From a virus (taxonomy: Duplodnaviria > Heunggongvirae > Uroviricota > Caudoviricetes), in the IMG/VR virus record IMGVR_UViG_2541047735_000003, positions 1 to 40,965 of that record: DNA of 40,965 bases. One strand, written 5' to 3'. Of the stretch, positions 1-40,965 are shown piece by piece. Made by a program: the position numbers and the translations under genes. Numbering within the stretch: position 1 is the first letter of the stretch; each line of letters starts with the position of its first letter. Under the pieces are notes generated by a model. It did not search any database and was not told where the DNA came from. It saw only the letters and a list, made by a program, of their open reading frames with translations.

Positions 1-1251
1 GTGCTTACCGATACAAAATTAAAAAACCTCAAGCCGCAGGACAAACTGTACAAGGTCTCCGATCGTGACGGGCTGTATGTAGCTGTGCTTACGTCAGGCA
101 CGGTCTCGTTTCGCTATGACTACCGTATCAACGGTCGCCGCGAAACACTGGTAATCGGGCAGTATGGGCGTGACGGTATCAGCCTGGCAGAAGCGCGAGA
201 AGAACTGATTGCTGCAAAGAAGCTGCTTAAAGCAGGCCAGTCACCGGCTGCGGCTAAACGTGACGGTATCAAAAAGATTCGTGGTGCCGAGACGTTTGCG
301 GTACATACCGACAGTTATATGAAACACGTCATCCTGGCTGACAGTACCCGCGCAATGAAACAGGCGGTGATCGACCGTGACATACTTCCGGTTCTTGGCA
401 ATAAAATGATGGCTGAAATTACCACATCGATGGTTCGTGATTTGTGTGACCGGATTGTCGAACGCGGTGGCCGGGCAACAGCAGTGCAGGCCAGGGAGAT
501 CATCAGTAGCGTATACCGTCACGCCAATGACCGTGGTCATGGTTTGTTTAATCCTGCGGCTGACATTAAACCTTCGTCTATCGCCATATTTAAACCACGA
601 GAGCGAACACTGACACCAGAAGAAATTGGCCTGTTCTTCCGCACGCTGGATGCCATTGGTGCTATGGGCACTATGAAAATGGCTTTAAAACTGGTGCTTA
701 TCACTATGGTTCGTAAGGGCGAATTCACCAATGCAACGTGGGATGAAATAGATTTTAAAAAATGGACATGGACAATTCCTCCAGACCGCATGAAGGGAAG
801 CCGGGCGCACGTTATTTACCTGCCTAAACAGGCACAGGATATATTGGTCGGGTTGCAGATGTGCGCTGGTGGAAGTGAATATCTGGTTCCTGGTCGTTAC
901 AATTTCCGGAAGCCATTATCTAATGCCGCGCTGAACTCTCTGATCGACAGAACGGTGAAAATAATAAATGAAGATGGTGAGCATATTCAGGACTTCACTG
1001 TACATGATATGCGCCGTACAGCCAGTACGTTGTTGCATGAGGCTGGTTATCCTTCAGACTGGATTGAAAAGGCTCTGGCACATGAGCAGAAAGGTGTGCG
1101 CGCCGTATATAACAAAGCGGAATACGCCAGACAGCGCGCCTACATGTTGCAGCAGTGGGCCGATATGATTGATTCATGGATTGACGGGGAGCATACGGAT
1201 CTGATTCCGTTCTCCCCGTCGAAGTTTGAGAAGTGGATGGCGGGGGAATAA
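1..1251 (+). CDS. int: Phage integrase, tyrosine recombinase (P4-type)
   Basis: 416-aa ORF; N-terminus MLTDTKLKNLKP and C-terminal HDMRRT...LAH...VYNKAEY catalytic-type motifs typical of P4-family integrases; begins with GTG at window base 1, so the true 5' end may lie upstream. Confidence 0.85.
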   Translation: MLTDTKLKNLKPQDKLYKVSDRDGLYVAVLTSGTVSFRYDYRINGRRETLVIGQYGRDGISLAEAREELIAAKKLLKAGQSPAAAKRDGIKKIRGAETFAVHTDSYMKHVILADSTRAMKQAVIDRDILPVLGNKMMAEITTSMVRDLCDRIVERGGRATAVQAREIISSVYRHANDRGHGLFNPAADIKPSSIAIFKPRERTLTPEEIGLFFRTLDAIGAMGTMKMALKLVLITMVRKGEFTNATWDEIDFKKWTWTIPPDRMKGSRAHVIYLPKQAQDILVGLQMCAGGSEYLVPGRYNFRKPLSNAALNSLIDRTVKIINEDGEHIQDFTVHDMRRTASTLLHEAGYPSDWIEKALAHEQKGVRAVYNKAEYARQRAYMLQQWADMIDSWIDGEHTDLIPFSPSKFEKWMAGE

Positions 1252-1254
1252 CGT

Positions 1255-1449
1255 TTAATAGTTCTGCTGATTTTCTTCCATCTCTGCTTCTGCTGCCAGT
1301 GATTCAATTTTGTTTTCGAATATTGCTGACAGTGTTGCAAATTCAGCATCAGTGACAGCGGGAATTGGAACAAACCTGATCCCGCTGTGTGCAAGCATGT
1401 TTGCAGTTTCAAGGCATTTTCTTAAATCTGCTGGTGATGCCCTGTTCAT
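1255..1449 (-). CDS. Hypothetical small protein (64 aa)
   Basis: ATG overlaps the stop of the upstream methyltransferase in an ATGA stop-start overlap; convergent with int; no recognisable motif. Confidence 0.4.
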   Translation of the reverse strand: MNRASPADLRKCLETANMLAHSGIRFVPIPAVTDAEFATLSAIFENKIESLAAEAEMEENQQNY

Positions 1450-2108
1450 GCAGCACGCTCCCGCCCCTGGTTGTCTGTTGGTGACAGCGGAGCATTGCTG
1501 AATGCATTTGTTAATCCGCCAATATCCAACGCGTATCCAGGGTGTAGTTGCACTGCCGGGTCTTCGCACTGATTACCCCAAACATCGAAGCCATGAGACG
1601 TCTGGCGGGCGAACAGTTCAATGCGAGAAACATCGCCTAATAATTGCACAAGTTTTTCACGAACGACATCTGGTTTTCTTGAATGCTCAAGCCGCGGTGC
1701 GGTAAATGACTGAACGATCCCTGCATTAATGCGCGGAGGTAGTTTTCCCTTTACTGCAAACAGGCAATCTTCACTATTGGCGCGAGTCATGTGACCCATA
1801 CCCATAACCAGTTTATCTTGTTGTCGACTACCACATTTTATCCACGTGAAGCCCTTCATGGTCATCAGACGGAATCCCCAGGCTTCAACAACTTTTAGTG
1901 CTTCGAGTGGTTGTGTTGGCACCCACCACATGGCCAACAGACAGTTTTCATCGGCCAAATCCCACACAGGAAGGCGGCAGATATCAAGCACACTCATAAC
2001 CGGATATTTAAAACCGGCACCGCGATTACCATCTGCGGCTTTGTCCCGGTATACCCAGGGTGGATCTGCATAGATTAGTGTGTATTTCTTAGTCATAAAC
2101 CACCCCAC
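1446..2108 (-). CDS. MT-A70-family DNA N6-adenine methyltransferase
   Basis: 220-aa ORF with the DPPW catalytic motif (LIYADPPWVY) near the N-terminus; AGGA 7 nt upstream of ATG at 2108; alternative ATG at 2096. Confidence 0.75.
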   Translation of the reverse strand: MGWFMTKKYTLIYADPPWVYRDKAADGNRGAGFKYPVMSVLDICRLPVWDLADENCLLAMWWVPTQPLEALKVVEAWGFRLMTMKGFTWIKCGSRQQDKLVMGMGHMTRANSEDCLFAVKGKLPPRINAGIVQSFTAPRLEHSRKPDVVREKLVQLLGDVSRIELFARQTSHGFDVWGNQCEDPAVQLHPGYALDIGGLTNAFSNAPLSPTDNQGRERAA

Positions 2109-2388
2109 AACATCCTATGCCGCTATAGTCGCCACGGCGAAGGCCGTTACCTTTTGTGATACATTGGTCCCTGCGAACCGCAATCCTTGCTCGCTCAACA
2201 TCACCAGAAGCAACATCCATACACTGAAGCCAAAGGTGAGCGGCAATGCGGAACTGCCCTTTTTTTTCTCTTTCAATCGCGCGTTTTTCGATCTCTATCG
2301 CCGCAGGAGTAACGGCGACAATCTTTGACGGACTACGCATTGAAACCTTATTCATGTGATATTTTTCAAGTCGGCTTAACTTTCTCAC
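2089..2388 (-). CDS. Hypothetical protein
   Basis: 99-aa ORF in the leftward early operon, overlaps the methyltransferase start by about 20 nt; no motif recognised; could be shorter. Confidence 0.3.
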   Translation of the reverse strand: MRKLSRLEKYHMNKVSMRSPSKIVAVTPAAIEIEKRAIEREKKGQFRIAAHLWLQCMDVASGDVERARIAVRRDQCITKGNGLRRGDYSGIGCCGVVYD

Positions 2389-2497
2389 TTAATCCAACCC
2401 TCTCTGAAAATTAATGCCAGCAGATAAAGCCATGCTGAAACAGAGTCCAGGAATAAGTACCATCCTGACCATTTGCTCCAGTGCCTTAGCAGCGCAC

Positions 2498-2746
2498 TCA
2501 TGCAGCGTTGCTCACGGGACGATATACACGTTGCTGAACAGGAGGTTTTTTACCCTGGAACTCTGCCGGGCTTGCTGCCTGACGTTCATCAAGCCAACGC
2601 TCAACTTCGTCACGGTTCCATGCGCAGCGTTTGTCAGTGATATACCAGCGTTTAGGAAATTCACCTGCGCGCTCCATACGGTCGATAGTGCTCCATGACA
2701 GTGGCACCACCGCCAGGAGTTCCTTCTTACCTAATGCACCTTTCAT
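2498..2746 (-). CDS. AlpA/excisionase-like HTH DNA-binding protein
   Basis: 82-aa protein; LSWSTIDRMERAGEFPKRWYITDKRCAWNRDEVERWL resembles the AlpA/Xis family HTH. Confidence 0.6.
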   Translation of the reverse strand: MKGALGKKELLAVVPLSWSTIDRMERAGEFPKRWYITDKRCAWNRDEVERWLDERQAASPAEFQGKKPPVQQRVYRPVSNAA

Positions 2747-2795
2747 AAATACCTCTCTTGGTTGCAGTGCGGCGCGCGTTGCGCCGCGGTGGTGG

Positions 2796-3818
2796 TTACT
2801 CGAATTCTGGACGCATATCGTTAAGCGTCATCATGAATTTTTGGTGATATTCATCACCGAGCTTTTCAGCCATGGTGTTAATTTCATTTTCAGCGCGCTT
2901 GAACATCGTTTTTGCATCTTCAGCAGATGGATCCAGGCTATTAAGTATCGCGATGATATATTCTCGAGCTTCTTCTCGTTCTGAATCTGAAATTGGCGAC
3001 AGGTGTTGACGCTCATCGTCAACTACGGAATATTCACCAGTGATAACAGCTGCGTTATCTTGGCTAAGTCCAGCTTCAGCGCGCTCATCCATAACAACAG
3101 CCTTCTGCATTTCAATAGAAACAGGAAGATATTTGAACAGTCGGCGAATTACTGTTTTTTTAGCCATCTCATCGAAGTGATCAACCCATGGGCCACTGCT
3201 ACCGGCTTTGCTCAGTGCACGAACTTTCTCAACGTCTGCCCGGCTCATAACTTCAAATTGGACTCCGCCATCTTTCAGTCGTGCAACGGCGTAAACGTGC
3301 GTTAATTCTCCGCGGTCACCTGTTTCGCAAGGTAAATGCTCGAGCGTTTCTTCCAGGCCGTATGAGTAGCTGAATTTGTCGTTTGTATGTACGGTACGAG
3401 CCGAGATACTCAGGATCTGCCCAGAGCGGCGGGCAAGGTCAATCATTCCGCGATAGCCGATAATAAGCTGTGCTTCTGTAGATACGGTTTCCCATCTTCC
3501 ATTTACTTTCTGGCGTTTGTCGAACGGTATCAGGTAAGCGTGTCCAAGAGCTCCGCCTGGTTCAAGACCCAATTGGGCACATTGCATAATTGCCCCCAGG
3601 AAGCTGGCTTGGTCGCATGATGCAAGTTTTGGAACCTTTCTGATCTCTGTGGTTGCTATGCGCGCCAGACGGTCTGCTGTCATGTGCTTTGGAAGTGCCA
3701 AAGCCATCTGAGCTTTAATTTTTGGGTCTGCCAGAAGTCCGGCCAGAGTTGTTGGTTTCTCATTATGATGTGCAACTTGGTTACCGGTAGCCGCTGCCTT
3801 AAGTGCATTGATAGACAT
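2796..3818 (-). CDS. recT: RecT-family single-strand annealing recombinase
   Basis: 340-aa protein with GALGHAYLIPF and surrounding RecT-like core; sits directly downstream of an exonuclease gene, as in Rac-type RecET modules. Confidence 0.8.
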   Translation of the reverse strand: MSINALKAAATGNQVAHHNEKPTTLAGLLADPKIKAQMALALPKHMTADRLARIATTEIRKVPKLASCDQASFLGAIMQCAQLGLEPGGALGHAYLIPFDKRQKVNGRWETVSTEAQLIIGYRGMIDLARRSGQILSISARTVHTNDKFSYSYGLEETLEHLPCETGDRGELTHVYAVARLKDGGVQFEVMSRADVEKVRALSKAGSSGPWVDHFDEMAKKTVIRRLFKYLPVSIEMQKAVVMDERAEAGLSQDNAAVITGEYSVVDDERQHLSPISDSEREEAREYIIAILNSLDPSAEDAKTMFKRAENEINTMAEKLGDEYHQKFMMTLNDMRPEFE

Positions 3819-3827
3819 TTTTTCTCC

Positions 3828-4727
3828 TTACTTCATTCTGAAGACGCGTTGTGTCGTTGTTGTTTTGAATTTTTCGAATAACTCAGGGTGTACTGACTGG
3901 AATAGCTTCTGGTCGAATCTGTTGCTGATCTGAGATTTCCATGTGCAGAGCGGCTTTCCGTCCAGGGTCAGGACTGAGTGCTCTTGCATGTACATCTTCA
4001 GCTTCTCTTCTGATATAGCTATTTCTTCTTCCAGTGATTTTCTGCGTGACTTCATGTCTCGTAGATCGTTGAATAGTGCGAGTGCCTTTCCGTCAGCCTC
4101 GATACTTGTCCCGGCATCTTTCTCAAACATCAGCGATACATCGCTTACGCTGGTAGCTTCCGGCGGGTTAAGATTTTTCACTCGGTCCCAGAAAGCGATT
4201 TCTTTTTCTAAGATCGCCTGGATAGTTTCTTCATCACGCTCAACCCGATAGATTCGGAAGTCGTCGCCACCGATAAGCACACCGAAAACGCATACCTGTT
4301 TGTTTGTAACCATCAACCCGTGCATGGCCTGGGCCGTGTAATGCACAGGAATTGCATCTGTCTGGATTTCTCCCCATTCTTTGGCTTTGAACGGACTAAC
4401 TGTTTTGATCTCAATGTTCTCGCCTGACGCTGCTTCTGCATCGATCTCAGCTGCAATAAAATCGTAATCACGGTGGATATAGCGGTTTCCGCGATGAACG
4501 ATTTCCATCCCTGTTTCCTCAGAAAGCAGGTCTATTACGTATGGCTCCATACGCTGGCCACGCGTGAAAACTTTCTGCTTGCTTGGGTCTACTGGTTTGA
4601 CACGTGGCTGGACCTTATCCAGATAAACCTCAAGCGGGGTGCGCCATGGGCTAATTCCAAGAATCCCTGCAACATCGCTTCCTCCGATGTATTTTGTTCT
4701 ATCCATGATTCCAGCGTTCCGCATCAT
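3828..4727 (-). CDS. YqaJ-like phage recombination exonuclease
   Basis: 299-aa protein; N-terminal RTKYIGGSDVAGILGISPWRTP is typical of the YqaJ viral recombinase exonuclease domain; true start may be the internal Met (MDRTKY, about 4706). Confidence 0.75.
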   Translation of the reverse strand: MMRNAGIMDRTKYIGGSDVAGILGISPWRTPLEVYLDKVQPRVKPVDPSKQKVFTRGQRMEPYVIDLLSEETGMEIVHRGNRYIHRDYDFIAAEIDAEAASGENIEIKTVSPFKAKEWGEIQTDAIPVHYTAQAMHGLMVTNKQVCVFGVLIGGDDFRIYRVERDEETIQAILEKEIAFWDRVKNLNPPEATSVSDVSLMFEKDAGTSIEADGKALALFNDLRDMKSRRKSLEEEIAISEEKLKMYMQEHSVLTLDGKPLCTWKSQISNRFDQKLFQSVHPELFEKFKTTTTQRVFRMK

Positions 4728-5023
4728 GCCGCGTCCCTCTGCCCATCAAGCTGATCCGCCAGATCCCAGCGCGCTATAATTGCCATTGCCTCGCGCCGGT
4801 AGGAATCCATCAGTTCTTCGAACTCTGGACTGTCTTTAGCGGCCTCCAGTACTTCCTGGCGAACGCCTTTACCTGTTACAGCGTCGAAAGTTGAGGCTAG
4901 TTGATGAAGCCGGATGCTCTCGATCAGTTCAACTTGTCGGTCATATAGCTGTTCTGACAGGCGGTAGTCCTTGTCGAATGCCAGCATGATTTTTTGAAGA
5001 TTTTTCTGCTGATTAACGTTCAT
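4724..5023 (-). CDS. Hypothetical protein
   Basis: ORF-track frame 4724..5038; start placed at ATG 5023 (MNVNQQ), which is preceded by GGAGG; no motif. Confidence 0.45.
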   Translation of the reverse strand: MNVNQQKNLQKIMLAFDKDYRLSEQLYDRQVELIESIRLHQLASTFDAVTGKGVRQEVLEAAKDSPEFEELMDSYRREAMAIIARWDLADQLDGQRDAA

Positions 5024-5025
5024 TA

Positions 5026-5178
5026 TCAGACCTCCCATATCTCGTTATCGTTGGCCACATCGCGAGCTTCTTTGCTGACGAAAGCCCACTTAATGCCTTC
5101 CTGTAAGGTGCGGAACTTCCAGCTCATGAATCCGCATGCAGTAACGCAGTACCAACCGTTGATGATTTTCCACTGCAT
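5026..5178 (-). CDS. Hypothetical small protein (50 aa), first gene of leftward operon
   Basis: ATG at 5178 downstream of a TTGACA -35-like element (5235-5240, minus strand) flanked by two operator palindromes; below the ORF-track size cut-off. Confidence 0.35.
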   Translation of the reverse strand: MQWKIINGWYCVTACGFMSWKFRTLQEGIKWAFVSKEARDVANDNEIWEV

Positions 5179-5197
5179 AACTTGTTACCTCGGTCTG

Positions 5198-5212
5198 TTA
5201 CCGTTGAGGTAA
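5198..5212. promoter_or_regulatory. Operator palindrome TTACCGTTGAGGTAA (leftward promoter region)
   Basis: TTACC-N5-GGTAA between the leftward -35-like element and the start of the first leftward gene. Confidence 0.6.
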
Positions 5213-5259
5213 TAATTATGCGTATTTGGTTTGATGTCAATAGATATGAGTTAAAAAAA

Positions 5260-5274
5260 TTACCCATTAGGTAA
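5260..5274. promoter_or_regulatory. Operator palindrome TTACCCATTAGGTAA
   Basis: Perfect TTACC-N5-GGTAA about 20 bp upstream of the TTGACA -35-like element of the leftward promoter. Confidence 0.6.
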
Positions 5275-5287
5275 TAGTATAGGCAAT

Positions 5288-5310
5288 AAAAAAGCCGCCA
5301 GAAGGCGGCT
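5288..5310 (-). terminator. Intrinsic terminator downstream of repressor gene
   Basis: Minus strand: AGCCGCC-TTCT-GGCGGCT stem-loop followed by a T-run. Confidence 0.6.
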
Positions 5311-5331
5311 TACTTACTGAAAAATATGATT

Positions 5332-5916
5332 TTATTGTTTGTTTTTTTCGTTCTGGTTGATGACAAATTCAATGTAACTTTCGATCTTTGCTTTCTCGGT
5401 TTCGGGTAACAATGCGTAGCGCGAGCGGTCATAGTTGATGGTCGCAGGGTCGTGCGGGTGAATCAGTAATTCATAGCCGTGACGCCCGAATGCGGATGCA
5501 ACATTCTCCAGGGTGGAAATGGAAACGCTGACCTCATTGTTTAACAGGCGGCTGATTGTCACCTGGGCGACGCCGGATGCGCGGTGAAGTTTTCCCTGTG
5601 TTGAAAGGTCGCGGCTTTCGCTCATCCAGCGTTCCAGGTTGTGAGCCGCCAGCTGGCCAATGTCGCTTGGGCCGACAGGCTGAAAACCTTCCTGAGAAAG
5701 CGAGCGATCGATATCAAGCCAGTTACGGGGTTTATTGGCGGCAGCTTCAATTTTTCGCGCAACCTGGTCGCCGATAACCTTCTTGCCAAGAGCCCAGCGG
5801 TTTACCAGATTTGCCTGAGTTCCAAGTTTTTCTGCCATCCGCGTCTGAACACCATTGAATTCACGGTCGATCAAGTCGTTGAGATTTTGCCTGCGGACGT
5901 CCTGGATACTTTTCAT
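5332..5916 (-). CDS. CI-like prophage repressor with two HTH domains and no S24 peptidase domain
   Basis: 194-aa protein; N-terminal Cro/CI-type HTH (TRMAEKLGTQANLVNRWALGKK) and a second HTH-like segment (ASGVAQVTISRLLNNE); divergent from the cro-like gene across an operator-rich intergenic region; no Ala-Gly/Ser-Lys autocleavage module seen. Confidence 0.65.
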   Translation of the reverse strand: MKSIQDVRRQNLNDLIDREFNGVQTRMAEKLGTQANLVNRWALGKKVIGDQVARKIEAAANKPRNWLDIDRSLSQEGFQPVGPSDIGQLAAHNLERWMSESRDLSTQGKLHRASGVAQVTISRLLNNEVSVSISTLENVASAFGRHGYELLIHPHDPATINYDRSRYALLPETEKAKIESYIEFVINQNEKNKQ

Positions 5917-5971
5917 TTTCTGGAAAATCGCCTCGTATATGAATCAGTAGATGATTCAATTTAAAGCAATA

Positions 5972-6034
5972 TTACCCAACAGGTAAATGCACCCCATAGG
6001 TAACTATCCTTGATTTTTGTTACCTTATGGGTGA
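5972..6034. promoter_or_regulatory. Tripartite operator between repressor and cro-like genes
   Basis: Three sites in 63 bp: TTACCCAACAGGTAA (5972-5986), GCACCCCATAGGTAA (5989-6003), TTACCTTATGGGTGA (6020-6034). Confidence 0.65.
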
Positions 6035-6070
6035 ATATTTATTATCTGAAATAAATATCAGGCAATAGCT

Positions 6071-6301
6071 ATGAGCGATAACGGACATTTCGATTTCAAA
6101 AAGCACTGGCTTGCACTTACTCCGGATGAGCGTGAAGCCTTCGCACAGGAAGCCGGAACGACGAGTCACTATATCCAGACTCACTTAACAGGTAAGCGCA
6201 AAATGCCAGGTAAAGTATTGATGAATGGGCTTTTTAAAGCCTGTAAAACAAGACAATGGCTGCGCTCAAAAGCAGAACTGGCATACTTCTTCTACTCATG
6301 A
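6071..6301 (+). CDS. Cro-like small regulator
   Basis: 76-aa protein immediately rightward of the operators, divergent from the repressor, followed by an intrinsic terminator. Confidence 0.55.
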   Translation: MSDNGHFDFKKHWLALTPDEREAFAQEAGTTSHYIQTHLTGKRKMPGKVLMNGLFKACKTRQWLRSKAELAYFFYS

Positions 6302-6323
6302 TATCCAGCCACAACCCTCTGTA

Positions 6324-6345
6324 GACCGCCACCCGGCGGTCTTTT
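6324..6345 (+). terminator. Intrinsic terminator after cro-like gene (tR1-like)
   Basis: GACCGCC-ACCC-GGCGGTC followed by TTTT. Confidence 0.65.
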
Positions 6346-6356
6346 CATATCTATTC

Positions 6357-6371
6357 GCACCTCAAAGGTAA
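6357..6371. promoter_or_regulatory. Operator-like site GCACCTCAAAGGTAA
   Basis: Imperfect copy of the palindrome immediately after the cro terminator. Confidence 0.4.
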
Positions 6372-6451
6372 TAAAAAACCAAATCTGGTTGATCTTTTTT
6401 TTGTGTCAGCACAAAATGACCGTAATCCCAATACTAATAACAGGGCTTACC

Positions 6452-6652
6452 ATGGAAATCATTACACGTATTGATGCCGCAAAGCGCGGACTTAAACGCT
6501 ACTACACCGGAAAACCATGTAAGCACGGACATGACAGTGAACGTTGGGTTTACAACGGACACTGTGTTGAGTGCACCATGGAATCAAACCGTCGTATCAG
6601 GGCAGAGATTAAGCAGATCATGATTAATTCCTCCCCACAACATTCAAGCTGA
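6452..6652 (+). CDS. Hypothetical Cys/His-rich protein (cII position)
   Basis: 67 aa starting at MEIITRI (internal Met of ORF 6389..6652); CxH-HGH...CVEC pattern suggests metal binding; located between the cro terminator and the replication genes. Confidence 0.4.
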   Translation: MEIITRIDAAKRGLKRYYTGKPCKHGHDSERWVYNGHCVECTMESNRRIRAEIKQIMINSSPQHSS

Positions 6653-6667
6653 TAGCGGAGATTAATC

Positions 6668-7459
6668 ATGAGCAGACATGCAACAGATTGGGCCTGGGAG
6701 ACAGATCCAGGTAGCTCGTCATTAAAGCTCATACTGCTCTCGATGGCTGACAGAGCCGATGAATATAACCTATGCTACCCCAGCATAGAACGCCTCGTTA
6801 AAGACACTTGCCTGAATAAAAAAACCGTGCAGGCCGGGCTTATATCGCTCATGAAAATGGGGCTTATTTCAGATACCGGAGAGAGAAAGGGAGCGACAAA
6901 AAGAGTGCGGGTTTTCTCTCTTAATATAACCAAAAACGGGAACATTAAAGGCAACCGGGAGGGGGGCAATGAACCCGAAAACGGTAATGTTACCGAAAGC
7001 GGGAATATACCCAAAAACGGGATGTTGAATGATCCCAAAAACGGGATCCAGAACCAGTCATATAACCAGTCATTTAACCAAGAGAGGGAGAGCAGGACAA
7101 AAACCGGGAATTCTGTGCCTCATGACCCCGGCGCAAACAACGCCGTGATGAATAACTTTGTTCCTCCTGGTGGGCCAGGGCAATTAGGCAAATTTGTCAT
7201 GCATGAACAATGGCAACCATCAGATGACTTTCTTCGGAAAAGCTCATTGCAGGGAATCTACCTGGACAGTCTGCCAACGGCACAGGAACTTGCAGAGTTC
7301 AGAATTTACTGGATGGCTGAGGGTAAGGCATACCATCAGGCACAGTGGGAGCAGAAGCTGGCAAGGCGGCTGCAGATTAGCAGACAGAAGCAACCAACAT
7401 TACCTGATAACAACGTTCCGCACTGGAACAGCCCTGAAGCGTGGGAGGATTTCTTGTGA
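6668..7459 (+). CDS. Replication initiator (lambda O-like)
   Basis: 263-aa protein; N-terminal DWAW...LKLILLSMADRADE...CYPSIERL HTH typical of phage replication initiators; contains four iteron-like direct repeats inside the coding sequence. Confidence 0.65.
   Translation: MSRHATDWAWETDPGSSSLKLILLSMADRADEYNLCYPSIERLVKDTCLNKKTVQAGLISLMKMGLISDTGERKGATKRVRVFSLNITKNGNIKGNREGGNEPENGNVTESGNIPKNGMLNDPKNGIQNQSYNQSFNQERESRTKTGNSVPHDPGANNAVMNNFVPPGGPGQLGKFVMHEQWQPSDDFLRKSSLQGIYLDSLPTAQELAEFRIYWMAEGKAYHQAQWEQKLARRLQISRQKQPTLPDNNVPHWNSPEAWEDFL
6929..7048 (+). repeat. Iteron-like direct repeats inside the O-like gene (candidate origin)
   Basis: Four copies of CC(C/A)(A/G)AAAACGG(G/T)A at 6930, 6975, 7011 and 7035, followed by a tandem AACCAGTCAT(A/T)TAACC pair. 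Confidence 0.5.
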
Positions 7460-8241
7460 ACAACGTTTTTACCGCGATACAAAACCGTGACGGAGAAGCC
7501 CTTTCTCGCATGTCAGGTTATCAGCATCAATACGTCAACAATGACAATGTGGTGAACATGTCAGCAGAGAGGCTTGTTGATGCCCTTTTCAAACAGCTGA
7601 AACAACTGTTTCCGGCGGCAGTGGTAACCAACCTGAAGACGCCAGAGCAGGAAGTCGCTGCAAAACAGCAGTGGATTGCTGCGTTTGCCGAAGGTGGGAT
7701 CCGAACCCGTGAACAGGTTTCTGCTGGTATGCGCCACGCCCGCGCCAGTGAATCTCCGTTCTGGCCGTCGCCAGGGCAATTCATCAAGTGGTGCAAAGAC
7801 AGCAAGATGGTTCTTGGCGTCACCATTGACGATGTGATGGCGGAGTTTCACCGGTACAGCAAGGAAAAAAGTTTATATCCTGGTGGTCCCGAAAGATTCC
7901 CGTGGCGGCATCCGGTTATGTACTGGGTCGTATGTGATACCCGCCGTGCAATGTATCAGCGCCAGCTTAGCGAGATTGAGGTTGAGAAACACGCGCGCAG
8001 GCTGCTCGATGATTGGGCGAAAAAGGTGGCTTCCGGACAGCAGATACCCGATCCGGTGATCAGCATACAGGCAAAGCCAGAGCCCATGAGTACACCTCCG
8101 GACACAGGGAGAGACGTTTACCATCCACCAGGGCGAAGTTTCGGGTGCATGCCTAACGCCGCCACCCTTGGGGGAATAACACCGGCGCAGTGGCTGATGG
8201 AGGAATACAGGCGGGGAAAGGCGGCAGGATTTATCAAGTAA
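7456..8241 (+). CDS. Replication protein (lambda P-like helicase loader candidate)
   Basis: Follows the O-like gene with a short overlap; GTG at 7456 preceded by GGGAGGA; assignment rests mainly on position. Confidence 0.45.
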   Translation: MNNVFTAIQNRDGEALSRMSGYQHQYVNNDNVVNMSAERLVDALFKQLKQLFPAAVVTNLKTPEQEVAAKQQWIAAFAEGGIRTREQVSAGMRHARASESPFWPSPGQFIKWCKDSKMVLGVTIDDVMAEFHRYSKEKSLYPGGPERFPWRHPVMYWVVCDTRRAMYQRQLSEIEVEKHARRLLDDWAKKVASGQQIPDPVISIQAKPEPMSTPPDTGRDVYHPPGRSFGCMPNAATLGGITPAQWLMEEYRRGKAAGFIK

Positions 8242-8278
8242 TACCAGCGCGATAGCGCATTTTTTTACGCCTCAACAA

Positions 8279-8293
8279 TTACCTATAAGGTAA
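8279..8293. promoter_or_regulatory. Operator palindrome TTACCTATAAGGTAA
   Basis: Perfect site in the intergenic region after the P-like gene. Confidence 0.55.
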
Positions 8294-8340
8294 CAAAACA
8301 TTCTAAACTCTATTGATTTCGTGTCTTATGTGGTTTTTAA

Positions 8341-8355
8341 TTACCTTAGAGGTAA
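8341..8355. promoter_or_regulatory. Operator palindrome TTACCTTAGAGGTAA overlapping RBS
   Basis: Perfect site ending 3 nt before ATG 8359; its right half doubles as the Shine-Dalgarno region. Confidence 0.55.
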
Positions 8356-8358
8356 ATC

Positions 8359-8706
8359 ATGAGAAAACAGATACAGGCTCTTGGTCGACTCAAAACAGGC
8401 CAGATGAACAAAACAGAATCTGCGTATTGCCAGCACCTTGAGCAGCGTAAACGTGCAGGGGAAATCGCCTGGTATCGATTCGAGGGTATCAAGCTGCGGT
8501 TAGCTGACAACACGTTCTATACGCCCGATTTCGCTGTGATGCTCGCCACCGGAGAGATGGAACTGCACGAAGTGAAAGGGGGATTCTGGACCGACGACGC
8601 CAGGGTGAAAACCAAAGTAGCCGCAGATCAGTATCCGTTCCGAATCATCGGGGTAACGGTTAAACCAAAGAAAGCAGGTGGCGGCTGGAACATCGAAGAG
8701 TTCTGA
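8359..8706 (+). CDS. PD-(D/E)xK-type nuclease, possible Holliday-junction resolvase
   Basis: 115-aa protein with YTPDFAV...GEMELHEVKGG fitting a PD...ExK nuclease motif; nin-region position; an operator palindrome overlaps its RBS. Confidence 0.45.
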   Translation: MRKQIQALGRLKTGQMNKTESAYCQHLEQRKRAGEIAWYRFEGIKLRLADNTFYTPDFAVMLATGEMELHEVKGGFWTDDARVKTKVAADQYPFRIIGVTVKPKKAGGGWNIEEF

Positions 8707-8767
8707 ATCGACGATCTTTTTAGTTATCAATGTAATCAATAAGTTATGTGGATAAGCGAGGGTAAAG

Positions 8768-9271
8768 ATGGAAAGTAATATCAAAGGGTTAGTTGCCGCC
8801 GGGCATGAGATGGCTTCGGAACTGAAAGCAGAATGTGGTGCCGTTGATATGCGCAGTGTGGCAAAGCTGATCAGCGATTTGGCAACGCAACTGGAAGTGC
8901 AACTGGTGCGTGCTAATGCGCTGGCGGCGGAGAATGCGGGGCTGAAGTCTGCACACCCTCAACCATTCGGACCTGAGATGATGAAGGCTCTTGATGCGTA
9001 TGAGAAGCATCAGGATGAAGTGCCGGAGACTGGGATGCTTGATGCATTTTTCATCTTGCGCGACAGCATCCGTGTTGAAACCCCAGCCACCGACGCTTTT
9101 CTGGCTGAAGTACGGGCGCAGGGCGTGGAGATGCTGGCAAAAAATCATCAAAGTATCGTCAATGCACTTAAGGGGGATTCTTTATTTTCTGATGGTGAAT
9201 ACCGGCATGCAATTATCGCTTCCGCAGCAACATCTTTCGCCGCAGAGCTTCGCAAAGGAGGCAACCAGTGA
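8768..9271 (+). CDS. Ead/Ea22-like protein
   Basis: 167-aa acidic coiled-coil-like protein in the early accessory region; recalled family resemblance only. Confidence 0.45.
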   Translation: MESNIKGLVAAGHEMASELKAECGAVDMRSVAKLISDLATQLEVQLVRANALAAENAGLKSAHPQPFGPEMMKALDAYEKHQDEVPETGMLDAFFILRDSIRVETPATDAFLAEVRAQGVEMLAKNHQSIVNALKGDSLFSDGEYRHAIIASAATSFAAELRKGGNQ

Positions 9272-9798
9272 GCAAGATTGATTATCAAAAGCTTCGTGAA
9301 ATCGCTGAAAAAACAAAAATTGCTGGTGAAGCACCTGTAATGCCTTTCGATCAGCGAATTAATGCGCTTAACGATTTTATGAAGCACTTTTCGCCAGATA
9401 TCGCGCTGGCATTGTTGGATGAACGGGAAAGAAACCTGCAATACATCAAAAGCCGCGATCAGGAGAACGAGGATATTGCGCTAACGGTAGGGAAGCTGCG
9501 TGTTGAGCTGGAAGCTGCAGAGAAGCGCATTGCAGAACTGGAAGCCGAACCTGTAAGCCAAACTTACAAGTTGAACGAGCTGTCGGGCAACTATCCGGTA
9601 ACTCCGGATGGTTGGATAAGCTGTAGTGAGCGAATGCCCGCTCAAGATGATTGGATTTTAATTTATTCAAAGCACGGCGAGTATATGGCAGGACAGGTAC
9701 AAGGGGAATACGTGGAGTTGAGCGACGGCACTTTATCGTGGTTAGGGAACGCCTTGTTCTGGATGCCGCTACCAGAACCGCCGCAGGAGGTGAAGTGA
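9268..9798 (+). CDS. Ead/Ea22-like protein with DUF551-like C-terminus
   Basis: 176-aa; coiled-coil N-terminus and C-terminal WISCSERMP...WILIYSKHGEY...LFWMPLPEPP resembling DUF551. Confidence 0.5.
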   Translation: MSKIDYQKLREIAEKTKIAGEAPVMPFDQRINALNDFMKHFSPDIALALLDERERNLQYIKSRDQENEDIALTVGKLRVELEAAEKRIAELEAEPVSQTYKLNELSGNYPVTPDGWISCSERMPAQDDWILIYSKHGEYMAGQVQGEYVELSDGTLSWLGNALFWMPLPEPPQEVK

Positions 9799-9920
9799 TG
9801 AACAAGTGCAACGCTCTGCTTTATGCCATGGTGATTGGTTTCGGCCTGGCTGCTGGTATCCGGGTTTATATTACCTGGGAGTCATTAATCAATCTGGCGT
9901 GGAGTGCGATTCGTGGCTAA
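9799..9920 (+). CDS. Hypothetical small membrane protein (40 aa)
   Basis: MNKCNALLYAMVIGFGLAAGIRVYITWESLINLAWSAIRG; single hydrophobic helix; ATG directly after the upstream stop. Confidence 0.3.
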
Positions 9921-10251
9921 ATCCCCCGCAGAACGCAAAGCCGCGCAGCGCGCTCGGCAGTCCGCCGCCGGTGAGCGCAAAATTGAACTGGTGCTGGATA
10001 AGCAGGAGCAGGAAATGCTGGAGCGTAACTGTGCCACGCGTCGCCCCGGGCGTGCGCCTTACGAATTTGGTGAGTATATAGCGTTACTGACCCGCCAGGA
10101 TGATGCACGCGTGCGCGGGCGTATAAAATCGATCAGCAGAAAACGTTGCGGTAAGTGCGGCGAGAGAGTTCCAGTTAATTCATGCCCGTGTAATGGTGAC
10201 TCGCAATGCTGGGTGACCAAAGGCTGGCATGAAACGAAATTAATAGTGTGA
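9904..10251 (+). CDS. Hypothetical Cys-rich protein (CxxC...CPC), possible regulator
   Basis: 115 aa; C-terminal RKRCGKCGERVPVNSCPCNG zinc-finger-like cluster; GTG start (alternative GTG at 9913); its stop lies inside the GTGACATGTCAC palindrome. Confidence 0.4.
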   Translation: MRFVAKSPAERKAAQRARQSAAGERKIELVLDKQEQEMLERNCATRRPGRAPYEFGEYIALLTRQDDARVRGRIKSISRKRCGKCGERVPVNSCPCNGDSQCWVTKGWHETKLIV

Positions 10252-10260
10252 CATGTCACG
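10247..10260. repeat. 14-bp palindrome TGTGACATGTCACG (copy 1)
   Basis: Perfect 12-bp palindrome GTGACATGTCAC with conserved flanks; overlaps the stop of gene 9904..10251. Confidence 0.6.
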
Positions 10261-10268
10261 AAGGTGTT

Positions 10269-10481
10269 ATGCCAAAAATACGCTACGACCTTGAAGATAT
10301 GAGAGATAACTCAGCAAATTTTCCGAAAGAGGTTAAATTTCTCATGCATAAGTATGGTTGCGCCAGGAGGGATATAGTTATCGACAGTCAGCACCCTTGC
10401 GGCGAGGATGTAATTTTCATTCGCGGTAAATGGGAAGGGTATCTTGACGAGAGTTTTTACGATGAATTTGATGGACTTTGA
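10269..10481 (+). CDS. Hypothetical protein
   Basis: ORF-track frame 10248..10481; ATG at 10269 (MPKIRYD) preceded by GAAGGTG; no motif. Confidence 0.4.
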   Translation: MPKIRYDLEDMRDNSANFPKEVKFLMHKYGCARRDIVIDSQHPCGEDVIFIRGKWEGYLDESFYDEFDGL

Positions 10482-10523
10482 ATACTGCCGCCAACTATGG
10501 CGGCTTTATTTTGCATGGTACTA

Positions 10524-10538
10524 TTACCACAACGGTAA
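10524..10538. promoter_or_regulatory. Operator palindrome TTACCACAACGGTAA upstream of terminase small subunit
   Basis: Perfect site 17 nt upstream of ATG 10556. Confidence 0.55.
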
Positions 10539-10555
10539 CTATTACCACGGTGGTT

Positions 10556-11152
10556 ATGATGCCTGCTGAACCTAAAACCTATAAACGCAAATCAACGCAA
10601 TTTAAGCCACTAACAGCAATGCAGGAGGCTTATTGCCAGTCATACATCAAAACGCCTGAAAACCAGACTCAGGCAGCGATTAACGCAGGATTCTCCCCAA
10701 ATACAGCGGCAGTTAAAGCCAGTGTCATGATGCGCGATGAACGCATTCAAAAACGGATTGCCGAGTTGATGGAGGAGCGCAACAAACGAATGCGCGTCAG
10801 TGCTGATTACGTTCTCATGCGCCTGGTGGAGATCGACCAGATGGACGTGATCGACATCCTCAACGACGATGGGAGCCTTAAGCCAATCCGCGAGTGGCCG
10901 AAAATCTGGCGCACTACGCTTAGTGGCTTTGATCTGTCATCGACCATCATGAACATGAACGAGGATTCGATAGAGACAATCCTCAAAAAAATTAAATGGC
11001 CTGACAAGGTGAAGAACCTCGAACTGATTGGTAAGCACGTCGACGTCAACGCATTCAAAGAACGCCTGGATGTTAATGTGAATGTGACAATTGCTGATCG
11101 CATAGCGGCAGCCAGGAAGAGACTGAAAGAACGTCAGGATGGCAATCAGTGA
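10556..11152 (+). CDS. Terminase small subunit
   Basis: Directly upstream of and overlapping the large terminase; about 199 aa from ATG 10556 (ORF-track frame opens at TTG 10478); small-terminase-like region TPENQTQAAINAGFSPNTAAVKASVMM. Confidence 0.65.
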   Translation: MMPAEPKTYKRKSTQFKPLTAMQEAYCQSYIKTPENQTQAAINAGFSPNTAAVKASVMMRDERIQKRIAELMEERNKRMRVSADYVLMRLVEIDQMDVIDILNDDGSLKPIREWPKIWRTTLSGFDLSSTIMNMNEDSIETILKKIKWPDKVKNLELIGKHVDVNAFKERLDVNVNVTIADRIAAARKRLKERQDGNQ

Positions 11153-12624
11153 CAGATACAGCGTTATCTCCTGAAGAGCAGTTAATCGAGGATATTGCAG
11201 GGTTCACTCACGATCCGCTTGGCTATGCCCTCTATGCGTTCCCGTGGGGGGAAGAGGGTACTGAACTGGCACATGCCACCGGTCCACGTCAGTGGCAGGC
11301 CGATGCGTTCCGAGAGATACGTGATCACCTGCAGAATCCAGAGACGCGATATCAGCCGCTTATGCTGGCACGTGCTTCTGGTCACGGTATTGGTAAATCC
11401 GCATTCATCTCAATGCTGATCAACTGGGGCATGTCCACTTGCGAGGATTGTAAGGTCGTGGTGACCGCCAACACCGACAACCAGCTACGAACGAAGACCT
11501 GGCCGGAAATTATCAAGTGGTCAAACCTTGCTATCACGAAAGACTGGTTTACCTGTACCGCTACCGCGATGTACAGCAATGACCCTGGGCACGACAAGCG
11601 GTGGCGAGCTGACGCAATCCCCTGGTCTGAGCACAACACTGAGGCATTCGCCGGACTACACAACGAGCGTAAACGCATCATCGTGGTATTTGATGAAGCG
11701 TCGAACATTGCGGATCTGGTGTGGGAAGTTGCCGAGGGTGCGCTAACGGACGAAGACACTGAGATTATCTGGGTGGCTTTCGGAAACCCTACACGTAACA
11801 CCGGGCGTTTCCGTGAATGTTTCCGCAAATACAAACACCGCTGGAAAACTGCGCAGATTGACAGCAGGACGGTGGAAGGCACCAACAAACAGCAGTTGCA
11901 GAAATGGGTTGATGACTACGGGGAAGATAGCGACTTCGTTAAAATCCGTGTGCGTGGCATATTCCCTGATGCATCTGAATTGCAGTTTATCCCTACCGGT
12001 CTTACTGACGAGGCAATGAAACGGGTGGTAACTGCTGCGCAGGTGGCACATGCTCCGGTGATAATCGGCGTTGACCCGGCATACTCCGGCGTTGATGACG
12101 CTGTGATATACCTGCGGCAGGGGCTACACAGTAAGGTGCTGTGGACTGGCAACAAGACTACCGACGATCTGATTATGGCGAAGCGTATCGCTGACTTTGA
12201 AGACCAGTATCAGGCTGACGCGGTGTTCATCGACTTCGGTTACGGAACCGGTTTGAAGTCAATCGGTGACGGCTGGGGTCGTACATGGCAACTTGTTCCG
12301 TTCGGTGGCGCGTCTACTGACCAGCAGATGCTCAACAAGCGTGGGGAGATGTTCAACTCATGCAAGACATGGCTGAGGCTGGGCGGCATGCTTGATGACC
12401 AGGAAACAGCGGACGACCTGTCGGCGGCAGAGTACAAAGTTCGAGTGGACGGTAAAATCGTTATCGAACCGAAGGAAGATATCAAGGAGCGGCTTGGGCG
12501 TTCTCCTGGTAAAGGCGATGCGCTACTGCTGACGTTTGCGTTCCCGGTGTCAAAGCGCCTGCGAATTCCCGGGCAGCAGAACCAGCAAGGCAAGGCCATT
12601 ACAGATTACGATCCCTATGCTTAA
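11149..12624 (+). CDS. Terminase large subunit
   Basis: 491-aa protein; ATPase-like region (LARASGHGIGKSAF, VVFDEASNI) followed by a nuclease-like C-terminal half; canonical position after the small subunit. Confidence 0.85.
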   Translation: MTDTALSPEEQLIEDIAGFTHDPLGYALYAFPWGEEGTELAHATGPRQWQADAFREIRDHLQNPETRYQPLMLARASGHGIGKSAFISMLINWGMSTCEDCKVVVTANTDNQLRTKTWPEIIKWSNLAITKDWFTCTATAMYSNDPGHDKRWRADAIPWSEHNTEAFAGLHNERKRIIVVFDEASNIADLVWEVAEGALTDEDTEIIWVAFGNPTRNTGRFRECFRKYKHRWKTAQIDSRTVEGTNKQQLQKWVDDYGEDSDFVKIRVRGIFPDASELQFIPTGLTDEAMKRVVTAAQVAHAPVIIGVDPAYSGVDDAVIYLRQGLHSKVLWTGNKTTDDLIMAKRIADFEDQYQADAVFIDFGYGTGLKSIGDGWGRTWQLVPFGGASTDQQMLNKRGEMFNSCKTWLRLGGMLDDQETADDLSAAEYKVRVDGKIVIEPKEDIKERLGRSPGKGDALLLTFAFPVSKRLRIPGQQNQQGKAITDYDPYA

Positions 12625-12674
12625 TCCGTTAGCGGGGATAATGACGGAGATATCCTCTGGTGAGGATAAAACAA

Positions 12675-12694
12675 AGCCAGCTCATCGGCTGGCT
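12675..12694. terminator. Bidirectional stem-loop between terminase and convergent moron gene
   Basis: AGCCAGC-TCATCG-GCTGGCT with T-rich sequence on both strands. Confidence 0.45.
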
Positions 12695-12697
12695 GTT

Positions 12698-12711
12698 TGT
12701 GACATGTCACG
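12698..12711. repeat. 14-bp palindrome TGTGACATGTCACG (copy 2)
   Basis: Identical 14-mer between the terminase stop and the convergent minus-strand gene, immediately after hairpin 12675-12694. Confidence 0.6.
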
Positions 12712-12714
12712 GTG

Positions 12715-13086
12715 TTATTGCTCGCTTAACTTCTGCTTCAGCAAGTAACCTTCAAGCATCCAGATTTTGTTTACAGCATTCTGCCGGGCAATCTTCCGAC
12801 CAATTTCCGCATCAAAGTTTTCTGGGCTTGCACAGGCGCTCTCTCCGGTGACGGTGAAGCCGTTGCGCAGCACCAGAACGCAGAACGTCAGCAGAGAAAG
12901 TGATTCGTTCGGCTGGTAGTTTACCTCTCCGCCAGTATGTTTCGCTTTTATGGCCACGCCAAAGACACCATCTTCTGCTGTGAAATATGCCTCCTGAGCA
13001 ATAATGCTCTCGATATGGTCTGGCGTAACGCGCGGCGCGGCTAAACCTTTAGCCTGAATTTCAGATTCAATGTCTTTGTCACTCAT
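12715..13086 (-). CDS. Hypothetical phage protein (moron, opposite strand)
   Basis: 123-aa ORF on the minus strand between terminase and portal, co-oriented with the tRNA; bounded by a hairpin and the 14-bp palindrome. Confidence 0.5.
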   Translation of the reverse strand: MSDKDIESEIQAKGLAAPRVTPDHIESIIAQEAYFTAEDGVFGVAIKAKHTGGEVNYQPNESLSLLTFCVLVLRNGFTVTGESACASPENFDAEIGRKIARQNAVNKIWMLEGYLLKQKLSEQ

Positions 13087-13289
13087 AGTCTATTCTCAAC
13101 TTAAAAAAATGCCCGGCGAACCGGGCGAACTGGAGGCAATGAGTTATGCCTTCCGTGGCTGTACTGGTTTACAGCATGAAGTCATCGCAATGGCGTCCTG
13201 CTGTAAAAATGGCGGTGATAGTCCTTCAAGGGAAACCATCACCGCCAAGCCCCTGGAACTTCTGGCATCACGGTCCTTAGGCGTGATTC

Positions 13290-13366
13290 TGGCGTGGCAT
13301 GCAGGATTCGAACCTGCGACCAACCGCTTAGAAGGCGGTTGCTCTGTCCAACTGAGCTAATGCCAC
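13290..13366 (-). tRNA. tRNA-Arg (anticodon UCU)
   Basis: Minus strand reads GTGGCATTAGCTCAGTTGGACAGAGCAACCGCCTTCTAAGCGGTTGGTCGCAGGTTCGAATCCTGCATGCCACGCCA: 7-bp acceptor stem, D-arm, anticodon loop CTTCTAA (anticodon TCT), T-loop GGTTCGAATCC, encoded CCA. Confidence 0.85.
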
Positions 13367-13688
13367 AACGCTGAGAGCACTTAGCCTGTTAAGGCACCAC
13401 ACTTTGTCGCGGCTCCATAAATGCTCTCATCGTTGCACCCTCGTCTCTTCCGAGGTGTCACACCGAATCGCCGGGATGGTGAATCCCCGTGCGCGGAATA
13501 AAACCGCTCGACTTGCACATTCCGGCTACCTGGTTCGTTTGCCATAGCAAGGGAGGGTGCCCCTTAAACGTATCCAGACCGCTATCGGCGCATGTGCCAT
13601 ACACCGTACTGCTCAAAATAAAAGCTCACCCCACCTGTTCAATTTAACGACAAGCCAGTCAGGTTAATAACCGGAATGAACTCTTTGC

Positions 13689-13703
13689 TTACCTGAAAGG
13701 TAA
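13689..13703. promoter_or_regulatory. Operator palindrome TTACCTGAAAGGTAA upstream of portal operon
   Basis: Perfect site about 90 bp upstream of ATG 13794; identical 15-mer to the site at 34333. Confidence 0.55.
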
Positions 13704-13793
13704 TAATTAGTGCGTTAAATGTCAAGTATCTACGATAAATAAATCACATGTGGTTAAATTGGTAATAATTTAATTGCGTACGGAGTCATTGAT

Positions 13794-14000
13794 ATGTGCA
13801 TGGGTAGCTCACCATCAGTGCCTGCAACACCAGAAGTTCAGGCAGCACCACAGGAGCAGGATGCCGCCGTTGTTGATGCCCGCGACGAAGAAACTCGTCG
13901 CCGTCGCGCTGCTGCTGGTCGTAGTTCTACGCTGCTTACCGGTTCTCAGGGCGACACATCAACCGCTAATACCAGCGGTAAAACGCTACTTGGTCAGTAA
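13794..14000 (+). CDS. Hypothetical small protein preceding portal
   Basis: 68-aa ORF with GGAGT upstream of ATG; first gene of the rightward structural operon. Confidence 0.45.
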   Translation: MCMGSSPSVPATPEVQAAPQEQDAAVVDARDEETRRRRAAAGRSSTLLTGSQGDTSTANTSGKTLLGQ

Positions 14001-14014
14001 CCGGAGTCATTGAA

Positions 14015-15694
14015 ATGGCGGAAACAACTAAAGAGCGATTGAACAAACAGTTCGCACAACTTGAAAGCGAGCGTCAGTCGTTCGAGCCGCACTGGCGCGA
14101 GTTGAGTGATTACATCAACCCGCGTGGTTCCCGCTTTCTGACTTCTGAGGTCAACCGTAACGATCGACGCAATACACGTATTATTGATTCGACCGGGACT
14201 ATGGCGGCGCGCACTCTCGCCAGCGGCATGATGTCAGGCATCACAAGCCCCGCGCGTCCGTGGTTTCGCCTGGCTACGCCAGATCCTGAAATGATGGATT
14301 ATGGCCCTGTTAAGTTGTGGCTTGAGGTGGTGCAGAACCGCATGAACGATATGTTCAATAAGTCGAATCTCTACCAGTCTCTTCCGCAGTTATACGGAAG
14401 CCTCGGCACATACAGCACTGGTGCAATGGCAGTGCTGGAGGATGACGAGGACATCATTCGCACAATGCCATTCCCGATAGGCAGTTACTACCTGGCTAAC
14501 TCACCTCGTGGCAGTGTGGACACCTGTTTTCGCAAGTTCTCTATGACTGTTCGTCAGCTTGTTCAGGAGTTCGGGCTAAATAACGTCAGCGAATCCGTAA
14601 AAAGCATGTGGGAAAGCGGCACCTACGAGAAGTGGATTGAAGTGATGCATTCGGTTTACCCGAACATTGACCGCGATACATCGAAGCTGGATAGCAAGAA
14701 CAAGCCATTCAAATCGGTTTATTACGAGGTTGGTGGCGATAACGACAAGTTGTTGCGTGAGTCCGGATTCGATGAGTTTCCAATTATGGCTCCGCGCTGG
14801 GAAGTTAACGGCGAAGATGTTTATGGATCATCATGCCCGGGTATGCTGGCGCTTGGACCTGTTAAGGCATTGCAGCTTCTCCAGAAGCGCAAGTCGCAGT
14901 TGATTGATAAAGCCACCAATCCGCCGATGGTTGCTCCGACTTCCCTCAAGAATCAGCGTGCCTCCCTTCTTCCTGGCGACATCACGTATATCGATCAGAT
15001 TACTGGTCAGGATGGTTTCAGGCCTGCTTATCTGGTTAACCCCAGTACAGCAGATTTGGTGGCAGACATTCAGGACACTCGTCAAATCATTAACAGCGCC
15101 TACTTTGTCGATCTGTTCATGATGTTGCAGAACATCAATACCCGCTCGATGCCTGTTGAAGCGGTGATCGAAATGAAAGAAGAAAAACTTCTGATGTTGG
15201 GGCCGGTTCTGGAGCGTCTGAACGACGAATGTCTTAATCCTCTCATTGACCGCTCTTTCTCGATGATGGTGCGTAAAAACATGCTGCCGCCACCGCCAGA
15301 CGTGATGGAAGGTATGCCCCTGAAGGTCGAATACATTTCCGTCATGGCTCAGGCGCAGAAGTCTATCGGCCTGTCCAGTCTGGCGTCCACGGTTAACTTC
15401 ATTGGTCAACTTGCGCAAGCGAAACCAGAAGCTCTCGACAAACTCAACGTTGATCAGGCGATCGATGCATTCGCTGATATGTCCGGAGTGTCTCCAACCG
15501 TCATTGTTCCGCAGGAACAGGTTGAGCAGGCTCGCCAGCAACGGGCACAGCAGCAACAGCAGCAACAAATGATGGCGATGGGGATGGCGGCGGCACAGGG
15601 TGCCAAGACGCTAAGCGAAGCTAAAACTTCGGATCCGAGTGTTTTGTCAGCTATGGCGAATGCAGTTAGTGGTCAGGGTGGGCAATCACAATGA
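14015..15694 (+). CDS. Portal (head-to-tail connector) protein
   Basis: 559-aa protein immediately after the terminase module, typical portal size; glutamine-rich C-terminus. Confidence 0.75.
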   Translation: MAETTKERLNKQFAQLESERQSFEPHWRELSDYINPRGSRFLTSEVNRNDRRNTRIIDSTGTMAARTLASGMMSGITSPARPWFRLATPDPEMMDYGPVKLWLEVVQNRMNDMFNKSNLYQSLPQLYGSLGTYSTGAMAVLEDDEDIIRTMPFPIGSYYLANSPRGSVDTCFRKFSMTVRQLVQEFGLNNVSESVKSMWESGTYEKWIEVMHSVYPNIDRDTSKLDSKNKPFKSVYYEVGGDNDKLLRESGFDEFPIMAPRWEVNGEDVYGSSCPGMLALGPVKALQLLQKRKSQLIDKATNPPMVAPTSLKNQRASLLPGDITYIDQITGQDGFRPAYLVNPSTADLVADIQDTRQIINSAYFVDLFMMLQNINTRSMPVEAVIEMKEEKLLMLGPVLERLNDECLNPLIDRSFSMMVRKNMLPPPPDVMEGMPLKVEYISVMAQAQKSIGLSSLASTVNFIGQLAQAKPEALDKLNVDQAIDAFADMSGVSPTVIVPQEQVEQARQQRAQQQQQQQMMAMGMAAAQGAKTLSEAKTSDPSVLSAMANAVSGQGGQSQ

Positions 15695-15987
15695 CAGATT
15701 ACGAAGACGATCAACTGAAAGAAGAAAACGCCCGTAAGCAACGTGACATGGCACAGCGTGAAATTGATGACATTCGCTTTGTCATGAGCAGTGAACAGGG
15801 GCGTCGCGTTGTCTGGTCGGTGCTGGAGAAAGGCCGTGTGTTTTCTGCTATCTCACCGATGGACGCTATGGCTATGGCATTTAATGAGGGGCAACGCAAT
15901 CTGGCGCTGGAACTGTTTCAGCGCGTTATGGCGCATTGCCCTGAACAGTATTTGAAGATGGCCAAAGAGGCCAGTGAACAGGAGTGA
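15691..15987 (+). CDS. Hypothetical head-assembly protein
   Basis: 98-aa ORF overlapping the portal stop; position only. Confidence 0.4.
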   Translation: MTDYEDDQLKEENARKQRDMAQREIDDIRFVMSSEQGRRVVWSVLEKGRVFSAISPMDAMAMAFNEGQRNLALELFQRVMAHCPEQYLKMAKEASEQE

Positions 15988-15989
15988 TC

Positions 15990-16685
15990 ATGAATTTATT
16001 TGAGCGTTTGCTGTATCGCCGTCTTTGCAATGAGCAACCAGTCGATGGTGGAGCAGCTCCGGCTGCGTCAGAACCGTCAGCGCCTGCAGGTGATAACCCT
16101 GCTCCAGTTGGTGATCCATCACAATCGGAAGGTGATAAGCCACAACCTGTTGCTGATGGCGATAAACCTGCTGATGACAAAAAGCCTGAAAACGATAAGC
16201 AGGATGAAAAAAAGGACGGCGATAAACCAGAGGGTGCGCCTGAGAAGTACGAGTTTCAGGCTGCCGAAGGCGTAGAGCTGGATACAGAAGCGTTGAAGGA
16301 ATTCGAGCCTGTGGCGCGAGAACTTAACCTGACCAACGAGCAAGCGCAAAAGCTGGTTGATGCTTATCCGAAGATTCTGGCAGGTGTTCAGCAGCGCCAG
16401 GCAGAAGCCTGGCAGAAAACAACCGAGCAGTGGGCTGCGGATGTAAAAGCTGACAAAGAAATCGGTGGCGACAAGTTGATTTCTAACCTTAGCGCCGCAC
16501 AGCGTGCGCTTGACCAGTTCGGGACACCTGAGCTCAAAGAATATCTGAACACCACCGGGCTGGGTAATCACCCTGAACTGGTCAAAACGTTCGTGAAAAT
16601 CGGAAAGGCGATGTCTGAAGATGGCATGGTCACCGGTGGTAATGAAGGCCAGCGTAGTGCGGCCGAAGTGCTCTATGGCAAATAA
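15990..16685 (+). CDS. Scaffolding protein
   Basis: Acidic, Pro/Asp/Lys-rich low-complexity N-terminal half and helical C-terminal half; located between portal and major capsid; ATG 15990 preceded by CAGGAG. Confidence 0.6.
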   Translation: MNLFERLLYRRLCNEQPVDGGAAPAASEPSAPAGDNPAPVGDPSQSEGDKPQPVADGDKPADDKKPENDKQDEKKDGDKPEGAPEKYEFQAAEGVELDTEALKEFEPVARELNLTNEQAQKLVDAYPKILAGVQQRQAEAWQKTTEQWAADVKADKEIGGDKLISNLSAAQRALDQFGTPELKEYLNTTGLGNHPELVKTFVKIGKAMSEDGMVTGGNEGQRSAAEVLYGK

Positions 16686-16699
16686 GAGAGGAAATGACA

Positions 16700-17686
16700 A
16701 TGGCTGTTAAAGGCTTAACTGCGCTAACGCTGGCTGACTGGGGTAAGCGCGTCGATCCAAACGGGAAAGTCGATAAGATTATCGAGCTTCTCGGTCAAAC
16801 TAACCCGATCCTTCAGGATATGCCTTTTGTCGAAGGGAACCTTCCTACCGGACACCGAACCACCATTCGTTCTGGTTTACCTTCAGCTACCTGGCGTTTG
16901 CTGAACTATGGCGTACAGCCAAGCAAATCAACCACAGTGCAGGTAACCGATTCCGTTGGCATGCTGGAAACCTATGCTGAAGTCGATAAGTCACTGGCTG
17001 ATCTGAACGGCAATACCGCTGAATTCCGCCTGTCTGAAGACCGCGCATTTATTGAAGCGATGAATCAGCAGATGGCGCAGACGCTGTTTTATGGTGATTC
17101 CAGCGTTAACCCTCAGCAGTTTATGGGACTGTCCTCCCGCTATTCCAGCCTGTCTGCGGGTAATGCTCAGAACATCATTGATGCTGGTGGCACGGGTACA
17201 GATAACACCTCAATCTGGTTAGTGGTGTGGGGCGAAAACACCGTGCATGGCATCTTCCCGAAAGGGCAGAAGGCTGGCATCCAGATGGAAGATAAAGGCC
17301 AGGTGACACTGGAAGATGCTAATGGCGGCAAGTACGAAGGCTATCGCACCCATTACAAATGGGACAACGGACTTGCTCTGCGTGACTGGCGTTATGTTGT
17401 TCGCATTGCAAACATCGATGTCAGCAATCTTTCAGAACCTTCCTCTGCCGCAAATATTGCGAAGTTGATGGTTAAAGCACTGCATCGCATTCCAAACCGT
17501 GGAATGGGTCGCCCGGTGTTCTACATGAACCGCACTGTAGGCCAGGCTCTTGATCTGCAATCTCTGGAGAAAACATCTCTGGCGATCAGCGTAAAAGAGA
17601 CAGAAGGCGAGTGGTGGACTTCATTCCGTGGTGTACCAATCCGTGAAACTGATGCGCTTCTGGAAACAGAAGCCCGTGTGGTGTAA
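16700..17686 (+). CDS. Major capsid protein
   Basis: About 329-aa protein downstream of the scaffold gene, followed by a stem-loop; alternative ATG at 16694. Confidence 0.75.
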   Translation: MAVKGLTALTLADWGKRVDPNGKVDKIIELLGQTNPILQDMPFVEGNLPTGHRTTIRSGLPSATWRLLNYGVQPSKSTTVQVTDSVGMLETYAEVDKSLADLNGNTAEFRLSEDRAFIEAMNQQMAQTLFYGDSSVNPQQFMGLSSRYSSLSAGNAQNIIDAGGTGTDNTSIWLVVWGENTVHGIFPKGQKAGIQMEDKGQVTLEDANGGKYEGYRTHYKWDNGLALRDWRYVVRIANIDVSNLSEPSSAANIAKLMVKALHRIPNRGMGRPVFYMNRTVGQALDLQSLEKTSLAISVKETEGEWWTSFRGVPIRETDALLETEARVV

Positions 17687-17737
17687 CGCCTGTTATTAAC
17701 CAGTGGGTCGTAACAGGCCCACTAATGGAGAAAGAAG

Positions 17738-18175
17738 ATGATCACCGACAAACTGTTGATGTTCTCCGAAGCTCAGGCGGTTACGAATACCGCGGCTTCT
17801 ACTGACGTAATCGATCTCGGTCCAATTGATGGAAACCGTCGCGATATCGGCGTGGGTTATCCGCTTGAGTTTTGGGCGCTGGTTAACACAGCCGCCGCGG
17901 CAAGCGGTGATGCAACTGTAAACATCCAGTTGCAGACGAGTGAGAATAACAGCTCATGGACCACTATTTATGATAGTGGCGCACTGGCAAAGACCGCCCT
18001 GACAGCAGGTAAACGAGTTGTTTCTGCAAAGGTGCCTGCCGGTGTTCAGCGATATCTGCGTGTTAACTACTCCGTCGCAACTGGCCCACTTACGGCTGGC
18101 GAATTCACTGCTGGTATCAGTCTTGATGTTGATGCCAATACGCCGTATCCGATCCGCTCAAAAGTAACTGGTTAA
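17738..18175 (+). CDS. Hypothetical capsid-associated protein
   Basis: 145-aa ORF directly after the capsid gene; position only. Confidence 0.4.
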   Translation: MITDKLLMFSEAQAVTNTAASTDVIDLGPIDGNRRDIGVGYPLEFWALVNTAAAASGDATVNIQLQTSENNSSWTTIYDSGALAKTALTAGKRVVSAKVPAGVQRYLRVNYSVATGPLTAGEFTAGISLDVDANTPYPIRSKVTG

Positions 18176-18176
18176 G

Positions 18177-18521
18177 GTGATATCGATGTCAGGTGAGAAA
18201 CCAAGATACCGCGTTCTGCGCCTCTCTCATATCCATAACACTCTGTGGCCGGAGGGGGCAGAAATCGAATACGAAGGTGAGCCTGGTAGCGCACTGGAAC
18301 CTGTTAACGATGCAGCCAGACAGGCAAAAGCAAAAGTTGCAGGAAAGGTGTCAATGGCAGCAACCAGCACCAAAATCATCAACGATGTGTCAGATGATGG
18401 TGAACTGGATAAGCTCCGTGAAGAGTACGAATTGCTCTTTAACGAGAAGCCACACCATAACGCTAAAGCCGAAACGCTCCGCGAGAAGATCGCAGATAAG
18501 CGTAAAGAACTAGGCGTGTAA
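18177..18521 (+). CDS. Hypothetical structural protein
   Basis: 114-aa ORF; followed by a GGGGC-TTCG-GCCCC hairpin and T-run. Confidence 0.4.
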   Translation: MISMSGEKPRYRVLRLSHIHNTLWPEGAEIEYEGEPGSALEPVNDAARQAKAKVAGKVSMAATSTKIINDVSDDGELDKLREEYELLFNEKPHHNAKAETLREKIADKRKELGV

Positions 18522-18537
18522 GCCTCGCGAATCCGAC

Positions 18538-18559
18538 AAGGGGCTTCGGCCCCTTTATT
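18538..18559 (+). terminator. Intrinsic terminator/attenuator within the structural operon
   Basis: AGGGGC-TTCG-GCCCCT followed by TTTATT. Confidence 0.55.
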
Positions 18560-18571
18560 GCAGGAGTGTAT

Positions 18572-18895
18572 ATGGAACTCGTAAACCTCAAAACCGGCAC
18601 TGACAGCTACCAGGATGAGAGCGGAGAAACCAGAACTCGCGATGAATACCCGTGGGGGCTGTGCATCACTCTTAATAACGACACATTGAATAAGCTGAAG
18701 GCGCAACCTCAGGGCGTCGGAACAGAAGTGATGATAACTGCAAAAGCTGTTATTCGAGGCCTGTCTGCCAGAGAAACTGACGATGGTGTTAATCGCAGCG
18801 CCGATCTGCAGATCACTGATATGGCGATCGCTCCTGTTTCCGGGGATGTAGAAAAATCAGCGGCTGAAACCCTGTACGGCAATGGGGGTGAGTAA
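18572..18895 (+). CDS. Hypothetical structural protein
   Basis: ORF-track frame 18566..18895; ATG 18572 with GGAG 5 nt upstream. Confidence 0.4.
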   Translation: MELVNLKTGTDSYQDESGETRTRDEYPWGLCITLNNDTLNKLKAQPQGVGTEVMITAKAVIRGLSARETDDGVNRSADLQITDMAIAPVSGDVEKSAAETLYGNGGE

Positions 18896-19500
18896 TGGCC
18901 TCTGTAGTAGAGATCTGCAATCGTGCGCTGTCCAATATTGGCAATAGCCGCAGCATTAACAGCCTGACGGAAGCCAGCAAGGAAGCGGGGGAATGTTCGC
19001 TGCACTTTGAGGCCTGCCGTGATGCTGTGCTTTCTGATTTTGACTGGAACTTTGCTACCAAACGCGTGGCGCTTGCAGATACGAGCAATCCACCGCCTGA
19101 CTGGGAATATGCGTATCAGTACCCGTCCGATTGTCTGCGCATTATTGAAATTATGCTTCCTGGTGTACGCAATCCAACAGCAGCAATGCGCGTTCAGTAC
19201 GAAGTTGGTGCAGACACCAACGGAACAGGAAAGTTGATCTACACAGACCAGCCGCAGGCATGGCTCAAGTATGTCTCTCGCGTTTCAGATGTGAACATGT
19301 TTGATGCCATTTTTATGGAGGCGTTGGCCTGGCGTCTTGCGGCAGCTATTAACATGGCGCTGACTGGGAATGCAGACCTCGGTACGTTTGCCCTCAATAT
19401 GTACAATCGCGTGATTCTTAGTGCTGGCTCGCATAGCCAGAATGAATCACAGGAACCACTGCCACCGGTTGACGAGTTTACCATTGCGAGGTTGTCCTGA
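18895..19500 (+). CDS. Hypothetical structural protein (head-tail adaptor candidate)
   Basis: 201-aa ORF, translationally coupled with neighbours in the structural operon. Confidence 0.4.
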   Translation: MASVVEICNRALSNIGNSRSINSLTEASKEAGECSLHFEACRDAVLSDFDWNFATKRVALADTSNPPPDWEYAYQYPSDCLRIIEIMLPGVRNPTAAMRVQYEVGADTNGTGKLIYTDQPQAWLKYVSRVSDVNMFDAIFMEALAWRLAAAINMALTGNADLGTFALNMYNRVILSAGSHSQNESQEPLPPVDEFTIARLS

Positions 19501-21971
19501 TGGCTATCAGTTGGATCCAGCCCAGCTTTGCCGGTGGTGAGATTGGACCGTCGTTGTACGGTCGTATTGACATGGCGAAGTACCAGGTGGCATTGCGCAA
19601 GTGCGATAACTTTATCGTGCGGCAGTATGGCGGAGTTGAGAATCGACCTGGTACGCGTTTTGTCGGTGCCGCCAAATACCCAAATCGGAAATGCCGCCTG
19701 ATCCCGTTCCAGTTCTCGACGGTTCAGACTTATGCTCTGGAGTTCGGACACCAGTACATGCGCGTTATCAAAGATGGTGCGTTGGTGCTGAACAGCAGCA
19801 ATGTTATTTATGAAATTTCCACGCCATATACTGAAACCGATCTGTTCCGAATTAAATTCACGCAAAGCGCAGACGTGCTTACGCTGGTTCATCCGGCATA
19901 CCCGCCGAAAGAGTTGCGCCGCTATGCGCATGACAACTGGCAACTGGTTGATGTGGTAACGAAGAACGGGCCATTTGAAGATATCAATATTGACGAGTCA
20001 GTGACGGTTTATGCCAGCGCCAGCACCGGGACAATTACGCTAACGGCAAGCGCCTCTATTTTTGGCGCGGAGCAGGTAGGAAAATTGTTCTATCTGGAAC
20101 AGCCTGCAGTGGATTCTGTGCCGGTATGGGAAACCAGTAAGAGTACGTCGATTGGCGATATTCGCCGTGCAGACAGTAACTACTATCGCGCCGTTACAGC
20201 AGGCAAAACAGGTACTTTGCGCCCTTCGCATACAGAAGGCACATCATGGGATGGCTGGGGCGGATCCGGTGATGATGATACTGGCATTGAGTGGGAATAT
20301 CTGCACAGTGGTTTTGGCATTGCCCGTATCACTGCTGCAAATGGAACTACTGCAACTGCCGAGGTGATTTCCTATATCCCTTCGCAGGTCGTGGGCGAGG
20401 ATAATGCCAGCTATAAATGGGCTAAATATGCCTGGAACAGTGTTAATGGTTATCCTGGCACTGTTGTTTATTATCAACAACGTCTTTACTTCGCCGCATC
20501 GACTGCGTTTCCTCAGACTATCTGGGCCAGCCGTACCGGGGATTATAAGGATTTTGGCAAAAGCAATCCTACGCAGGATGACGACAGAATTATCTACACC
20601 TATGCCGGACGTCAGGTTAATGAGATCCGCCACCTGATTGATGTTGGTTCTCTGGTGGCGCTGACTTCCGGAGGTGAGTACGTCATCACCGGCGACCAGA
20701 ACAAAGTGTTAACCCCATCATCATTTGCATTCAGCTCTCAGGGATCAAATGGCTCAAGCAACGTCCCGCCAATTGCCGTGGCGAATATTGCTCTGTTCGT
20801 CCAGGAGAAAGGCAGCGTTGTCCGTGATCTGGCCTACTCATTCGATGTTGACGGCTATCAGGGGAACGACCTGACCATCCTTGCCAATCATCTTTTTCAG
20901 AAGCACAGCATTGTTGACTGGTGCTTCTCGATAGTCCCTTACTCCAGCGCCTTCTGCATTCGTGATGACGGTAAATTACTGGTGATGACCTATTTGCGTG
21001 ATCAACAGGTTTTTGCATGGGCACCACAGTCCAGTACCGGAAAATATGAAAGCACATGCAGTATCAGCGAAGGCAATGAAGATGCGGTGTATTTCGTCAT
21101 TAACCGAACCGTTAACGGGCAAACAGTGAGATACATCGAGCGACTGTCCAGCCGTTTATTTACCAGCGATGAAGATGCTTTCTTTGTTGATTCTGGCCTT
21201 AGCTATGATGGAAGAAATACGTCTGACAGAACGATGACCATCACTGGTGGTTCTGGCGAATGGGATTACCGCGCGGAATATACAATCAGTGTTTCTGGTG
21301 GTGCGTACTTCACCAGTAGTGATGTCGGCGCGCAACTACAGTTCCCTTATACCGGAACTGATCCTGATACTGGCGATGAGGTGTCAAAAGAATTACGTTG
21401 CGACATTATTTCTGTAACCAGCAATACCGCTGTAGTGGTTCGTGCTAACAGGAACGTCCCGCCATCCCTCAGGAATGTGGCCACCACGAACTGGCAGATG
21501 GCGCGCCGGACATTTGGAGGCCTGTCTCATCTTGAAGGCCAGACCGTAAACATTCTCTCTGATGCGAACGTGGAACCACAGAAAGTGGTTTCCGGAGGTG
21601 CCGTCACGCTGGAATCTCCGGGGGCTGTAGTGCACATCGGCCTGCCAATAACTGCTGAATTCGAAACACTGGATATCAACATTAACGGACAGGAAACGCT
21701 GCTGGACAAAAAACAGGTGATCCCCTCCGTTACTCTGGTTGTGAATGCCAGTCGCGGCATCTGGGCGACTACGCCCGGCGGTAAATGGTACGAATATCCA
21801 CAGCGTGAATTCGAGTTCTACGATGATCCTGTTGATGACGCTACCGGAAAAGTAGAGGTAAAACTGGACAGTAACTGGGGCAAAAACGGACGTGTAAGAA
21901 TCCGTCAGCTTGACCCGTTGCCGCTGTCTGTTCTTGCTGTTATTCCTCGCCTTACTGTTGGGGGATTCTGA
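19500..21971 (+). CDS. Large tail hub / tail tubular protein candidate
   Basis: 823-aa protein between the head genes and the internal virion proteins; no tape measure or sheath genes are present, consistent with a short-tailed virion. Confidence 0.5.
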   Translation: MAISWIQPSFAGGEIGPSLYGRIDMAKYQVALRKCDNFIVRQYGGVENRPGTRFVGAAKYPNRKCRLIPFQFSTVQTYALEFGHQYMRVIKDGALVLNSSNVIYEISTPYTETDLFRIKFTQSADVLTLVHPAYPPKELRRYAHDNWQLVDVVTKNGPFEDINIDESVTVYASASTGTITLTASASIFGAEQVGKLFYLEQPAVDSVPVWETSKSTSIGDIRRADSNYYRAVTAGKTGTLRPSHTEGTSWDGWGGSGDDDTGIEWEYLHSGFGIARITAANGTTATAEVISYIPSQVVGEDNASYKWAKYAWNSVNGYPGTVVYYQQRLYFAASTAFPQTIWASRTGDYKDFGKSNPTQDDDRIIYTYAGRQVNEIRHLIDVGSLVALTSGGEYVITGDQNKVLTPSSFAFSSQGSNGSSNVPPIAVANIALFVQEKGSVVRDLAYSFDVDGYQGNDLTILANHLFQKHSIVDWCFSIVPYSSAFCIRDDGKLLVMTYLRDQQVFAWAPQSSTGKYESTCSISEGNEDAVYFVINRTVNGQTVRYIERLSSRLFTSDEDAFFVDSGLSYDGRNTSDRTMTITGGSGEWDYRAEYTISVSGGAYFTSSDVGAQLQFPYTGTDPDTGDEVSKELRCDIISVTSNTAVVVRANRNVPPSLRNVATTNWQMARRTFGGLSHLEGQTVNILSDANVEPQKVVSGGAVTLESPGAVVHIGLPITAEFETLDININGQETLLDKKQVIPSVTLVVNASRGIWATTPGGKWYEYPQREFEFYDDPVDDATGKVEVKLDSNWGKNGRVRIRQLDPLPLSVLAVIPRLTVGGF

Positions 21972-22435
21972 TGATCGACGTTCAAATTATTCCCGCTACC
22001 GAAGAGCATCTTCAGATGATTTTGCCGGATGTTCGTCAGGCTGATATTGACGAACTGTATGCGGTATCGCTGATGACTACCGAAGATGCACTGCGTGTTG
22101 GCCTGCGTACTGCGACTATGGCTTGGTCAGGGTTCGCGAACGGAGAACTGGTAACCATGTTTGGTGTATCTCCGGCGTCAATGATCGGTGGCAATGGTAC
22201 GCCCTGGCTGGTCGGAACCAGCCGTATTGAAAAATATCAGAAGACATTTCTGCGCCACTGCCGCCCTGTATTGCAGCAGATGCTGGCAGTTTATCCGCGC
22301 CTGGAAAACTATGTCGACGAGCGAAACCATGTTGCCAAAGCATGGCTGCACTGGCTTGGATTCAGGCTTGAAGAAGCCGCGCCTTATGGTGCTCTTGGTC
22401 TTAATTTCCACAGATTTCACATGGAGAGAAAATAA
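21971..22435 (+). CDS. Hypothetical virion protein
   Basis: 154-aa ORF coupled to flanking structural genes. Confidence 0.35.
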   Translation: MIDVQIIPATEEHLQMILPDVRQADIDELYAVSLMTTEDALRVGLRTATMAWSGFANGELVTMFGVSPASMIGGNGTPWLVGTSRIEKYQKTFLRHCRPVLQQMLAVYPRLENYVDERNHVAKAWLHWLGFRLEEAAPYGALGLNFHRFHMERK

Positions 22436-22980
22436 TGTGCGATCCGGTTATTGCTGGTGGCGCAATGCTCGCCATGAGTGGCATTCAGGCATACACCCAG
22501 TACCAACAGGGAAAGTATGCCTCGAAGGTTGCAGAAGCGAACGCAGATATAGCCACTGCTCAGGCAAATGATGCAATAAACAGAGGTAACGCTGAAGCTG
22601 AGCAACGGCGCAGAGAGACCCGACAGCGGCTTGGTACACAGGCGGCGACAATGGGGGCGACCGGCGCCGATTTATCTACCGGTAACGCGCTGGATATATT
22701 TGGCGACACTGCCCAGTTTGGCACTCTTGATTCGCTGACGACGGTGAATAACGCGCAACGCGAGGCTTACGGTTATCAGGTTCAGGCTGCCAACTATAAA
22801 GCAGAAGCCAGTTCAGCCCGTAAACAGGGGAATGTGGGAGCAGCAACAACATTGCTCACTGCGCCTCTGAAGGCATACGGTGCGTACCAGATGTTTGGTG
22901 GGACGTGGAGTCCGTTTACTCAAAGCACTCCTGCGCCAATCGGGGCAGCAGCAGGAACCAGATTACCCGGAGGATTATAA
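22435..22980 (+). CDS. Internal virion protein candidate
   Basis: 181-aa Ala/Gly/Gln-rich protein preceding the large ejection proteins. Confidence 0.4.
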   Translation: MCDPVIAGGAMLAMSGIQAYTQYQQGKYASKVAEANADIATAQANDAINRGNAEAEQRRRETRQRLGTQAATMGATGADLSTGNALDIFGDTAQFGTLDSLTTVNNAQREAYGYQVQAANYKAEASSARKQGNVGAATTLLTAPLKAYGAYQMFGGTWSPFTQSTPAPIGAAAGTRLPGGL

Positions 22981-25601
22981 TGCCAGTCGTACCAACAGTA
23001 TCCGGACGTCAGGTTGAGAGTCGTGGAGTTCAGTCAGCAGGCTTGCAGACGTTTTCTCAGCCAGGTATTGGTGATGCTTTTGTTCGGGCAGGGACAGAGG
23101 CAATTGATGTTTTGGGGCAGGCAAAACAGCGTGCCAATATCGCTCTGGCTCAGGAGGCATCTCTTAACCTCAGTCAGATAAGCAGCGATCTGCTGAATAA
23201 TCCTGAAACAGGTTTGCTTAACCTGAAAGGGAAAAATGCTATTGGAAAAGGTCAGGAGTATACGCAGCAGTTTGATGCTCAGATCGAACAACTGGCTATG
23301 TCGCTGCCGGATGAACAGGCTCGTAATGCTTTCATGCAGCAGGCACAGCAGCAGCGCATTCAGTTCACTACGCAGGCCGGGAGGTACGAAATAGGACAGG
23401 TTCGCCAGTATGAGGCGGATATGCAGGATGCGACACTAAAAAACCTATCGATGCAGTTCCGTAACCCGACAATGGCAAACCAGGCAGGATTGAAGGCATA
23501 TCATAGCATCATCGCTTACGGCGAAGCCCACGGCCAGAGTCAGGAAGAGATCGAACAGAACTGGGTTTCGTGGCGCGAGAATGCCGCGAACGGTGCGGCG
23601 GAGGCGTGGTATGTGCCGATGTATCAACAGATGATGGGTCCGAACGGCAAGATTGAGGTAACCGATACACCGAGTGAGGCGCAGTTATTCTCTGCAATAA
23701 TCTGGCAGGAGAGTGGCGGAAATCAGTACGGAAAGGACGGAACACCTCTGGTGTCGCCAAAAGGCGCTGTTGGCGTAGCGCAGGTGACGGAAGATACTGG
23801 CCCCGAAGCTGCCCGCCTTGCTGGCGTGTCGTGGGACCGAGATAAATGGTTGAATGACCCGCGCTATAATGCCCGCTTGGGGCAAGCTTATTTCGGCGCG
23901 CAGATGAAGAAATACGACAATAACCCGGTTCTGGCAGTAGCTGCCTATAACGCTGGCCCAGGAAAGGTTGACGGCTGGATTAAACAGATTGGCGATCCGC
24001 GCACAGGCGAAGTCAGTGACGCCCAGTTTGCCGCAGCTATCCCATACGACGAGACGCGCAATTATGTGGCAAAAGTAACTGGCAGTGCTGGAGCTATTCC
24101 TGGATCTGCGACGATGGAAAACCTCATCGCACAGCCATTCTGGAACGCCATGAGTCCGGACAAAAAGTCGCAGATGATGAGCAAGGTTGCTGGCATGTAC
24201 GACATGCAGGCTTCAGCCGGTCGCGTTGCGCTACAGAGTCGAATGCAGGATGACCTATCCAAAATTGAGGCCGGTAAGCAGGTGACGCCTATTTCAGCGC
24301 ACGAATGGGCCGCCGTTATGCCGCTTCAGGCAGCGCCTGCCGAGCGCCTGCAGATGGAAAAAACCTTCCAGCAATACCAGCAGGCAATGACGCTACAACC
24401 TGTTTATCAGACCATTATGCAGGGCAACGTCCAGCAGGGTACCGCCGCCGTGCAGGCAATGGCACCGCAGGAAAACGACCCTGACTTTAAATACAAAGCA
24501 GAGCTTTATGCATCGGCAAAGGTCAAGCTTGGGCAGGTACTGAAGGCGCGGGAAGCGGATCCGGGGGCATGGCTGCAACAAAACTCTCCGGTTGTGCAAG
24601 CTGCATTCCAGCAGTACCTCAATGACCCTTCATCTGGTGAATACCTGGTTTCCCGCATACAGTCTGAAAAAGACCGCCTGGGGATAATGAGCAAAAAAGT
24701 TTTACCGGAGTCCATGGTCAACGACGTACTGCAGCGTATTGACAACACGCAGGAATCTAGCGTAAAGGCCATTCAGTCGGTGGCGCAGTCGTTCGGCAAA
24801 TACTCGGATCAGGTGATGCAGCAGGTTCAGAAGAACGCTTATCCTGCGTTGCAGGTTGTCATGGCTACCGAGAACCCGCGCGCGGCAAATGCGCTCTGGC
24901 AAAACCGTAGCGTTAAAACTGCTGACTTACGCGGCAGTCTTGAGAAAACCGACGCGGATAGCGCCGACTCGTCATGGAATGACCAATCGAAAGATTTTGC
25001 AGGCACGATGGTTGTTCAGCCTGGTGGCACTGCCGTGTGGAATAACTTCAACGAGCAGGGAAAACGACTTACTTACATCAACATGCAGCGCGGAATGTCG
25101 GCGTCTGATGCAGCAAAACAGGCGTATCAGGACATCCTCGGCGAGCAGTACCAGACCAATGGCACTTGGCGGCTACCTAAGCGTGCAGGGATAGATATTC
25201 GTGACGTTAACGATGGTGCCAATGCGTATCTGAAAAACCTGTCAGCAGATCAGATTATGCCGCTTATTGGTGACCCAAGGCTACCTGATGAGGTTAACCG
25301 TGAGCAGAGTATCTCCCGCATTCGTGATAATGCGCAGTGGGTTACCAACAGCGACGAAACAGGACTTACCCTGATGCTCAACGGGCTGATCGTCAACGGT
25401 GCCGATGGCAACCCGATTACGGTGACGTTCAACGATCTGGCGAAACTGGGAACAACCAACCGATCAGTATGGAACCGCATTACCAAGTTCATTGATACTC
25501 CGGTGAAATATACTCCCGGACAGTCTAAGGAATACAGCGCAGAAAGTCAGCGCGACAACCTGATTAACATTTTCCAGAACGGCCAGCAATCAGGACGATA
25601 A
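22980..25601 (+). CDS. Internal virion / ejection protein with lytic transglycosylase domain
   Basis: Start ATG 22980 (MPVVPTV); contains WQESGGNQYG...GAVGVAQVTEDTG...AAYNAGPGKV, matching SLT-family lytic transglycosylase motifs. Confidence 0.75.
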   Translation: MPVVPTVSGRQVESRGVQSAGLQTFSQPGIGDAFVRAGTEAIDVLGQAKQRANIALAQEASLNLSQISSDLLNNPETGLLNLKGKNAIGKGQEYTQQFDAQIEQLAMSLPDEQARNAFMQQAQQQRIQFTTQAGRYEIGQVRQYEADMQDATLKNLSMQFRNPTMANQAGLKAYHSIIAYGEAHGQSQEEIEQNWVSWRENAANGAAEAWYVPMYQQMMGPNGKIEVTDTPSEAQLFSAIIWQESGGNQYGKDGTPLVSPKGAVGVAQVTEDTGPEAARLAGVSWDRDKWLNDPRYNARLGQAYFGAQMKKYDNNPVLAVAAYNAGPGKVDGWIKQIGDPRTGEVSDAQFAAAIPYDETRNYVAKVTGSAGAIPGSATMENLIAQPFWNAMSPDKKSQMMSKVAGMYDMQASAGRVALQSRMQDDLSKIEAGKQVTPISAHEWAAVMPLQAAPAERLQMEKTFQQYQQAMTLQPVYQTIMQGNVQQGTAAVQAMAPQENDPDFKYKAELYASAKVKLGQVLKAREADPGAWLQQNSPVVQAAFQQYLNDPSSGEYLVSRIQSEKDRLGIMSKKVLPESMVNDVLQRIDNTQESSVKAIQSVAQSFGKYSDQVMQQVQKNAYPALQVVMATENPRAANALWQNRSVKTADLRGSLEKTDADSADSSWNDQSKDFAGTMVVQPGGTAVWNNFNEQGKRLTYINMQRGMSASDAAKQAYQDILGEQYQTNGTWRLPKRAGIDIRDVNDGANAYLKNLSADQIMPLIGDPRLPDEVNREQSISRIRDNAQWVTNSDETGLTLMLNGLIVNGADGNPITVTFNDLAKLGTTNRSVWNRITKFIDTPVKYTPGQSKEYSAESQRDNLINIFQNGQQSGR

Positions 25602-25602
25602 C

Positions 25603-27300
25603 ATGCCAATTTACACAGATGATCCGGGACAGGGCATTAACCAGCCAATTGGCAACGCGCCAGCAGGGCTTGGCGAATCGCTGCTTTCTTCCCTTAAGCA
25701 GGGATTTGAAGAGGGGCCGGTCATGTCCGGCTACCGCTTTGCGCAGGTCGACTCGCTGGCGAATGACCCAAACTCTACAGTTATCAGTAAGCAGGACGCA
25801 GATGAGCTCCTGAAGCAGTACGGCGTAAAGAGCATAAACGTGCCAGATTCTGGCGTTACGCAGGCTTTTCTCGATCATGTTATTGCCGAACGCAAAGATT
25901 CTCTGGCACGCCAGCAGATTGCGATGTCGGCACCGAGCGGGTGGGTAGCCACGCCGCTTAATTTCGCAGCCAGCCTAGCTGGTTCAATGGCAGATCCTGG
26001 TAACGTGGCGCTGGCGCTGGTTCCGTTCGCTGGAGAAGCAAAGGCAGCTTCTGTGCTTGGCCGATTTGGCGAGCGATTTGTTGCGGGTGCACGCATGGGG
26101 GCAGCGCAGGCGGTGGTGACCGTGCCGCTTACCGGGCTGGCAGCGGCGGCGGAAGGTGACGACTTCACCTATAGCAACGCGTTGGAAAGTACTTTCTTTA
26201 ACACGATGGCTGGCGGTCTAATGCATGCCGGCGGCGGCCTTATCGCCGATATCGTGCGACCGCGTCGCGTTCCCGATGCTGCAACGGGAGAGTCCCCGGC
26301 GTTTTCTGGCGATGCGCAGCCAACCCCGGTGATAACGCCTGACAACATTCCGGCGGGCGTGAATATCCCTGAGGTTGGCGCTAACGCAGATCTGGCGGCG
26401 GCCATTTCCAATGAAGCGGAGAGCTACGCATACAGCCGGGCTTATGACGACGTGATTCCTGACTATATGGCGCGCCAGCAGGAGTTACAGAGCGGACAGA
26501 TCGGTAACGTTGCCGACCTGCGTGCCGAGCTTGCGGCTAATCAACGTCATGCTGACTCGCTTGATGCGACGCTGCAGCAGCGCACCAAAAAGTATCAGGG
26601 GCAGCGGATGAAGTTTAAGGATGCGCGCTCTAGGGCACTGAAAGAGATTCAGGCCGAGAAAGACGCCATCGCTGCACGCAATCAGGAGATCAACACATCG
26701 CTGGAGCAGAACGCGACAGCAGAGCAGGCGCGCTGGCGCCAGTCTCAGATTTCCCGCGGCGAGATCCCCGACGACCTGAAAGTCACCATTTCCGAGCGTG
26801 CGCAGCAGATCCTGGACGGCATGCAGATGTCGCCGGTCGCTGGCGCAGTTCGCACTGCCGCAAGCGCCATCAGGGATGCTGACTGGAGCGTGAACCAGCA
26901 GGCGTATCGCGCTGCGCTGGCACACATGATGGAAGGACGTAGCCCAGATGTTGAGCCCTTCTATGAACTGCACAAATCGGCACTGCGTGAACGCGCCATC
27001 CATCGCATACAGAACCCGGCACGGCAGGTTGATGAAACGGCTCGCCCAGCAAGCGAAACAGCCGATCGGGTTTATCAAGAAACGCAAAAGGCAGATCATG
27101 AAATTACCGCTGCCGCTGCAGACCTTGATAACGAGCTCAACCTGAGTAACGCCCTGCTTGACGATATCGCTGTCGATAACCCTGATCTTGCGACCACGTT
27201 GCGCCAGAAACTCAATGATATTCGTGCCGACGCCAGCGACAATAGCATGAGCAACGCTTTCCGGGCATTTGCCGCCTGTATGATTAACCGGGGGATGTGA
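25603..27300 (+). CDS. Internal virion / ejection protein
   Basis: 565-aa protein in tandem with the other large ejection proteins. Confidence 0.5.
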   Translation: MPIYTDDPGQGINQPIGNAPAGLGESLLSSLKQGFEEGPVMSGYRFAQVDSLANDPNSTVISKQDADELLKQYGVKSINVPDSGVTQAFLDHVIAERKDSLARQQIAMSAPSGWVATPLNFAASLAGSMADPGNVALALVPFAGEAKAASVLGRFGERFVAGARMGAAQAVVTVPLTGLAAAAEGDDFTYSNALESTFFNTMAGGLMHAGGGLIADIVRPRRVPDAATGESPAFSGDAQPTPVITPDNIPAGVNIPEVGANADLAAAISNEAESYAYSRAYDDVIPDYMARQQELQSGQIGNVADLRAELAANQRHADSLDATLQQRTKKYQGQRMKFKDARSRALKEIQAEKDAIAARNQEINTSLEQNATAEQARWRQSQISRGEIPDDLKVTISERAQQILDGMQMSPVAGAVRTAASAIRDADWSVNQQAYRAALAHMMEGRSPDVEPFYELHKSALRERAIHRIQNPARQVDETARPASETADRVYQETQKADHEITAAAADLDNELNLSNALLDDIAVDNPDLATTLRQKLNDIRADASDNSMSNAFRAFAACMINRGM

Positions 27301-29849
27301 TGGCAGCAAACGAATTTTTGACGCAGTGCGAGCGCAGTGTAAATGCTGCCGCTGGTCGCGAGCTTTCTTCCGATGAGATGGAGTCGCTGGTGCGTGACAT
27401 GAACGACACCACTAGGCGAATTCTGGCGACCAATGAGGCGCTGTCTCTGGAAGAGGCCGCGATGCGCGCAGCGGAAGAACTGAGCAATGCCGATATGCTG
27501 GCAAAACAGATTGAGTCTCGCAATAAGGCAATCAACACCCGTATTGCCGCACAACGACTTAGAGAGCTTCGTACTATCTGGAAAGACCGCCCGGATATCG
27601 GGCTTGAAGCAATGCTGGTTGGCCGTAACGATGCGCGTACCGGCGCCCGCCGGTCGGTATCTTCGGAGGTGGCGCAACTGCGCGGCAAGTATCATTCCGG
27701 TATCAACTACGATTTTGACCGTGCCGGGCTGGTGCAATTCATCGCCAGCGGCAGCAATGACAGGGAAATTGCCGATGCAATGTGGCGCATAGGGCGCGGG
27801 CAGTCAACTGACGGTATGACAAAGCAATCCGTAAGCGCTGCACAAATCATCATGAAATGGCAGGAAACTGCGCGCATTGATGAGAACCGCGCCGGGGCAT
27901 GGATACGCAAAGAGCCGGGCTATATAGTGCGCCAGTCACACGACATCATGAAGATCCGCGCCGCAGGTTATGAAGCATGGCGAAATGCTATTCTCCCGCG
28001 CCTTGATGAGCGCACTTTTGACGGCGTGGCTGACCGCGAGCAGTTCATGCGTAACATTTATAACGGGCTGGCTTCCGGCGTGCATCTTACATCTGAAAAG
28101 CCCGATTGGATGAATGGCTTTAAGGGATCGGCGAACGCAGCTAAACGCGCCAGCCAAGAGCGAATTTTGCACTTCAAAGATGGTATCTCGTGGCACGAGT
28201 ACAACCAGCAATTCGGCACCGGCAGCCTGCGAGAGGCGCTGTTTGGTGGCTTAAACAGCGCTGCCCGCACAACGGGCATGATGCGCGTACTGGGCACTAA
28301 CCCACAGAACATGTTTAAGTACCTGACGGACACCATTGCTGAAGATATCAGCAAATCCGGAAGACCGGCAGCGTTGGCTGACTACATGACGAAGGTGCGT
28401 CGCATTAACCGTACCGTAATGCCGCAGGTTGACGGCTCGCTAAATATTCCTGGCAGCGTAGGCTGGGCCAATGCGTCGGCGGCTGTACGCGGCTGGTTGC
28501 GTATGAGCCAGCTTGGTGGCGCGGTAATCTCATCGTTTAACGACGTGCCTATCGCCGCTACCGAGATGCGCTACCAAGGGCAGAATTTTATGCAGGCGTT
28601 GCTTGGTGCTATGAGAGGCCGCTTCACGCGTTACAACAGCGCGGAGCAGAAAGAGATCCTTTCCTCTATCGGAGTTTATTCCGACTCCATGACGCAGGAA
28701 ATCATCCGGCGCATATCTGGTGATGACACGCTGAATGGAAAACTTGGTCGCGCGCAGCAGCTTTTCTTTAAGTACAACCTCATGAACTTCTGGACCGAGA
28801 GCGGTCGCAACAGTAACGCCATGATGATAACCAACTGGCTTGCAAAGAATGCTGACCAGCCTCATGCGCGGCTACCGGAAGACCTGCGACGCGTGCTGGA
28901 TCTGCACGGTATTGGCGAACGTGAGTGGGAAATTTTTCGCAACATGGACATGGCCGATAGCGAAGGTCGTAAGTTCATGACGACCAGCGGCATCCGCGGC
29001 GTGCCTGACGAAGTGATTGCCGGTTATGTAGAGAGTAAGGGGATCAAGCCAACGCAGCGCGCTATCGCTGACGCACGCGATCAATTGGAAGGGCAGTTGC
29101 GCGGCTACATCCTTGACCGCCTGAATATCGCCATGTCAGAGCCTGGCGATCGCACGCAGGCGTTTATGAAGATGGGCACGGTGCCAGGAACGGTGGCTGG
29201 GGAAGCAATACGATTCGCTGGTCAGTACAAATCGTTCACTGCAAGCTTCATGCAGAACGTACTAGGACGCGAAGTATTCGGGCGTGGTTATATTCCTGCT
29301 GGGCTTGGTGAGTCGAAAACCGGATCGCTGACGAATGCGCTGCTGCGTAACGGGAAGGGGGCTTTCCTTGGTGCTGCAAACCTCTTTGTCTGGGCGACTA
29401 TGTTTGGTTATATCTCCATGCAGTCAAAACTCATGCTGAAAGGGCAAACACCGCGCCCGGCAGATGCCAAGACGTTTCTCGCAGCCGCATCTCAGGGGGG
29501 CGGTCTTGGCATCTTGGGTGACTTCATGTTTGGCGAGGTCAACCGCATGGGGGCCGGGCCGGTTACGTCGCTAATGGGGCCGGCAGCATCGAACGCTGAC
29601 AGCATTATCACGCTGCTCCAGCAGACCACGAGAGGGGATGCAGATTTGGGTGACTGGTATCGCACGGCACTTGACAATACGCCATTCCTCAACGTGTTCT
29701 GGCTTCGTACGGCGATGAATGGTTTAATATTGAACCGGATACAAGATGCCCTTGACCCTGGCTCTCTTGAGCGTTATCAGCGCCGTGTTGAGCGTGAGCA
29801 GGGTAACGAATTTCTGATTCCACCATCGCAGTTCATGCTAGGGAAGTAA
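27297..29849 (+). CDS. Internal virion / ejection protein (large)
   Basis: 850-aa protein, last of three large tandem proteins typical of podovirus ejectosomes. Confidence 0.5.
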   Translation: MMAANEFLTQCERSVNAAAGRELSSDEMESLVRDMNDTTRRILATNEALSLEEAAMRAAEELSNADMLAKQIESRNKAINTRIAAQRLRELRTIWKDRPDIGLEAMLVGRNDARTGARRSVSSEVAQLRGKYHSGINYDFDRAGLVQFIASGSNDREIADAMWRIGRGQSTDGMTKQSVSAAQIIMKWQETARIDENRAGAWIRKEPGYIVRQSHDIMKIRAAGYEAWRNAILPRLDERTFDGVADREQFMRNIYNGLASGVHLTSEKPDWMNGFKGSANAAKRASQERILHFKDGISWHEYNQQFGTGSLREALFGGLNSAARTTGMMRVLGTNPQNMFKYLTDTIAEDISKSGRPAALADYMTKVRRINRTVMPQVDGSLNIPGSVGWANASAAVRGWLRMSQLGGAVISSFNDVPIAATEMRYQGQNFMQALLGAMRGRFTRYNSAEQKEILSSIGVYSDSMTQEIIRRISGDDTLNGKLGRAQQLFFKYNLMNFWTESGRNSNAMMITNWLAKNADQPHARLPEDLRRVLDLHGIGEREWEIFRNMDMADSEGRKFMTTSGIRGVPDEVIAGYVESKGIKPTQRAIADARDQLEGQLRGYILDRLNIAMSEPGDRTQAFMKMGTVPGTVAGEAIRFAGQYKSFTASFMQNVLGREVFGRGYIPAGLGESKTGSLTNALLRNGKGAFLGAANLFVWATMFGYISMQSKLMLKGQTPRPADAKTFLAAASQGGGLGILGDFMFGEVNRMGAGPVTSLMGPAASNADSIITLLQQTTRGDADLGDWYRTALDNTPFLNVFWLRTAMNGLILNRIQDALDPGSLERYQRRVEREQGNEFLIPPSQFMLGK

Positions 29850-29850
29850 T

Positions 29851-30222
29851 ATGAACAGAATTATATTAATGATTATTCTTATGCTTTTAGTTGTAAAATC
29901 TTTTGCAGATACTACCTCACCGTTAATGATTCAGCCTAAAAATGGGGAAACACTGGAGGATTCTAAAAAGCATACAATGGAATATTTTGGATGTATAAAA
30001 GGGCAGGCCGTAAAATACGCTAAGACAGGAGAAAGTGTTGATTCTATATCCAAAGCTTCGGTTGTGTCATGCGAGTCGTACATACAAAAGATTGCTGAAT
30101 CAAATATATACTATTTAAATTCCTCTCAAGACGGTAAGCGGAAATTTATTGGAAGGCTTAAATCAGATGGTGAAAGTTTAGCAACGAAATTTGCTATGGA
30201 TGAAAAGCTAAAAAATAAATAG
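29851..30222 (+). CDS. Secreted small protein (AT-rich moron)
   Basis: 123-aa ORF with N-terminal signal-peptide-like MNRIILMIILMLLVVKSFA; visibly AT-rich codon usage compared with flanking structural genes. Confidence 0.55.
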   Translation: MNRIILMIILMLLVVKSFADTTSPLMIQPKNGETLEDSKKHTMEYFGCIKGQAVKYAKTGESVDSISKASVVSCESYIQKIAESNIYYLNSSQDGKRKFIGRLKSDGESLATKFAMDEKLKNK

Positions 30223-30372
30223 GTGACTACATGCAAGCGATAGGATTCATTGGGCTGATGGTTTGCAGCTAACCTGCAAGTTTGCGAAGTGCCAAACAAA
30301 TAATCTCACGGCGCTGTTCATCCCCAGGAAGCTGCATTGTGATTTTCACAATGCAGGTTTTAAACCACTGCT

Positions 30373-30579
30373 TCATTTTCGTAAAGCCATACAAATCATG
30401 GCTTGCACCCCACCGGCAGAAGGTATGGTGATTTCCACCATACCCTTCGAGAAGCGTTGAGAAATCTTCTTATGTTGAGATTTCCAGTCTAGACCCATTC
30501 CCTCAACGATAGGTTTCATTGGGGTGTACGGTTCGCCGTTGTGATTGACAACATAAAGTTCTACGCCGTGGAATGGCAC
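30373..30579 (-). pseudogene. Truncated antirepressor N-terminal fragment
   Basis: 68-aa ORF whose sequence (NGEPYTPMKPIVEGMGLDWKSQHKKI) resembles the N-terminal domain of P22-type antirepressors but ends after about 68 residues, far shorter than full-length antirepressors. Confidence 0.4.
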
Positions 30580-30726
30580 GTTGATAGTAGTGACAAGTTT
30601 GAAACATCGCTGGTTGTAAGCCAGCAGATGCTCGTTATTTTACATCGCGGTACAATTTCTCGCTGGTGGCTCTTTTACACACCTTAACCAAATACGGTTG
30701 ATTTTAATGTTTTTTCGCGCTTATCA

Positions 30727-30741
30727 TTACCTTTTCGGTAA
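30727..30741. promoter_or_regulatory. Operator palindrome TTACCTTTTCGGTAA at head of antirepressor leader 1
   Basis: Perfect site followed by TTTACA, a hairpin and an intrinsic terminator. Confidence 0.55.
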
Positions 30742-30831
30742 ATTTACATCGCGCTCATCTTGTGCCATAGTAATCGGGCACTGGCAAAATCCAGTGCCGG
30801 GATTGGCGTCCCGGGTTACTAAGTGGCGCAT

Positions 30832-30854
30832 ACCACGCCAGACGTGGTTTTTTT
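30832..30854 (+). terminator. Intrinsic terminator inside antirepressor leader 1
   Basis: ACCACG-CCAGA-CGTGGT followed by seven T; about 155 bp upstream of the antirepressor start codon. Confidence 0.6.
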
Positions 30855-31010
30855 ATGCGTTAAGCACAGCTATATCCGAATTATGGTGGGCTGGGCAGGG
30901 GTCCGAAAGGACGCCGGTACCACTTAGGCCGGTACGCCAACCTTGTCCAGTTCACCACCAGTAATTGGCGTTGCGGTGGTGATTAAAATCACTAAGTGGA
31001 GATAACCACC

Positions 31011-31721
31011 ATGGCTAATGCTCAAACTGCCATCTTCAAATTTGAATCTGTTAACCCTATCCGTTCCATCATTATCGATGGCCAACCATGGTTTGTAGCC
31101 CAAGACGTTTGTAGTGCGCTGCGTATCCAAAACGTCACCCAAGCACTTGAAAAACTGGATGATGATGAAAGGTCTATGTTCAACATAGGGCATGAACATC
31201 GTGCAATTTTTGACAGCCGAGTAAAAGAGATCAACATCATCTCCGAGTCAGGCCTCTACACACTGATCCTCCGCTGCCGCGACGCAGTGACACCAGGCAC
31301 TATCCCCTACCGCTTTCGTAAATGGGTTACAGGTGAGGTTCTTCCTCAGATCCGCCGCACCGGAAGTTACATTAAAAACTCGCTCCCGCAGGAAGAACGC
31401 ATAAAGATAGTTGCCGACCAGGTAGCCAACGCCACAGCATCAGCAGTGATGCAGGCAATGAAGATAGAGAACAAAACCTACAGTGCCCCGCTGAAGCCCG
31501 GCTACCGCAGCCTGATTCATTCTCCGTCTGGTGTTCTCGGCCTGACGGAGAACTCACTGCTGATGAATCTGCTGAACCAGTTACAGGACGACGGGCACGA
31601 CGTATCGGGCGCGGCGGCGGAGCTGACCACCATGTTCTGCTACATCGTCGGTGTGAGTAAATGCCTGCGTGATATCCAGACCCACGCGGAATACATCAAC
31701 GACAAGGCAGGGTTCTTCTGA
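31011..31721 (+). CDS. Bro-N domain antirepressor-like protein (copy 1)
   Basis: N-terminal Bro-N-like motif (DGQPWFVAQDVCSALRI); C-terminal about 135 aa nearly identical to the convergent paralog 32993..33730; ATG 31011 (ORF-track frame starts 30996). Confidence 0.65.
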   Translation: MANAQTAIFKFESVNPIRSIIIDGQPWFVAQDVCSALRIQNVTQALEKLDDDERSMFNIGHEHRAIFDSRVKEINIISESGLYTLILRCRDAVTPGTIPYRFRKWVTGEVLPQIRRTGSYIKNSLPQEERIKIVADQVANATASAVMQAMKIENKTYSAPLKPGYRSLIHSPSGVLGLTENSLLMNLLNQLQDDGHDVSGAAAELTTMFCYIVGVSKCLRDIQTHAEYINDKAGFF

Positions 31722-31752
31722 CGGGCGGTGGCACAGGGATGTGCCTTTAAAT
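31308..31752 (+). repeat. Inverted repeat: 3' half of antirepressor copy 1
   Basis: About 445 bp nearly identical in inverse orientation to 32962..33406, extending about 30 bp past the stop codon. Confidence 0.65.
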
Positions 31753-31793
31753 AATTCTGTACAGATTGCAGACCGGGGGTGAATAGCGTACTA

Positions 31794-31808
31794 TTACCTT
31801 AAAGGTAA
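31794..31808. promoter_or_regulatory. Operator palindrome TTACCTTAAAGGTAA upstream of cargo operon
   Basis: Perfect site 43 bp upstream of ATG 31851. Confidence 0.55.
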
Positions 31809-31850
31809 ACCTGTTTTTATTTTATACCTGTAACTTACCGGAGATTAAAG

Positions 31851-32177
31851 ATGACAAAACTTGGATTCGTGATGAGAGGTCCGGTAAGAAGCGGAACTCA
31901 TGCAAAGCGTAGCAAGAGTCGTATTTTTACTGGTAAGGTTGTAGCACGTAAATCAGCTATTGGCTCGTTCAATAGTGAAAATGCGGCATTGCGCCATATT
32001 TTTATCAGCACAAAGCCAAGAGCATCCGCTGATGTGCATACAATGTCTATTCCTATCACAAAGAATATAAAGCGGATAAAAAAGCTCTCATCTGCAGAAT
32101 CAAAAGAGATATCTTTCCGCCAGCTTAACTCATTAGAAACGCATATGAAGGAAGAGGAATTCGATGTTTTTGAGTGA
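31851..32177 (+). CDS. Hypothetical basic protein, first gene of AT-rich cargo operon
   Basis: 108 aa, Lys/Arg-rich; GGAG upstream; overlaps the downstream gene by 14 nt; no recognisable family. Confidence 0.5.
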   Translation: MTKLGFVMRGPVRSGTHAKRSKSRIFTGKVVARKSAIGSFNSENAALRHIFISTKPRASADVHTMSIPITKNIKRIKKLSSAESKEISFRQLNSLETHMKEEEFDVFE

Positions 32178-32676
32178 GTATAGCGGGAAGGTTATACCTA
32201 CTGGTGAGTTTAAAACTGATGACTTTCTGATTTCGCTAAAAGATGCTTTTAAACAACACTGGCGTCATGGTCATCATCCTGATCTGGGAAAAGATACTCT
32301 TTTTGAAAGACCAGAGGAAGTATTAGGCTTCCATCTCAGAAAGGTTCATGTCAATATTGGTGAATATGCATCATATTCATACTCATGTACTGAACAGTGT
32401 TGGGATGAGTGGTCATATGGATTGATTGATGAACAAGGAAATTACAGGCCAAAACCAACCAGTAACGCATATCTCATATATGCAGTCAATGAAATAAGAG
32501 ATGCAGCCTTACTAGCTTATTGGGACCCGCCCGCACACACCAAAGCTAACGCAAAAGTTTGGATGGATTCCGTATTGAATTTCACAAAATTATTTCATGA
32601 ACGAACGAATACAGCTCCACTTAGTAGAAATGTTTATCCGTGGGATTATTCGTACAAATCCAAAAAGCCTGCATAG
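32164..32676 (+). CDS. YafO-like toxin candidate
   Basis: 170 aa; segments FHLRKVHVNIGE and TSNAYLIYAV...AALLAYWDPPAHTKA resemble the YafO pattern as recalled from memory; AT-rich. Confidence 0.4.
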   Translation: MFLSEYSGKVIPTGEFKTDDFLISLKDAFKQHWRHGHHPDLGKDTLFERPEEVLGFHLRKVHVNIGEYASYSYSCTEQCWDEWSYGLIDEQGNYRPKPTSNAYLIYAVNEIRDAALLAYWDPPAHTKANAKVWMDSVLNFTKLFHERTNTAPLSRNVYPWDYSYKSKKPA

Positions 32677-32757
32677 TAGTTTTTTATGGACGAAACAAAA
32701 GTCAGTGCTACACTCATTGACGCCACATTGAGGTGGTTTATAGATGGAAATTTCACA

Positions 32758-32919
32758 ATGAAAAAAGCATTTGCTGCACTGTTCGTTTTGTTGTCTCTGG
32801 TAGCTTCAACTCAGGCCTTTGCCGGTCGTTGTCAGCACGACAGCGACACTGCTGCTGACGGCTCCCGCTGCGGTGGGCGTTCTGCGGATTCCCGCCCGGG
32901 TGGCGGTGGCATTCGTTAA
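32758..32919 (+). CDS. Small secreted peptide
   Basis: Internal ATG of ORF 32686..32919 gives MKKAFAALFVLLSLVASTQAFA signal peptide followed by a short Gly/Arg/Cys-containing mature region. Confidence 0.45.
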   Translation: MKKAFAALFVLLSLVASTQAFAGRCQHDSDTAADGSRCGGRSADSRPGGGGIR

Positions 32920-32924
32920 AAACA

Positions 32925-32942
32925 AGGCCGCGAAAGCGGCCT
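32925..32942. terminator. Stem-loop between cargo operon and antirepressor copy 2
   Basis: AGGCCGC-GAAA-GCGGCCT; T-rich on the minus strand, so it likely terminates antirepressor copy 2. Confidence 0.45.
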
Positions 32943-32955
32943 GTGACATGTCACG
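32942..32955. repeat. 14-bp palindrome TGTGACATGTCACG (copy 3)
   Basis: Identical 14-mer between the cargo operon and the 3' end of antirepressor copy 2, immediately after hairpin 32925-32942. Confidence 0.6.
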
Positions 32956-32961
32956 CTAGTT

Positions 32962-33406
32962 TCGTTTTGCACGTCCCTGTGCCGCCGTTCTGTCAGAAGA
33001 ACCCTGCCTTGTCGTTGATGTATTCCGCGTGGGTCTGGATATCACGCAGGCATTTGCTCACACCGACGATGTAGCAGAACATGGTGGTCAGCTCCGCCGC
33101 CGCGCCCGATACATCGTGCCCGTCTTCCTGTAACTGGTTCAGCAGATTCATCAGCAGTGAGTTCTCCGTCAGGCCGAGAACACCAGACGGAGAATGAATC
33201 AGGCTGCGGTAGCCGGGCTTCAGCGGGGCACTGTAGGTTTTGTTCTCTATCTTCATCGCCTGCATTACTGCTGACGCCGTGGCGTTGGCTACCTGGTCGG
33301 CAACCATCTTTATGCGTTCTTCCTGCGGGAGCGAGTTTTTAATGTAACTTCCGGTGCGGCGGATCTGAGGAAGAACCTCACCTGTAACCCATTCAAGAAA
33401 TCTGAA
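32962..33406 (-). repeat. Inverted repeat: 3' half of antirepressor copy 2
   Basis: Partner of 31308..31752; antisense spurious ORFs 31372..31557 and 33157..33342 are about 90 percent identical, showing the nucleotide identity. Confidence 0.65.
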
Positions 33407-33730
33407 TGCTCTCGTTCCCTCAGTCATTGCCTCTTTGCAACGCAGAATAAGGATGTAGAGACCTGATTCTGAAACGATGGATAGTTCTTGTATTCCACCA
33501 GGGGTCTGTATTGAATACAGCCCCTTTTTGTTCCAGCCTTTTTTATCAAGTTTTCTCGCTTGTGTAACATCAATATTCAAAGCATTGCACACATCTTTGG
33601 TGACAAACCAAGGTTCTCCGTCAATCATGAACATACGGATCTGGCAGGATGACTCAAAGGAAAAGATGGAAGGTTTGGTATTCATGGCGATCACCTTTGT
33701 AGTTAGGTTAATCACCACCGCTGAGACCAA
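32993..33730 (-). CDS. Bro-N domain antirepressor-like protein (copy 2)
   Basis: N-terminal Bro-N-like motif (DGEPWFVTKDVCNALNI) divergent from copy 1; C-terminal half nearly identical to copy 1; true start probably the internal ATG (MNTKPSIF). Confidence 0.65.
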   Translation of the reverse strand: MVSAVVINLTTKVIAMNTKPSIFSFESSCQIRMFMIDGEPWFVTKDVCNALNIDVTQARKLDKKGWNKKGLYSIQTPGGIQELSIVSESGLYILILRCKEAMTEGTRAFRFLEWVTGEVLPQIRRTGSYIKNSLPQEERIKMVADQVANATASAVMQAMKIENKTYSAPLKPGYRSLIHSPSGVLGLTENSLLMNLLNQLQEDGHDVSGAAAELTTMFCYIVGVSKCLRDIQTHAEYINDKAGFF

Positions 33731-33967
33731 TCAGATGGTGGTGAACTGTGCAGAGTTGGTCTTACCGGCTACAAAGGAACCCGGCGCACCTTTCGGTGCC
33801 CCCACACAGCCCACCATAGAATAGGTGCGCTTTACACATAAAAAAACCGCTTATGCGGCATATGTGCCTCTGTAGTAATCCGGGAGACCAATCCCGGCAC
33901 TGGATTTTGCCAGTGCCCGATTACTATGGCACAAGAGGAGTGCGATGTAAATTTACCGAAAAGGTAA
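33731..33967 (-). repeat. Antirepressor leader, inverted-repeat copy A'
   Basis: Reverse complement aligns with 30715..30995, including the operator, the hairpin and a T-run terminator with a shorter CCGC-ATAA-GCGG stem. Confidence 0.6.
33953..33967. promoter_or_regulatory. Operator palindrome TTACCGAAAAGGTAA at head of antirepressor leader 2
   Basis: Perfect site; mirror-image counterpart of the site at 30727. Confidence 0.55.
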
Positions 33968-33998
33968 ATATAAGCACTCCACTTGGTAATTGCAAACC

Positions 33999-34256
33999 TT
34001 ATCTGGTTTGTTTTCGTAATTGTTCGGCACAATAGTCGAGATGTGTTTGCAGATCCTGCATAGACATCTGTGAGCTGGTGACGTAGTTAATCAGTGCAGT
34101 CAGTTCGGCAAGTGGGCCATCGACATTAAATCCATCCTTATCGAGATCCCGGAGTAATTTCATCAAGTGCGATCCCTCCACCAGTGACCTGACGCCTCCC
34201 GGCGTGTGAATCCTTTCGGTAAATCCGTCTTCCAGTGGATAGTGATACTGCTGCAT
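33999..34256 (-). CDS. Small stand-alone antirepressor C-domain homolog, LexA-box associated
   Basis: 85 aa from ATG 34256; IHTPGGVRSLVEGSHLMKLLRDLDKDGFNVDGPLAELT...DLQTH aligns with the C-terminal domain of both Bro-N proteins; a CTGT-N8-ACAG box lies about 22 bp upstream; ORF-track frame extends to 34379. Confidence 0.55.
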   Translation of the reverse strand: MQQYHYPLEDGFTERIHTPGGVRSLVEGSHLMKLLRDLDKDGFNVDGPLAELTALINYVTSSQMSMQDLQTHLDYCAEQLRKQTR

Positions 34257-34277
34257 CTTATCTTCTCCATGCAATAA

Positions 34278-34293
34278 CTGTATATTTATACAG
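34278..34293. promoter_or_regulatory. LexA (SOS) box CTGTATATTTATACAG
   Basis: Matches the CTGT-N8-ACAG consensus with an AT-rich spacer; 22 bp upstream of ATG 34256 on the minus strand. Confidence 0.6.
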
Positions 34294-34332
34294 TAGCAAA
34301 TAATTTGTTTGCTATCCAGCACGTTTTGCAAA

Positions 34333-34347
34333 TTACCTGAAAGGTAA
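34333..34347. promoter_or_regulatory. Operator palindrome TTACCTGAAAGGTAA between small antirepressor gene and tailspike
   Basis: Perfect site in the divergent intergenic region. Confidence 0.55.
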
Positions 34348-34451
34348 TATCTATTCGTATTTACAGTCTTTCTATCCATATGTGGTTTTCCAGGTAATAG
34401 AATAACCAGATATGCGGCGCAACGGGTGCTGCGACTATCTGGAGATTTAAC

Positions 34452-37400
34452 ATGACGGTCTCAACCGAAGTTGACCACAACGAATACACCGGTAACGGCG
34501 TTACGACATCGTTTCCGTATACTTTTCGAATTTTCAGAAAATCAGACCTGGTTGTTCAGGTGTCTGACCTGAACGGGAACGTAACAGAATTGGTTCTGGA
34601 TACCGGTTATACGGTAACTGGGGCGGGCACTTATAGTGGCGGTGCAGTGGTTCTTCCGTCGCCGCTTGCTGCTGGCTGGCGAATCACGATAGAGCGTGTG
34701 CTTGATGTGGTGCAGGAGACAGACCTTCGCAATCAGGGAAAATTTTTCCCCGAAGTGCATGAAGATGCCTTTGACTACCTGACGATGCTGATCCAGCAAT
34801 GTTTTGGGTGGTTCAGACGTGCATTGATGAAACCATCTTTGCTTGCAAAATATTACGATGCAAAGCAAAACAAAATTTCTAACCTTGCAGATCCATCATT
34901 TGAGCAGGACGCTGTAAATAATCGCTCAATGCGTAATTATGTCGATGCTGCAATCGCCGGGGTTGTTGGTGGTTTTGGTTGGTTTATTCAGTATGGTTCT
35001 GGGGCTGTGTACCGAACGTTCCAGGATAAAATGCGTGATGCTATTAGCCCCAAAGATTTTGGAGCTGTTGGTGATGGTATAAATGACGATTCCACTGCAA
35101 TAAGCGCGTGCCTTGAAGCCTCATCTCCAGGTTATAAAATTGACGGATTAGGGCTTACTTTTAAAGTATCAACTCTTCCGGATGTCAGTCGATTTAAAAA
35201 TGCTCGTTTTTTATTTGAGAGAATACCGGGCCAGCCTCTTTTTTATGCTTCTGAAGATTTTATCCAGGGAGAGTTATTTAAAATTACAGATACACCGTGG
35301 TACAACGCCTGGACGCAGGATAAAACGTTTGTATATGACAATGTCATCTATGCGCCTTTTATGGCTGGAGACCGCCATGGTGTAAATAACCTCCATGTTG
35401 CATGGGTTCGCTCAGGAGATGACGGGAAGACCTGGACAACGCCGGAATGGCTTACAGATTTACATGAAAACTATCCCACAGTTAACTATCACTGCATGAG
35501 TATGGGGGTTGTCAGAAATCGCCTTTTTGCTGTAATTGAGACGCGGACCGTGAGCGGAAATAAACTGCAGGTTGCAGAGTTGTGGGATCGCCCAATGAGT
35601 CGCAGCCTTCGCGTTTATGGTGGTATAACGAAAGCAGCAAATCAGCAAGTCGCTTATATTCGCATTACTGATCACGGATTATTTGCTGGTGATTTTGTCA
35701 ACTTCTCAAACTCTGGTGTTACAGGTGTTACCGGGAATATGACGGTGACTACTGTTATTGATAAAAATACTTTTACAGTTACGACGCAAAATACCCAGGA
35801 TGTGGATCAGAATAACGAGGGTAGATACTGGAGTTTTGGTACATCATTTCACTCGTCACCATGGAGAAAAACCAGTCTTGGAACTATTCCTTCTTTTGTT
35901 GACGGAAGCACTCCTGTTACTGAGATTCACAGTTTTGCGACGATTAGCGATAACAGTTTTGCTGTTGGCTACCATAATGGTGATATTGGTCCACGCGAGC
36001 TTGGGATACTCTATTTCTCTGATGCTTTCGGTTCTCCTGGTAGCTTTGTTCGCAGACGCATACCTGCAGAATATGAGGCGAATGCATCTGAGCCATGTGT
36101 AAAATATTATGATGGCATTCTGTATCTGACGACCAGGGGGACATTAAGTACTCAACCCGGTAGTTCATTGCACAGAAGCTCTGATTTAGGTACATCATGG
36201 AATTCTCTTCGCTTCCCAAATAATGTTCATCACTCAAACCTTCCTTTTGCCAAAGTTGGCGATGAGCTGATTATTTTTGGCAGTGAGCGCGCATTTGGTG
36301 AGTGGGAAGGAGGAGAACCTGATAACCGTTATGCAGGAAATTATCCAAGAACATTTATGACCAGAGTTAACGTCAATGAGTGGAGTCTGGATAATGTAGA
36401 GTGGGTTAATGTTACTGATCAGATTTATCAGGGCGGAATAGTTAACTCTGCGGTTGGTGTTGGTTCAGTTTGTATCAAAGACAACTGGCTGTACTACATT
36501 TTCGGTGGGGAAGACTTTCTAAACCCATGGAGCATAGGGGATAACAACAGAAAATATCCTTATTTTCACGATGGTCACCCGGCTGATTTGTATTGTTTCA
36601 GGGTGAAAATTAAACAGGAAGAATTTGTTTCAAGGGATTTTGTCTACGGAGCCACTCCTAACAGAACGCTTCCTACTTTTATGTCGACGTCAGGCGTGAG
36701 GACGGTTCCTGTACCCGTTGATTTCACAGATGATGTTGCCGTCCAGTCACTGACTGTCCATGCAGGTACATCAGGACAAGTTCGCGCGGAAGTCAAACTT
36801 GAGGGTAATTACGCCATTATTGCGAAGAAAGTACCGTCTGATGATGTTACCGCTCAGAGATTAATCGTTAGCGGCGGTGAAACAACGTCTTCAGCAGATG
36901 GTGCAATGATAACGTTGCATGGTTCCGGAAGCAGTACTCCACGTCGCGCGGTATATAACGCACTCGAACATCTTTTTGAGAACGGAGATGTTAAACCTTA
37001 TCTTGATAATGTAAATGCTCTTGGTGGTCCGGGAAACAGGTTCTCGACAGTTTATCTTGGCTCCAATCCTGTGGTTACCAGTGACGGAACATTAAAGACA
37101 GAGCCGGTCTCTCCTGACGAAGCATTGCTGGATGCCTGGGGTGACGTCAGGTATATCGCTTATAAATGGCTGAACGCTGTCGCTATAAAGGGGGAAGAAG
37201 GGGCGAGGATACATCATGGTGTAATCGCGCAGCAACTTCGTGATGTTCTTATTTCTCACGGACTCATGGAAGAAGAAAGCACAACATGCCGCTATGCCTT
37301 TCTTTGCTATGACGATTATCCCGCAGTATATGATGACGTCATTACTGGCCAAAGGGAAATGCCGCTGACTGATAATGACGGGAGCATCATTGTTGATGAG

Positions 37401-37571
37401 GATGATAATCCAGTGATGGTAATAGAAGACATCATTGAGCGCGTTGAAATAACGCCAGCAGGATCTAGATGGGGGGTCAGACCTGATCTCTTATTCTATA
37501 TCGAGGCAGCATGGCAGCGCAGAGAAATGGATAAGATAAAAGAGCGGGTTCAGTCTCTGGAAGAACGTTAA
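34452..37571 (+). CDS. Tailspike / receptor-binding protein with sialidase-like domain and C-terminal chaperone
   Basis: 1039 aa; two Asp-box motifs (SGDDGKTW, SSDLGTSW); C-terminal SDGTLKTEPV...HHGVIAQQLRDVL resembles the autoproteolytic S74 chaperone domain of endosialidase-type tail proteins. Confidence 0.8.
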   Translation: MTVSTEVDHNEYTGNGVTTSFPYTFRIFRKSDLVVQVSDLNGNVTELVLDTGYTVTGAGTYSGGAVVLPSPLAAGWRITIERVLDVVQETDLRNQGKFFPEVHEDAFDYLTMLIQQCFGWFRRALMKPSLLAKYYDAKQNKISNLADPSFEQDAVNNRSMRNYVDAAIAGVVGGFGWFIQYGSGAVYRTFQDKMRDAISPKDFGAVGDGINDDSTAISACLEASSPGYKIDGLGLTFKVSTLPDVSRFKNARFLFERIPGQPLFYASEDFIQGELFKITDTPWYNAWTQDKTFVYDNVIYAPFMAGDRHGVNNLHVAWVRSGDDGKTWTTPEWLTDLHENYPTVNYHCMSMGVVRNRLFAVIETRTVSGNKLQVAELWDRPMSRSLRVYGGITKAANQQVAYIRITDHGLFAGDFVNFSNSGVTGVTGNMTVTTVIDKNTFTVTTQNTQDVDQNNEGRYWSFGTSFHSSPWRKTSLGTIPSFVDGSTPVTEIHSFATISDNSFAVGYHNGDIGPRELGILYFSDAFGSPGSFVRRRIPAEYEANASEPCVKYYDGILYLTTRGTLSTQPGSSLHRSSDLGTSWNSLRFPNNVHHSNLPFAKVGDELIIFGSERAFGEWEGGEPDNRYAGNYPRTFMTRVNVNEWSLDNVEWVNVTDQIYQGGIVNSAVGVGSVCIKDNWLYYIFGGEDFLNPWSIGDNNRKYPYFHDGHPADLYCFRVKIKQEEFVSRDFVYGATPNRTLPTFMSTSGVRTVPVPVDFTDDVAVQSLTVHAGTSGQVRAEVKLEGNYAIIAKKVPSDDVTAQRLIVSGGETTSSADGAMITLHGSGSSTPRRAVYNALEHLFENGDVKPYLDNVNALGGPGNRFSTVYLGSNPVVTSDGTLKTEPVSPDEALLDAWGDVRYIAYKWLNAVAIKGEEGARIHHGVIAQQLRDVLISHGLMEEESTTCRYAFLCYDDYPAVYDDVITGQREMPLTDNDGSIIVDEDDNPVMVIEDIIERVEITPAGSRWGVRPDLLFYIEAAWQRREMDKIKERVQSLEER

Positions 37572-37577
37572 AAAAAA

Positions 37578-37597
37578 GCCCGCAAAATATTGCGGGT
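37578..37597. terminator. Stem-loop after tailspike gene
   Basis: GCCCGCAA-AATA-TTGCGGGT preceded by an A-run; strongest as a minus-strand terminator. Confidence 0.45.
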
Positions 37598-37877
37598 ATC
37601 AAAAACGGAGTTGGTGAAAAGTTATCTTTGAATTCTATCATGAATCAGTACGTATTTTAAATACATGTTCAGGTTTATTACACCATAGCATTATTAAATA
37701 CAAAATTAAGTCTATGGTTCCTGTACAACTGCCCCCACTCTGCTGGCTCGTTCTGTAAAATCATTAGTACTTTTATTGAGATATATGATATGGAACAATA
37801 ATGATTCATATATGGTTTACTATGCGGGTTTAGTCATCAATAATTGACTGGCTTATAGATAGTAAACAGGAGAAAGT

Positions 37878-38150
37878 ATGTCTGCTCAAGTAACAAGTGA
37901 GCAATTAAATCAGTTGCTTAGTTTTGGTTCTCTTGCTGCAGTTATTGCAGGTGTCCCTCCGGAGGTTGCTTTAGGGGCTTTGGCTGGGGGCGGTAATTTT
38001 TGTTACCTCTGCAGTAGAGTACCCCATCCGTCGCCGGGTGCTCCTGTCGATGCTCAGCTTTCTTTGCGGCCTTCTCTTTTACAAACCAGCAGCATCAATT
38101 CTTATCGGCATAGCCAGCCTGATCCCTACCATCACGCAGGACTCTTTTGA
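37878..38150 (+). CDS. Hypothetical membrane protein, possible holin N-terminal part
   Basis: Strong AGGAGA RBS; hydrophobic N-terminal segment; C-terminal part of this frame is Pro/Ser-rich and overlaps the next frame, so the gene model is uncertain. Confidence 0.35.
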   Translation: MSAQVTSEQLNQLLSFGSLAAVIAGVPPEVALGALAGGGNFCYLCSRVPHPSPGAPVDAQLSLRPSLLQTSSINSYRHSQPDPYHHAGLF

Positions 38151-38283
38151 AAAAGGGATTGTTTTCTCTGCAGGCGCATTCGTGTCAGCAATTGTCGCTG
38201 TGCGTATTGGTATATGGCTCTATCACCGTTCCGATAATCCACGCGAGTTAATTCCGGGGAGAAAAGACGATGGTAACGCATGA
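38038..38283 (+). CDS. Holin-like protein (two TM segments, charged C-terminus)
   Basis: 81 aa with two hydrophobic helices and C-terminal [19 protein letters not shown]; upstream of the endolysin. Confidence 0.5.
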   Translation: MLLSMLSFLCGLLFYKPAASILIGIASLIPTITQDSFEKGIVFSAGAFVSAIVAVRIGIWLYHRSDNPRELIPGRKDDGNA

Positions 38284-38578
38284 GTTTTTTTTGCTTATCA
38301 CTAATGCAGTTATTTGCACTGGCATAGCAATTCGCGTTGTCACATTCCGGCGTAACGGCTCTCAACATCGAAGGTGGGGAGGATGGCTTGCTTATTTCCT
38401 GATTGTTGCTGCGGCCAGTATTCCTGTTCGAGTCGCCTATGCAATCTGGTTACGTACGCCAATGGCTGTGGATTTATCTGAGGTCATTATCAACGCTGTC
38501 ATGCTGGCTGCGGTTATTAAAACGCGCGGTAACGTCGTTCAAATTTTTAAAGTATCGAGGTCTAAACATGGAGATTAA
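38270..38578 (+). CDS. Holin/antiholin-like membrane protein (three TM segments)
   Basis: 102 aa with three hydrophobic helices; overlaps the endolysin start by 11 nt. Confidence 0.5.
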
Positions 38579-39197
38579 ACAATTCCAGCGAGCTGCTGGT
38601 ATCAGCGAGGCACTGGCCGCACGCTGGTTCTCGCATATAACTTCTGCGATGAAAGAGTTTGGTATCAGCAAAGCAGAAGATCAGGCAATGTTTATTGCTC
38701 AAGTCGGGCATGAGTCTGGGGGCTTCACCAGGTTGCAGGAGAATTTCAACTACAGTGTCAGCGGACTGGCTAACTTCGTTCGGGCTGGGCGTCTCACTCA
38801 GGGGCAGGCTAATGCACTGGGGCGCCGTGCTGGTGAACCACCATTGCCACTTGAGCGCCAGCGCGCGATCGCAAATCTGGTATACAGCAAACGCATGGGG
38901 AACAATGCCCCTGGTGATGGCTGGAATTACCGAGGGCGCGGACTTATCCAGATTACCGGTTTGAATAACTATCGTGATTGCGGAAACGGTCTGAAGGTTG
39001 ACCTGCTGGAGAGCCCTGAACTGCTGGCGCAGGACGAATATGCGGCTCGTAGCGCGGCGTGGTTCTTCGCCAGCAAAGGATGCATGAAGTATACCGGCGA
39101 TATTGCACGTGTAACTCTGATTATCAATGGTGGCCGGAACGGCATCGACGACCGGCGAGCGCGGTACATCACTGCCAGTAAGGTGCTGGCGGTATGA
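38568..39197 (+). CDS. Endolysin (GH19 chitinase-like lysozyme)
   Basis: Start ATG 38568 ([12 protein letters not shown]); motifs [12 protein letters not shown] and GRGLIQITG typical of GH19-type endolysins. Confidence 0.8.
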
Positions 39198-39676
39198 TCT
39201 GGGCATTCGTAAAAGCATACTGGAAACAGTTTCTTATCGTGGCAGTGCTTGCTGTTCTGGTCATATCAGGAGTGGTTGCCTGGAATATACACGGCAGTCG
39301 CCAGTACGATGCCGGGTATGCTCAGGCGGAAGAAGACAGCAAAGCCGAAGAAGACAAAGTTCGTCAGTACTACGAACAGGAGAAAGTGACCAATGAACGT
39401 GAAGCTCAGCAGAGGATCGACCAGGCGCGCAATGATGCTCTTGATGCTGCCGCTAGCGCTGGCCGGTTGCAGCAACAACTCTTTGCCATCCGTGAGCAGC
39501 TCAGGCAGTATAACGCCATTGTCGGCGCTGGGTCGTCAGCCGCAGACACCGGAGTTTTGCTTGCCGACGTGCTCAGCAAATCTCTCGAGAGAAACAGACA
39601 ACTGGCAGAGTATGCTGACCGGGCAGCCGAAGCCGGAAGAGTCTGCGAAAAACAGTACGACACTTTGACCAGATAG
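39194..39676 (+). CDS. i-spanin (Rz-like)
   Basis: 160 aa; N-terminal TM helix followed by a charged coiled-coil periplasmic region; overlaps the endolysin stop. Confidence 0.7.
39393..39668 (+). CDS. o-spanin (Rz1-like lipoprotein) embedded in the Rz frame
   Basis: ORF in the +1 frame inside Rz; signal peptide with lipobox LALAGCS; AGGAGA upstream of ATG 39393; alternative start 39432. Confidence 0.55.
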   Translation: MNVKLSRGSTRRAMMLLMLPLALAGCSNNSLPSVSSSGSITPLSALGRQPQTPEFCLPTCSANLSRETDNWQSMLTGQPKPEESAKNSTTL

Positions 39677-39828
39677 CATGGCATTTTTCATGGTACTGAT
39701 TTCCGGTGACGGTATATAAAACGGTACGGGAAAAATTGAGATTTGGAAAAATGTTATCACTCAATTGGTTATGGTTGTCGTAAATAATTGAGTGGGAATG
39801 ATTTGACCCTGCACTATGAATGAACAAA

Positions 39829-39856
39829 ACCCTCTGTTACTACAGAGGGTTTTTTT
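39829..39856 (+). terminator. Intrinsic terminator at right end of prophage
   Basis: ACCCTCTG-TTACTA-CAGAGGGT followed by seven T; lies between the lysis operon and the convergent host-like gene. Confidence 0.65.
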
Positions 39857-39894
39857 ATCCTAAAGAATTATAGGTTTGAAGTTACTAACATCGT

Positions 39895-40434
39895 TTAGTT
39901 AAACCAGCTATCTGATTTATTCTCTTCTGCTTTACCCACGCTTTTCATCAGATCGCGACCGCCTTCAGTCATATTTCTGTTTGCGTCAGCTTCAGATTGC
40001 ACCACATCGGTTTGCGCAGCTTTGTGCTTCAGTTCCTGATCGATAAATTCGTTTTCGCGCTTGACGCGGGCTTCTTCTTTCGCCAGCGCCAGTTTTTGTT
40101 TCTGAATCTCTAAGCTACGTAGCTCATCTTCATAACTTTGATCGCGTTTTTTGTCCGCAGTGGCTTCGGCGTCCAGTTTATCCTGACGAGCTTTCTTATT
40201 CGCTGCTGCCGTTGCCGCTCTTTTATTAGCCGCGGCCTGGGCGTTTGCGCGACGTTGCTTCTCTTGCTGGATTTCCCTGTTGCGCTCCGCGACCCATTCG
40301 TCATGCTGCCTTTGCTCTTCATTTTTACCTTGCTGTTCCGCTTCTGCGACAGCCGAGAGTTGATCCTGCAATGATGAGGCGATAGCCGGATAGCTTAAGG
40401 AGGCTAAGATGGCGCAAAGAAAAACTTTCTTCAT
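39895..40434 (-). CDS. Periplasmic coiled-coil protein with signal peptide (host-like)
   Basis: 179 aa; signal-peptide-like MKKVFLCAILASLSYPAIA then Lys/Glu/Ala-rich helical sequence; convergent with the phage lysis operon across a terminator. Confidence 0.5.
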   Translation of the reverse strand: MKKVFLCAILASLSYPAIASSLQDQLSAVAEAEQQGKNEEQRQHDEWVAERNREIQQEKQRRANAQAAANKRAATAAANKKARQDKLDAEATADKKRDQSYEDELRSLEIQKQKLALAKEEARVKRENEFIDQELKHKAAQTDVVQSEADANRNMTEGGRDLMKSVGKAEENKSDSWFN

Positions 40435-40449
40435 GACTCCTCCTGATTA

Positions 40450-40965
40450 TTAGCTCTTTTCAGGACATTTGGTATTTGGCTGAATACGCGTTTCGTTATA
40501 CGTCGTGGTAATAACAACGGCTAAACCTGTCGTAAACTGGCACTCTTTACCCACCTGGGTGGAGGTATACACTTTGGTGCCTTCCTTATATGTTAAAGAA
40601 ACACCTTCCACTAAGGTTTTATCATTCACCATAGAACCCGCTGCCGCGCCTACAGCTCCGCCGCCAACTGCACCTGCCGTCGTTCCGGAATTGCTGCCAG
40701 ACCCGACGTTGTGGCCGATAACACCGCCAGCGACAGCGCCAATAAGCGCGCCGAAGGCTTGTGCGTTCCGTTTATTTTGGGCGTTGTCTACGGCAACTTT
40801 TGCGGGAAGAATGGAAATAATATTAACGGTTTTAGTTTCTTGTTTGGTATTCAGTTGATCGGTTTGATAAACATCGGCGGCATGATCATCAGCATTTGAC
40901 TGGCATCCTGCCAGAGTGAATGACGCTAACATTGCCACAGGCAGAAGACATTTTTTAAATTTCAT
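40450..40965 (-). CDS. Lipoprotein with glycine-zipper segment (host-like)
   Basis: 171 aa; lipobox LAGC after a signal peptide; Gly/Ala-rich glycine-zipper-like segment; start codon at the last three bases of the window. Confidence 0.5.
   Translation of the reverse strand: MKFKKCLLPVAMLASFTLAGCQSNADDHAADVYQTDQLNTKQETKTVNIISILPAKVAVDNAQNKRNAQAFGALIGAVAGGVIGHNVGSGSNSGTTAGAVGGGAVGAAAGSMVNDKTLVEGVSLTYKEGTKVYTSTQVGKECQFTTGLAVVITTTYNETRIQPNTKCPEKS

Follow-up and report, generated by a model that had tools for sequence, protein, structure and literature searches.

The window, by which we mean the whole stretch of DNA analyzed here (40,965 nt), belongs to an epsilon15/phiV10-like prophage (Uetakevirus) of E. 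coli; an earlier assignment as a P22-like prophage was dropped in favor of this class. Within it, two inverted-repeat arms of 504 nt, which are 91% complementary and both encode the C-terminal halves of antirepressors (with matches to Bro-N and anti-repressor), bracket a promoter, a palindromic operator, two overlapping genes and a gene for a short secreted peptide (Table 1). The initial annotation had placed an AT-rich cargo between antirepressor repeats, and both parts of this description are borne out: the cargo lies exactly within the inverted arms, and its G+C content is 38.9% across positions 31810-32685, compared with 49.8% for the whole window. Homology to TL-2011b and phiv142-3 stops at 31809/31810 and restarts at 32680, and these swap boundaries delimit the exchangeable cassette.

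Table 1. Features of the cassette locus and the prophage repressor gene (positions in the window)
Feature	Position	Strand	Basis or remarks
Prophage repressor gene, 194 aa, two HTH motifs	5332..5916	-	HTH_3 match
Left inverted-repeat arm	31219..31722	+	3´ half of Bro-N antirepressor gene 30996-31721
Hairpin GGCACA-GGGA-TGTGCC, then TTTAAATAATT	31730..31745	+	directly 3´ of the left antirepressor stop codon
Cassette promoter, sigma-70-like, predicted	31766..31794	+	-35 TTGCAG 31766-31771, 17-nt spacer, -10 TACTAT 31789-31794
Operator TTACC-N5-GGTAA (TTACCTTAAAGGTAA)	31794..31808	.	copy of the phage-wide repressor binding motif
Exchangeable AT-rich cassette (true cargo)	31810..32679	+	homology boundaries, GC
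Partner gene, 108 aa, pI 10.6	31851..32177	+	SD GGAG 31840-31843; probable antitoxin
Toxin gene, 170 aa	32164..32676	+	SD GAGGAA 32154-32159; divergent YafO-family, RelE/BECR-fold, putative mRNA endoribonuclease
Signal-peptide protein, 53 aa	32758..32919	+	phrog_14503 'membrane associated protein', 2e-40
G+C-rich hairpin	32925..32942	-	intrinsic terminator score on the minus strand only, that of the convergent antirepressor gene
Right inverted-repeat arm	32992..33495	-	3´ half of antirepressor gene 32993-33730 (minus strand)

The secreted peptide, which had been counted as cargo, is encoded by the conserved framework and not by the cassette. Its gene has a G+C content of 57% and lies beyond the 32680 boundary, in DNA common to TL-2011b, phiv142-3, HEMP4 and EC.W1-9 whatever cassette these carry, and it is also found in phages with other cassettes or with none. 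The product has a Sec-type signal peptide ending in AFA and a mature part of ~31 aa with two cysteines. The interval between the toxin gene and the peptide gene (32676-32758) contains no terminator stem in the window, whereas the TL-2011b and phiv142-3 cassettes have a stem of their own, and co-transcription of the peptide gene with the cassette is predicted as probable.

The hairpin downstream of the left antirepressor gene is kept in the TL-2011b, phiv142-3 and Citrobacter loci; it is possibly a weak terminator, by prediction, and received no score in the terminator scan. The G+C-rich hairpin preceding the right arm is without a T-run on the plus strand, and its phiV10 counterpart is annotated as a terminator. 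An Rfam search of 31500-33100 at a permissive threshold returned a chance-level match only and leaves an RNA antitoxin unsupported. Antisense promoter-like and terminator-like sites occur inside the partner gene, in numbers at chance level.

Exchange and conservation of the gene pair

The two cassette genes are small, adjacent and co-oriented, overlap by 14 nt in a translationally coupled arrangement, and are inherited together. The initial annotation was therefore right both about the overlap and about a layout like that of a type II toxin-antitoxin module. Both open reading frames are conserved across 35 cassettes from several genera, with 25 distinct upstream regions, as are the palindrome and the 14-nt overlap. 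Partner and toxin always co-occur, overlapping in this way, in the epsilon15-like prophages found in Escherichia, Citrobacter, Serratia and others. In a sister clade the corresponding overlap is 11 nt.

In the epsilon15/phiV10-like prophages of E. coli, those of K1 and STEC lineages among them, the locus is a compact exchange hot spot, where one framework accommodates at least three alternative two-gene cassettes. The cassette studied here is present in 69 of the 533 complete E. coli genomes that bear the framework; phiV10 and ZX5 are without it, and epsilon15 was not seen to carry it. Searches of PADLOC-DB v2 gave no match at E ≤ 1 for the partner, the toxin or the 53-aa peptide, and NCBIfam likewise yielded nothing meaningful. 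With alternative two-gene cassettes standing behind a single promoter under presumed repressor control, the hot spot offers a handy natural test bed.

The YafO-like toxin and its partner

As judged by sequence comparison, the 170-aa product of the second gene is a divergent YafO-family toxin of predicted RelE/BECR-type fold. The earlier suggestion of a YafO-like toxin holds as to family. Novelty cannot be claimed for the call: in RefSeq/PGAP the protein already bears the name 'type II toxin-antitoxin system YafO family toxin'. When both cassette proteins were searched with HMMs, the check proposed in the initial annotation, the toxin matched Pfam PF13957 (YafO_toxin; E 7e-4, model positions 7-100 of 101) with a score below the gathering value (20.1 versus 25 bits), and the partner had no significant Pfam match. 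Every one of 14 relatives of the toxin matched PF13957 (E ≤ 0.01), and TL-2011b gp44 (33% identical, E 1e-27) clears the gathering score with 26.3 bits. Alignment of the toxin family to 15 canonical YafO sequences by hhalign covered 111 columns, query residues 18-147 to YafO 16-133, with an E value of 5.9e-5 and a probability of 65%; because this probability is only moderate, we regard the 170-aa family as a distant YafO member. Identity to canonical YafO is only about 22%, and the 170-aa protein is longer by an insertion of ~25 aa and, at the C-terminus, an extension of ~25 aa.

Three phage clades and canonical YafO all have G42, D44, H62, L104, Y106 and H125 without exception, with K or R at position 43. 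In the hhalign alignment, YafO H60 and H85 correspond to K60 and Y103 of the 170-aa protein; no catalytic residues of YafO are known to us from experiment. The structure model of the toxin is of moderate quality, with the inserted segment 64-100 unmodelled, and a Foldseek search with it found nothing at E ≤ 0.001 in BFVD or PDB, the best PDB match being HigB1 (E 0.07). PDB chains searched with the family profiles of both the partner and the toxin gave no match. The toxin gene has a dN of 0.15-0.22 with saturated dS, a sign of strong purifying selection. E. coli YafO itself inhibits growth and cleaves translated mRNA only (PMC2814082).

The 108-aa partner is as basic as first described (21 K+R versus 10 D+E), with eight K/R and no D/E among residues 1-30, and it is equally unrelated to YafN/Phd. 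Its N-terminus (MTKLGFVMRG) is conserved, its middle is basic and variable, and an acidic helix at the C-terminus (about 81-107) is again conserved. Helix 81-107 is also the only part modelled with confidence by AF2, the remainder being predicted as disordered. The protein matches phrog_5933, a family of unknown function, and is named 'hypothetical protein' in RefSeq; it has no significant match in Pfam, NCBIfam or PADLOC, and its family is tiny, with 12 clusters among 1.84 billion (1.84e9) representatives. No DNA-binding family or fold of the kind found in autoregulating antitoxins was detected in it with Pfam, NCBIfam or AF2, and all partner variants are without a recognizable DNA-binding domain; YafN, by contrast, matches PhdYeFM.

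The partner changes faster than the toxin (identity 33-50% versus 66-82%); its dN/dS is near 0.5, with a dS that is unexpectedly below that of the toxin. In the sister clade, whose toxin is 44% identical, the partner has 152-171 aa and an unrelated N-terminus, and hhalign places its final 37 residues in an end-to-end alignment with the 108-aa family (E 0.0036). BLASTP gave no alignment between the partner and YafN, and hhalign against 27 YafN sequences from loci adjoining YafO gave an E of 0.55. A resemblance between the partner C-terminus (EEEFDVFE*) and that of YafN (DDDFNDFKE*) was considered and rejected as indistinguishable from chance, the last 36 columns scoring 6.6 against 8.6 ± 2.2 for column-shuffled controls. 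With a largely disordered chain and a single conserved C-terminal helix that recurs in both partner clades, the partner is probably an antitoxin that neutralizes the YafO-type toxin, and a putative-antitoxin annotation would be possible for the phrog_5933 family.

Promoter, operator and prophage repressor

A sigma-70-like promoter is predicted upstream of the cassette. It agrees with the consensus at 7 of 12 positions and was found by alignment together with a relaxed scan, the generic scan having a threshold of 9/12; the same geometry is repeated upstream of homologous cassettes, for example as TTTACG-17-TAAGAT and TTGCAG-17-TAATAT. The -10 hexamer and the operator share one base, the last of the former and the first of the latter; the operator starts 57 nt upstream of the first ATG, that of the partner gene.

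The cassette had been credited with its own operator. The sole palindrome in the promoter region (31794-31808) is instead one of 13 copies of a phage-wide repressor operator in the window (11 exact and two with one mismatch, where 0.69 would be expected), and it should not be taken as a toxin-antitoxin operator. Copies flank the repressor gene on both sides (at 5198, 5260, 5972 and 6020) and precede both antirepressor genes as well as the cassette. The form and distribution, (A)TTACC-N5-GGTAA(T) in many copies at phage promoters and on both flanks of the repressor gene, are those of epsilon15-type operators; in the feature table of the epsilon15 RefSeq record (NC_004775.2) the motif is tagged 'protein_bind repressor', and phiV10 has eight copies at equivalent sites. 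Upstream of the cassettes, the operator lies 53-59 nt from the partner ATG in all 25 distinct regions, where it is exact in 22, has one mismatch in two and two mismatches in one. It is also retained in front of the cassettes of TL-2011b, phiv142-3 and L067-69, which encode wholly different partners.

A -10-like hexamer ends on the first base of the operator at 5198, 30727, 33953 and 31794, so that the arrangement at the cassette recurs at the leftward early promoter of the phage and at both antirepressor promoters. The promoter-like site at 5198, on the minus strand, reads TTGACA-17-AATTAT. The presumed binder of the operator is the product of the repressor gene, an assignment that draws on the epsilon15 annotation and on position; the gene matches phiV10p40 ('putative transcriptional repressor, two HTH motifs') in size and position. 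In ZX5, overexpression of the repressor, which the authors describe as identical to that of phiV10, blocks the lytic cycle (PMC9782041).

Proposed mechanism, alternatives and known systems

We favor, with about even confidence for and against, a model in which the exchangeable cassette of the antirepressor region is a type II-like toxin-antitoxin pair with an antitoxin that has no DNA-binding domain, and in which transcription is gated by the prophage repressor. By analogy with YafO, the 170-aa RNase would stop translation by cutting mRNA under translation on the ribosome. The partner would be synthesized first, with toxin translation coupled to it through the overlap, and the largely disordered protein would most likely neutralize the toxin by wrapping the acidic helix of its conserved C-terminus (about residues 72-108) around it. 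We infer this binding from anatomy and conservation; the invariant MTKLGFV(M/A)(R/K)G N-terminus and the basic tract are features that fall outside the model. The two-HTH repressor would bind the single operator abutting the -10 hexamer and so control the cassette. Because this operator abuts the promoter just as at the antirepressor promoters, the cassette would be low or off in a stable lysogen and on, together with the antirepressors, upon infection or induction. Some expression in the lysogen is conceivable, since a lone operator may repress only partially. The pay-off may be killing, abortive or competitive; it may be host shut-off or commitment in the lysis-lysogeny decision; or it may be simple addiction.

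An extension of this model, which we put forward tentatively and as rather doubtful, is that control has been outsourced: the antitoxin family would have shed its DNA-binding domain, or would never have possessed one, because the cassette is connected to the master repressor of the prophage through an operator copy. Toxin synthesis would then be wired to the lysis-lysogeny switch and would fire with the antirepressors. The pair could then serve commitment or act as a fail-safe, in place of a conventional standing defense, for instance by killing cells in which induction has aborted or in which the switch has been hijacked by a foreign antirepressor.

Protection of the lysogen by abortive infection seems unlikely to us. 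Here a basal level of expression in the lysogen would yield a complex of toxin and antitoxin; a superinfecting phage would block host expression, the labile, disordered antitoxin would decay, and the freed RNase would abort the infection. The presence of at least three alternative cassettes in one framework is the kind of turnover typical of conflict genes, and the AT-rich, foreign character of the cargo and its occurrence in only 69/533 framework-bearing complete genomes point the same way, as does the reported activity of RelE-superfamily toxin-antitoxin modules in abortive infection (review PMC11980606); the single operator, having no cooperative partner site, may also leak. However, PADLOC gave no match, and the operator geometry is that of the antirepressor and leftward early promoters, which are necessarily shut in a lysogen. 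Because this promoter architecture suggests repression in the lysogen, a constitutive lysogen defense fits poorly.

The same geometry could also be read as the mark of a lytic-phase function, neither addiction nor defense, in which an early YafO-like RNase serves host mRNA shut-off or commitment of the switch and the partner, made only upon derepression, acts as a timer or specificity factor. The position of the cassette amid antirepressor genes is in keeping with such a role, and DNA damage switches on canonical yafNO too, through the LexA-controlled dinB promoter that lies upstream (PMC2814082). We nevertheless consider it quite unlikely: the cassette is dispensable, being absent from phiV10 and ZX5, its replacement by other cassettes would be unusual for a core lytic function, and an unspecific ribosome-dependent RNase would cut phage mRNA too.

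A classical self-contained type II operon, in which the N-terminus and basic tract of the partner bind the palindrome and autoregulate with the toxin as co-repressor, is improbable. It would account for the constant placing of the palindrome, which in every cassette lies over the promoter and 53-59 nt from the ATG, for conservation of the N-terminal decapeptide and KRRK tract as strong as that of the palindrome arms, and for a basic charge suited to nucleic-acid binding. Yet the palindrome recurs 13 times across the prophage, including the repressor-gene flanks and antirepressor promoters, is an annotated repressor site in epsilon15, where the cassette was not seen, has eight copies in cassette-free phiV10, and accompanies unrelated partners of 59 aa, 55 aa and 152-171 aa; moreover, the partner shows disorder in AF2 and no DNA-binding fold or family was found in it.

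That the 108-aa frame is a non-functional leader, or the pair a decaying remnant in which only the YafO-like gene matters, is highly improbable, since a dN/dS of about 0.5, a poorly conserved middle, a low-confidence AF2 model and the lack of a known family are outweighed by a frame kept open at 100-120 aa in AT-rich DNA over 33-50% protein identity, by in-frame indels, by conservation of the SD, ATG and 14-nt overlap, by N- and C-terminal segments that stay invariant despite some synonymous changes, and by a C-terminal module common to the sister clade.

The interpretation given in the initial annotation is partly supported by these observations. Because the supposed private operator copies a phage repressor site, the cassette is better seen as a variant of a known theme than as a system of a new kind. 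Should the model be right, a toxin-antitoxin cassette can consist of a bare effector-neutralizer pair under regulation borrowed from its carrier, toxin expression is predicted at prophage derepression, and borrowed regulation would explain why the partner is unlike any known antitoxin.

Known systems resemble the cassette to different degrees. PfiT/PfiA of the Pseudomonas phage Pf4 comes from an inovirus with a different host and toxin family, and kinship is at the fold level only. The ribosome-dependent mRNA interferases RelE, HigB, YoeB and YafQ, of the RelE/ParE BECR-fold superfamily, are paired with antitoxins bearing RHH, HTH or Phd DNA-binding domains, unlike the 108-aa partner; the toxin has no sequence-level match to any solved structure, and the Foldseek matches are insignificant. 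At the same hot spot lie TL-2011b gp45/gp44 and phiv142-3 Orf9/Orf10, which have the framework, promoter, operator, 53-aa peptide gene and swap boundaries in common with the window, with upstream partners (59 aa and 55 aa, respectively) that show no similarity to the 108-aa protein. The second gene of phiv142-3 looks YafO-like by eye, with no Pfam match at E ≤ 1 and an hhalign E of 0.14. The epsilon15 operators (ATTACC-N5-GGTAAT) are identical to the window motif in half-sites and 5-bp spacer. Operators of this type cluster around the repressor gene and precede accessory and tail-region genes; none of the records examined assigns them control over a toxin-antitoxin cassette, and repressor binding at the cassette is putative.

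Of the same toxin family is YafN-YafO of E. coli K-12 (dinB-yafN-yafO-yafP), in which the antitoxin gene likewise comes first and the toxin gene second. The 170-aa protein appears to have the YafO motif set of G-[KR]-D, H, [TS]-[SN], L-x-Y and P..A-H, and is also predicted to adopt a RelE-type fold. YafN is a Phd/YefM-type antitoxin (PF02604 match) and the 108-aa partner is not, which sets the cassette apart from YafN-YafO modules proper, and yafNO has a proximal promoter autoregulated by YafN, whereas the cassette is without a visible private operator. In both cases, a repressor that is not a member of the pair stands over the module: LexA for yafNO (PMC2814082), and here the putative binder of the phage repressor operator.

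Cassette boundaries and prophage setting

By its sequence, the window is a prophage of the phiV10/epsilon15-like (Uetakevirus) group, with a virion module 98% identical to those of phiV10, ZX5, phiv142-3 and TL-2011b. On one side of the locus are internal virion protein genes, and on the other a tailspike gene of the endosialidase type. Homology with TL-2011b and phiv142-3 ends at 31809/31810, just past the operator, and resumes at 32680; the exchangeable unit is thus about 870 bp and holds two genes only. The initial annotation had counted a secreted peptide as cargo, but the 53-aa peptide gene lies outside the swap boundaries and hence, on sequence comparison, belongs with the hairpin at 32925-32942 to the framework common to phages with other cassettes or none. 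This hairpin has a terminator score for the minus strand only. TL-2011b and phiv142-3 have a terminator stem between the toxin and peptide genes; the window has none, so the peptide is probably co-transcribed with the cassette here.

Other features proposed initially hold: the two genes overlap (by 14 nt), the block is AT-rich (38.9% GC at 31810-32685, against 49.8% in the window; 57% in the peptide gene), and it sits exactly between inverted repeats (31219-31722/32992-33495; 504 nt, 91% complementary) each of which is the 3´ half of one Bro-N antirepressor gene. The locus is an exchange hot spot, in which one framework, promoter and operator serve alternative two-gene cassettes. The 146-aa protein of phiv142-3 gave no family match, though YafO-like motifs are visible by eye.

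Read from the virion genes towards the tailspike, the cassette runs in the opposite direction to those of APEC E18055, TL-2011b and phiv142-3 (window 30375-33975 compared), an arrangement that fits an inversion through recombination between the antirepressor repeats. A further, outer pair of inverted repeats (30719-30821/33873-33975) extends their symmetry. The tailspike annotation points to K1 specificity of this epsilon15-like prophage, and an AT-rich ORF directly 3´ of an internal virion protein gene, with an N-terminal signal-like hydrophobic segment and no significant Pfam or PHROG match, may be another moron.

Among 5426 complete E. coli genomes, 69 carry the entire 1.3-kb stretch (97-100% coverage, ~99% identity) and 533 carry pieces of it. 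The RefSeq name of the 170-aa product is 'type II toxin-antitoxin system YafO family toxin'; those of 108 aa and 53 aa are listed there as hypothetical.

Features of the locus, the operator network and related cassettes (window positions unless a locus is named; ORFs of the cassette and peptide from the ORF listing)
Feature	Position	Strand	Description
Partner ORF, 108 aa	31851-32177	+	Shine-Dalgarno upstream
Toxin ORF, 170 aa	32164-32676	+	Shine-Dalgarno upstream
Peptide gene, 53 aa	32758		internal ATG of larger ORF; Sec-type signal peptide
Cassette operator	31794-31808		15-bp palindrome TTACCTTAAAGGTAA, before cassette
Operators	5198-5212, 5260-5274		left of 194-aa two-HTH repressor gene (5332-5916, -)
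Operators	5972-5986, 6020-6034		right of repressor gene
Operators	8279-8293, 8341-8355		before DUF1064 gene 8359-8706
Operators	10524-10538, 10542-10556		near start of terminase small-subunit gene
Operator	13689-13703		upstream of portal-like gene at 14015
Operators	30727-30741, 33953-33967		before the two antirepressor genes
Operator	34333-34347		near tailspike gene
Leftward early promoter	operator 5198	-	TTGACA-17-AATTAT
Cassette promoter	operator 31794		TTGCAG-17-TACTAT
Both antirepressor promoters	operators 30727, 33953		-10-like hexamer abuts operator
123-aa ORF	29851-30222	+	candidate moron
Antirepressor debris and solo domain	30373-30579, 33999-34379	-	N-terminal P22_AR_N fragment of 68 aa; 126-aa ORF with the antirepressor C-terminal domain alone (phrog_450)
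Tailspike	34452-37571	+	endosialidase (K1 capsule-degrading) type, per RefSeq on near-identical APEC O2:K1:H7 gene
TL-2011b cassette	L002 3110-3884		59 aa + 181-aa YafO-family toxin
phiv142-3 cassette	L013 2610-3265		55 aa + 146-aa protein
Sister-clade cassettes	L067 1990-3001; L068 2053-3007; L069 1990-3001		IMG/VR contigs

A distant YafO and its partner

The 170-aa protein matches Pfam YafO_toxin (PF13957) over model positions 7-100 of 101 (E 7e-4), its 20.1 bits falling short of the gathering score of 25. All 14 relatives tested match the same model, and TL-2011b gp44, in the equivalent genomic slot and 33% identical (E 1e-27), clears the gathering score with 26.3 bits. Profile-profile comparison of the toxin family with 15 canonical YafO proteins gave E 5.9e-5 over 111 columns, nearly the whole of YafO. 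When three phage clades are aligned together with canonical YafO, G42, D44, H62, L104, Y106 and H125 are invariant and position 43 is K or R; the phage proteins are longer at the C-terminus and have an additional stretch of about 25 residues. The toxin gene is under strong purifying selection. We conclude that the protein is a distant YafO family member of the RelE/BECR superfamily, bearing out the initially noted likeness; RefSeq already annotates it so.

The partner, correctly described at first as highly basic (pI 10.6, positive residues mostly in the N-terminal two thirds, tail acidic), gave no significant match in Pfam, NCBIfam, PADLOC or the PDB. It is indeed unlike YafN, which is of the Phd/YefM type, and an apparent likeness between their C-termini failed a shuffling control. 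It belongs to phrog_5933, to which no function is assigned, and only 12 clusters emerged when 1.84 billion representatives were searched exhaustively with its profile. Wherever the toxin occurs (Serratia, Citrobacter, Escherichia and IMG/VR contigs, and contigs with toxin homologues assigned by their sources to Salmonella, Enterobacter and Raoultella), the partner gene directly precedes it, again overlapping by 14 nt, and diverges faster (33-50% identity versus 66-82% for the toxin). A nearly invariant N-terminus, MTKLGFV(M/A)(R/K)G, is followed by a KRRK tract, a variable middle and a conserved C-terminus, ISAExSxELSFRMLNSLEDRMKEExFDxFE; AlphaFold predicts a confident helix at 81-107 and disorder elsewhere.

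A sister clade on three IMG/VR contigs encodes a 168-aa toxin (43-44% identity) and, overlapping it by 11 nt, a partner of 152-171 aa whose N-terminus is completely unlike that of the 108-aa family. The last 37 residues of the two partner families align end-to-end (hhalign E 0.0036), and nothing else is shared. Here too the operator is present, about 154 nt upstream, and L068 has a second copy 29 nt upstream. This conservation and common C-terminus are as expected of an antitoxin that binds its toxin through a C-terminal helix.

The partner gene has a dS of 0.8-1.1, far below the saturated value of the adjoining toxin gene in the same genome pairs, and its first 30 nt are nearly invariant, which hints at an additional constraint on the nucleotide sequence or at recombination histories that differ. 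Promoter-like (32064-32091) and terminator-like (31984-31996) minus-strand sites within it, their numbers at chance level, could delimit an antisense transcript some 70 nt long; they fall in its least conserved stretch.

A phage-wide operator

Alignment of upstream regions showed invariant half-sites (TTACC and GGTAA) around a variable 5-bp spacer, and the palindrome also precedes the unrelated TL-2011b and phiv142-3 cassettes. It lies 53-59 nt before the ATG in 25 of 25 distinct upstream regions of cassettes of the 108-aa family, exactly conserved in 22. At four sites a -10-like hexamer ends on the operator's first T, one common promoter geometry. The pairs 5198/5260 and 8279/8341 are each spaced by 62 bp. 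Equivalent places in phiV10 hold eight copies.

The initial annotation gave the cassette its own operator. However, the window has 13 copies (11 exact, two with one mismatch; 0.69 expected), including those around the repressor gene and at the antirepressor promoters, and the epsilon15 RefSeq record annotates the same motif, ATTACC-N5-GGTAAT, as 'protein_bind: repressor'. Because of these phage-wide copies, the epsilon15 annotation and the shared promoter geometry, the operator is the prophage repressor's, with binding here predicted. One conserved palindrome can thus occur alongside partners whose N-termini are unrelated and in which no DNA-binding domain is recognisable. As operators extend to the terminase gene start and the portal region, their distribution suggests that the repressor may directly touch many transcription units. 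In ZX5, overexpression of the repressor, reported by the authors to be identical to that of phiV10, shuts down the lytic cycle (PMC9782041).

Proposed role

We propose that the locus is a type II-like toxin-antitoxin pair; the analysis shows how its genes are laid out, that they are inherited together, to which family the toxin belongs and what the operator is. The toxin would be a YafO-type ribosome-associated endoribonuclease (E. coli YafO cuts translated mRNA only; PMC2814082), the disordered antitoxin would neutralise it through its C-terminal helix, and the phage repressor would gate cassette transcription. We infer the toxicity and its neutralisation, as well as binding by the repressor and the time of expression. 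Cassette turnover at the hot spot speaks for a role in conflict; the architecture of the promoter favours expression at derepression over expression in the quiet lysogen.

The locus is real, coherent and already half-annotated: a YafO-family module, under predicted phage-repressor control, whose probable antitoxin is non-canonical and lacks a recognisable DNA-binding domain. Canonical yafNO is likewise inducible, being switched on by DNA damage through the upstream dinB promoter (PMC2814082).

Follow-up and report, generated by a model that had tools for sequence, protein, structure and literature searches.

The switch to lytic growth in the prophage studied here is very probably controlled by a small antirepressor gene, ant, that is gated by LexA: the removal of LexA would turn ant on, the Ant protein would disassemble the tetramer of the prophage repressor Rep, and the lytic genes would be turned on (we put the probability of this reading at about 0.88). 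Such a LexA-gated Ant/Rep switch is already known and not new, since the published and crystallised example from phage SPC32H belongs to the same genus and has the same box in the same place. The SPC32H Rep/Ant system was reportedly described by Kim & Ryu 2013 (J Virol 87:11775) and Kim et al. 2016 (PNAS 113:E2480), with PDB entries 5D50 and 5D4Z. The initial annotation had proposed that a LexA-controlled small antirepressor acts here on a non-cleavable repressor, and this proposal is supported, as all of its elements are present and orthologous to the SPC32H Rep/Ant pair.

The window, that is, the whole stretch of 40,965 nucleotides that was analysed, is, judging by its sequence, essentially a whole phiV10/epsilon15-like (Uetakevirus) prophage. 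The window region is 92-99% identical to the Escherichia phages phiV10, vB_EcoP_ZX5 (hereafter ZX5) and phiv142-3, and the same region is ~75-78% identical to the Salmonella phages epsilon15, SPN1S and SPC32H; every one of these six phages that has a genus assignment is placed in Uetakevirus. Set against the epsilon15 map, the window spans the integrase gene through the Rz lysis gene and continues into host genes. The small gene at the centre of the switch and its ribosome-binding signal are located as follows.

33999-34256, minus strand: ant, encoding an 85-aa stand-alone antirepressor, the orthologue of SPC32H Ant (ATG at 34256-34254, stop at 33999).
34265-34268, minus strand: Shine-Dalgarno GGAG, 8 nt before the ant ATG, read from the sequence.

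The Ant protein is 100% identical to the ZX5 protein QZE12053 and 88.2% identical to SPC32H Ant over 85 aa. The only solved structure that it matches is chain E ('Anti-repressor protein') of PDB 5D50 (E = 4e-47), which is the SPC32H Rep-Ant complex. The orthologous 261-bp gene is annotated ant in the SPC32H GenBank record, where it is divergent from tsp; in the window, ant and the tailspike gene diverge, and ant is located downstream of the injection-protein genes, with the same synteny as in SPC32H. The small Ant had no match to any Pfam or NCBIfam family, and the Pfam scan detected neither a Bro-N (PF02498) nor a P22_AR_N N-terminal domain in it. It falls in PHROG 450, which is labelled 'unknown function' and also matches the two larger Bro-N proteins encoded in the window. 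The small gene had been described initially as homologous to the C-terminal domain of these Bro-N proteins, and this is borne out, as the C-terminal ends of both Bro-N ORFs are 42% identical to it over 74 residues (E = 2e-15 and 7e-16).

Three elements are recognized in the DNA upstream of ant.

34276-34295, no strand assigned: predicted LexA box with a CTGT-N8-ACAG core at 34278-34293, 18/20 to the consensus.
34290-34318, minus strand: inferred ant promoter, with -35 TGGATA (34318-34313), a 17-nt spacer and -10 TACTGT (34295-34290), assigned from conservation.
34332-34348, no strand assigned: 17-bp Rep operator-type palindrome, ATTACCTGAAAGGTAAT, which aligns with an epsilon15 repressor feature.

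The core of the predicted box reads CTGTATATTTATACAG on the plus strand (34278-34293), and the 20-mer around it (AACTGTATATTTATACAGTA, 34276-34295) has only 2 mismatches to the E. coli SOS consensus (TACTGTATATATATACAGTA), hence 18 matches out of 20. The earlier claim of a near-consensus box before the small gene is thus upheld; its spacing has to be corrected, the distance from box to ATG being 21 nt instead of 22, and the description as a whole is right to within a single base. The conservation of the region was studied in an alignment of 15 loci, made up of the window, phiV10, SPC32H, SPC32N, epsilon15, five bacterial genomes and five further phages. In 11 of the 14 natural loci, the box stands at an unchanged distance from the ATG, and the loci that bear it belong to Escherichia, Salmonella, Citrobacter, Enterobacter, Erwinia, Pseudocitrobacter and Scandinavium. 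Neither the CTGT nor the ACAG arm varies in those 11 loci, and the 8-nt spacer occurs in eight different forms; arms that hold while the spacer drifts suggest the footprint of a protein-binding site and not general conservation. Three Klebsiella phages have ATGTATATATATACAG at this place (ATGT...ACAG), with one arm mismatch.

The LexA-like palindrome could in principle be a chance inverted repeat of AT-rich DNA with no LexA function, given that the region is AT-rich and intergenic and that the window holds a second CTGT-N8-ACAG copy at 13159, which fits chance-like statistics (2 copies in the window versus 0.43 expected). We give this explanation almost no credence: no other site of the window has 3 or fewer mismatches to the 20-nt consensus, 0 of 100 dinucleotide-preserving shuffles contained such a site, the arms do not vary across genera whereas the spacer does, and SPC32N departs from SPC32H exactly in the ACAG arm. 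The window box is column-aligned with the SPC32H box, in which SPC32N has ACAG>AAAG. Over the ~1.07-kb ant-tailspike stretch that was compared, SPC32N and SPC32H have just two differing bases, this one and a G>A early in the tailspike gene. Kim & Ryu 2013 reportedly found that mutation of the box makes Ant constitutive and SPC32N lytic. The second CTGT-N8-ACAG copy (13159-13174, CTGTACTGGTTTACAG) was considered as a further LexA site and rejected, as it has a GC-rich spacer and more than 3 mismatches to the 20-nt consensus and directly precedes a terminator-like hairpin; it is probably not a LexA site. On one side of it is a tRNA-Arg(UCU) gene (13290-13366, minus strand) and on the other is this hairpin, which is itself upstream of an ORF of the gp49/gene-66 family.

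The ant promoter was assigned from conservation because the consensus promoter scan called no promoter at the box. The blocks CTGGATAG and TACTGT are conserved on either side of a variable 17-nt spacer, and the box also contains TATAAA, an alternative -10; under either choice, the ant -10 would overlap the LexA site. These assignments would lose their meaning if the real gene were a 126-aa ORF (34379..33999), for which there is an in-frame ATG at 34379 and a frame that stays open through the box, since the box and the palindrome would then lie within coding sequence and not be regulatory. This longer ORF was rejected and is highly improbable, because the crystallised and annotated Ant has 86 aa and its alignment starts at residue 2 of the short form, because the GGAG stands 8 nt before the ATG at 34256, in a block (GCATGGAGA) common to 12 non-Klebsiella loci (it differs in the three Klebsiella phages), and because the upstream DNA is conserved in blocks (the operator arms, the -35 and the box arms) that are split by variable stretches and indels, unlike a reading frame.

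The presumed target of Ant is the repressor.

5332-5916, minus strand: rep, encoding a 194-aa prophage repressor with two HTH-type domains, assigned from its 5D50_A match and Pfam.

Rep matches chain A ('Repressor') of 5D50 over its full length (E = 4e-42), and it shares 100% identity with its counterparts in phiV10, in ZX5 and in a dozen further E. coli phages. Its Pfam matches are to helix-turn-helix families only, with no Peptidase_S24, and a tblastn search for an S24 module anywhere in the window, using E. coli LexA and lambda CI sequences as queries, returned nothing better than E = 0.9. Both results agree with the earlier statement that the repressor is devoid of an S24 autocleavage module. 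The identity of Rep to SPC32H Rep is 43% overall, with 52% in the DNA-binding N-terminal domain and 37% in the C-terminal domain for tetramerisation and Ant binding. The conservation of the two presumed binding partners with respect to SPC32H is therefore strikingly asymmetric, with 88% for Ant versus 43% for Rep (37% in the Ant-bound domain). Rep is found in essentially the same 35-36 phage records as Ant, a co-occurrence which argues that Ant engages the phiV10-type Rep, and a contact between them is plausible by analogy with SPC32H.

The sites on which Rep is expected to act were searched for with the TACC-N5-GGTA pattern, which has 11 perfect occurrences in the window versus 0.18 expected.

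5199, 5261, 5973, 8280, 8342, 10525, 13690, 30728, 31795, 33954 and 34334, no strand assigned: perfect operators of the TACC-N5-GGTA pattern.
5973-6033, no strand assigned: operator cluster between rep and cro, with a perfect site at 5973-5985 and sites with one mismatch each at 5990-6002 and 6021-6033.

Two perfect operators are present in SPC32H and epsilon15 at the place equivalent to the rep-cro cluster. Pairs of operators 62 bp apart are found downstream of rep (5199/5261) and after the replication genes (8280/8342), the operators at 10525 and 13690 precede the packaging and late regions, and the ant region contains four (30728, 31795, 33954 and 34334). The same census yields 11 operators in SPC32H and 13 in epsilon15, at equivalent map positions and with the same spacing, and the epsilon15 GenBank record carries 'protein_bind repressor' features, including one upstream of gp19, the ant orthologue. 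It is because of this census and of the epsilon15 annotation that the palindrome at 34332-34348 is assigned to the Rep operator type. The scattered distribution of the sites suits looping by a tetrameric repressor. On the minus strand at 13690-13745, a consensus -35 TTGACA is followed, after a 17-nt spacer, by the hexamer TACCTT, provided by the left arm of the operator at 13690-13702; this arrangement looks like a Rep-controlled promoter directed towards the tRNA-Arg gene.

The palindrome upstream of ant is perfect in 14 of the 15 aligned loci, phiV10 having one mismatch (GGTG). An operator palindrome further upstream of the box had also been part of the initial annotation; it is indeed there (34332-34348) and perfect, at 38 nt beyond the box. 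Its distance upstream is ~57 bp from the inferred ant start and ~70 bp from the inferred tailspike promoter, so that neither core promoter includes it. Full repression of ant by Rep at 34332-34348 would mean that the cleavage of LexA is not enough for prophage induction. The palindrome may possibly serve for looping to the operator at 33954-33966, or it may act with the IHF site of the epsilon15 annotation to control the tailspike promoter. The candidate tailspike promoter itself (TCCATA-17-TAGAAT, 34375-34403, plus strand) has a -10 that overlaps the block GGTAATAG, which does not vary among the 15 aligned loci; no promoter was called by the scan at 34375-34403.

Taken together, these elements would work as follows. 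In the lysogen, host LexA would occupy the box at 34278-34293 and keep ant silent, because the box overlaps the -10/start region of ant, and non-cleavable, tetrameric Rep would meanwhile hold the lytic promoters through its TACC-N5-GGTA operators. DNA damage would lead to the RecA-stimulated self-cleavage of LexA and thus to the transcription of ant; the 85-aa Ant would then bind Rep, break the DNA-binding tetramer and free Rep from its operators, and lytic growth would ensue. By analogy with the characterized systems, LexA is expected to bind the box at 34278-34293 and Ant is expected to bind Rep in this phage. Prophage induction once LexA self-cleavage permits the synthesis of a repressor-binding antirepressor has been described (PMC7380047), as has the binding of tetrameric Ant to two Rep dimers, which breaks the DNA-binding Rep tetramer (PMC9638917; PMC9986798). 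The ZX5 lysogen is inducible with mitomycin C (PMC9782041), and a microcin that damages DNA induces prophages of the phiV10 species (bioRxiv 10.64898/2026.05.26.727859).

The ant gene is not the only source of Ant domains in the window, as two convergent cassettes, which form an inverted repeat with each other, are found next to it. Both have the order promoter with Rep operator, IsrK-type sRNA with terminator, C4-type antisense RNA and Bro-N::Ant-C gene.

30700-31721, plus strand: cassette copy 1, with operator 30728-30740, isrK 30778-30854, C4 30879-30962 and Bro-N::Ant-C gene 30996-31721.
33954-33996, minus strand: sigma70-like promoter of copy 2, TTGCAA-17-TATATT, with operator TACCTTTTCGGTA over the start site, directly downstream of ant.
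33734-33916, minus strand: isrK-type sRNA of copy 2 (33916-33840, with terminator), then C4-type antisense RNA (33821-33734), both from Rfam.
32993-33730, minus strand: Bro-N::Ant-C gene of copy 2, with a likely start ATG at 33685 and a Pfam Bro-N domain.

The isrK and C4 genes of copy 2 have Rfam scores of 74.7 and 78.6 bits, both above the gathering threshold. The Bro-N::Ant-C proteins of the two copies share 75% identity and are almost the same in their C-terminal halves, and the protein of copy 2 is 81% identical to the 'anti-repressor' ORF4 of ZX5, with an identical C-terminal half. The operator TACCTTTTCGGTA is on the start site in both cassettes, which are therefore expected to be silent until Rep is already compromised, and the window scan detected no LexA box at either of them.

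The presence of these paralogues allows another interpretation, in which the LexA-gated Ant is real but is not the main trigger: the Bro-N::Ant-C proteins would be the ones that act on the phiV10-type Rep, or Ant would act mainly in trans on the Reps of other prophages. The C-terminal domain of Rep is just 37% identical to the Ant-bound domain of SPC32H Rep, overexpression of the Bro-N protein ORF4 of ZX5 made lysogeny ~1000-fold lower and brought rep transcription down by 75% (PMC9782041), and trans-acting antirepressors are documented in Salmonella (PMC3121763). Nevertheless, this interpretation seems unlikely, as the start sites of both Bro-N cassettes carry a Rep operator, as neither cassette has a LexA box and as Ant and the phiV10-type Rep co-occur strictly. 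The reading in which LexA-gated Ant is the trigger is thus preferred, and the cassettes may be accommodated within it. A tentative and rather doubtful scenario is a two-tier cascade, in which LexA-gated Ant would remove Rep and the loss of Rep would open the two IsrK-C4-Bro-N::Ant-C cassettes, which would provide more Ant-domain proteins. If this were true, the second tier could act either as a Rep-sensitive positive feedback that locks induction or as a trans-acting anti-immunity layer, and the cascade would join three known control styles. DNA looping from the conserved Rep operator ahead of ant might link the tiers to each other.

The cassettes are accompanied by several other features. Inverted repeats at 31219-31722/32992-33495 (504 nt, 91%) and at 30719-30821/33873-33975 (103 nt, 93%) flank a 1.27-kb insert, and from their sequence they could support the inversion or recombination of the segment. 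The insert carries three ORFs of 108, 170 and 77 aa between the Bro-N genes (31851-32919, plus strand). The 170-aa ORF has a weak match to the YafO toxin (Pfam E = 7e-4, below the cut-off) and its homologue is named a YafO family toxin in RefSeq, and the 77-aa ORF encodes a secreted or membrane protein and is a moron, in the sense of an accessory gene with no part in phage growth. At 30373-30579 on the minus strand is what remains, over 68 aa, of a P22-type antirepressor N-terminal domain (Pfam P22_AR_N, E = 2.5e-20); its homologue in strain N21 is marked as a pseudogene in RefSeq.

On the other side of ant, the tailspike gene (34452-37571, plus strand) encodes an epsilon15-type N-terminus followed by a complete endosialidase with an S74 chaperone domain (Pfam E = 4e-233). 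Because its tailspike carries a complete endosialidase, the phage is probably specific for the K1 (polysialic acid) capsule. A close relative is found in a CSF isolate, strain N21.

The practical value of these observations is one of annotation, as the mechanism is already established for the Salmonella orthologue and its understanding is unchanged. The segment comprising ant and the LexA box (33999-34350) is present, at a nucleotide identity of at least 90%, in 529 of 5,426 complete E. coli genomes (~10%), and ant is named 'hypothetical protein' in all 11 of the listed matches that cover the gene. Recognising ant explains the DNA-damage response of these non-S24 prophages, several of which carry O-antigen-modifying or K1-specific tailspike functions.

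Among the known systems, ZX5 has a Rep and a small Ant that are 100% identical to those of the window and a tailspike gene of the same length, but it has one Bro-N cassette versus two in the window. In the ZX5 paper, the one experimental study of an E. coli phage that has the identical gene, the Bro-N protein ORF4 alone was assayed as 'anti-repressor' and the small gene was left as a hypothetical protein (PMC9782041). Coliphage 186 Tum and the Gifsy-1/Gifsy-3 antirepressors resemble the window in that a LexA box controls the promoter of a small antirepressor gene, whose product binds and so inactivates a non-cleavable repressor (PMC7380047; PMC3121763). The 186 Tum and Gifsy analogues had been put forward as precedents from the start and they do follow the same logic, but the exact precedent, SPC32H, had been missed. 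They differ from the window in phage type and in repressor fold, and the Pfam and NCBIfam scans of Ant detected no sequence relationship with them. A DinI-like domain, as in the C-terminal region of Tum, was searched for in Ant and found neither above noise in Pfam nor at all in NCBIfam.

The Bro-N cassettes resemble other systems, namely the immI locus (c4-icd-ant) of P1/P7 and the isrK-orf45-anrP locus of Gifsy-1, in the C4-type and IsrK-type RNA genes that stand ahead of the antirepressor gene, and their promoter carries the operator of the prophage repressor, as in P1 immI. Control of an antirepressor by IsrK-dependent read-through has been described (PMC4825925). This likeness holds for the Bro-N paralogues; the small ant lacks both RNAs and is under LexA gating.

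The closest characterized system remains that of SPC32H. The window differs from it in its host, E. coli, and in its Rep, which is of a diverged immunity type. Relative to both SPC32H and epsilon15, which are without them, it has gained the two Bro-N::Ant-C cassettes with their IsrK and C4 RNAs and the YafO-like module, all of which sit between the injection genes and ant. The core of the switch is shared with SPC32H: Ant is orthologous (88%), Rep is homologous (43%) with the same two-domain architecture and no S24, the box is at the same aligned position, the operators are of the same type and at equivalent map positions, the tailspike synteny is retained, and both phages are Uetakevirus.

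Follow-up and report, generated by a model that had tools for sequence, protein, structure and literature searches.

Endosialidases, which serve as reagents for polysialic acid and are under study as anti-K1 therapeutics, are the textbook example of capsule-specific phage depolymerases. The enzyme of the lytic T7-like phage K1F, endoNF, which carries a T7 gp17-like N terminus, is represented by several structures (PDB 1V0E, 1V0F, 3GVJ-L, and 3JU4; chaperone 3GW6). In the P22-like prophage CUS-3 (Lederbergvirus), SiaK1 (CP000711, ABQ88383.1) has a P22 gp9-like head-binding domain instead, its gene is followed by the phase-variable O-acetyltransferase gene neuO, and a direct assay is cited in its record as evidence that it has endo-alpha-sialidase activity (PMID 16689790). 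A third system is the temperate phage vB_EcoP_ZX5 (Uetakevirus, MW722083), which has the O87:H52:K1 strain YO1 as its host and is spontaneously induced at 10^7 PFU/mL; its ORF7 (QTH80017.1) was described as an N-terminal tail-fibre domain followed by an endosialidase and a chaperone (Li et al. 2022, PMC9782041). Other members of the epsilon15 group, namely, Salmonella phage epsilon15 (gp20), phiV10, phiv142-3, and SPN1S, have a similar N-terminal anchor on a tailspike encoded at the same genome position, but the receptor-binding parts in that group are beta-helix, GH28-like, or SGNH enzymes directed against O antigens, without an endosialidase.

The window analyzed here (the whole stretch of 40,965 nt) contains a tailspike gene (Table 1) whose product is the endosialidase of an epsilon15-like prophage of K1 Escherichia coli, already annotated and published. 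The protein is identical to NCBI entry WP_021525794.1, named endosialidase catalytic beta-propeller domain-containing protein, and its match to PHROG 1171 ("tail spike protein") spans residues 1 to 1039. The full-length gene is present in 72 complete E. coli genomes, and all full-length copies among the matches listed are found in K1-type ExPEC, APEC, and NMEC strains (e.g., IHE3034, APEC O1, and cerebrospinal fluid isolates). ZX5 ORF7 matches the gene in length and, apart from a few single-nucleotide polymorphisms (SNPs), in sequence (99.6% nucleotide identity across the full 3,120 nt), and ZX5 shares the leader and the neighboring genes (a gp19-like gene upstream and holins and endolysin downstream). 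The window and ZX5 are colinear between int and the lysis genes, and the position of the tailspike gene, between the ant/gp19 region and a lysis cassette whose holin and endolysin genes lie directly 3' of it, is syntenic with ZX5, epsilon15, and phiV10. Beyond these genes, attR (ATTGAGTGGGAATGATT) is found at positions 39787 to 39803, followed by host yfgI and yfgH; the prophage occupies the guaA 3' end of a K1-encapsulated E. coli host. Relative to ZX5, the moron region upstream is rearranged in the window prophage, and the injection-protein genes are divergent. Since the identical protein is in RefSeq and a 99.6% identical gene is carried by a characterized phage, this copy adds no new enzyme or mechanism. 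Its value is modest and lies in evolution and regulation, as one catalytic-plus-chaperone cassette is found on two virion anchors within one bacterial lineage.

Table 1. Coordinates of the tailspike gene, its domains, and flanking elements in the window
Feature	Position	Strand	Details
Candidate repressor operator	34333..34347	.	15-bp palindrome TTACCTGAAAGGTAA; TTACC-N5-GGTAA site in divergent control region
Candidate sigma-70 promoter for tailspike-lysis genes (predicted)	34375..34403	+	-35 TCCATA 34375-34380; -10 TAGAAT 34398-34403
Leader hairpin	34406..34442	+	7-bp basal stem, 8-bp upper stem (3 G-U pairs), 5-nt loop, 2-nt bulge
Shine-Dalgarno GGAG	34441..34444	+	7 nt 5' of ATG; invariant in 13 aligned leaders
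Tailspike gene	34452..37571	+	1039 codons plus stop; ATG to TAA
N-terminal virion-anchor module, epsilon15/Uetakevirus type	34452..35063	+	aa 1-204; identity to Uetakevirus tailspike N termini
Endosialidase N-terminal extension	35064..35264	+	aa 205-271; Pfam PF12218 (End_N_terminal), E 5.9e-32, profile 1-67 of 67
Horizontally shared catalytic and chaperone module	35150..37542	+	2393 nt, codons 233-1030; 99.46% identical to siaK1 of P22-like prophage CUS-3
Six-bladed beta-propeller catalytic domain	35265..36614	+	aa 272-721; PF12217 (End_beta_propel), E 3.8e-233, profile 1-367 of 367; carries H309, E547, R562, R613
Asp box 1, SGDDGKTW	35412..35435	+	aa 321-328
Beta-barrel domain inserted in propeller	35598..35846	+	aa 383-465; PF12195 (End_beta_barrel), E 3.2e-46, profile 1-83 of 83
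Asp box 2, SSDLGTSW	36177..36200	+	aa 576-583
Stalk domain	36615..37079	+	aa 722-876; PF12219 (End_tail_spike), E 8.4e-78, full profile length; triple beta-helix in endoNF; ends at predicted mature C terminus T876
C-terminal intramolecular chaperone domain	37080..37568	+	aa 877-1039; Pfam PF13884; predicted cut T876/S877, Ser877/Lys882 dyad
GC-rich hairpin 8 nt past stop codon	37579..37596	-	T8 run on minus strand, A7 run on plus strand

An initial annotation of this DNA had described the 1,039-residue product as a tailspike with sialidase-type features, and the open reading frame on the plus strand as well as the endosialidase and S74 profile matches agreed with that description. The profile searches that it had proposed as a check matched both the sialidase propeller and Peptidase_S74, the latter above its gathering score, and all four endosialidase Pfam domains were matched across their full profile lengths. 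In a PDB sequence search, the K1F endoNF chains 1v0e and 3gvl matched residues 205 to 876 (E = 0), and the phi92 endoN structure matched the tailspike at an E value of 2e-271. The two Asp boxes, expected about 260 residues apart, are both present as strict motifs (S-x-D-x-G-x-[TS]-W) at an actual distance of 255 residues; composition-preserving shuffles of the protein contained on average 0.0015 such motifs. Domain order and both Asp boxes are in common with endoNF, to which the protein is 65% identical over mature residues 246 to 910 and 51% identical over the chaperone. The residues that we take to form the endoNF active site (E581, R596, R647, and H350, in a numbering that agrees with the 1v0e chain) have E547, R562, R613, and H309 as their counterparts, each within an identical local motif. 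Among the stalk residues that presumably bind polysialic acid in endoNF, two have conserved counterparts (R803 and S814), whereas M819 stands where endoNF has Q853. The protein also differs from endoNF by a 7-residue insertion (residues 481 to 487). Both M819 and the insertion are presumably found in the active CUS-3 enzyme as well, because there are no nucleotide differences from siaK1 at those codons.

The likeness of the C-terminal region to the S74 chaperone, also proposed initially, held over the whole tail. Peptidase_S74 (PF13884) matched residues 877 to 937 (E 1.7e-10; 41.4 bits versus a 22-bit cutoff), and residues 857 to 1038 aligned with the crystallized K1F endosialidase chaperone 3gw6 at an E value of 1.6e-59 (2e-93 with the full-length query); the GA-1 neck appendage 3gud matched the tail at 3.8e-10. 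The endoNF dyad S911/K916, which we take to act in cleavage, is conserved as S877/K882 in the context NPVVT/SDGTLK (the slash marks the predicted cut), with the lysine five residues after the serine. S877 aligns with alanine in the 3gw6 chain, which is the S911A mutant of the endoNF chaperone. Crystallized mature endoNF chains stop at the aligned GSNPIVT, so the mature end is predicted at T876, and the cleavage context GSNPxVT/S is common to endoNF and the window protein.

We conclude with high confidence that the product is the tailspike with which a temperate podophage of the epsilon15-like (Uetakevirus) type destroys its receptor, and that in it an endosialidase and a self-cleaving chaperone are joined to a Uetakevirus anchor. 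The N-terminal approximately 200 residues would dock the trimer onto the tail. Residues 205 to 876, an endo-alpha-2,8-sialidase of the GH58/K1F endoNF type with cap, propeller (bearing the two Asp boxes and the barrel), and stalk, would bind and depolymerize the polysialic-acid K1 capsule, allowing the virion to reach the outer membrane. The chaperone (residues 877 to 1039) is predicted to drive trimerization and stalk folding and then to remove itself by Ser877/Lys882-dependent autoproteolysis between T876 and S877. The analysis itself shows the domain architecture, the retained key residues, the near-identity to an assayed enzyme, and the genomic setting, whereas activity, trimerization, and cleavage of this particular protein are predictions. 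Polysialic acid is by far the most likely substrate, as the DNA of the catalytic module is 99.5% identical to that of the assayed siaK1 and the sister phage ZX5 was isolated on a K1 strain; the initial annotation had predicted a polysaccharide depolymerase and named a polysialic-acid-type capsule as a possible target.

Two other readings of the protein were weighed, and both appear very improbable. Its specificity might be for something other than plain alpha-2,8 polysialic acid, such as the alternating alpha-2,8/2,9 polymer of K92, or be confined to O-acetylated or de-O-acetylated forms of K1; the exchange of one presumed polysialic-acid-binding stalk residue (Q853 to M819) and an identity to endoNF of only 65% would fit such a shift. 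However, the cassette differs at just 13 of 2,393 nt from the CUS-3 siaK1 gene, the assayed endosialidase of a K1 strain, ZX5 forms plaques on a K1 strain, and the full-length genomic copies among the matches listed are all in K1-type strains, which makes a deviating specificity hard to credit. We likewise give little credence to the gene being a relic in a defective prophage, with a product that has lost its enzymatic activity or its place in the virion. The injection-protein region does differ from that of ZX5 (positions 23395 to 30719 had no megablast match), and the moron region is rearranged, with an inverted duplication. Against decay, the open reading frame is intact and of the same length as in the viable, spontaneously induced ZX5, all key residues are retained, the shared module is free of differences among the window, IHE3034, and N21, and int, the lysis genes, and attR are all present.

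The gene is a mosaic in which a Uetakevirus anchor is joined to a CUS-3-like cassette within an interval of approximately 100 nt around codons 200 to 233. On the 5' side, positions 34252 to 35047, comprising the leader and the gene's first 596 nt, are 96.7% identical in DNA to phiv142-3, and the anchor is 69 to 75% identical to the N termini of the epsilon15, phiV10, Tyrion, BUCT554, SPN1S, and Klebsiella prophage tailspikes. This anchor, which also matches the first approximately 180 residues of PDB 28lx/8ck1 (the Dpo31/Dpo36 depolymerases; E 2e-32), is common to Uetakevirus tailspikes with other enzyme domains. On the 3' side, the protein is 95% identical to SiaK1 over residues 193 to 1039, from propeller to chaperone, whereas the N-terminal approximately 190 residues are unrelated (P22 gp9-like in CUS-3 and epsilon15 type in the window), and the gene is followed by lysis genes rather than by neuO. 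The 2,393-nt module was identical (no differences) in the window, IHE3034, and N21, and ZX5 differed from it by 4 SNPs. Some strains, IHE3034 among them, harbor CUS-3 alongside this type of prophage, and the two phages lie approximately 170 kb from each other on these K1 chromosomes of the ST95 type. The count of 13 differences from siaK1 was unchanged when the CUS-3 copy coresident in IHE3034 was used. Ongoing gene conversion between the two coresident endosialidase genes was rejected, as the same 13 differences were found with or without a shared genome.

Upstream, the gp19/c4/ant operon runs leftward and the tailspike gene rightward from a divergent control region. TTACC-N5-GGTAA sites are strongly enriched in the window (13 sites, 11 of them perfect, versus 0.69 expected by chance). 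The prophage repressor is encoded on the minus strand at approximately positions 5332 to 5916. The palindrome in this region between the operon and the tailspike gene is conserved in 13 relatives, and the homologous epsilon15 site is annotated as a protein_bind feature, "repressor" (this label and the label "IHF" come from the GenBank record only). The 17-nt spacer of the candidate promoter contains a degenerate second operator half-site. Its TAnAAT hexamer is kept in the 13 aligned leaders with one exception (TAAACT in BUCT554), and only the third position varies otherwise; a consensus promoter scanner made no call at positions 34375 to 34403, where the -35 element matches at 3 of 6 positions. 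The tailspike gene has its own control region, in which a palindrome of the repressor type and a likely promoter are followed by a conserved leader hairpin that adjoins the Shine-Dalgarno (SD) sequence; operator palindrome, TAnAAT, hairpin, and GGAG are kept in epsilon15 and related Uetakevirus phages.

The inverted repeat noticed initially in the 5' untranslated region, with a 3' arm entering GGAG, does form a predicted hairpin (CCAGATA TGCGGCGC AACGG GTGCTGCG AC TATCTGG). It ends on G34441 and G34442, the two bases with which GGAG opens, such that 2 of the 4 SD bases are paired. The 43-nt fold has a free energy of -20.9 kcal/mol compared with -9.35 +/- 2.38 kcal/mol in dinucleotide shuffles (z = -4.85), and 0 of 200 shuffles were as stable. 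Individual folds predicted an equivalent hairpin for 12 of the 13 phage relatives and also for several prophages of enterobacteria. Relatives differ in the register of the basal stem, which reaches over GGA in Salmonella phages and over the whole GGAGAU in a Klebsiella prophage, while the Tyrion stem leaves the SD sequence free. In Proteus prophages, which are more distant, a different hairpin is present, and it too pairs with the SD sequence. Related prophages carry the leader hairpin ahead of tailspikes whose enzyme modules are unrelated, so it is part of the phage backbone and not of the enzyme. RNAalifold applied to a MAFFT alignment of 11 leaders, in which the basal stems were misaligned, returned a 4-bp apical stem only, without compensatory pairs; the apical GCGC...GCGC core is conserved by sequence and not by covariation. 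Six near-identical hairpins of the E. coli type were used to build a covariance model; run with filters off, this narrow model recovered the E. coli group, a prophage of Klebsiella (E 0.01), and one of Pseudescherichia (E 0.03), but not the Salmonella group. An Rfam search of the leader gave nothing credible, the best match being a Tetrahymena snoRNA (E 0.37). The hairpin was rejected as an intrinsic terminator on the plus strand because it lacks a U tract behind it (AGAUUUAAC); on the minus strand (UUAUUCUAUU) the case for a terminator is weak, and no leftward transcript is expected from the tailspike open reading frame. The scanner made no terminator call here.

The most plausible role of the hairpin, proposed with low confidence, would be to tune translation initiation or to stabilize the 5' end of the mRNA. 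That the repeat does not occlude the ribosome-binding site, and is instead a stabilizer at the 5' terminus of an mRNA starting within the hairpin or at its base or a protein-binding palindrome at the DNA level in the divergent control region, is a serious possibility, if one that falls short of probable. The TAnAAT hexamer ends 2 nt before the hairpin, which would place the start at approximately positions 34409 to 34411, inside the 5' arm; if this -10 element is used, the bases that pair with the SD sequence are absent from the mRNA. The preservation of the apical core in sequence instead of by covariation, the pairing of just two SD bases in the window, and the density of operator palindromes in the region also fit a nonoccluding element. 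Against it, the stem covers more of the SD sequence in several relatives (GGA or GGAGAU), and pairing with the SD sequence is seen again in the different hairpin of the distant Proteus prophages, a recurring association that points to the ribosome-binding site.

A further reading, which we put forward only tentatively, concerns history and control: the complete cassette would have been recently transferred between two unrelated temperate podophage lineages, P22-like CUS-3 and epsilon15-like, and a repressor-operator pair together with a genus-wide leader hairpin gating the ribosome-binding site would control the Uetakevirus tailspike-lysis unit. If true, the transfer would provide a dated case from nature in which coresident prophages exchanged a receptor module, and its 5' junction would fall within the conserved cap at the N terminus of the catalytic part. 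Neither the cassette history nor the leader control was found described in the literature searched, which did not extend to the CUS-3 paper of 2006 or to the paper on the epsilon15 genome. Downstream of the gene, the GC-rich hairpin past the stop codon is, by its flanking runs, terminator-like mainly for leftward transcription.

The open reading frame at 34452..37571 (+) runs from ATG through TAA and encodes 1039 amino acids, as the initial annotation had claimed, and the pair of Asp boxes claimed at a spacing of about 260 residues is present as two strict motifs (SGDDGKTW at aa 321 and SSDLGTSW at aa 576) 255 residues apart, against a mean of 0.0015 strict boxes in the shuffled protein. Every Pfam endosialidase domain was matched full length, and the HMM search proposed for a sialidase propeller and Peptidase_S74 returned both (Table), the latter at 41.4 bits against a cut-off of 22 bits; PHROG 1171 (tail spike protein) spans the entire protein. 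Chains of the endosialidase of coliphage K1F, endoNF (1v0e, 3gvl, and others), covered aa 205-876 at an E value of 0, the phi92 endosialidase (4hiz) matched at 2e-271, and the C-terminal region aligned end to end with the crystallised K1F chaperone domain (3gw6; E = 1.6e-59). Identity to endoNF was 65% across the mature part (residues 246-910) and 51% in the chaperone domain. Residues 350, 581, 596, and 647 of endoNF, verified on the 1v0e chain as H, E, R, and R, correspond to H309, E547, R562, and R613 in identical local motifs, the roles of these residues being those given in the endoNF literature. Of the stalk-site residues of endoNF, two are kept as R803 and S814 and one differs (Q853 to M819). 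Mature crystallised endoNF ends in GSNPIVT, and the predicted cleavage site here reads GSNPVVT876/S877DGTLK882, in which both members of the endoNF cleavage dyad S911/K916, a serine and a lysine five residues on, are kept (S877/K882). Judged by these domains, structural matches, and conserved residues, the protein is a textbook endosialidase tailspike with a predicted self-cleaving chaperone, and the earlier reading of a sialidase-type tailspike with an S74-like C terminus was correct.

Features of the tailspike, its leader, and related elements (window nucleotides unless marked otherwise)
Feature	Position	Remark
End_N_terminal	aa 205-271	Pfam E 5.9e-32, full-length
End_beta_propel	aa 272-721	Pfam E 3.8e-233, full-length
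End_beta_barrel	aa 383-465	Pfam E 3.2e-46, full-length
End_tail_spike	aa 722-876	Pfam E 8.4e-78, full-length
Peptidase_S74	aa 877-937	Pfam E 1.7e-10
15-bp palindrome TTACCTGAAAGGTAA	34333-34347	conserved leader element
TAnAAT hexamer	34398-34403	kept in 13 aligned leaders bar one substitution in BUCT554
TTACC-N5-GGTAA 15-bp sites	5198, 5260, 5972, 6020, 8279, 8341, 10524, 10542, 13689, 30727, 31794, 33953, 34333	
isrK / C4 antisense RNA pairs	33734-33821 (-), 33840-33916 (-), 30778-30854 (+), 30879-30962 (+)	Rfam gathering level
IHE3034 endosialidase genes	NC_017628.1 2884245-2887364 and 2715108-2718053	loci L035, L036

This endosialidase tailspike is already known. Its exact sequence is in NCBI (WP_021525794.1 / EQP83927.1, named [quoted passage not shown] and belonging to a 90% cluster of 3581 members), and across its whole length the gene shares 99.6% identity with ORF7, the tailspike gene of the published temperate sister phage vB_EcoP_ZX5 (Uetakevirus). 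The ORF7 product has been described as having a T7-like tail-fibre domain at the N terminus, an endosialidase domain in the centre, and an intramolecular chaperone of endosialidase at the C terminus, and the isolation host of ZX5 was E. coli YO1, serotype O87:H52:K1 (PMC9782041). The full-length gene was found at >=99% identity, with the same RefSeq annotation throughout, in 72 of 5426 complete E. coli genomes, including K1 reference strains IHE3034, APEC O1, and APEC O18 and cerebrospinal fluid isolates. Modest interest remains in a clean cassette exchange between CUS-3 and Uetakevirus types, in lysogens with two endosialidase genes, and in the control region, so far uncharacterised, of the Uetakevirus tailspike-lysis unit.

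The window, a prophage, is colinear with ZX5 from the integrase gene (position 1) through the lysis cassette. A single copy of the published attP core, ATTGAGTGGGAATGATT, is present (39787-39803), and the host genes yfgI and yfgH come after it; the integration site of ZX5 is the 3' end of guaA (PMC9782041). The tailspike gene is followed by two holin-like genes, a GH19 endolysin gene, and a gene for a DUF2514 protein and is preceded, on the opposite strand, by a gp19-like ORF, the sRNA genes isrK and C4, and an anti-repressor gene. A tRNA-Arg gene (anticodon TCT; 13290-13366, minus strand) lies between the terminase and portal genes. Positions 23395-30719 had no megablast-level match to ZX5, the remaining structural region being approximately 98.6% identical; ORFs 22905..25601, 25603..27300, and 27297..29849, for large internal or injection-type virion proteins, likewise had no such match, and this injection-protein block is a second mosaic block of the prophage.

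The tailspike gene is itself mosaic. The leader and codons 1 to ~199 (34252-35047) share 96.7% identity with Uetakevirus phiv142-3, a phage with a tail fibre that differs in its C-terminal part, whereas codons 233-1030 (35150-37542) are 99.46% identical to siaK1, the endosialidase gene of the P22-like prophage CUS-3, the record of which cites direct-assay evidence for endo-alpha-sialidase activity. The ~100 nt between the modules (codons 200-233, at the start of the End_N_terminal cap) retain protein-level homology to both but have diverged, and at the 3' end the junction falls 29 nt short of the stop codon. Identity of the N-terminal anchor to those of epsilon15 (a Salmonella phage of the genus Uetakevirus), phiV10, Tyrion, BUCT554, SPN1S, and a Klebsiella prophage is 69 to 75%, and the enzyme modules joined to this anchor in E. 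coli genomes are of the GH28-like, SGNH, or beta-helix kind. It is common for K1 strains to have two endosialidase tailspike genes; in IHE3034, APEC O18, N21, and EC69 these are ~170 kb apart and belong to a Uetakevirus-type prophage and to the unrelated prophage CUS-3. Across the 2393 nt common to both types, there were no differences among the Uetakevirus-type copies (the window, IHE3034, and N21) or between the CUS-3 copies of RS218 and IHE3034, and the two types always differed at the same 13 positions. Because this difference is fixed and copies are identical within each type, the sequences point to a single, fairly recent cassette transfer between the types; the same fixed differences argue against continuing gene conversion between the two genes.

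The 200 nt preceding the tailspike ATG are conserved genus-wide, independently of tailspike enzyme type (32 phage records), with a 15-bp palindrome, a TAnAAT hexamer, a hairpin, and the Shine-Dalgarno GGAG in that order. The inverted repeat that the initial annotation had placed in the 5' untranslated region, with its 3' arm running into GGAG, was confirmed at 34406-34442 (CCAGATA-TGCGGCGC-AACGG-GTGCTGCG-AC-TATCTGG), its last two bases being the first two of GGAG (34441-34444), which stands 7 nt before the ATG. Its predicted RNA fold (-20.9 kcal/mol) was more stable than those of dinucleotide shuffles (-9.35 +/- 2.38; z = -4.85; none of 200 equally stable). When phage leaders were folded singly, 12 of 13 formed a hairpin with its 3' arm extending into the Shine-Dalgarno sequence, the bases covered being GG (E. 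coli group), GGA (Salmonella group), or the whole GGAGAU (a Klebsiella prophage); in Tyrion, the arm ends just before that sequence. Our best guess is that the hairpin reduces or times the initiation of translation. A close second is a transcription start at ~34409-34411, in which case the bases that pair with the Shine-Dalgarno sequence would be absent from the mRNA and the stem would act as a 5'-terminal stabiliser. In a wider survey of 19 prophage leaders of other genera, a similar hairpin was kept in Citrobacter, Erwinia, Superficieibacter, Pseudescherichia, and Scandinavium, the apical stem alone in Pseudocitrobacter and Kluyvera, and a different but also Shine-Dalgarno-pairing hairpin was found in Proteus, and Pseudomonas relatives have an ordinary upstream terminator; stability z-scores ranged from -4.9 to about +1. 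The hairpin is not specific to the endosialidase. Leader alignment and covariance-model comparison yielded no formal covariation support for it, and an Rfam search of the leader matched no family.

TCCATA stands 17 nt before the hexamer, with a degenerate second half-site inside the spacer. The gp19-like gene (33999-34379, minus strand) has two different annotated starts among relatives, giving 258 nt in ZX5, phiV10, and epsilon15 and 381 to 384 nt in PAS61 and SPN1S; in its long form the gene begins at a conserved CAT (34377-34379) that overlaps the inferred -35 of the tailspike promoter. The palindrome pattern TTACC-N5-GGTAA occurs 13 times in the window (11 perfect) where 0.69 would be expected by chance; all of these sites lie in intergenic control regions, among them both flanks of the repressor gene and the stretch immediately preceding the terminase genes. 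The sites are often paired at a distance of 48 to 62 nt, and three pairs have a common second site, ATGTGGTT...GGTAA(T)A. Since the homologous palindrome in the epsilon15 record is labelled a repressor-binding site (with an adjoining IHF site), the 13 sites probably serve as the set of operators for the prophage repressor.

Upstream of the tailspike, a ~1-kb inverted duplication (arms 30719-31722 and 32992-33975; complementarity of 91% over 504 nt and 93% over 103 nt) carries an anti-repressor (BRO-N) gene in each arm (30996..31721, plus strand; 32993..33730, minus strand), compared with a single ant copy in ZX5. Each ant copy is immediately preceded by an isrK-then-C4 pair, the two pairs being in opposite orientations, so that an arrangement similar to the c4-ant module of P1/P7 immI is present twice. 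The 1269-nt segment between the arms (31723-32991) holds three small ORFs and is inverted relative to ZX5, which could reflect an inversion through recombination of the repeats. Two BRO-N genes are present in strain N21 as well, with different cargo that includes a YafO toxin. Between the tailspike stop codon and the first holin-like gene lies an AT-rich, noncoding gap of 306 nt (37572-37877), which opens with an A7 run and a GC hairpin (37579-37596) that, with a T8 tail on the minus strand, resembles a strong terminator in that direction only; a promoter-like site on the same strand, TTTAAA-18-TAGAAT with TG, is found at 37661-37632. Jointly, these elements could encode an antisense RNA of ~55 nt that abuts the tailspike 3' end, with its terminator run extending to the stop codon; alternatively, they could be what is left of a lost moron. 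In phiv142-3, a 99-aa ORF occupies this position.
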